Assembly: GCF_001598795.1 (NCBI RefSeq)
Contig: NZ_BCZP01000003.1
Coordinates: forward strand, 352,602 to 384,601
Length of the DNA: 32,000 nt
Direction of reading: 5' to 3'
Source: Delftia acidovorans NBRC 14950
Lineage (GTDB): Bacteria > Pseudomonadota > Gammaproteobacteria > Burkholderiales > Burkholderiaceae_C
Part shown: positions 1-32,000 of the stretch, piece after piece
How the letters are laid out: each line of letters begins with the position of its first letter
How positions within the stretch are numbered: the first letter of the stretch is position 1
The notes under the pieces: model-generated
Told to the model about the DNA's origin: nothing
The model's database searches: none
Seen by the model: the letters and a program-made list of their open reading frames with translations, nothing else
Program-made: the position numbers and the translations under genes

Positions 1-886
1 TGGGCTCGGCGCCTATCTCCTCCATCTTCCTGCGGAACTGCGGCGACTCGATGATGCGGTTCATGTCCGCGCCCAGCCGCGCCAGTACCTCGCGCGGCGT
101 GGCGGCCGGTGCCAGCACGCCGAACCAGGTGCCCATGTCGAAGCCCTTGAGGCCGGCTTCGTCCAGCGTGGGCACATCGGGCAGGGCCACCGAGCGCCGG
201 GCCGTGGTCACGGCCAGCGCGCGCAGCTTGCCAGCCTTGATGTGGGGCAGCACAGGCGTGACGGTATCGAAGGACATGGCGATCTGCCCGCCCAGCAGAT
301 CCGTGGTCAGCGGCCCGCTGCCCTTGTAGGGCACGTGCAGCAGTTCCACGCCGCCCATGGACTCGAACTGCGCGCCGATCAGGTGCTGGCCCGTGCCCGC
401 GCCGTTGGAGCCATAGGCCAGCTTGCCGGGGTGGGCCCGGGCCTGGGCCAGCAGCTCCTGCACGGTTTTGGCGGGCACCTGCGGATTGACCACCAGCACA
501 TTGGGGACCACGGCCACTACGGTGATGGGCGCCAGGTCCTTCTGGAAGTCATAGCCCAGCCTGCGGTAGACGCTGGTGGCAATGGTGTGGTGCACGGCGC
601 CCATGAGCAGGGTGTAGCCGTCAGGTTTCGCCTTGGCCACATGGTCGGCGCCCAGGGTGGCGCCCGCGCCGGGGCGGTTTTCCACGACCACGGGCTGGCC
701 CAGACTTTTGGACAGCTCCTGGCCCAGCGCACGTGCCAGCACATCGGTGGTGCCGCCTGCGGGAAACGGCACGATGAGGTTGACGGGGCGCGCCGGCCAG
801 GCCTGGGCCCAGGCCGAAGACATGGCGGCTGGAATGGTGGCGGCGGCCAGCGCGCACGCGGCTGCAACCCTGGTGATGCGGTTCAT
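1..886 (-). CDS. Bug/TctC-family (tripartite tricarboxylate transporter) periplasmic substrate-binding protein. Partial: the 3' end runs off the left edge, so it is absent from the supplied ORF track.
   Basis: Own translation of the minus strand from ATG at 886..884: MNRITRVAAACALAAATIPAAMSSAWAQAWPARPVNLIVPFPAGGTTDVLARALGQELSKSLGQPVVVENRPGAGATLGADHVAKAKPDGYTLLMGAVHHTIATSVYRRLGYDFQKDL...GSNGAGTGQHL...VPYKGSGPLTTDLLGGQIAMSF. Signal peptide plus typical Bug-family motifs; the frame stays open to position 1. Confidence 0.85.
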   Translation of the reverse strand, partial: MNRITRVAAACALAAATIPAAMSSAWAQAWPARPVNLIVPFPAGGTTDVLARALGQELSKSLGQPVVVENRPGAGATLGADHVAKAKPDGYTLLMGAVHHTIATSVYRRLGYDFQKDLAPITVVAVVPNVLVVNPQVPAKTVQELLAQARAHPGKLAYGSNGAGTGQHLIGAQFESMGGVELLHVPYKGSGPLTTDLLGGQIAMSFDTVTPVLPHIKAGKLRALAVTTARRSVALPDVPTLDEAGLKGFDMGTWFGVLAPAATPREVLARLGADMNRIIESPQFRRKMEEIGAEP

Positions 887-938
887 GGCTTGTCTCCTGT
901 CTGTTCTTTTGTGGGTTATCGGACCATGCAGCGCGCGC

Positions 939-2045
939 TCAGGCAGGCACGGGCTCGGCCTGGGCCTCGGCGGTCTGCGCGCGCAGCCGTGCGCAGACCG
1001 CGTCGGTGACCTGCCTCGTGGTGGCCTTGCCGCCCAGGTCGCGCGTGTGCAGCGCGGCATCGGCCGTCACCTGCTCCACGGCCTGCATCAGCCGCTGCGC
1101 GGCGCGGTGCTCGCCCAGGTGTTCCAGCAGCATCACGCAGCTCCAGAACGTGCCCACGGGGTTGGCCAGGCCCTGGCCCATGATGTCGAAGGCCGATCCG
1201 TGGATGGGCTCGAACATGCTGGGGTAGCGGCGCTCCGGATCGATGTTGCCCGTGGGCGCAATGCCCAGGCTGCCGGCCAGCGCGGCCGCCAGGTCGCTGA
1301 GGATGTCGGCATGCAGGTTGGTGGCGACCAGGGTGTCCAGCGAGGCCGGGCGGTTGACCATGCGCGCCGTGGCCGCGTCCACCAGCTCCTTGTCCCAGCG
1401 CACGTCGGGAAACTCGGCAGCCACCTGCACCGCGATCTCGTCCCACATCACCATGGCATGGCGCTGGGCGTTGGACTTGGTGATCACCGTCAGCAGCTTG
1501 CGCGGCCGCGACTGCGCCAGGCGGAAGGCAAAGCGCATGATGCGCTCCACGCCCGCGCGGGTCATCATGCTCACGTCGGTGGCCACCTCGATGGGATGGC
1601 CCTGGTGGGCGCGGCCGCCCACGCCCGCGTATTCGCCTTCGGAGTTCTCGCGCACGATGACCCAGTCCAGATCCTCTCGCGCGCAGCGCTTGAGCGGCGC
1701 ATCGATGCCGGGCAGGATGCGCGTGGGCCGCACATTGGCGTACTGATCGAACCCCTGGCAGATCTTCAGGCGCAGGCCCCACAGCGTGACATGGTCGGGA
1801 ATGTGCGGGTCGCCGGCCGAGCCGAACAGGATGGCGTCCTGGCCGCGCAGCGCGTCCAGCCCGTCGGCCGGCATCATCTCGCCGTGCGCGCGGTACCAGT
1901 CGCCGCCCCAGCCGAAACTGGTGAAGGCAAAGCCCAGGCCGGGCTGGGTTTCGGCCAGCGCCTGCAGCACCTCCTGCCCTGCGGGCACCACTTCCTTGCC
2001 GATGCCATCGCCGGGAATGCAGGCGATGCGGTATGTCTTTGTCAT
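939..2045 (-). CDS. dmlA: Tartrate dehydrogenase/decarboxylase / D-malate dehydrogenase (isocitrate/isopropylmalate dehydrogenase superfamily, TtuC/DmlA type)
   Basis: ORF 939..2090(-). The likely start is the internal MTKTYRIACIPGDGIGKEV at 2045, preceded by AAGGAG (2051..2056, 5-nt spacing). Near-colinear with my recollection of Pseudomonas tartrate dehydrogenase (LWGLRLKICQGFDQYANVRPTRILPGI, DLDWVIVRENSEGEYAG, LLTVITKSNAQRHAMVMWDE, ATNLHADILSDLAAALAGSLGIAPTGNIDPER). Confidence 0.9.
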   Translation of the reverse strand: MTKTYRIACIPGDGIGKEVVPAGQEVLQALAETQPGLGFAFTSFGWGGDWYRAHGEMMPADGLDALRGQDAILFGSAGDPHIPDHVTLWGLRLKICQGFDQYANVRPTRILPGIDAPLKRCAREDLDWVIVRENSEGEYAGVGGRAHQGHPIEVATDVSMMTRAGVERIMRFAFRLAQSRPRKLLTVITKSNAQRHAMVMWDEIAVQVAAEFPDVRWDKELVDAATARMVNRPASLDTLVATNLHADILSDLAAALAGSLGIAPTGNIDPERRYPSMFEPIHGSAFDIMGQGLANPVGTFWSCVMLLEHLGEHRAAQRLMQAVEQVTADAALHTRDLGGKATTRQVTDAVCARLRAQTAEAQAEPVPA

Positions 2046-2139
2046 GAGGGCTCCTTGGATTGCGGTGGATGAAGCGCCATGCGGTTCCATGGCCTTGTCC
2101 GTGAATCTATCGATGGAACAACGCCGCGCGCGCCTCTAG

Positions 2140-2158
2140 AGTGATGGCATCGTTCACT
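2140..2158. promoter_or_regulatory. Dyad AGTGA-N9-TCACT in the dmlA/lysR divergent intergenic region; candidate LysR-type binding site
   Basis: Perfect 5-bp arms read directly, 11 nt upstream of the LysR ATG. A second dyad, GTTCCAT-N22-ATGGAAC, lies at 2084..2119. No experimental or comparative support. Confidence 0.3.
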
Positions 2159-2169
2159 TTGATTCAACA

Positions 2170-3093
2170 ATGAGCACACCCGTCTCAGCGCCATCGGAGA
2201 TGGCCTTCTTCTGCCTGCTGGCCCGCAGCGCCAGCCTGTCGGCCACGGCCCGCGAGCTGGGCATCACCACGCCGGCGGCCAGCAAGCGCCTGTCCCAGAT
2301 GGAGGCGCGGCTGGGCGTGCAACTGGTCAGCCGCACGACGCGGCGCCTGGGCCTGACCGATGAGGGCCAGACCTACCTGGCCCATGCGCGGCGCATCCTG
2401 GACGACATTGCCGCCATGGATCAGGCCGTGGCCGGCATGCCCGGGCAGCCGCAGGGCCTGCTGCGCATCAATGCCACGCTGGGATTCGGGCGCAGCCATA
2501 TCGCGCCGCTGATCGCCAGCTTCGTGCGCAGGCACCCGCAGATCCAGGTGCAGCTGCAGCTGTCGGCCTCGCCGCCGCCGTTGGTGGATGACAGCTTCGA
2601 CCTGTGCATACGCTTTGGCGAACCGCCGGACGCGCGCATCATCGCGCGGCGCCTGGCGCCCAACCGGCGGCTGCTGTGCGCGTCTGCCGCCTACCTGGCA
2701 CGGCGCGGCACGCCAGCCACCCCGCGCGAGCTGATGCAGCACGACTGCATCGACATCCGCCAGGGCGACGACGCCCACGGCGTCTGGCGCTTCACCCACA
2801 ACGGCCCCGGCCGCAAGACCGAAGCCATCCGCCTGCGCGACAGCCTGAGCACCAACGATGGCGAGATCGCCGTGGGCTGGGCCCTGGCCGGCCTGGGCAT
2901 CGTCATGCGCGCCGAATGGGATGTCGCCCGCTACCTGCGCAGCGGCCGCCTGGTGCAGGTGCTGGCCGACCATGCCACGGCGCCGGCCGACATCCATGTG
3001 GTCTATCCGCAGCGGCATGCGGCAACCCAGCGCGTGCAGCGCTTTGTGGAGCACCTGGCACGGCACTTCGATACGGCCGCGCCCGGTTTCTGA
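2170..3093 (+). CDS. LysR-family transcriptional regulator, divergent from the dehydrogenase gene (DmlR-like arrangement)
   Basis: N-terminal HTH: FFCLLARSASLSATARELGITTPAASKRLSQMEARLGVQLVSRTTRRLGLTDEG. About 300 aa with a LysR substrate-binding-type C-terminus. Confidence 0.9.
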   Translation: MSTPVSAPSEMAFFCLLARSASLSATARELGITTPAASKRLSQMEARLGVQLVSRTTRRLGLTDEGQTYLAHARRILDDIAAMDQAVAGMPGQPQGLLRINATLGFGRSHIAPLIASFVRRHPQIQVQLQLSASPPPLVDDSFDLCIRFGEPPDARIIARRLAPNRRLLCASAAYLARRGTPATPRELMQHDCIDIRQGDDAHGVWRFTHNGPGRKTEAIRLRDSLSTNDGEIAVGWALAGLGIVMRAEWDVARYLRSGRLVQVLADHATAPADIHVVYPQRHAATQRVQRFVEHLARHFDTAAPGF

Positions 3094-3134
3094 AAAGGGA
3101 TGCCGTATGCGGGGAAACGCCAATAAGCAGTAGA

Positions 3135-3157
3135 CAGAAACTGTATACAACTCTTGT
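3135..3157. promoter_or_regulatory. Candidate GntR/FadR-type operator upstream of gntR-puuE operon (CAGAAACTGTATACA-ACTC-TTGT)
   Basis: Contains the 8-bp palindrome TGTATACA (3142..3149). The same CTGTATACA-N4-TTGT and CAGAAACT words recur upstream of the permease gene (8191..8224). Confidence 0.45.
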
Positions 3158-3179
3158 GACCAGCCGCTATGATGGCTGA

Positions 3180-3857
3180 ATGGAGACTTCCACCACCAGT
3201 TTCATTGTCGAGAGCCTGACCCGGGCCATCGTCGAACACCGTCTTCTGCCCGGCACCAAGCTGGCCGAGCAGAAATTGGCAGACCATTTCGGCGTCTCGC
3301 GCACCCTGGTGCGCCAGGCGCTGTTCCAGCTGTCGCAAAACCGCCTGATCCGGCTCGAACCCGCGCGCGGGGCCTTCGTGGCCACGCCCTCGGTGGACGA
3401 GGCGCGCCAGGTCTTCGCCGTGCGCCGCATGCTCGAAGCCGAGATGGTGCGCGCCTTCATCGCCCAGAGCACGCCGGCCAAGATCCGCGCGCTGCGGCAG
3501 CATGTGGCGGCCGAGAAAAAGGCCATGGACGGCAACGACGTCGGCCAGCGCACCGAGCTGCTGGGCGACTTCCACGTGCGCATGGCCGAACTCATGGGCA
3601 ACGAGGTGCTGGCCCAGCTGCTGGGCGAGCTGATCTCGCGCTGCGCGCTGATCACGCTGATGTACCAGTCCAGCACGGCCGCCGAGCATTCCCATGACGA
3701 GCATGCCGAAATCGTCACGGCCCTGGCCGGCGGCGACGCCGACCACGCCGTGCAGCTCATGCAGCAGCACCTGGACCACGTGGAAGCCGGCCTGACCTTC
3801 GACCGCGACATGCCGACCAGCGATCTTTCGATGGCCCTTTCCTCCGTATCCGCATGA
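3180..3857 (+). CDS. GntR-family transcriptional regulator (FadR/FCD subfamily), first gene of the purine-catabolism operon
   Basis: wHTH: LLPGTKLAEQKLADHFGVSRTLVRQALFQLSQNRLIRLEPARGAFVA, followed by a helical FCD-like domain (FHVRMAELMGNEVL, HDEHAEIV). Its stop overlaps the puuE start (ATGA at 3854..3857). Confidence 0.9.
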   Translation: METSTTSFIVESLTRAIVEHRLLPGTKLAEQKLADHFGVSRTLVRQALFQLSQNRLIRLEPARGAFVATPSVDEARQVFAVRRMLEAEMVRAFIAQSTPAKIRALRQHVAAEKKAMDGNDVGQRTELLGDFHVRMAELMGNEVLAQLLGELISRCALITLMYQSSTAAEHSHDEHAEIVTALAGGDADHAVQLMQQHLDHVEAGLTFDRDMPTSDLSMALSSVSA

Positions 3858-4810
3858 CCTACGACGCCACTGCCCCCTATCCCCGCGACCTGATCGGCTA
3901 CGGTCGCACGCCCCCCCACGCCCGCTGGCCCGGCCAGGCCCGCGTGGCCGTGCAGTTCGTCCTCAACTATGAAGAGGGCGGCGAGAACTGCGTGCTGCAC
4001 GGCGATGCCGCCAGCGAGCAGTTCCTGTCCGAAATGTTCAACCCGGCCGCCTACCCCGAGCGCCACATGAGCATGGAAGGCATCTATGAATACGGCTCGC
4101 GCGCAGGCGTCTGGCGCATCCTGCGCGAGTTCGAGAAGCGCGGCCTGCCGCTGACCGTGTTCGGCGTGGCCACGGCCCTGCAAAAGCACCGCGAGCTGGC
4201 CCAGGCCTTCGATGAGCTGGGCCATGAAGTGGCCTGCCACGGCCTCAAGTGGATCCACTACCAGGGCGTGCCCGCCGAGGTGGAACGCGAGCACATGCAG
4301 CAGTGCATGGAGATCTTCGGCGAGCTGTACGGCCACGATGGCGACCACGGCCTGGGCTGGTACACGGGCCGCGACAGCCCCAACACCCACCGCATGGTGG
4401 CCGACGACGGCCGCTTCGCCTACGACAGCGACTACTACGGCGACGACCTGCCCTTCTGGATGAAGGTCGGCAAGAGCGACGGCAGCACCCACAGCCAGCT
4501 CATCGTGCCCTACACGCTGGACTGCAACGACATGCGCTTCGCCCTGCCCCAGGGCTACTCGCACGCCGACCCGTTCTTCCAATACCTGAAGGACACGTTC
4601 GACGCCCTCTACGCCGAGGGCGATCCGGCCGGCGATGACGCCCCCAAGATGATGAGCATTGGCATGCACTGCCGCCTGCTGGGCCGCCCCGGCCGCATCA
4701 CGGCACTGCAGCGCTTTCTGGACCACATCCAGCGGCACGACAAGGTCTGGGTCTGCCGCCGCATCGACCTCGCGCGCCACTGGGCGCACCACCATCCCGA
4801 CAAGGAATAA
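3854..4810 (+). CDS. puuE: Allantoinase PuuE (polysaccharide-deacetylase-fold, metal-independent type)
   Basis: YPRDLIGYGRTPPHARWPGQARVAVQFVLNYEEGGENCVLHGD...MSMEGIYEYGSRAGVWRILREF...GWYTGRDSPNT...IVPYTLDCNDMRF...FFQYLKDTFDALY...MMSIGMHCRLLGRPGR. Matches my recollection of Pseudomonas PuuE almost motif for motif. Confidence 0.93.
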   Translation: MTYDATAPYPRDLIGYGRTPPHARWPGQARVAVQFVLNYEEGGENCVLHGDAASEQFLSEMFNPAAYPERHMSMEGIYEYGSRAGVWRILREFEKRGLPLTVFGVATALQKHRELAQAFDELGHEVACHGLKWIHYQGVPAEVEREHMQQCMEIFGELYGHDGDHGLGWYTGRDSPNTHRMVADDGRFAYDSDYYGDDLPFWMKVGKSDGSTHSQLIVPYTLDCNDMRFALPQGYSHADPFFQYLKDTFDALYAEGDPAGDDAPKMMSIGMHCRLLGRPGRITALQRFLDHIQRHDKVWVCRRIDLARHWAHHHPDKE

Positions 4811-4816
4811 CGCAGC

Positions 4817-6592
4817 ATGGCTCTGACGCTGGAACAACTCAACGCCGCCGACCTGGCCACCGCCGCCAGTCTGCTCGACGGCCTCTACGAACACTCGCCC
4901 TGGATTGCCGAGGCCGCGCTGGCCCAGCGCCCCTTCCGCTCGCTGGCCCAGATCAAGTACGCCATGGCCCAGGTGCTGGACAAGGCGCCGGTGCAGGCCA
5001 AGCTCGACCTGATCCGCGCCCACCCGGAGCTGGCCGGCAAGGCCATGGAGACCAATACGCTCACGGCCGAATCCACCAACGAGCAGAACAAGGCCGGCCT
5101 GACGCGCTGCACGCCCGAGGAGCTGGAGCACATCCGCAAGCTCAATGCCGAGTACGGCAAGCGCTTCGGCTTTCCCTTCATCCTGGCCGTGCGCGGTCCG
5201 CGCGGCGCGGGCCTGGCCAAGGCCGAGATCATCGAGACCTTCGAGCGCCGCCTGCACAACCATCCCGACTTCGAGCTGGGCGAGGCGCTGCGCAACATCC
5301 ACCGCATTGCCGAGATCCGCCTGAACGACAAGTTCGGCTACACGCCCGAGCTGGGCAACGATGTCTGGGACTGGCAGGAAAAGCTGGCCCAGCACAGCGA
5401 CCCCGGCTATGCCGAAAAGGGCCAGCTCACCGTCACCTACCTGACCGATGCCCACCGCGCCTGCGCCCAGCGCATCAGCCACTGGATGCGCGACTGCGGC
5501 TTCGACGAGGTCGAGATCGACGCCGTGGGCAACGTCGTGGGCCGCTACAAGGCGGCCACCGACGATGCCAGGACTCTGCTGACCGGCAGCCACTACGACA
5601 CCGTGCGCAACGGCGGCAAGTACGACGGCCGCCTGGGCATCTTCGTGCCCATGGCCTGCGTGCGCGAGCTGCACCGCCAGGGCAAGCGCCTGCCGTTTCA
5701 CATCGAGGTCGTGGGCTTCTCGGAAGAGGAGGGCCAGCGCTACAAGGCCACCTTCCTGGGCTCGGGCGCACTGATCGGCGACTTCAAGCAGGAATGGCTG
5801 GAGCAAAAGGATGCCGACGGCATCACCCTGCGCGAGGCCATGCAGCACGCCGGCCTGTGCATTGACGACATTCCGAAGCTGCAGCGCGATCCGGCCCGCT
5901 ACCTGGGCTTCATCGAAGTGCACATCGAACAGGGCCCGGTGCTCAACGAGCTGGATATCCCGCTGGGCATCGTCACCTCCATCAACGGCAGCGCGCGCTA
6001 CATCTGCGAGATGATCGGCATGGCCAGCCACGCCGGCACCACGCCCATGGACCGCCGCCGCGATGCCGCCTGCGGCGTGGCCGAGTTGGCGCTGTACATC
6101 GAAAAGCGCGCCGCGCGCGACGGCACCTCGGTGGCCACCATGGGCCAGCTCAATGTGCCCAGCGGCTCGGTCAACGTGGTTCCCGGCCGCTGCCAGTTCA
6201 GCCTGGACCTGCGCGCGCCCACCAACGAGCAGCGCGACGCCATGGTGGCCGACATCCTGGCCGAGATCGAGGCCATCGCCCAGCGCCGTGGCCTGCGCTA
6301 CAGCACCGAGCTGGCCATGAAGGCCGCCGCCGCTCCCAGCGCCCCCGAATGGCAGCAGCGCTGGGAAGCCGCCGTGGACGCCCTGGGCGTGCCCCTGTAC
6401 CGCATGCCCAGCGGCGCCGGCCACGACGCCATGAAGCTGCACGAAATCATGCCCCAGGCCATGCTGTTCGTGCGCGGCCTGAACGCCGGCATCAGCCACA
6501 ACCCGCTGGAAAGCTCCACCGCCGACGACATGCAACTGTCCGTCGATGCCTTCTCCCACGTACTGAACCAGCTGGCCCAAGAGCAGCAATGA
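4817..6592 (+). CDS. uraD/allC: Fusion protein: N-terminal OHCU decarboxylase (UraD) domain + C-terminal allantoate amidohydrolase (AllC, M20 hydantoinase/carbamoylase-type)
   Basis: N-terminal about 170 aa: LYEHSPWIAE, IRAHPELAGK, FGFPFILAVRG, ALRNIHRIAEIRL (UraD-like). The remainder: GSHYDTVRNGGKYDGRLGI, VVGFSEEEGQRY, EVHIEQGPVL, ASHAGTTPM, SGAGHDAM (AllC-type). Confidence 0.9.
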   Translation: MALTLEQLNAADLATAASLLDGLYEHSPWIAEAALAQRPFRSLAQIKYAMAQVLDKAPVQAKLDLIRAHPELAGKAMETNTLTAESTNEQNKAGLTRCTPEELEHIRKLNAEYGKRFGFPFILAVRGPRGAGLAKAEIIETFERRLHNHPDFELGEALRNIHRIAEIRLNDKFGYTPELGNDVWDWQEKLAQHSDPGYAEKGQLTVTYLTDAHRACAQRISHWMRDCGFDEVEIDAVGNVVGRYKAATDDARTLLTGSHYDTVRNGGKYDGRLGIFVPMACVRELHRQGKRLPFHIEVVGFSEEEGQRYKATFLGSGALIGDFKQEWLEQKDADGITLREAMQHAGLCIDDIPKLQRDPARYLGFIEVHIEQGPVLNELDIPLGIVTSINGSARYICEMIGMASHAGTTPMDRRRDAACGVAELALYIEKRAARDGTSVATMGQLNVPSGSVNVVPGRCQFSLDLRAPTNEQRDAMVADILAEIEAIAQRRGLRYSTELAMKAAAAPSAPEWQQRWEAAVDALGVPLYRMPSGAGHDAMKLHEIMPQAMLFVRGLNAGISHNPLESSTADDMQLSVDAFSHVLNQLAQEQQ

Positions 6593-7881
6593 CCGACATG
6601 AACCAAGACAAGCAAGCCACCTACGCCGCCCTGGACGCCTGGATCGACCAGCATTTCGATGAAGAGGTGCAATTCCTGCAGGCCCTGGTCCAGGTTCCGA
6701 CCGACACCCCGCCCGGCAACAACGCCCCCCACGCCGAGCGCACGGCCGAGCTGCTCAAGACCCTGGGCTACGAGGCCGAGAAGCACACCGTGCCCGAGGC
6801 CGAGGTCAAGGCCTACGGCATGGAATCCATCACCAACCTGATCGTGCGCCGCCCCTATGGCAGCGCAGGTGACGCCGGCGGCGGCCTGACCATTGCGCTG
6901 AACGCCCACGGCGACGTGGTGCCGCCCGGTGAAGGCTGGACCCAGGACCCCTATGGCGCCGCCATCGAGGACGGCAAGCTCTACGGCCGCGCCGCCGCCG
7001 TGAGCAAGAGCGACTTCGCCACCTTCACCTACGCCGTGCGTGCGCTCGAAGCCGTGGCCCGGCCCTCCAAGGGCGCGGTGGAACTGCACTTCACCTATGA
7101 CGAGGAATTCGGCGGCATCCTGGGCCCCGGCTGGCTGCTGGCCAACAACCTCACCCAACCCGACCTGATGGTCGCGGCCGGCTTCAGCTACGAAGTCGTC
7201 ACCGCCCACAACGGCTGCCTGCAGATGGAAGTGACCGTGCAGGGCAAGATGGCCCACGCCGCCGTGCCCCACACGGGCGTGGACGCGCTGCAGGCCGCCG
7301 TGGTGCTGATGAATGCGCTGTACGCCGAGAACACCAAGTACCAGCAGGTGACCTCCAAGGTGCCGGGCATCAAGCACCCCTACCTGAACATCGGCCGCAT
7401 CGAAGGCGGCACCAACACCAACGTGGTGCCCGGCAAGGTCGTGCTCAAGATCGACCGCCGCATGATCCCCGAGGAGAACCCGGCCGAGGTCGAGGCCAGC
7501 ATCCGCGCCGTCATCGCCCAGGCCATTGCCGACTTCAACGCCAAGGGCGGCTACACGGGCGAGGATGCCGTGCGCGTGGACATCAAGCGCCTGCTGCTGG
7601 CCAATGCCATGACGCCGCTGGCGGGCAACAAGCCCCTGGTGGACGCCATCCAGGCCCATGGCGAAGCCGTGTTCGGCGAAAAGCCCCCGGCCGTGGGCAC
7701 GCCGCTGTACACCGACGTGCGCCTGTACGTGGAGCGCGGCATTCCCGGCGTGATCTACGGCGCCGGCCCGCGCACCGTGCTGGAGTCCCATGCCAAGCGC
7801 GCCGACGAGCGCCTGGTGCTGGAGGACCTGCGCCGCGCCACCAAGGTCATCGCGCGCATGCTGTGCGACCTGACGGCCTGA
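6589..7881 (+). CDS. M20-family metallohydrolase (ArgE/DapE/ACY1/CPG2-like deacylase), last gene of the purine operon
   Basis: The real start is MTDMNQDKQ at 6589 (ATGA overlap with the allC stop at 6589..6592). The track ORF 6349..7881 has an Arg/Pro-rich artefactual N-terminal extension. Motifs: ALNAHGDVVPPGEGWTQDPYGAAIEDGKLYGRAAA, HFTYDEEFGG, GKMAHAAVPHTGVDA, GGTNTNVVPGK. Confidence 0.85.
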   Translation: MTDMNQDKQATYAALDAWIDQHFDEEVQFLQALVQVPTDTPPGNNAPHAERTAELLKTLGYEAEKHTVPEAEVKAYGMESITNLIVRRPYGSAGDAGGGLTIALNAHGDVVPPGEGWTQDPYGAAIEDGKLYGRAAAVSKSDFATFTYAVRALEAVARPSKGAVELHFTYDEEFGGILGPGWLLANNLTQPDLMVAAGFSYEVVTAHNGCLQMEVTVQGKMAHAAVPHTGVDALQAAVVLMNALYAENTKYQQVTSKVPGIKHPYLNIGRIEGGTNTNVVPGKVVLKIDRRMIPEENPAEVEASIRAVIAQAIADFNAKGGYTGEDAVRVDIKRLLLANAMTPLAGNKPLVDAIQAHGEAVFGEKPPAVGTPLYTDVRLYVERGIPGVIYGAGPRTVLESHAKRADERLVLEDLRRATKVIARMLCDLTA

Positions 7882-7900
7882 CCGCCTGACCGCCTGACGG
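7869..7900 (+). repeat. Four tandem copies of the octamer CCTGAC(G/C)G spanning the stop codon of the M20 gene
   Basis: Read directly: cctgacgg cctgaccg cctgaccg cctgacgg. TGA triplets at 7871, 7879, 7887 and 7895 fall in all three frames. Confidence 0.85.
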
Positions 7901-7924
7901 CCCGCATCAAGGCACGACACCCAA

Positions 7925-7947
7925 GCCCGGCGCCGCCGGGCTTTTTT
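7925..7947 (+). terminator. Rho-independent terminator of the purine-catabolism operon
   Basis: GCCCGGC-gcc-GCCGGGC (7-bp GC stem, 3-nt loop) followed by TTTTTT (7942..7947). Confidence 0.7.
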
Positions 7948-8190
7948 GCGCCCGGGCACCGCATCGGGGTGCATGCACCGCCGCAGCCCATGCCGTGCTC
8001 CAGAGCCGCGCACGAACCGCGCCCAAGCCGCGCCAAGCCGCGCGGTAGCGGCCGCCAGGCACCAGCACGGTGCCTGGTGCTTGCCAGGCGGCTGGCATCC
8101 ATCTTGCAATGCACCATGGCACTCCCGCCCTGGCAGGCGTTGCGCACCAAAACGGGTTGGCGCGACTGCCGCAACAGGGTTTACCGGGAG

Positions 8191-8224
8191 CAGAAACTTC
8201 CCATGATCTGTATACACTTTTTGT
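8191..8224. promoter_or_regulatory. Second copy of the candidate GntR operator, upstream of the nucleobase permease (CAGAAACT-N9-CTGTATACA-CTTT-TTGT)
   Basis: CTGTATACA at 8208..8216, TTGT at 8221..8224 (same N4 spacing as at 3141..3157) and CAGAAACT at 8191..8198. Lies about 70-100 nt upstream of the ATG at 8293. Confidence 0.45.
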
Positions 8225-8292
8225 ATGGATGTTGGCGCCGAACCCTGCCACGCCGGCGTCCGTTCCCATAAATCCCGAGGAGACAAATCCCC

Positions 8293-9780
8293 ATGCAATC
8301 TTCCGTTCATCCCGTCGATGAGATGCTGCCCGCAGGCAAGCTCACGGCGCTGGGCCTGCAGCACGTTCTCGTGATGTATGCGGGCGCCGTGGCCGTGCCC
8401 CTGATCGTCGGCCGCGCACTCAACCTGCCGCCCGAGCAGGTGGCCCACCTGATCTCGGCCGACCTGTTTTGCTGCGGCCTGATCACGCTGATCCAGGCCA
8501 TGGGCGCCACCCAGTGGTTCGGCATCAAGCTGCCCGTGATGATGGGCGTGACCTTCGCCAGCGTGGCGCCCATGGTGTCCATGGCGCAGAGCACGGGCGG
8601 CTCGGCGGGGGCGGGGCTGATCTTCGGCTCGGTGATCGGGGCGGGGATCGTGTCCATCCTCATCGCCCCGCTGATCAGCCGCATGCTGCGCTTTTTCCCG
8701 CCCGTGGTGACCGGCACCATCATTGCCGTCATCGGCATCAGCCTGATGCGCGTGGGCGTGAACTGGATCTTCGGCAACCCCGTCGGCCCCACCGCTCCCA
8801 GCGTGCCCAACCCCGAGCACCTGAAATGGCTGGCCGACGCCCAGGCCACGGCCGGCGCGCCGGGCTCCTCGCTGCCGCCCGTGCCCAAGGGTTTCGCGGT
8901 CGTGCCCACCATTCCCAACCCCAAGTACGGCGACCTGACCGGCGTGGGCATCTCGGCCATCGTGCTGCTGTCCATCCTGCTGATCGCGCGCTTTGCCAAG
9001 GGCTTCCTGGCCAACGTCTCGGTGCTCATGGGCATCCTGATCGGCGGCGTGCTGTCCGTGGCCATGGGCCTGATGGACTTCAGCAAGGTCGCCAAGGCCG
9101 AATGGTTCACGATGGTGCTGCCCTTCGAGATCGCCACGCCGGTGTTCGACCCCATCCTCATCCTCACCATGAGTCTGGTGATGGTGGTGGTGATGATCGA
9201 GTCCACCGGCATGTTCCTGGCCCTGGGCGACATGACCGATCGCAAGATCAGCCAGGACGAGCTGACACGCGGCCTGCGCACCGACGGCCTGGGCACGCTG
9301 ATCGGCGGCATCTTCAACACCTTCCCCTACACCAGCTTCTCGCAGAACGTGGGCCTGGTCGCCGTCACCGGCGTCAAGAGCCGCTGGGTCTGCGTGGCCG
9401 GCGGCGTGATCCTGATCGTGCTGGGCGTGCTGCCCAAGATGGGCGCCCTGGTCGAGTCCCTGCCCACCGTGGTGCTGGGCGGCGCGGGCCTGGTGATGTT
9501 CGGCATGGTGGCCTCCACCGGCATCCGCATCCTGAGCAACGTGGATTTCCAGACCAATCGCAACAACGCCATGATCGTCGCCGTGTCCATCGGCGTGGGC
9601 ATGATTCCGCTGGTGGCGCCGAATTTCCGCCAATGGATGCCCCACGGCATTCATCCGTTGATCGAATCCGGTATCCTGCTGGCCTCGATTACCGCGGTGG
9701 CATTGAACATTTTCTTCAACGGAGCCAGCAGCGATACCTCTGCTGCCGTCCGGGCCGCACGCCAGGCAGACGCCCACTGA
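8293..9780 (+). CDS. NCS2-family nucleobase:cation symporter (xanthine/uric acid permease type)
   Basis: GLQHVLVMYAGAVAVPLIVGRAL, multiple TM segments, FSQNVGLVAVTGVKSRWV. GAGGAG RBS at 8277..8282. Adjacent to purine-catabolism genes. Confidence 0.9.
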   Translation: MQSSVHPVDEMLPAGKLTALGLQHVLVMYAGAVAVPLIVGRALNLPPEQVAHLISADLFCCGLITLIQAMGATQWFGIKLPVMMGVTFASVAPMVSMAQSTGGSAGAGLIFGSVIGAGIVSILIAPLISRMLRFFPPVVTGTIIAVIGISLMRVGVNWIFGNPVGPTAPSVPNPEHLKWLADAQATAGAPGSSLPPVPKGFAVVPTIPNPKYGDLTGVGISAIVLLSILLIARFAKGFLANVSVLMGILIGGVLSVAMGLMDFSKVAKAEWFTMVLPFEIATPVFDPILILTMSLVMVVVMIESTGMFLALGDMTDRKISQDELTRGLRTDGLGTLIGGIFNTFPYTSFSQNVGLVAVTGVKSRWVCVAGGVILIVLGVLPKMGALVESLPTVVLGGAGLVMFGMVASTGIRILSNVDFQTNRNNAMIVAVSIGVGMIPLVAPNFRQWMPHGIHPLIESGILLASITAVALNIFFNGASSDTSAAVRAARQADAH

Positions 9781-9787
9781 TGAAACA

Positions 9788-9807
9788 GTGCCCGCCCTGG
9801 CGGGCAC
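9788..9807 (+). terminator. GC-rich hairpin just after the permease stop (no U-tract); possible terminator or REP-like element
   Basis: GTGCCCGC-cctg-GCGGGCAC. Further hairpins follow at 9819..9838 and 9844..9871. The lack of a T-run keeps confidence low. Confidence 0.35.
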
Positions 9808-9965
9808 GCCCAACAATCGCCCGGCCTACCCGCCGGGCTGTGCGCCCCCTGCCGTCCATAGGCGCCAGGGGGCTTGTTGTCGAAATCCCTGAGGCAAAAC
9901 TGTCCTGACCCTCATAGGCTGTAGCTATCCGGTAAGCTCCGAGAGCATTTGCAGAGAATTCCTGT

Positions 9966-12263
<2,298 letters not shown>

Positions 12264-12277
12264 TCCGCGCCGCACCC

Positions 12278-12311
12278 AAAAAAGGCGCCCCTTCACAGGG
12301 GCGCCTTTTTT
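12278..12311 (+). terminator. Rho-independent (potentially bidirectional) terminator after maeB
   Basis: AAAAAA-GGCGCCCC-ttcaca-GGGGCGCC-TTTTTT: 8-bp stem flanked by A-run and T-run. Confidence 0.8.
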
Positions 12312-12364
12312 ACGCCCCCGGCCCCGGCAGGAGCGGCGCAACCCCGGCTAGAATACGCAGCTTC

Positions 12365-12452
12365 GGAGACTTGGGTGAGCGGTTTAAACCAGCAGTCTTG
12401 AAAACTGCCGACGGGCAACCGTCCGTGAGTTCGAATCTCACAGTCTCCGCCA
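12365..12452 (+). tRNA. tRNA-Ser (anticodon UGA), class II with long variable arm, CCA encoded
   Basis: GGAGACT...AGTCTCC acceptor stem. Anticodon stem-loop GCAGT-CTTGAAA-ACTGC. Variable arm CGACGGGCAACCGTCCG. T-arm GTGAGTTCGAATCTCAC. Closely parallels my recollection of E. coli tRNA-Ser(UGA). Confidence 0.92.
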
Positions 12453-12473
12453 GATTCAGATGATCAGAAACAA

Positions 12474-12496
12474 AGCGCCTGCCCAGGCGCTTTTTT
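12474..12496 (+). terminator. Rho-independent terminator after tRNA-Ser
   Basis: AGCGCC-tgccca-GGCGCT followed by TTTTTT (12491..12496). Confidence 0.65.
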
Positions 12497-12722
12497 CTTG
12501 TCCATCGCGCGCCAGGCAGGTTCAACCAGCGCCCTGCCCCCGGCTGCAGCCACGCAGCCCGCCGTGAGCCTGCAGGCAACGGCCTCCACACATTCTTCAC
12601 ACAGTCTTTACATTGGATTAACCAAGCAGACATAAGCTGCCGGGCTTCTAGCGCTCGCGTAAGCCAAGAGTCCGTAGCCAACGCTGAAGCACCGTTCGAC
12701 CGTCTCCCTGGGAATTTCCCTT

Positions 12723-14291
12723 GTGCCAGCGCGCTTCTCTCCGCTGCCGGCCTCTGTCATGACCTCTCCTGTTTCCTCTCAAGCAGCGAGCACGATCACG
12801 CGAAGCGCTCCGCTCACCCTGGCCGCTCCGTCGCTTTCACTCGCCCTCAAGATCGCTATCGGCCTGCTGGTCTTTGCCGTGGCCTGGTTGCTGCAGATCG
12901 ACAGCTCCAGCCTCACGGCACCCAAGGACAATCTCGAACAGCTGACCTGGGTGCACAGTCTGGAATGGGGCTACTACAAGCACCCGCCCCTGCCGACCTG
13001 GCTGCTTTCGGTGCCGGTTCATCTGTTCGGGCTGTCTGCGCGCACCAGCTACGCCACCGGCGCGCTTTTCACGCTGGCGGGCCTGTTCCTTTTCTGGAAG
13101 CTGCTGAATGACTTGCGCGGCAGCGGCTACGCCACGCTGGCCCTGTTGGCGGCCATGTGCATCACCTACTACAACGAGCGGATGCACTTCTTCAACCATG
13201 AAGTGGTGCTGATGCCCTTCTTCGCGGCCAGCGCCCTGCTGGTGTGGCGTGCGGTGGGCAGCAGGCAGCTGCGCTGGTGGGCCGCCCTGGGCTGCTGCCT
13301 GGGGCTGGGCGCACTGGCCAAGTACCAGATGATCCTGGCCGCCGTGGCGGTATTCCTGTTCTGGCTGGCGTCAGGCGCCTGGCGCGAGCGGGTCCACATG
13401 ATAGGCCTGGTGCTGGCGGCGGCCATCTCGCTGGCCATCATCTCGCCGCACCTGTACTGGCTTTTCCTGAACGACTTCGGCCCCATCCGCTATGCCACCG
13501 AATCCTCGCTGGGCGCCAGCCTGGGCGGTGGCGCAAGACTGCTCAATACGGTGCACTGGCTGGCCGACCAGCTGCTCAACCGTGCATTGCTCGCCTGGGT
13601 GCTGCTGGGACTGGTGATGGCCCTGCACCGCCGCAGCCGCCTTGCGCCGCAGGACACACCGCAGCGTCCCGGGACAGCCGATGCATCGCGCGCGCTGATC
13701 CTGTGCTTTGGCCTCACGCCCATCGTGCTGACCTGCGCCATCGGCATCTTTGCGGGCTCGTCGCTGCAGCTGCACTGGGGCACGCCCTTTCTGCTGCTGG
13801 CCGTTCCCGTCGCCATGGAGCTGGCCGGTGCCAGGCTGCACCCGTCGCGCATATCGATCACCACCGCCATCAAGTGCTTCGTGGCGCTTCAACTGGCCTT
13901 GCTGCTCGTGGCCCAGATGACCTCGGCGCGCAGTGAACTGCGGCTTAACAGCCGGCACTGGAGAAACTTCGATTCAAGGGCCTTGAGCCAGGCGCTTGCC
14001 GAACCCGCGCGCGAAGCGCTGGGCGGCGATATCCGCGTGATCGCAGGCCCCACGGCCGAGGCCAAGGCCCTGGCCCTGAAGCTGCGCGAAAAGCCCCTGG
14101 TGCTGATCGATGGGCGCATGGACATCAGCCCCTGGATTTCCCAGCACATGGTGGATGCCTGCGGGATGCTGCACCTGCAGCTGGCGGCATCTCAGCCGCC
14201 CGGCCATCAGCCGGTGGGAGAAGGATTTCCATCCCTCTTCTGGCGTGTTACCCCGCCGGAGGAAGATGCGGGCAGCTGCATCCCAAGCTGA
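12723..14291 (+). CDS. Glycosyltransferase family 39 / ArnT-PMT_2-like polytopic membrane glycosyltransferase. Start uncertain: GTG at 12723 or ATG at 12759.
   Basis: Multiple TM helices. Characteristic first periplasmic loop DNLEQLTWVHSLEWGYYKHPPLPTWLL (compare DEAYYW...WGYFDHPP in this family). ALAKYQ segment. Confidence 0.78.
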   Translation: MPARFSPLPASVMTSPVSSQAASTITRSAPLTLAAPSLSLALKIAIGLLVFAVAWLLQIDSSSLTAPKDNLEQLTWVHSLEWGYYKHPPLPTWLLSVPVHLFGLSARTSYATGALFTLAGLFLFWKLLNDLRGSGYATLALLAAMCITYYNERMHFFNHEVVLMPFFAASALLVWRAVGSRQLRWWAALGCCLGLGALAKYQMILAAVAVFLFWLASGAWRERVHMIGLVLAAAISLAIISPHLYWLFLNDFGPIRYATESSLGASLGGGARLLNTVHWLADQLLNRALLAWVLLGLVMALHRRSRLAPQDTPQRPGTADASRALILCFGLTPIVLTCAIGIFAGSSLQLHWGTPFLLLAVPVAMELAGARLHPSRISITTAIKCFVALQLALLLVAQMTSARSELRLNSRHWRNFDSRALSQALAEPAREALGGDIRVIAGPTAEAKALALKLREKPLVLIDGRMDISPWISQHMVDACGMLHLQLAASQPPGHQPVGEGFPSLFWRVTPPEEDAGSCIPS

Positions 14292-14315
14292 ACAGGGTGA
14301 TGGCTGGGCCGGGCA

Positions 14316-14834
14316 CTAGCGAACCAGCACGTGCCGCACATCGATGGCAAAGCCGCTCAAACCCTTGCCCGGGGTTTCGCCGTCTTCGACGTCCACATCG
14401 AACAACTGCCAGTGCGCTTGCCTGCCTTGCGGCAAAGGCAGACAGGAGATCTGCGGCCCCATGTCGATCATGGCTGCGATGTTGTTGACCGCCTGCACCT
14501 GCGCCGCGCGCACCAGAGGCATCAGCAGTTCGTCGGCAATGCCCAACGCGCGCAGGCGGCCCAGCGCCTGCTGCGCATCGCTGAGCAACGGGCCTTCGTT
14601 GACGTTCAGATCTCCTTGGTGCAGTTGCTCCAGCCAGCGGCTGTCGCCGGCGGCCGCCACCTCGCTGCACAACCCGTGAACCAGTGCCGCCATAGCCACG
14701 GCGGGCTCTCCGCGGCTTTCGCTCAGAGCCCATAGCACGGGCTCGGTCATACCAAGCGATTCGTAATAAGGGAACAGCCCGTGCAGCTCGGGATGCTGTT
14801 CGAGCAGGTACTCGCTGTAGGACTTTTTGGGCAT
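14316..14834 (-). CDS. Hypothetical acidic cytoplasmic protein, 172 aa, no family recognised
   Basis: Open frame with strong third-position G/C bias consistent with its neighbours. No Shine-Dalgarno seen upstream, and no TM or signal peptide. Confidence 0.55.
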   Translation of the reverse strand: MPKKSYSEYLLEQHPELHGLFPYYESLGMTEPVLWALSESRGEPAVAMAALVHGLCSEVAAAGDSRWLEQLHQGDLNVNEGPLLSDAQQALGRLRALGIADELLMPLVRAAQVQAVNNIAAMIDMGPQISCLPLPQGRQAHWQLFDVDVEDGETPGKGLSGFAIDVRHVLVR

Positions 14835-15031
14835 GGGCGTGCAGTGTGTTTTCAGATCAGGGCTTGGGGATTTTCTGAGCAGATGGCGATATCTGGCTCA
14901 TTGGCTCCGTGCTTTTTCTTGCGCCGGAGGAAGACAGCAGAATCCGGGTCATATTTGCGGGCAGCCTGCCTTCGGGGCTGAAGAGGCTTTCGCGCCCTGA
15001 GGACCTGGCGGCCAAATCGCTCCTTGCATCC

Positions 15032-15691
15032 TCAACCCAGGGCAGGCGCTCGCAGATACCCCATCAGCACCTGCACGATGCCATCCTCCAGGGCCTGGGG
15101 GGTGAACATGACCGGCGGATCGATGACGGCGGCATGCACCAGGGACTCCATGGTCTGCAGCAGCATCCAGGTGGCCAGGTCCAGATCGCGGTGGGCGAGC
15201 TGACTGCGGTGCAGCTCCAGGAGCTGGCGCACCTGGCGGAAGATGCCGCCGTCGGCCGCGCTTTGCTCGCGCGGCGCGTCGAAGAAGGGGAACTCCTTTT
15301 CCAGCACCCGGTGCAGATCGGGCTCGACCCGGTGCGCCGCCAGCAGCGCGCGGACCATGGCCTGCACATGGCCTTGCAGGCCCTGCGGCCGCTCTGCCGC
15401 AAGCACGGCGGCAATGGCCGCGTACATCTGCGCGGCGTGACGCTCGTGCAAGGCCGTGATCAGCGAGTCCTTGTTGGGAAAGTACTGGTAGAGCGAACCC
15501 ACGCTCACACCTGCGCGCTCGGCCACCAGATTGGTGTTGGTGGCGGCGTAGCCGCGTTCTGCAAGAACGCGAGCCGCGGCCTCCAGAATGGCCTCGACCG
15601 TGGCAAGGGAACGCGCCTGCCGTGGCTGCTTGCGGGGCTGGGGCGGCTGCCGCTGCGCCGCCTGCGAATGCGAGTTTTCAATGCGAGCCAT
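15032..15691 (-). CDS. TetR/AcrR-family transcriptional regulator, divergent from the MFS gene
   Basis: ILEAAARVLAERGYAATNTNLVAERAGVSVGSLYQYFPNKDSLITAL (canonical TetR HTH). GGAG upstream of the ATG. Confidence 0.9.
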   Translation of the reverse strand: MARIENSHSQAAQRQPPQPRKQPRQARSLATVEAILEAAARVLAERGYAATNTNLVAERAGVSVGSLYQYFPNKDSLITALHERHAAQMYAAIAAVLAAERPQGLQGHVQAMVRALLAAHRVEPDLHRVLEKEFPFFDAPREQSAADGGIFRQVRQLLELHRSQLAHRDLDLATWMLLQTMESLVHAAVIDPPVMFTPQALEDGIVQVLMGYLRAPALG

Positions 15692-15751
15692 GGCTCATAT
15701 TCTCCTGGACATGTGATCTGAGTTTTTACTCGTATTTGAAAGGGAATGCAC

Positions 15752-16960
15752 ATGTCTTCCGGAATTTCGCCATCCGCGGCCGCGTCGCCGCCGGTGAACG
15801 CATTCGCGCGGCTGCTGCCGCTGACGCTGGCGGTCTTCGTCAGCTTTCTCTGCCTGGGCATGCCCATGCCCGTGCTGCCCCTGCACCTGAGCCAGACCCT
15901 GGGACTGGGCACGCTGGGCGTGGGCACGGTGATGGGCTGCCAGTTCGCGGCGGCCCTGCTGTCGCGGGCCTGGGCCGGCTCTCTGGCCGACACGCGCGGC
16001 GCCAGGCGTGCCGTGGTGCTGGGTATGTTGCTGGCCGCCGCTTCGGGCGTGGCCTACCTGATGTCCCGCGCCTTCGAGGGCGGACAGGCCGCAGTCTGGG
16101 TGCTGGCCGCCGGCCGCGTGATGCTGGGCTGCGCCGAGAGCCTGATCATCACCGGCGCCCTGAGCTGGGGCATGGGAATGATCGGCCCGCAACATGCCGG
16201 CAAGGTGATGGCCTGGGTGGGCATTGCCATGTACGGCGCCTATGCGGCGGGCGCGCCGGCCGGCGTGGCAGTGCAGGCGGCCTGGGGCTTCTCGGGCATT
16301 GCCGTGGCCACCATCGTGCTGCCGCTGGCCGCCCTGGTCATGGTCTGGGGCCTGCGCGCCACGCCGGCTGCGGCCCAGCGCCGCACACCGTTCTACAAGG
16401 TGCTGGGCACGGTGTGGCTGCCCGGCCTGGGGCTGGCCCTGTCCAGCGCGGGCTTTGGCGTGATCACCACTTTTGCGGCGCTGCTGTTCGCGTCGCGCGG
16501 GTGGGGCGCGGCCTCGCTGGCCTTCACGGCCTTCGGCCTGGCCTTCATCGGGGCGCGTTTGTTCTTCGGCCATCTGCCTGACAAGCTGGGTGGCGTGCGG
16601 GTGGCGCTGGCCAGCATTCCGCTGGAGGCGGCGGGCCTGCTGCTGATTTGGGGCGGCGGCGATGCGGCCTGGGCCTATGCGGGAGCCGCACTCACCGGCT
16701 TCGGCTATTCGCTGGCCTTCCCGGCCTTCGGCGTGGAGGCCGTCCGCCGTGCGCCACCCCAGGCGCGCGGTGCGGCCATGGGCGCCTATGTGGCCTTCTT
16801 CGACCTGTCCATGGGATTGACGGCCCCCGCCGCCGGGCTGCTGGCCAGTGTCACGGGCGTCGGAGACGTGTATTTCGCCGCCGCCGTGAGCGTGGCCCTG
16901 TCCATTGCCGTGGCCCTGCTGCTGCGCGTGAACGCAGCCCGGGGAGCCTCCCATGGCTGA
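15752..16960 (+). CDS. MFS transporter (YhhS/arabinose-efflux-like, 12 TM). ORF opens at 15746; ATG at 15752 has the better RBS spacing.
   Basis: Hydrophobic throughout, with MFS loop motif LADTRGARRAV. AGGGA at 15741..15745 abuts the 15746 ATG but is 6 nt from the 15752 ATG. Confidence 0.85.
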   Translation: MSSGISPSAAASPPVNAFARLLPLTLAVFVSFLCLGMPMPVLPLHLSQTLGLGTLGVGTVMGCQFAAALLSRAWAGSLADTRGARRAVVLGMLLAAASGVAYLMSRAFEGGQAAVWVLAAGRVMLGCAESLIITGALSWGMGMIGPQHAGKVMAWVGIAMYGAYAAGAPAGVAVQAAWGFSGIAVATIVLPLAALVMVWGLRATPAAAQRRTPFYKVLGTVWLPGLGLALSSAGFGVITTFAALLFASRGWGAASLAFTAFGLAFIGARLFFGHLPDKLGGVRVALASIPLEAAGLLLIWGGGDAAWAYAGAALTGFGYSLAFPAFGVEAVRRAPPQARGAAMGAYVAFFDLSMGLTAPAAGLLASVTGVGDVYFAAAVSVALSIAVALLLRVNAARGASHG

Positions 16961-17735
16961 GCCGCTTCACACCCCCGCCGGCACGCAGCGCGCCCTGGGC
17001 ACCGTGGTGAACGTGCAGTCCATCACCCCGCGCATGCGCCGCATCACGCTGGGCGGCGAGCAGATTGCCGCCTTCTCGCGAGCGCCCGCAGCGGATGCGC
17101 CCGCTGCCTGGGTCAAGCTGTTCCTGCCGTCCGGCGAAGGCCGGGCCTATACGCTGCGCAGCGTGGACCGCCAGGCCGGCACGCTGGACATTGACCTGGT
17201 GCTGCATGGCGATGCATTCAATGCCAAGCATGAGAACAACACCTCCGCTGGCGGCGACGGCCCTGCCTCCCGCTGGGCCGCCCAGGCCCGCGTGGGCGAG
17301 CAGGTGGCCATTGCCGGCCCGCGCAGTGGCGGCTTCGCTCCACCGGCCGACACCGATTGGATGATGCTGGCAGGCGATGCATCGGCCCTTCCGGCCATGC
17401 AGTCCATCGCCGCGAGACTGCCGGCCTCCGCCCGGGTCAAGGCCTATGTGGAAATCGTCGACGACGGCGAATGCCAACCCATGGACAGCGCCGCCAACTG
17501 GCGCACCGAGTGGATCACCGCTGCGCCAGGCCAGCCCGGCCAGCCCGGCCAGAGGCTGTGCCAGCGGCTCATGTACCGGCCGCTGCCGCTGGGCATCGGC
17601 TATCTGTGGATGGCCGGCGAGTCCGGCGCCATGCGCACGTTGAAGATGCACTTCCTGGACCGTGGCATCGCCCGCACCCAGCTGAGCACCAAGGGCTACT
17701 GGAAATCCGGCGAGGCGGACCACAAGGATCGCTAG
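16953..17735 (+). CDS. Siderophore-interacting protein (SIP/ViuB-type FAD-binding ferric-siderophore reductase)
   Basis: RAYTLRS (RxYT FAD motif), GPASRWA, VAIAGPRSG, MLAGDASALPA, YLWMAGE, KGYWKSG. The start overlaps the MFS stop by 8 nt. Confidence 0.85.
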   Translation: MAEPLHTPAGTQRALGTVVNVQSITPRMRRITLGGEQIAAFSRAPAADAPAAWVKLFLPSGEGRAYTLRSVDRQAGTLDIDLVLHGDAFNAKHENNTSAGGDGPASRWAAQARVGEQVAIAGPRSGGFAPPADTDWMMLAGDASALPAMQSIAARLPASARVKAYVEIVDDGECQPMDSAANWRTEWITAAPGQPGQPGQRLCQRLMYRPLPLGIGYLWMAGESGAMRTLKMHFLDRGIARTQLSTKGYWKSGEADHKDR

Positions 17736-17745
17736 AGCCGCTAGG

Positions 17746-17764
17746 GCTGCGCACGCAGCTTTCT
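17746..17764 (+). terminator. Weak terminator-like hairpin after the SIP gene
   Basis: GCTGC-gcac-GCAGC followed by TTTCT. Short stem and poor U-tract. Confidence 0.35.
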
Positions 17765-17867
17765 CCCCCCATCAACAGCGCCACATCCCCCGGGTAACCA
17801 CCCGGACGCGGGATGCAGGCGCTCACTAGAATCAAAAAATGAACTTTGACATCAACATTCAAATTCA

Positions 17868-19301
17868 ATGAAAACCAATGGCTGCCAGACGGCGCCTCCC
17901 TCGGCCTCCGAACTGCATGCGGCGTATGCAGCCGGCACGCTGACGCCCATGCAAGCCACGGAGCACTGCCTGCGGGTGGCCTGCGCAAGCCAGTCCGTGT
18001 TCACGCGCATCACGGCGGACCGCGCGCTCGAAGAGGCCCGGCAGTCCACGGAGCGCTGGCGCGCGGGCCGGCCGCTGGGGCCGCTGGACGGCATCCCCAT
18101 CAGCTGGAAGGACTTGTTCGACGTGCGCGGCACGCCGACCACGGCGGCCTCGGCCCTGCTGCAGTCGGCCGCGCCAGCCCGGGCCGACGCCACCGTGGTA
18201 GCGCGTGCCGCAGCGGCCGGCATGGTCTGCCTGGGCAAGACCAATCTCAGTGAGTTCGCCTACTCGGGCCTGGGGCTCAATCCCTGCTTCGGCACGCCGG
18301 TGTTTGCACATGAGGGAGGCCACGACCGGGCGCCCGGAGGCTCGTCCAGCGGCGCTGCGCTGGCCGTGGCCCTGGGGTGCGGGCCGCTGGCCATGGGCAC
18401 GGACACGGCGGGGTCCGTGCGCATTCCCGCCGCCTTCAACGGGCTGGCGGGCTATCGCGCCAGCAGGGGGCGCTATTGCCTGCAGGGCGTGTTTGCGCTG
18501 GCGCCGTCCCTGGACACCCTGGGGCCGCTGGCCCTGAGCGTGGCCGACTGCATGGCGCTGGACCGCGTGCTGCGCGGGCTGACCGACGACGGCCATGCCA
18601 ACGCATCCCCTGCCGCGGACCTGCGCAATCAGGTGTTCTGCACGGACCTCAGCCTGCTGGATGACGACCGCGTGCAAGCTCCCGTGCGCAACAACCTCCT
18701 GTCCTCCCTGGCCTTGCTGGAGACCCGGGGTGCCCGCGTGGAGCGCCGCACGCTGCGCAGCCTGCGCGCCGTACGGACGCTGACCCGGCGCCATGGCTGG
18801 CTGGGTGCCCATGAAGCCTTTGCCACCCACCGCGCACGCCTGGACGATGCCGATCAGGCCGCACGCATGGACCCGCGCGTGCGCCAGCGCCTGGAGGCGG
18901 CCAGGAATCTGAGTCCTGACAGCTACCGGACATTGATCGCCCAGCGCGCACCACTGATGGCCTTGTTCGCGCAGGAGCTGGGCGATGCCACCCTGGTGCT
19001 GCCCACCACGGGCCACACCGCACCCCTGCTGCTGCCGCTGCTGGACGACGACAGGCTGTTTGCCGAAACCAACCTCGCCACGCTGCGGCTGACCATGCCC
19101 GGCAGCTACCTGGACACGCCGGCCGTGGCCCTGCCCAGCGGCGTGCAGCGCATTCCCGGCCTGGACGGCAGGCCTGCGTTTCTGCCCACGGGCCTGCAGC
19201 TCATGCGCCCCCGGGGCGATGACGACCGGCTGCTGCGCATTGCGCTGAGCGTCGAACAGGTTCTTTCCCCCTCCACCGTTCCCATTGATAGGAGTGCATG
19301 A
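17868..19301 (+). CDS. Amidase-signature (AS) family amidohydrolase
   Basis: [16 protein letters not shown] (catalytic Lys context), [47 protein letters not shown]: the Ser-cisSer-Lys signature region. Confidence 0.88.
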
Positions 19302-19302
19302 C

Positions 19303-20178
19303 ATGAGCAAGGAAATCCAGATCACGTTTGGCGTGGACGTCGATGCCGTCGGCGGCTGGCTCGGTTCGTATGGCGGGGAGGACTCGCCCGACGACATCTC
19401 GCGCGGAATGTTCGCGGGCGAGGTCGGCTCGCTGCGGCTGCTCAAGCTGTTCCACAAATACGGCCTGAAGACCACCTGGTTCATTCCGGGCCACTCCGCC
19501 GAAACCTTTCCCGAGCAGATGAAGGCCGTGGTGGACGCGGGCCACGAAATCGGCATCCACGGCTACAGCCATGAGAACCCGATTGCCATGACGCCCGAGC
19601 AGGAAGAGGCCGTGCTGGACCGCAGCATCGAAGTCATCACGCGGCTGGCCGGCCGCGCGCCCACGGGCTACGTCGCTCCGTGGTGGGAATTCAGCCCGGT
19701 CACCAACGAGCTGCTGCTCAAGAAAGGCATCAAGTACGACCACAGCCTGATGCACAACGACTTCCACCCGTACTACGTGCGCGTGGGCGACCAGTGGACG
19801 CGCATCGACTACAGCAAGCATCCAGACACCTGGATGAAACCCCTTGTGCGCGGCAAGGAGACACGGCTGGTCGAGATCCCCGCCAACTGGTATCTGGACG
19901 ACCTGCCGCCCATGATGTTCATCAAGAAGTCGCCCAACAGCCACGGTTTCGTCAACCCGCGCGACATAGAGCAGATGTGGCGCGACCAGTTCGACTGGGT
20001 CTACCGCGAGCACGACTACGCGGTCTTCCCCATCACCATCCACCCCGATGTCTCCGGCCGCCCCCAGGTGCTGCTGATGCTGGAACGCCTGATCGAGCAT
20101 TTCCAGTCGCATGAGGGCGTGCGCTTCATGACGTGCGACCAGATCGCCGACGACTTCCTGCGCCGCCAGCCGCGTTGA
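19303..20178 (+). CDS. Polysaccharide-deacetylase-fold (CE4/PuuE-like) hydrolase, 291 aa; candidate cyclic amide/imide hydrolase
   Basis: [65 protein letters not shown] at 19291..19294. The start lies 1 nt after the amidase stop. Track ORF 19285 start rejected. Confidence 0.85.
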
Positions 20179-20206
20179 TGCCGCATCCCACCTCAGCGAG
20201 GACACC

Positions 20207-21652
20207 ATGAATACCTCCGCCATTGCCTCCGACGCCCCAGGCGCCGGCCATCCGGCCCCGGCCGGGATCGATGCCCCCTGGACCGCGCCCACCGTGACGC
20301 GCAGACAGGTCAGCTACGCCACCTGGGTCTGCTTTTTCGCCTGGGTGTTCGCCGTCTACGACTTCATCCTCTTCGGCACCCTGCTGCCGCAGCTGGGCGA
20401 GCACTTCCAGTGGAGCGCCGAGCAGCAGGCGCGCCTGAACACCTGGGTGACGCTGGGCACGGTGATCGTGGCCTTCGGCATCGGCCCCATCGCCGACCGG
20501 CTGGGCCGGCGCAAGGGCATCATCATCGCCGTGGCGGGCGCCGCGCTGTGCTCGGGACTGACAGCGCTGGCCGGCTGGGTGATCGGCCTGTCGGCGGGCC
20601 TGGGCTTCGTGCTGCTGATCGTGGTGCGCTCGCTGGCGGGCCTGGGCTATGCCGAGCAAAGCATCAACGCCACCTACCTGAGCGAGCTGTTCTCCCTGGT
20701 CTATACCGACCCGGCCTCGCTGCGGCGGCGTGGCTTCATCTACTCGCTGGTGCAGGGCGGCTGGCCCGTGGGCGCCGTGCTCACCGCCGTGCTGGTGGCC
20801 CTGCTGTATCCGCTGGGCGAGCGCTGGTTCGGCCAGGGCGGCGGCTGGGCGCTGTCCTTCGTGTTCGCCATGTTCCCGGCCCTGGTGATCGCCGTGCTGG
20901 GCCGCCGGCTGGTAGAGACGCCCCAGTTCCTGACCGCGCGGCGCGTGGCCGATCTGCGCCGCGCCGGGCGCGAGGCAGAGGCCATGCGCCTGGCTCAGGA
21001 GCATGGCGCCAGCCCACAGCAGGAGCAGCACACCGGCCTGTCGGCCATGTTCCGCGGTGCCTCGCTGCGGCCCACGCTGTCGCTGGCCCTGGGCTTTTTC
21101 CTGAACTGGTTCGCCATCGTGATCTTCGCGGTGCTGGGCACCTCGGTGCTGGGCGGCGCCGGCGGCACGCCGGGCAAGGGCGTGGATTTCTCCAGTGCGC
21201 TGCAGGTGCTCATCATCTCCAATCTCGCGGGCTTTCTGGGCTATGTCTTCCATGGCTGGCTCGGTGACCGCATAGGCCGGCGCAACGCCGTGGCCATCGG
21301 CTGGATGCTGGGTGGCCTGGCCTTCGCGCTCATGCTGAACGCGCCCTCGGGCGACTTCTGGCGCATCGTGCCGCTGTACTCGCTGGGGCTGTTCTTCCTG
21401 ATCGGCCCCTATGCAGCCGCCCTGTTCCTGATCGGCGAGAGCTTTCCCAGCCACATCCGTGCCACGGCCAGCTCCTTCGTCAACGCCATGGGCCAGGTGG
21501 GCGCCATCGCGGCAGGCTTTGGCGTGACCTGGACGCTTTCGCAGGGGGCGGACTGGGTGCAGGCGGCGCTGTACTGGGGCGCCATTCCCTGCGCGGCCTC
21601 GGGCCTGCTGATGTTTCTGGCGCCCCATGTCGATCCCGAGACCGTGAAGTGA
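20207..21652 (+). CDS. MFS transporter (metabolite:H+ symporter-like)
   Basis: GPIADRLGRRKG (MFS motif A), 12 predicted hydrophobic spans, second-half motif GWLGDRIGRRN. GAGGA RBS. Confidence 0.88.
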   Translation: MNTSAIASDAPGAGHPAPAGIDAPWTAPTVTRRQVSYATWVCFFAWVFAVYDFILFGTLLPQLGEHFQWSAEQQARLNTWVTLGTVIVAFGIGPIADRLGRRKGIIIAVAGAALCSGLTALAGWVIGLSAGLGFVLLIVVRSLAGLGYAEQSINATYLSELFSLVYTDPASLRRRGFIYSLVQGGWPVGAVLTAVLVALLYPLGERWFGQGGGWALSFVFAMFPALVIAVLGRRLVETPQFLTARRVADLRRAGREAEAMRLAQEHGASPQQEQHTGLSAMFRGASLRPTLSLALGFFLNWFAIVIFAVLGTSVLGGAGGTPGKGVDFSSALQVLIISNLAGFLGYVFHGWLGDRIGRRNAVAIGWMLGGLAFALMLNAPSGDFWRIVPLYSLGLFFLIGPYAAALFLIGESFPSHIRATASSFVNAMGQVGAIAAGFGVTWTLSQGADWVQAALYWGAIPCAASGLLMFLAPHVDPETVK

Positions 21653-21659
21653 GGCCGAC

Positions 21660-22436
21660 ATGAACCCGGACACCCCCAGCAACAAGGTGGCCCTCGTCAC
21701 GGGCGCCGCCAGCGGCATCGGCCAGGCGCTGGCCGTGGCCTATGCGCAGGCAGGCATTGCCGTGGCCGGCAGCTACTACCCCCGGGATCCGCACGATCCC
21801 GGCCAGACCCTGGAACTCGTCGAACGCGCGGGCGGGCGGTGCGTCATGGAGGCGGTCGATGTGGGCGATGCCGAACAGGTCGAGCACCTGGCCCGGGTCG
21901 CCGTGGACCGCTTCGGCCGGCTGGACTTCGCCGTCGCCAATGCGGGTTTGCTGCGCCAGGCGGCCCTGGTCGAGATGAGCGATGCGCAGTGGCTGGAGGT
22001 CATCAACATCGACCTGGGCGGCGTGATGCGCACCTTCCGGGCCAGTGCGCGCCACATGGCTGCAGGCGGGGCCATGGTGGCTGTCTCCTCCATTGCAGGC
22101 GGCGTCTACGGCTGGGAGCAGCATGCCCACTATGCGGCCGCCAAGGCAGGCGTGCCCGGGCTGTGTCGTTCCGTGGCCATGGAGCTGGCACCGCGCGGCA
22201 TACGCTGCAATGCCGTGATCCCCGGCCTGATCGAGACGCCGCAATCGCTGGACCCGGTCAACTCGCTGGGGCCGGATGGCCTGGCGCTGGCGGCCAGGGG
22301 CATCCCGCTGGGACGCGTGGGGCAGGCCCGCGAAATCGCCGCCCTGATCCGCTTCCTGACCAGCGACGAGGCTTCCTACATCACCGGCCAATCCATCATT
22401 GCCGACGGCGGCCTGACCGTGCGCTGGCCCAGTTGA
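21660..22436 (+). CDS. Short-chain dehydrogenase/reductase (SDR, FabG-like)
   Basis: VALVTGAASGIGQA (TGxxxGxG), NAG, SSIAG...YAAAKAG (YxxxK), PGLIETP. Confidence 0.9.
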   Translation: MNPDTPSNKVALVTGAASGIGQALAVAYAQAGIAVAGSYYPRDPHDPGQTLELVERAGGRCVMEAVDVGDAEQVEHLARVAVDRFGRLDFAVANAGLLRQAALVEMSDAQWLEVINIDLGGVMRTFRASARHMAAGGAMVAVSSIAGGVYGWEQHAHYAAAKAGVPGLCRSVAMELAPRGIRCNAVIPGLIETPQSLDPVNSLGPDGLALAARGIPLGRVGQAREIAALIRFLTSDEASYITGQSIIADGGLTVRWPS

Positions 22437-22447
22437 GGACATCCGAC

Positions 22448-23206
22448 ATGAACACCTCCAAGCCCCTGGACGGCCGCCGCGCCGTCGTGACAGGCGCCGG
22501 CAGCGGCATCGGCGAGGCCATCGCCCTGGCCTATGCGCAGGCCGGCGCGCAGCTGTTGCTGGCCGACATCGATGCCGCCCGCGCCGACAGCGTGGCCCGG
22601 CGCTGCCGCGCTCTGGGCGCGCAGGCCGAGACCGTCATCGGCGACGTGGGCGACGAGTCCACGGCCCACCGCATCGTCGACCGCTGCGTGCAGGCCTTTG
22701 GCGGCATCGACATCCTGGTGAACAACGCCGGCATGCTCACCCAGTCGCGCTGCGCCGACATGTCCACCGCGATGTGGGACGAGATGCTGCGCGTGGACCT
22801 GCGCAGCGTCTTCCTGTGCGCGCGGCGCGCGGTGCCGCACATGCAGTCGCAGCGCTGGGGCCGCATCATCAACATCGCCTCGCAGCTGGGCATCAAGGGC
22901 GGCGTGGAACTGAGCCACTATGCGGCGGCCAAGGCCGGCGTGATCGGCTTCACCAAGTCGCTGGCGCTGGAAGTGGCACCCGACAATGTCCTGGTCAACG
23001 CCATTGCCCCCGGCCCCATCGCCACGCCGCTGGTCGATGGCATCAGCGCGGACTGGAAGCGCGCCAAGGAGGCCAGCCTGCCGCTGGGCCGCTTCGGCCG
23101 CGCCGACGAGGTGGCGCCCACGGCGGTGCTGCTGGCCTCCGATCCCGGTGGCAATCTGTATGTGGGGCAGACGCTGGGGCCCAACTCCGGCGATGTCATG
23201 CCGTGA
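22448..23206 (+). CDS. Short-chain dehydrogenase/reductase (SDR), second copy
   Basis: Real start MNTSKPLDGRRAVVTGAGSGIGEA at 22448 (GAGGA RBS); the track ORF 21839.. is an out-of-context extension. NNAG, ASQLG...YAAAKAG, PGPIATP. Confidence 0.9.
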   Translation: MNTSKPLDGRRAVVTGAGSGIGEAIALAYAQAGAQLLLADIDAARADSVARRCRALGAQAETVIGDVGDESTAHRIVDRCVQAFGGIDILVNNAGMLTQSRCADMSTAMWDEMLRVDLRSVFLCARRAVPHMQSQRWGRIINIASQLGIKGGVELSHYAAAKAGVIGFTKSLALEVAPDNVLVNAIAPGPIATPLVDGISADWKRAKEASLPLGRFGRADEVAPTAVLLASDPGGNLYVGQTLGPNSGDVMP

Positions 23207-23238
23207 AAAGAAGCACCCCCTGAGTCGCTTCGCGCCTT

Positions 23239-23258
23239 CCCCCTCTCTTCGGAGGGGG
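23239..23258 (+). other. GC hairpin in the 182-nt spacer between SDR genes and the COG0523 module
   Basis: CCCCCTC-tcttcg-GAGGGGG (7-bp stem), with no following T-run. Could be a weak terminator or RNA-stability element. Confidence 0.35.
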
Positions 23259-23388
23259 GCGTACGGGCAGCCGGCGACACCCTCGGTGCGGGGCGGCGCG
23301 GCCGGCATAGGCCCTTCCTCGGTGTCTCTGCTCTTTGGCTGCGCCAGTTTCGCAGGCGGCTCCATTCGCAACCGAAAGGGTTTCTGTC

Positions 23389-23742
23389 ATGTGTGGAATG
23401 TGCGGTTTGCTGCAGGCCTCCGGCCACTGGAGCCAGGCGCCGGCCGGATCGGCCGGGCGCCGCCAGCGGCTGATTCAGATTGCGCGCGCCAACCGGCTGC
23501 TGGCGCTGTGGCGGCTGCGGCTCAGCGACTTCCATGGCCAGTCCTATGTGCTGGCCGGCCCCACGGGGGCCAGCGTGCTGATTGCCGATTTCGGCGCGCT
23601 GTGGCCCGCCGCCGAACAGATGCTGGGCCGAGCCCTGGATCCGCTGGCCATGCCGTGGCAGCCGGCGCAGGCACAAGGGCAGGCACAAGATCGGGCACAA
23701 GGGCGGGCACCAGCGCAGGAACACAGGGAGCAGGTGCCATGA
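23389..23742 (+). CDS. Small hypothetical protein (117 aa) with N-terminal MCGMCG (CxxC) and Gln/Ala-rich tail
   Basis: ATG at 23389 preceded by AAAGGG (8-nt spacing); the track's TTG at 23335 is less likely. The stop overlaps the start of the GTPase gene (ATGA at 23739..23742). No family recognised. Confidence 0.55.
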   Translation: MCGMCGLLQASGHWSQAPAGSAGRRQRLIQIARANRLLALWRLRLSDFHGQSYVLAGPTGASVLIADFGALWPAAEQMLGRALDPLAMPWQPAQAQGQAQDRAQGRAPAQEHREQVP

Positions 23743-24839
23743 GCGGCCTGACGGACCACCACGGCGAGCGGCTGCCCGTAGGCGTGCTCACGGGCTTTCT
23801 GGGCAGCGGCAAGACCACGCTGCTCAGGCAGTGGCTGCAGGACTCGCCCGCGGGCGAGACTGCGGTGCTCATCAACGAATTCGGGGCCGTGGGGCTGGAC
23901 CATCTGCTGGTGGGCCGCGTAGACGCCGACACGGTGCTGCTGGACAACGGCTGCGTCTGCTGCGCCATACGCGGCGAACTCAAGGACGCTTTGTGGCGCC
24001 TGCACCAGCGCCGCCTGCGCGGCGAGCTGCCGCCTTTTCAAAGGGTGCTGATGGAGACCACGGGGCTGGCCGCGCCCGGCCCCGTGATCGCCACCCTGAT
24101 CGGCGATGCGCAGCTGCGCCAGATCTTCAGGCCGGCCTTCATCTCCACCGTGGTCGATGCACTGCATGCCCCGTGGCAACAGTCCCGGCGCCCCGAATGG
24201 CTGGCCCAGGTCGCGGCGGCCGACCGGCTGTACCTGAGCAAGACCGACCTGGCCACGCCACAGCAGGCCCAGGCACAGCGCGCGCAACTGGCGCAGATCA
24301 ATCCCCTGGCCAGCATCGTCACCTGCGGCCCTGGCGCAGCGGTACCGCCTGCCTGGCAAATGCAGGAATCCCATGCCCTGCAAACCGATTGGCTGGCACG
24401 CGCCATTGCCGGCACGCCGCGCGGCCGCACGGGCCAGCGCCAGGGCCAGGGCCAGGGTCTGCACGCAGGCGCCCAGGCGTTCTGCCTGGAACTTGACAGC
24501 CCGGTGGACTGGTGCGTGCTCACCCTGTGGCTGACCATGCTGCTGCACCGCCATGGCGACCGGCTGCTGCGTCTGAAGGGACTGGTGGCCGTGGCCGCGG
24601 ATGGCTGGCCGCAGGGGCAGCCCACGGCGCTGCACGGCATGGGCCATCTCATGCACGCCCCCGAGCACTTGCCCGAGTGGCCGGGCGAGGACAGGCGCTC
24701 TCGCCTGGTCTTCATCACGGCCGGGCTCGATGAGCAGCAGGTCAGGGCCTCCTGGCAATCGTTCCAATCGTTCTACCGCCTCCACTCGCAGGACAATGGC
24801 AGCCAGACCCCGGCAAGCCCCTCACCCCACACTGCGTGA
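23739..24839 (+). CDS. COG0523 / CobW-type G3E-family GTPase (putative metallochaperone)
   Basis: VGVLTGFLGSGKTTLL (Walker A), NEFG, GCVCCAIRGEL (CxCC metal motif), METTGLA, LSKTDL, and a CobW_C-like C-terminus (RLKGLVAV...LHGMGHLMH...RLVFI). Track ORF 22986.. is an artefactual extension. Confidence 0.9.
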   Translation: MSGLTDHHGERLPVGVLTGFLGSGKTTLLRQWLQDSPAGETAVLINEFGAVGLDHLLVGRVDADTVLLDNGCVCCAIRGELKDALWRLHQRRLRGELPPFQRVLMETTGLAAPGPVIATLIGDAQLRQIFRPAFISTVVDALHAPWQQSRRPEWLAQVAAADRLYLSKTDLATPQQAQAQRAQLAQINPLASIVTCGPGAAVPPAWQMQESHALQTDWLARAIAGTPRGRTGQRQGQGQGLHAGAQAFCLELDSPVDWCVLTLWLTMLLHRHGDRLLRLKGLVAVAADGWPQGQPTALHGMGHLMHAPEHLPEWPGEDRRSRLVFITAGLDEQQVRASWQSFQSFYRLHSQDNGSQTPASPSPHTA

Positions 24840-24862
24840 ACCTCCACGGCAAGGACCGCAAC

Positions 24863-26053
24863 ATGCGCAAGAACGATCCCGAACTGCGTGTCCTCGGCAC
24901 CTCGGTGACGCTGACCGAAGCCCTGCGCCAGCGTGCGCAGCAGGACCTGGGCATACGCATCCATTTCGAGGTGCTGGACGGCTTCGACGCCCAGCGCCAG
25001 GCCGTGATGCGCCAGGACAGCTTCGACCTGTACGACCAGTGGTTCCACAGCGTGGATTTCCTGTGGCCCACCGGCACCCTGCAGCCCATCGACACGGCGC
25101 GCCTGACCTGTTGGGACGAGGTCAACGCCCTGCCCCGCACCGGCCGCATCACGCCACAGGCGGCCTTTGGCGCGGGCTGCAATCCTGTCACGCGCCTGTA
25201 TGTGCAGGCCGATGGCAGCGTCAGCGATGTGCCCAGCGCGCATATCTCCATGCTGCCGCTCACGCACAACGTCGACAGCTTTGTCTACCTGCCCGCCGCC
25301 CTGCCCGCGCTGTTCGACCAGGCCGAGGAAAGCTGGTCCTGGCTGGTCTCCCCCGCCTGCCGAGGGCGTGCTGCGCTGCAGGCCGATGCCGCCATCGGCG
25401 CGCTGGACGCGGCCCTTGCCCTGCAGGCCAGCGGCGACATGCGTTTCGGCGACATCAGCAACCTGGGGCTGGAGGAAATCGACCGGATGATGGCCGTGCT
25501 GCTGCAGCGGCAGGAGTCCGAGCAGTTCAGGGGCTTCTGGGGCAACTACGCCGATGCGGCACGGCTGATGATCGATGCAGGCGTTGCCATCCAGAGCCAC
25601 TGGTCGCCGGCCATGGGCCACTACCGCGCGGCGGGACTGGACTACCGCCTGGCCTGTCCGCGCGAAGGCTACCGCGCCTGGTACGGCGGTCTGGGCATCT
25701 CCAGCCAGGCCAGGGGCGACACGCTGGACGCCGCCTACCGCTACCTGAACTGGTGGCAATCCGGCTGGCCCGGTGCCGCGATGGCGCGGCAGGGCTACTA
25801 CATCTCCAACCCGCTGCGCACGCGCGAGCACCTGAGCGCCAGCGAATGGGACTACTGGTACGCCGGCCTGCCCGCCGCCGAAGACCTGCAGGGCACCGAC
25901 GGCCAGCTCGTGGTCCCGCGCGGCAGCGTGCGCGACGGCGGCTCCTACGAGCAGCGCCTGGGCCGCATCGCCGTCTGGAACACCGTCATGGACGAGCACA
26001 ACTACCTGGTGCGCCAGTGGGCCACGCTGCTGCGCCGTGCGCGCGCCGTATAG
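24863..26053 (+). CDS. PotD/PotF-like type-II periplasmic-binding-protein-fold protein lacking any signal peptide (predicted cytoplasmic, orphan)
   Basis: LRVLGTSVTLTEAL...IRIHFEVLDGFDAQRQAVMRQDSFDLYDQWFHSV...LQPID and AYRYLNWWQSGWPGAAMARQGYYISNP align by eye with polyamine-type SBPs. AAGGA RBS 7 nt before the ATG at 24863. The ORF opens at GTG 24836, immediately after an in-frame stop, so no leader peptide is possible. Confidence 0.8.
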   Translation: MRKNDPELRVLGTSVTLTEALRQRAQQDLGIRIHFEVLDGFDAQRQAVMRQDSFDLYDQWFHSVDFLWPTGTLQPIDTARLTCWDEVNALPRTGRITPQAAFGAGCNPVTRLYVQADGSVSDVPSAHISMLPLTHNVDSFVYLPAALPALFDQAEESWSWLVSPACRGRAALQADAAIGALDAALALQASGDMRFGDISNLGLEEIDRMMAVLLQRQESEQFRGFWGNYADAARLMIDAGVAIQSHWSPAMGHYRAAGLDYRLACPREGYRAWYGGLGISSQARGDTLDAAYRYLNWWQSGWPGAAMARQGYYISNPLRTREHLSASEWDYWYAGLPAAEDLQGTDGQLVVPRGSVRDGGSYEQRLGRIAVWNTVMDEHNYLVRQWATLLRRARAV

Positions 26054-26085
26054 TCCTGCCCGATGACGGCCCCCGCTGGCGGCGG

Positions 26086-26111
26086 CACACGCACACGCAC
26101 ACGCACACGCA
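26086..26111. repeat. Hexanucleotide microsatellite (CACACG) x4.3 in the intergenic region upstream of the GntR gene
   Basis: Read directly: cacacg cacacg cacacg cacacg ca. Ends 12 nt before the ATG at 26124. Confidence 0.9.
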
Positions 26112-26123
26112 GATGAAGCAGGA

Positions 26124-27200
26124 ATGAGAAGAGCCATACAAGCATCCACGCAGACTGCGCGGGACGAAGAGACCGGCGAGAGCGGCGAATCTGGCGATTC
26201 CGAGCGCCGGCTGCGCTATGAACTGATACGCCAGCGCCTGCGCCAGGCCATCGTCGAGCAGCGGGTGGCGCCCGGCCTGGTGCTGCTGGAGGGGCCCGTG
26301 GCCAAGGTCTTCGGCACCAGCCGCATTCCCGTGCGCAAGGCCTTCGAGCTGCTGCATGCCGAAGGGCTGCTGAGCACCTTCGACGGACGCGGCTACCTGG
26401 TCGCCCGGCCCGGGCAGGCCGTGCAGCCCCAGCGCCTGACACTGGACGCGCAGGCCCTGGGCCTGGAGGCGGGCCAGGCCACGATCCACATTCCATCGGA
26501 GAGCGAGCGCATCCACGACGAGCTGGAGCAGTCCATCTCCATCGCCATGATCTTCGGGCGCTTTCAGATCGATGAGAGCGCCGCCATGGACCACTTCAAC
26601 GTCAACCGCGTGGCCCTGCGCGAGGTGCTGAGCCGGCTGGTAGATAGAGGGCTGGTGGAGAAAAGCACCTACGCCGCCTGGCGGGTGGCCGCGCTGACGG
26701 CACGCGCGGTGAATCAGGACTTCGAGCTGCTCGCCTTGCTGGCGCCCGCAGCGCTGCGCGAAAGCGGGCCGCGCCTGGACAGAGACATGCTCGCCAGCCT
26801 GCGCCACGGCCTGCAAGGCGCGACGGCGCCGGGTGTTCCGGACACGCAGGAAACATTGCGCCCGGAACAGCGCCTGGAACAGCGCGTGGAGCAGCACCTG
26901 CATGGCGACTTCCTGGCCCGGCATCCCAACGACAAGCTGGTGGGCATGCTGCAGCAGTGCCAGATGCCCTGGCTGATCCACAGCACCTTCTGCCGCATGT
27001 TTCCGCAATCGCCCAACCCGCCGCTGACCGAGAACTGCCGGCAGATCGTCGATGCCTTGTGGGAGGGGGAGTACGAGCGGGCCGCACAGGCGCTGCAGGA
27101 CTATCTGGCCCAGGCGCGCAAGCGCGCCCAGCTTCAGCTCAAGGTGCTGGCCGTGCTGCCTGAGACGCAGCTGCCCGCCTACCTGGTGCGGCAGACCTGA
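26124..27200 (+). CDS. Atypical GntR-family regulator with two tandem winged-helix modules followed by an FCD-like helical domain (358 aa)
   Basis: wHTH 1: LRQAIVEQRVAPGLVLLEGPVAKVFGTSRIPVRKAFELLHAEGLLSTFDGRGYLVA. wHTH 2: ISIAMIFGRFQIDESAAMDHFNVNRVALREVLSRLVDRGLVEKSTYAAWRVA. Acidic N-terminal tail DEETGESGESGDSE. Confidence 0.85.
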   Translation: MRRAIQASTQTARDEETGESGESGDSERRLRYELIRQRLRQAIVEQRVAPGLVLLEGPVAKVFGTSRIPVRKAFELLHAEGLLSTFDGRGYLVARPGQAVQPQRLTLDAQALGLEAGQATIHIPSESERIHDELEQSISIAMIFGRFQIDESAAMDHFNVNRVALREVLSRLVDRGLVEKSTYAAWRVAALTARAVNQDFELLALLAPAALRESGPRLDRDMLASLRHGLQGATAPGVPDTQETLRPEQRLEQRVEQHLHGDFLARHPNDKLVGMLQQCQMPWLIHSTFCRMFPQSPNPPLTENCRQIVDALWEGEYERAAQALQDYLAQARKRAQLQLKVLAVLPETQLPAYLVRQT

Positions 27201-27328
27201 TCTTGTGATTGCTGCAGTCGGCTGCCGCAGGCCGGCGCGGCTGGTTGCATGTGGAACCGCTGGTTTGCCTGCCGTTCACCGGGCGTTTACGCAAGCACGG
27301 CATATTGGGCGCCCAAAGGACCGCACCG

Positions 27329-27718
27329 ATGAACGCCTTGCGCATCAGCACCACCGTCTTCACCGAAGCCAGATTCTGGAGCCTGGTGGTTTTCTCGGTC
27401 GTTCTTCCCTGCGCCATCTACGCGGCCCTGCTGGCCAAGCGCAGCATCTCGCGCACCACGGTACTGCTGTTCGGGCTGGCCCTGGTGGCCATGGCGGGGG
27501 TGGATGTCTACCTGCTGCAAAGCCTGGCATCGGCGGCCCGGCAGACGCCGTCGCTGTCGGACAACGCCATCTTCGTCTCGGAGCTGTCCACGGCGCTGTA
27601 CCTGCTGCCGGCCATGATTGGCGGGATCGGCGTGAACATGACCTCGCATGTGCTGATACAGCATCTGTTCGATGCGGAGCGCCGGTTCGACAGCAACCGC
27701 AAGAACGAGACCACCTGA
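27329..27718 (+). CDS. Small hypothetical membrane protein (129 aa, about 4 TM)
   Basis: MNALRISTTVFTEARFWSLVVFSVVLPCAIYAALLA..., with AAAGGA RBS 7 nt upstream. The track ORF 27209 start is unlikely. Confidence 0.6.
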   Translation: MNALRISTTVFTEARFWSLVVFSVVLPCAIYAALLAKRSISRTTVLLFGLALVAMAGVDVYLLQSLASAARQTPSLSDNAIFVSELSTALYLLPAMIGGIGVNMTSHVLIQHLFDAERRFDSNRKNETT

Positions 27719-27738
27719 GCCGGCCGGGCCCCGCCTGA

Positions 27739-27768
27739 CGCTATCGGGCGCTATCGGACGCTATCGGG
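27739..27768. repeat. Three tandem 10-bp direct repeats, CGCTATCGG(G/A), between convergent genes
   Basis: Read directly: cgctatcggg cgctatcgga cgctatcggg. Confidence 0.85.
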
Positions 27769-27771
27769 AGC

Positions 27772-27790
27772 AACCGGACTCGGCCCGGTT
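27772..27790. terminator. Short hairpin abutting the L,D-transpeptidase stop codon (possible terminator for the convergent transcripts)
   Basis: AACCGG-actcggc-CCGGTT, 6-bp stem, no clear U-tract. Confidence 0.3.
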
Positions 27791-29304
27791 CAGCCCATCA
27801 CGTCTTCGGAAAAGAGCTGCCAGCGCCCGCCCGTCTTGCGCCAGTACTGGCGCAGCGGCAGGCCTTCGGCGAAGGCCTTGCTGCTGGCGCGCAGGTTGAC
27901 CACGCGGATCTCCCCCTTGGCATCTTTCCAGGAATAGATGGACATGTCCTGCAGCGTCACGCCGGGGCGGTTCAGGTAGGCGGCCAGCCGTTCCTGCGAT
28001 GCGCGCGAGGCGGGCGACTGCAGCAGGTCCGGCGCGTAGAGCGCGGCCAGCTTGCGCGGGTCGGCCCCGTCCCAGGCACTCTTCCATTCCTCGACGACAC
28101 GCACAAAGGCATCTGCCGCCTTCTGCTGGGCCTGGGCCTTGGGGGCCACCCACTGCAGCTTCTCGCGGATCAGCACCGGCGTCTGCCGGTCCACGGTCTG
28201 CATGAGCAAGGTGAGGTCGGGGTTGGCCAGCACCAGGCAGCCATCGCTGGCCTCGGGCGCGCGCGAGAACTGGTCGGGCGGCGAGCCATGCAGCCAGATG
28301 CCGCTGCCCGAGCGGCCCACGGCCTTGTCCCAGTCGTTGGGAAAGTTGACCGTGAGCGCACCCTTGCCATAGAACTCCGGCAGCCGGGGTCCGGGGATGT
28401 GGCGGCCCACGAAGTAGATGCCCAGCGGCGTGCGCTGGTCGCCTTCCTGCCATTTGTCCGTGCCCAGCTTGCCCACGGAGACATAGAAATCCCCCACCAG
28501 CCGCAGCCCGCCCGCCTCATGGGCGAACAGGTACAGCCGTGACTTGCTGGCGTCGATGGCAATCGCATGCCGCACCGACGCGCCCAGCATCAGGAACTCG
28601 CCGGGAACGGAGCCCGCGGGCGGCGCGCCGCTGTCGGCCTGCAGGCGGCGCTTGAGTTCGTTTTGCAGATCCTGCAGCTGGGCCTGCGTGGGACTGGCCG
28701 GGCCTTCCAGCCGCGCGACACTGCCCACGGACAGGTTGTGCCGCACCAGCACGCCCTGGCCCGGATGGCCGGGAGCGGAGGAGGCGGCGACGGGCGTGCC
28801 CGCCAGCACCTCGCCGGCACGGCCGGTCTTGAAGCGCAGCAGGTCGGCATACACCAGCTGGGCTGCGCGGAAATTGGGAACCTCGGCGGTGAGATCGCCG
28901 GCGGCCTTCAGCGCGCCGTCCAGATCCCGCTGCTCCACCTGGCGGATGATGGCCAGCAGGCGCGCCTCCGCCTGGCTTTGCTGTACGGGGGCGGCGGCCT
29001 TGGCATGGGTGGCTGCCACGGCAGCGGCACCGCCCGCCGTGGCCACCGCAGCGGCGGCCAGGGCGGGCTTGCCCGATGCCGCGCGCAGCCTGGCTGCGCC
29101 CGCCTTGCCGGAGGCAGGCTTGGAGGAGACAGGCTTGGCAGCTGCCGTTTTGGATGCCTTGGCCTTGGCCTGCCTGGCATGGGCTGCCGGGCTGAAGGAC
29201 ACCGCGGACAGCGCGACCAGCAGCACGGCCACCCCGGCGGCCCGCGCATGCAGGCGCAGCAGGCCGGTGGGTGGCAGTGCCAGGGGACGCGCTTTTTCAG
29301 GCAT
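27790..29304 (-). CDS. Exported L,D-transpeptidase (YkuD-domain) family protein with Ala/Lys-rich linker and C-terminal NTF2/SnoaL-like domain
   Basis: Signal peptide ...VSFSPAAHA. YkuD core PLGIYFVG...GIWLHGSP...SDGCLVLAN. C-terminal VEEWKSAWDGADP...GRWQLFSE. Confidence 0.88.
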   Translation of the reverse strand: MPEKARPLALPPTGLLRLHARAAGVAVLLVALSAVSFSPAAHARQAKAKASKTAAAKPVSSKPASGKAGAARLRAASGKPALAAAAVATAGGAAAVAATHAKAAAPVQQSQAEARLLAIIRQVEQRDLDGALKAAGDLTAEVPNFRAAQLVYADLLRFKTGRAGEVLAGTPVAASSAPGHPGQGVLVRHNLSVGSVARLEGPASPTQAQLQDLQNELKRRLQADSGAPPAGSVPGEFLMLGASVRHAIAIDASKSRLYLFAHEAGGLRLVGDFYVSVGKLGTDKWQEGDQRTPLGIYFVGRHIPGPRLPEFYGKGALTVNFPNDWDKAVGRSGSGIWLHGSPPDQFSRAPEASDGCLVLANPDLTLLMQTVDRQTPVLIREKLQWVAPKAQAQQKAADAFVRVVEEWKSAWDGADPRKLAALYAPDLLQSPASRASQERLAAYLNRPGVTLQDMSIYSWKDAKGEIRVVNLRASSKAFAEGLPLRQYWRKTGGRWQLFSEDVMG

Positions 29305-30689
29305 CAGGAGCCGGTTCCTTCATGGGTGATGCGCCATTGTCCCTTTTCGCGCTGCATGCGCAGGGTCTTGCGGGTAGTGGTCTTGAGCGCGCCCGATGCG
29401 TAGTACTGGCGGAACTGGGCCGTGGCCTTGTCGCCATCCACGGTCACCTTCAGGTCGCGCACATTGACGACGATGGCGGTGCGGCCAACGATGCGCTGGC
29501 GGCGCTGTTCCTTCCACTTGGCCAGGCTGCTGCCATCGGCCGGGGAGAAGTGGTCGCTGTAGGCGTCCAGGTAGCGGTCCATGTCCTGGCCGGCCCATGC
29601 GGTGGACCAGGCCTTGACGGCGGCTTCCACTTCCTGCGCGGCAGCCGATTGTGCGGCCTTCTTCTCATCGACGGCAGGCGCTGCCTTGGCAGGCTCGGCG
29701 GCGGCCACGGCGGTGGCGGCGGCTGCGGTGGCCGGAGCAGCGGCCTTGGCCGCTGCCTGCCGGGCTTCCTCGGCCGCGCGGGCCTTGTCCTGTGCGGACT
29801 GAGCTGCCTTTTCCTGCGCCAGCTTGGCCTCTGCCGCCTTGGCTTCCGCCGCCTTGGCCTGGGCCAGCTTGGCTTCTGCAGCCTTGGCCTCGGCAGCCTT
29901 GGCTTCCGCCGCCTTGGCCTGGGCGGCCTTGGCATCGGCGGCCTTCACTTCAGCGGCCTTGAATTCGGCAGCCTTGGCCTCTGCGGCCTTGGCTTCGGCG
30001 GCGCGGGTCTCGGCCAGCTTGGCGTCGGCTTCGCGGGCCTGGGCTGCCTTGGCATCGGCCACCTTGGTCGAGGCGGCCGTCGCTGTGGCCGTGGCCTGGG
30101 CCGTCTTGACCTGGGCGCCGCCCTGCTTGGGGAAGATCTGCGTGATCAGGGCCAGCTTGGGCTGGATGGCCTGGCGCGATCCGTCCAGCTGCAAGGCCTT
30201 GGCATAGGCATCGCTGGCCATGCGCGCATACAGGTCGCCCAGGTTCTCATGCGCCGTGGCGTAGCTGGGGTTGGTGCGAATGGCCTGCTCCAGCACTTCC
30301 GAGGCCTTGCGCTCCTGGCCCTCGGCAGCGTACAGCACGGCCAGGTTGTTGTAGGGCTCGGGCAGGCTGGGGTAATCACGGGTCAGCGCCGTGAAGATCT
30401 TGATGGCCTGGGCGTTCTGGCGCTGCTCCGCCGCGATCACGCCCTGCAGAAAGCGCATCTGCACATCGGCCGGGTTCTGCTTGAGGTAGGCCTCGGCCTG
30501 CTTGGCGGCCTGGGGCGCCTTGCCCTGCTCCAGCAGCCGGGAGACCTCGTCCACCGCCTCCTGCGACGCATGGGCAAACGCCCCGCACAAAGCGGCCCCC
30601 AGGCTGAAGGCGGCAATGGCCACAGGTCGGGCTATCCGCAAATAGGTACGACCCGGCACTCGCGACGGAACTCTGGACGAAATCAGCAT
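29304..30689 (-). CDS. Exported TPR-repeat protein with (A-E-A-K-A)n low-complexity region and C-terminal NTF2/SnoaL-like domain; upstream partner of the L,D-transpeptidase
   Basis: Start chosen at MLISSRVPSR... (30689; signal peptide ...CGAFAHA); the track start at 30776 adds an implausible leader. TPR-like PYNNLAVLYAAEGQERKASEVLEQAIRTNPSYATAHENLGDLY. The stop overlaps the LDT start (TGATG, 1-nt overlap at 29304). Confidence 0.85.
   Translation of the reverse strand: MLISSRVPSRVPGRTYLRIARPVAIAAFSLGAALCGAFAHASQEAVDEVSRLLEQGKAPQAAKQAEAYLKQNPADVQMRFLQGVIAAEQRQNAQAIKIFTALTRDYPSLPEPYNNLAVLYAAEGQERKASEVLEQAIRTNPSYATAHENLGDLYARMASDAYAKALQLDGSRQAIQPKLALITQIFPKQGGAQVKTAQATATATAASTKVADAKAAQAREADAKLAETRAAEAKAAEAKAAEFKAAEVKAADAKAAQAKAAEAKAAEAKAAEAKLAQAKAAEAKAAEAKLAQEKAAQSAQDKARAAEEARQAAAKAAAPATAAAATAVAAAEPAKAAPAVDEKKAAQSAAAQEVEAAVKAWSTAWAGQDMDRYLDAYSDHFSPADGSSLAKWKEQRRQRIVGRTAIVVNVRDLKVTVDGDKATAQFRQYYASGALKTTTRKTLRMQREKGQWRITHEGTGS
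29821..30060. repeat. Sixteen tandem 15-bp units (consensus GCCTTGGCYTCNGCN) encoding the AEAKA pentapeptide repeat of the TPR protein
   Basis: Read directly. The period stays exactly in register from 29821 to 30060, and units 29836..29850 and 29896..29910 are identical. Confidence 0.9.
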
Positions 30690-30868
30690 ATGGGCGCTCT
30701 CTACGCAATGAAAGTTGGAAGACGGGCCTGTTCGCTTTTGGGCTTCTTGCACACGCCGATATGCGCCTGCAGCCAAAAGCCAGCGATTTTATAGGCGAAA
30801 GCCACCTTGCCCCGCTGCATGGGTCCTTGAGACAAGGGCCATGAAACACGGCGCAAAGCCTGCTCCGA

Positions 30869-30981
30869 GGTAACGGAGCGGACCGGGCGGCGTTACGTAA
30901 CGTGTGCCGTAACAGACCGTTGCTGAGACATTGTGATCAATAACAAAAACCATACAAATCAATATCTTAGGAAGATTCCTA
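30869..30981. promoter_or_regulatory. AT-richer adhesin promoter region with three palindromic candidate operator sites
   Basis: Perfect 12-bp palindrome CGTTACGTAACG (30891..30902), flanked by further GTAAC words (30870, 30909). Imperfect 16-bp palindrome TTGTGATCAATAACAA (30931..30946). TAGGAA-GA-TTCCTA (30968..30981). Confidence 0.35.
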
Positions 30982-31101
30982 GGCCATCCAGACCTGCCAC
31001 CGGCACATGGCATGCATGTTGCACAAAAGGGCTCGACAGATTTCACGGCTTCCAAGCCACCGTCTGACCTTGTCGTTTCAACCCTTGTCTGGAGAGAGCA
31101 A

Positions 31102-32000
31102 ATGACCGCCCAATCGATGCAGCCCACTGGCAACACCACCGTCAGCCCCGTGCAGTTTGCTGACCAGCAGCCCTCCACCGTTGTGCTTGCACAGCTGGGC
31201 ACATCGAACACGCAGCCCGGCGCGGCTGCGGTGCTCATGCCCCGGGGCGCCGGCCCCGCCACGATGTCCCAGGTCAGCCCGGGCGTGCAGATCGTGCGCA
31301 ACGGAGAAACCCTGATGGCCCAGCCCGGCAGCGCGCTGCAGGTGGGCGACAAGATCATCGTGCCCGCCGACGGCAGCGCCAAGGCGCTGTTCCAGGGCAA
31401 GGACGGCCAGACCCTGGTCGGCACCTTCGAGGGCGGCACGCAGGCCACGCTGACCCAGCGCGACGGCGACGGCGCCGGGGCCATGGTGCTGGACCTGGCC
31501 TCTGGCAACGTCCAGGTGGCACCCGCCAATGACGGCGACGCCCTGGGCCTGATCGTCACCAAGGAAAGCGCCGCGGCCGCAGCCGGTGGCTCCGTGCTCA
31601 GCGACTTCCTGCTGGCCGGCCTGATCGGCGCGGGCGGCGTAGGCCTGATCGCAGCAGCCAACAGCAGCGACGACGATCCGGCGCCCCCGCTCCCGACCGA
31701 CCCCACCAACCCGACGAATCCGACGGATCCCACGAATCCGACAAACCCCACCAATCCGACGGACCCCACGAATCCGACCAATCCCACGAACCCGACAAAT
31801 CCGACCAATCCTACGAATCCGACCAATCCCACGGATCCTACGAACCCGACCAACCCCACCAATCCAACAAACCCAACGAACCCGACCAATCCGACCAACC
31901 CCACGGATCCCACGAATCCGACCAATCCCACGAACCCGACAAATCCGACCAATCCTACGAATCCGACCAATCCCACGGATCCCACGAACCCAACCAACCC
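31102..32000 (+). CDS. 5' end of a large repetitive surface adhesin (BapA-prefix / LapA-retention-module-like N-terminus, hydrophobic segment, PT[N/D] repeat linker). Partial: runs off the right edge, so it is absent from the ORF track.
   Basis: Own translation from the ATG at 31102 (GGAGAGAG RBS 31091..31098): MTAQSMQPTGNTTVSPVQFADQQ...VSPGVQIVRNGETLMAQPGSALQVGDKIIVPADGSAKALFQGKDGQTLVGTFEGGTQATL...KESAAAAAGGSVLSDFLLAGLIGAGGVGLIAAANSSDDDPAPPLPTDPTNPTNPTDPTNPTN... Open to the window end, with strong GC3 bias. Confidence 0.8.
   Translation, partial: MTAQSMQPTGNTTVSPVQFADQQPSTVVLAQLGTSNTQPGAAAVLMPRGAGPATMSQVSPGVQIVRNGETLMAQPGSALQVGDKIIVPADGSAKALFQGKDGQTLVGTFEGGTQATLTQRDGDGAGAMVLDLASGNVQVAPANDGDALGLIVTKESAAAAAGGSVLSDFLLAGLIGAGGVGLIAAANSSDDDPAPPLPTDPTNPTNPTDPTNPTNPTNPTDPTNPTNPTNPTNPTNPTNPTNPTDPTNPTNPTNPTNPTNPTNPTNPTDPTNPTNPTNPTNPTNPTNPTNPTDPTNPTN
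31693..32000 (+). repeat. 9-bp tandem repeat (CCNACNRAY) encoding Pro-Thr-Asn/Asp, with a 144-bp higher-order period
   Basis: More than 34 consecutive units. The 72-nt stretch 31767..31838 is repeated exactly at 31911..31982. Confidence 0.9.

Follow-up and report, generated by a model that had tools for sequence, protein, structure and literature searches.

Four accessory genes of a conserved, probable cyclic-imide catabolic operon in Delftia acidovorans: a putative metallochaperone pair and a putative ligand-sensor pair

The described gene neighbourhood closest to the one analyzed here is that of COG0523 subgroup 7 (Haas 2009; PSPTO4198, PFL_1367, Veis_1001 and pRL120796), where the GTPase gene lies in the same context of a GatA-type amidase, a PotD-like protein, a cyclic-imide hydrolase (CIH) and FabG-type short-chain dehydrogenases (SDRs). 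The combination, which an earlier note on this DNA had taken to be undescribed, was therefore already on record and had also been noticed by Shaik et al. 2011; neither study gave the gene context a function. Subgroup 7 is a catalogued neighbourhood only, with no link to a client or regulator, in which the small MCxxCG gene is unlisted among the co-localizing genes and the PotD-like protein is called periplasmic. Nha3/P47K is a COG0523 activator of Fe-type nitrile hydratase (NHase) whose CxCC motif metalates a buried site. The present locus would resemble it in holding a client-dedicated COG0523 GTPase inside an amide-producing or amide-consuming operon, but the proposed client is a CE4-fold hydrolase with an Asp-His-His site and not NHase, and there is an extra small CxxC partner. 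Genes for a G3E GTPase and a small metal-ligand accessory protein also stand side by side in UreE-UreG and HypA-HypB, although the small protein found here resembles neither UreE nor HypA in sequence or fold and its ligands would be Cys2 and Cys5 of an N-terminal tail. AmiC-AmiR and NasS-NasT are cytoplasmic SBP-fold sensors controlling a regulator; AmiC, a leaderless binding-protein homologue encoded beside its regulator, regulates its own amidase operon. By analogy, the leaderless SBP encoded next to a regulator in the present catabolic operon may be comparable, whereas its partner is a DNA-binding GntR/FCD protein with two wHTH modules instead of an ANTAR antiterminator, the binding protein is of the PotD/PotF (cluster D) type, and natural fusions to the regulator exist.

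The window analyzed was a 32,000-nt stretch of D. acidovorans NBRC 14950 (contig NZ_BCZP01000003.1, positions 352,602 to 384,601), in which the genes are ordered amidase, CIH, MFS transporter, two SDRs, small MCxxCG protein (small), COG0523 GTPase (cobW), SBP-like protein (SBPl) and double-wHTH GntR (GntR2) (Table 1). The last four reading frames had been placed exactly by the earlier note, and all the sequence features that it listed were found in the window, including the ATGA overlap at 23739-23742 and the 182-nt spacer. The gene order of the operon was seen again in at least 70 species-level genomes. In a co-occurrence survey of 82 loci, all anchored on SBPl, cobW was present in 77, small in 74, CIH in 73, the MFS gene in 74, the first and second SDR genes in 73 and 76, GntR2 in 75 and the syntenic amidase in 64. 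The set amidase-CIH-MFS-SDR-SDR-small-cobW-SBPl plus GntR was found together in Pseudomonas, Paraburkholderia, Variovorax, Halomonas, Brenneria and Acinetobacter; the P. syringae loci are syntenic with the window, and the order is rearranged in Halomonas, but with amidase-small-cobW-SBPl kept as a block. Small, cobW and the leaderless SBPl thus co-occur with imide genes across genera, a point that the earlier note had left to a neighbourhood survey. This co-occurrence and a putative GntR-type operator upstream of the amidase gene support the proposal, made in the same note, that the block is dedicated to the neighbouring amide/imide genes, and the four genes are best explained as the accessory tail of a conserved cyclic-imide (or hydroxy-lactam) catabolic operon.

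Table 1. Features of the operon in the D. acidovorans window.
Feature	Position	Strand	Description
Operator-like inverted repeat	17839..17861		ATGAAC-N11-CATTCA; 7 nt upstream of amidase start
Amidase-signature amidase	17868..19301	+	First operon gene; probable half-amidase; Pfam Amidase 220 bits
CIH	19303..20178	+	HP0310/CIH293 type, CE4 fold; E=1.5e-158 to PDB 3qbu
MFS transporter	20207..21652	+	Probable substrate importer; Pfam MFS_1/Sugar_tr
Short-chain dehydrogenase 1	21660..22436	+	Pfam adh_short_C2 211 bits
Short-chain dehydrogenase 2	22448..23206	+	Pfam adh_short 194 bits
Spacer	23207..23388		182 nt, GC-rich; after second SDR gene
Small MCxxCG protein	23389..23742	+	117 aa, HP0311 family, starts MCGMCG; proposed metal-binding partner of GTPase
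COG0523 G3E GTPase (cobW)	23739..24839	+	366 aa, Haas subgroup 7; canonical CxCC metal site
SBPl	24863..26053	+	396 aa, cytoplasmic PotD/PotF-fold protein; proposed ligand sensor
GntR2	26124..27200	+	358 aa, GntR regulator; two wHTH modules + FCD-like domain

A conserved, putative GntR-type GTAC-box operator lies a short distance upstream of the amidase gene. The repeat in the window is the homologue of AAATGTAC-N12/13-GTACATTT boxes in other genera and aligns to a Variovorax site (locus L004), each half-site showing the same T-to-A change; in related loci AAATGTAC-N13-GTACATTT is present in one or two copies in the GntR2/amidase intergenic region. Allowing at most one mismatch, the operator consensus gave only 2 off-target matches in about 1.5 Mb.

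The CIH of the window shares 75-78% identity with Helicobacter pylori HP0310, and CIH orthologues across genera show 81-92% identity. HP0310 (“PgdA”, PDB 3qbu) is a tetramer whose active-site ion, bound by Asp14, His86 and His90, lies in a pocket of low accessibility, and these metal ligands, plus His247, are conserved in the window protein, which keeps the metal and catalytic residues of HP0310 and is compared here also with the P. putida YZ-26 imidase CIH293. Despite its annotation as a peptidoglycan deacetylase, HP0310 was inactive on the substrates tested, and its conserved neighbours suggest that it is instead an enzyme of a small-molecule imide pathway. HxnM, the fungal orthologue of CIH, is a proven cyclic-imide hydrolase, and in A. 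nidulans an SDR, the CIH and an amidase act in this order on a hydroxy-piperidinedione. By analogy with these HxnW-HxnM-HxnN steps, the MFS transporter would import the substrate, presumably a cyclic imide or hydroxy-lactam, the SDRs would oxidize hydroxy-lactam to imide, the CIH would open the imide ring and the amidase would release ammonia.

The small MCxxCG protein belongs to a conserved, unnamed family, reported here for the first time, that travels with cobW and CIH even in H. pylori, where HP0311 is a clear homologue. No match was found in Pfam or NCBIfam and no fold match in the PDB; from Delftia to Helicobacter residues M1, C2, C5, G6, W14, R27, N35, D47, G60, W72, D84 and L86 are invariant, and the AF2 model has an ordered helix/three-strand/helix core with a disordered N-terminal Cys-x-x-Cys tail. 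The GTPase carries all the motifs pointed out previously (GFLGSGKTT, GCVCC, ETTG and SKTD), in agreement with the profile search (cobW 135 bits and CobW_C 71 bits), and the COG0523 hallmarks (P-loop, GCxCC, ETTGLA and [ST]K[TAV]D) are likewise conserved from Delftia to Helicobacter; it falls well short of the curated CobW and ZigA models in score, and its nearest solved relative is YjiA. Small and cobW overlap by their stop and start codons not only in the window but also in P. syringae, H. pylori and two further loci (L089 and L091). In H. pylori the genes are arranged as CN_hydrolase-CIH (HP0310) ... HP0311-HP0312 (cobW) with an MFS gene opposite; SBPl, SDR and GntR2 genes are all absent from this locus. 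Since H. pylori has a CN_hydrolase in place of the amidase type, the CIH is the constant neighbour. The order CIH-small-cobW recurs in a metagenome locus (L109), an imperfect assembly with fragmented CIH and cobW matches and no SBPl or GntR2 match in the 5 kb downstream; a metagenome pattern scan for small/cobW contexts gave mostly chance matches.

We propose that small and the GTPase would constitute a client-specific, GTP-dependent metallochaperone system. The GTPase would carry metal on its CxCC motif, the flexible Cys2/Cys5 tail of small would help acquire or hand over the metal, and the metal would enter the buried Asp-His-His site of the tetrameric CIH encoded upstream; we infer both this transfer and the identity of the metal. 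A dedicated chaperone may not be strictly required, since HP0310 purified from E. coli expression already held an ion and the P. putida imidase is reportedly active when expressed alone. A role of the two proteins in general zinc homeostasis, as for the many COG0523 proteins in Zur regulons, or in serving the amidase, whose gene in Halomonas lies directly upstream of the small-cobW-SBPl trio, in place of the CIH appears highly improbable. The AT-rich boxes are placed and spaced like the GntR operator of the cluster, unlike a Zur box, which is a contiguous palindrome and can be told apart on this basis; amidase-signature enzymes are to our knowledge not metalloenzymes, and H. pylori retains the CIH but has an unrelated CN_hydrolase instead of the amidase.

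SBPl gave only a sub-threshold SBP_bac_8 match (26.5 bits versus a cut-off of 27). Its family profile reaches PotF (E=4e-7), and its AF2 model, of moderate confidence (pLDDT 64), matches PotF/PotD best, with the ferric-binding protein 4elo found by Foldseek at a TM-score similar to that of PotD. As had been argued from the sequence, no signal peptide is possible, the N-terminus being polar and an in-frame upstream extension entering the GTPase gene; leaders are uniformly absent from the orthologues, and no ABC transporter component was found in the window ORFs scanned. The nearest paralogues have twin-arginine leaders and ABC permeases next door and share most motifs with SBPl, which is described here as a new, leaderless offshoot of these Tat-exported ABC binding proteins. 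Such neighbours, and the PotABC genes of some subgroup 7 clusters (Haas 2009), could point to a decayed importer that has lost its leader and partners. This reading is effectively refuted by the conservation data, with a relative in at least 595 species-level genomes (genome scan with SBPl) and listed orthologues that are intact, leaderless, 52-72% identical to the window protein and very strongly constrained (67% mean column identity and >100 invariant positions across classes). Conservation of this degree is very high for a binding protein and would also fit a new enzyme on the SBP scaffold catalyzing an extra pathway step, perhaps as a metal-dependent client of the GTPase by analogy with amidase-NHase-Nha3 clusters; the Halomonas block resembles the amidase/nitrile-hydratase/activator layout of subgroup 2 (Haas 2009). 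An enzymatic role is nevertheless distinctly improbable, given that SBPl is missing from the H. pylori version of the pathway, that its closest paralogues are ordinary binding proteins, and that a sensor accounts better for the GntR/FCD fusions and the neighbouring histidine kinase.

The two winged-helix modules previously noted in GntR2 were recovered as GntR wHTH stretches, together with a weak FCD match, and both modules are conserved across the GntR2 family, including members beside or fused to SBPl relatives. One natural fusion (P0257), on at least five contigs with no cobW nearby, joins a double-wHTH GntR/FCD protein to SBPl, and a second (P0370; GntR+FCD+SBP_bac_8) occurs on 2 contigs. 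Distant cytoplasmic SBPl relatives directly adjoin GntR2 without cobW (L086/87 and L088), a further one is adjacent to GntR2 on a short contig of 2.9 kb (L090), and another precedes a hybrid histidine kinase gene by 3 nt. In Burkholderia (L053) and Lonsdalea (L080/81) SBPl and GntR2 are kept and cobW and CIH are missing, the pair being adjacent in L053. The leaderless PotD-fold protein and the double-wHTH GntR/FCD regulator may thus form a two-protein ligand sensor, in which SBPl would capture the substrate or an inducer of the pathway inside the cytoplasm and modulate GntR, and the latter would act at the paired GTAC boxes that directly precede the amidase gene; ligand binding by SBPl and its contact with GntR are both presumed. 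Counting against this pairing, the only GntR2 relative next to small-cobW-SBPl in L091 is of the FCD type with a single wHTH. In CIH-type clusters SBPl is always directly downstream of cobW, often with overlapping codons, and in Pseudomonas SBPl and GntR2 stand at opposite ends of the operon, an arrangement that a cobW-SBPl partnership would fit equally well.

The earlier note had envisaged a single three-protein handling unit, which the comparative evidence splits into two pairs. One unit is a poor fit because small and the GTPase follow the CIH without SBPl and GntR2 in H. pylori, and likewise in the damaged L109, and because distant cytoplasmic SBPl relatives follow GntR2, adjacent or fused, without COG0523 in the surveyed DNA. 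We consider it rather unlikely that small, the GTPase and SBPl form one complex in which SBPl would be a metal store, donor, adaptor or client and GntR2 merely the operon regulator. Most clusters do have the three genes next to one another and translationally coupled, and in Halomonas they shift together, as a block with the amidase; SBP cluster D includes ferric-binding proteins, in line with the 4elo match, and many His, Tyr, Asp and Glu positions of SBPl are invariant. On sequence inspection, however, H62, H135 and H379, invariant among orthologues, are not retained by the cytoplasmic clade at large, whose members without cobW, some on short contigs, lie beside or fused to GntR2 or beside the histidine kinase. 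The analysis demonstrates the gene content with its conservation and synteny, the fusions, the conserved motifs and the operator; we assign a probability of about 0.55 to the whole reading of a metallochaperone pair for the CIH and a ligand-sensor/regulator pair at the operator.

The spacer in front of the four genes is missing in two other genera checked (L001 and L003), in which about 17-23 nt separate the corresponding genes. It contains a hairpin, CCCCCTC-loop-GAGGGGG, at 23239-23259, but neither a promoter nor a terminator consensus was found in it.

The four open reading frames of the earlier note, encoding a small protein beginning MCGMCG, a COG0523 G3E GTPase (gene cobW), a leaderless protein of the PotD/PotF fold (SBPl) and a GntR regulator with two winged-helix modules (GntR2), were recovered with the same boundaries, as were the ATGA overlap of the first two genes and the 182-nt spacer ahead of the block. 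In Delftia acidovorans records, which match the window proteins exactly, these products are labelled only hypothetical, CobW-family GTP-binding, extracellular solute-binding and GntR, respectively. The same-strand genes upstream encode, according to Pfam, an MFS transporter, a SIP-type flavoprotein, an amidase, a Polysacc_deac_1 protein that is here called the cyclic-imide hydrolase (CIH), a second MFS transporter and two SDRs. When one genome per species was scanned, at least 595 genomes had an SBPl relative. In a tblastn comparison of the window proteins with 82 loci, cobW was present in 77, GntR2 in 75, the small gene and MFS in 74 each, CIH in 73, the SDRs in 73 and 76, and the amidase in 64, with gene order kept across the surveyed loci. 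Two Pseudomonas syringae loci (L001 and L002) were syntenic with the window, and 4-nt overlaps joined both small/cobW and cobW/SBPl in a P. syringae locus. The cluster is split in Halomonas, yet amidase-small-cobW-SBPl remain as one group. The gene for the SIP-type FAD-binding protein (siderophore-interacting protein family) lies near the cluster in the window, directly upstream of it, and overlaps an MFS gene; such a gene was also nearby in 15/82 loci, most of them from the P. syringae group, where it is paired with PadR.

Coordinates of the features discussed, in the window unless a comparison locus is named
Feature	Locus	Position	Description
Ureide/purine catabolic cluster	window	3180-9780	
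tRNA gene	window	12365-12449	sole Rfam match in the window
SIP-type gene	window	15746-17735	
Operator homologue	window	17839-17861	ATGAACTTTGACATCAACATTCA; 7 nt before amidase start; same T-to-A change in both half-sites
Amidase	window	17868-19301 (+)	first gene of the operon
CIH	window	19303-20178 (+)	
GC-rich insertion	window	23207-23388	182 nt, between SDR2 and small gene
Hairpin in the insertion	window	23239-23259	CCCCCTCTCTTCGGAGGGGGG
Small protein gene	window	23389-23742	117 aa
Gln/Gly/Ala-rich stretch	window	23680-23739	AQGQAQDRAQGRAPAQ; C-terminus of small protein
cobW	window	23739-24839	366 aa
Gln/Gly/Ala-rich stretch	window	24390-24420	GQRQGQGQG; GTPase linker
SBPl	window	24863-26053	396 aa
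(CACACG) repeat	window	26086-26111	about 4.3 units, in the 70-nt gap from SBPl stop to GntR2 start
GntR2	window	26124-27200	358 aa
SIP-type gene	L001	15888-16655	
H. pylori mini-cluster	L083 (CP078448.1)	5104-11337	
Tat-leader paralogue of SBPl	L062	14366-15655 (-)	
Low-GC cluster variant	L091	2935-9221	
SBPl relative P0258 and histidine kinase	L092	8001-11836	

A motif, AAATGTAC-N12/13-GTACATTT, is common to the upstream regions of the operon. Allowing at most one mismatch, about 45 loci have one or two copies of it in the intergenic region between GntR2 and the amidase gene, with only two off-target matches in about 1.5 Mb. Its location in this intergenic region supports control of the whole operon by GntR through the putative operator. 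Together with the conservation of the block as the tail of the operon in the 82-locus survey, this supports the proposal that the four genes are dedicated to the neighbouring amide/imide operon; of the rest of the earlier interpretation, the claim of an undescribed combination did not stand, and the genes probably do not form one unit. The SDR2-small gap measures about 17–23 nt in two other genera checked, as against 182 nt in the window. Neither a sigma-70 nor a terminator consensus was found in this spacer; it matched no Rfam family and had no copy elsewhere in the window, and its fold was not unusual (z=-1.8).

The window CIH matched HP0310 of Helicobacter pylori (PDB 3qbu) with E=1.5e-158 and about 75–78% identity. 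HP0310 is a tetramer in which His86, His90 and Asp14 bind an ion, taken to be Zn, within a pocket of poor accessibility, and residues D12/D14, H86/H90 and H247, covering the metal triad and the catalytic His, are kept in the window protein. In fungi the orthologue HxnM, a cyclic-imide hydrolase, acts after the SDR HxnW and before the amidase HxnN, an order that makes chemical sense of the SDR-CIH-amidase set of the window. The operon is probably a route by which plant-associated and soil bacteria obtain nitrogen from cyclic imides or hydroxy-lactams. The industrial imidase BpIH was considered as a counterpart of the window CIH and rejected, being metal-independent and of the PuuE type. In H. 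pylori, a mini-cluster comprises genes for a CN_hydrolase, HP0310, HP0311 (small CxxC protein), HP0312 (COG0523 GTPase) and HP0313 (MFS). This suggests a small-molecule imide/amide pathway for HP0310 and not the cell-wall role implied by the name “peptidoglycan deacetylase”.

The small protein gave no match in Pfam and NCBIfam searches. It represents a genuine family of about 99 aa. A word-indexed protein search returned only 13 close relatives; 12 positions, including Cys2 and Cys5, are invariant among 13 sequences. The H. pylori locus, reached via the 3qbu sequence, contains a CN_hydrolase gene, HP0310, a strain-specific insertion and a gene overlapping cobW, with an MFS gene on the opposite strand; the overlapping gene encodes a 125-aa protein starting MCVLCG...HWSD that aligns with the Delftia small protein over its full length. 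No SBPl, SDR or GntR2 was found at this locus. A degenerate DNA pattern for MCxxCG...HW retrieved 52 metagenome stretches, with cluster-protein matches only in L109 and the frameshifted L127; L109 has CIH-small-cobW with no SBPl match downstream, its matches being fragmented. The AlphaFold2 model of the small protein showed an ordered core of helix, three strands and helix (residues 21–80, pLDDT about 90) behind a disordered N-terminal CxxC tail, and a fold search of the PDB with this model gave no match. Variants of the protein span 94–121 aa across Delftia strains, and the low-complexity Gln/Gly/Ala-rich stretches found in it and in the GTPase are absent from other-genus orthologues.

The assignment of the GTPase was confirmed by Pfam cobW (135 bits) and CobW_C (71 bits), and its C-terminal region aligned to the C-terminal domain of YjiA. 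The best NCBIfam model was also of the YjiA type but sub-threshold; the scores for the CobW, ZigA and YjiA equivalogs all lay below the curated NCBIfam cut-offs (PRK11537 167 vs 361, CobW 103 vs 332, ZigA 82 vs 600). GFLGSGKTT, ETTGLA (Walker B/G3) and SKTD are kept in 15 orthologues, H. pylori included, as is the CxCC metal-binding motif between G2 and G3 (NGCVCC in the window), with GC[VIML]CC invariant across the alignment. As the amidase is replaced in H. pylori by an unrelated CN_hydrolase, CIH emerges as the constant neighbour of the small protein and GTPase, and we infer from this gene context that the two metalate CIH. Little weight is given to linking the GTPase and small protein instead to Zur or to the amidase; the only AT-rich palindromes found upstream of the operon are those of the GntR-type operator.

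The match of SBPl to SBP_bac_8 was sub-threshold (26.5 bits vs a cut-off of 27), and the fold assignment came from a family profile reaching PotF at E=4e-7, which indicates the Type II (cluster D) SBP fold. PotF and PotD were also the top Foldseek matches of a structural model built on 14 sequences, which is only moderate (pLDDT 64, with residues 60–135 unreliable). As the earlier note had proposed, SBPl has no signal peptide: no hydrophobic or twin-arginine N-terminus was present in 14/14 orthologues. The reported lack of ABC-transporter components also held, with no permease or ATPase gene among the window ORFs scanned or in typical clusters, which have an MFS gene instead. A profile search of 1.84 billion representatives yielded 1395 relatives, and most full-length relatives examined carry twin-arginine leaders (RRxFLK); one Tat-leader paralogue, 36% identical, adjoins ABC permeases (L062). 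That SBPl is itself the remnant of a decayed transporter has little probability: close leaderless homologues occur in many Proteobacteria, and in their 14-sequence alignment the mean column identity is 67% and over 100 positions are invariant. The periplasmic relatives (L062; P0255, P0264-P0300) carry Tat leaders, for example SRRTFIKG, an uncommon feature among ABC binding proteins. The 90%-identity cluster of SBPl includes 347-aa members named “GTP-binding protein”, which looks like a database clustering artefact.

In a HMMER alignment the “AWFD” of PotF corresponds to “AWYG” in SBPl, so that Asp278 of the PotF WFD motif, the acidic residue binding the amine, is replaced by a Gly invariant in the family. 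That SBPl is an enzyme was considered and is improbable. Three His residues (H62, H135 and H379), invariant among SBPl orthologues and replaced in the Tat paralogue, were considered as a metal site; this idea was dropped because the wider cytoplasmic clade does not conserve them.

The leaderless clade stands apart from the Tat-leader relatives and is repeatedly coupled to regulators. SBPl adjoins the regulator gene in the window and in L053, L086-L088 and L090. In P0257, found on at least five contigs, a double-wHTH GntR/FCD protein and SBPl are joined in one 753-aa chain, encoded in a cluster with deacetylase, SDR and hydantoinase genes and no cobW; P0370, on two contigs, is a GntR+FCD+SBP_bac_8 fusion. 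Three further relatives (P0256, P0259 and P0261) directly adjoin GntR2-type genes with no cobW in the surrounding sequence (2.9 kb for the P0261 contig), and Burkholderia (L053) and Lonsdalea (L080/81) have kept SBPl and GntR2, adjacent in L053, with no cobW or CIH. P0254 and P0262 have the cobW-SBPl arrangement. The leaderless P0258 lies 3 nt upstream of a gene for an 887-aa hybrid histidine kinase, which may represent another signalling partnership of this clade. On the regulator side, the GntR assignment of the earlier note held (Pfam GntR, 61 bits, with two wHTH stretches) and the FCD assignment was weak (16.3 bits vs a cut-off of 24.3); the NanR model aligned over GntR2 residues 127–333, FCD matches are recorded for orthologues, and both wHTH modules are kept across all GntR2-type regulators compared. 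In a low-GC variant of the cluster (L091), which has no SDRs, an NCS1 (cytosine/purine/hydantoin-type) permease replaces MFS and the regulator is a 227-aa FCD protein matching only the C-terminal ~65% of GntR2.

From these arrangements we infer that SBPl acts together with GntR2 as the cytoplasmic receptor of a ligand. Such a mechanism would resemble that of AmiC-AmiR in that a leaderless SBP homologue is genetically coupled to a regulator, in the window by adjacency. That SBPl recurs paired with, and fused to, a double-wHTH GntR suggests a type of sensor that is not known to have been described before.

The block is best read, with a probability of roughly 0.55, as two pairs, the small protein and GTPase serving CIH, and SBPl and GntR2 acting as sensor and regulator. 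The strongest points for this reading are the H. pylori locus and the cases in which SBPl is fused or adjacent to a regulator where cobW is missing. The same observations make it unlikely that the small protein, GTPase and SBPl form a single three-protein metal-handling unit, as the earlier note had supposed. That SBPl directly follows cobW in every CIH-type cluster, often with overlapping codons, favours such a unit and is the strongest point against two pairs.

The combination had been thought undescribed, but the same context was catalogued, unexplained, as COG0523 subgroup 7 (Haas et al. 2009), defined by co-localised GatA amidase, PotD, PotABC, cyclic-imide hydrolase and FabG and including PSPTO4198, PFL_1367, Veis_1001 and pRL120796; the window shares its GatA amidase, CIH, FabG-type SDR and PotD-like gene. 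Literature searches by locus tag for these four members gave no result, and a full-text search for a cytoplasmic SBP as GntR co-regulator found nothing relevant. HP0310 homologues had been noted beside “polyamine importers”, for which reason acetyl-polyamines were tested, without success (Shaik et al. 2011). The label “extracellular solute-binding protein”, the family name of SBPl in Delftia records and in other-genus homologues, misled the earlier hunt for the HP0310 substrate. A client-specific COG0523 chaperone and a cytoplasmic SBP-fold sensor are known kinds of system; the new elements are the HP0311-like partner, a dedicated small protein unlisted in previous COG0523 surveys, and the pairing of SBPl with a double-wHTH GntR.

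Tentatively, two undescribed systems may lie side by side. In the first, the HP0311-like family (about 100 aa, with an invariant N-terminal Met-Cys-x-x-Cys-Gly) would be the obligate co-chaperone of a client-specific COG0523 GTPase. In the second, leaderless descendants of Tat-exported PotD-like proteins would form with a double-wHTH GntR/FCD protein a widespread sensor, sometimes as one chain, the cell having re-used a copy of a transporter binding protein as a cytoplasmic inducer receptor. According to a 2024 review, CobW and the nitrile-hydratase activator (Nha3) are the only bacterial COG0523 proteins with known clients; CIH, with a solved structure (3qbu), is a third, directly testable candidate and, if the proposal is true, would be the first client defined beyond these two. 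HP0310 “PgdA”, HP0311-HP0313 and the adjacent CN_hydrolase would then constitute a small-molecule imide pathway and not a peptidoglycan deacetylase system. The system occurs in genetically tractable Pseudomonas as well as in H. pylori. Elsewhere in the window, a separate ureide/purine catabolic cluster contains genes for a GntR-FCD regulator, a PuuE-type Polysacc_deac_1 protein, an OHCU-decarboxylase/M20 fusion, an M20 hydrolase and a xanthine/uracil permease.
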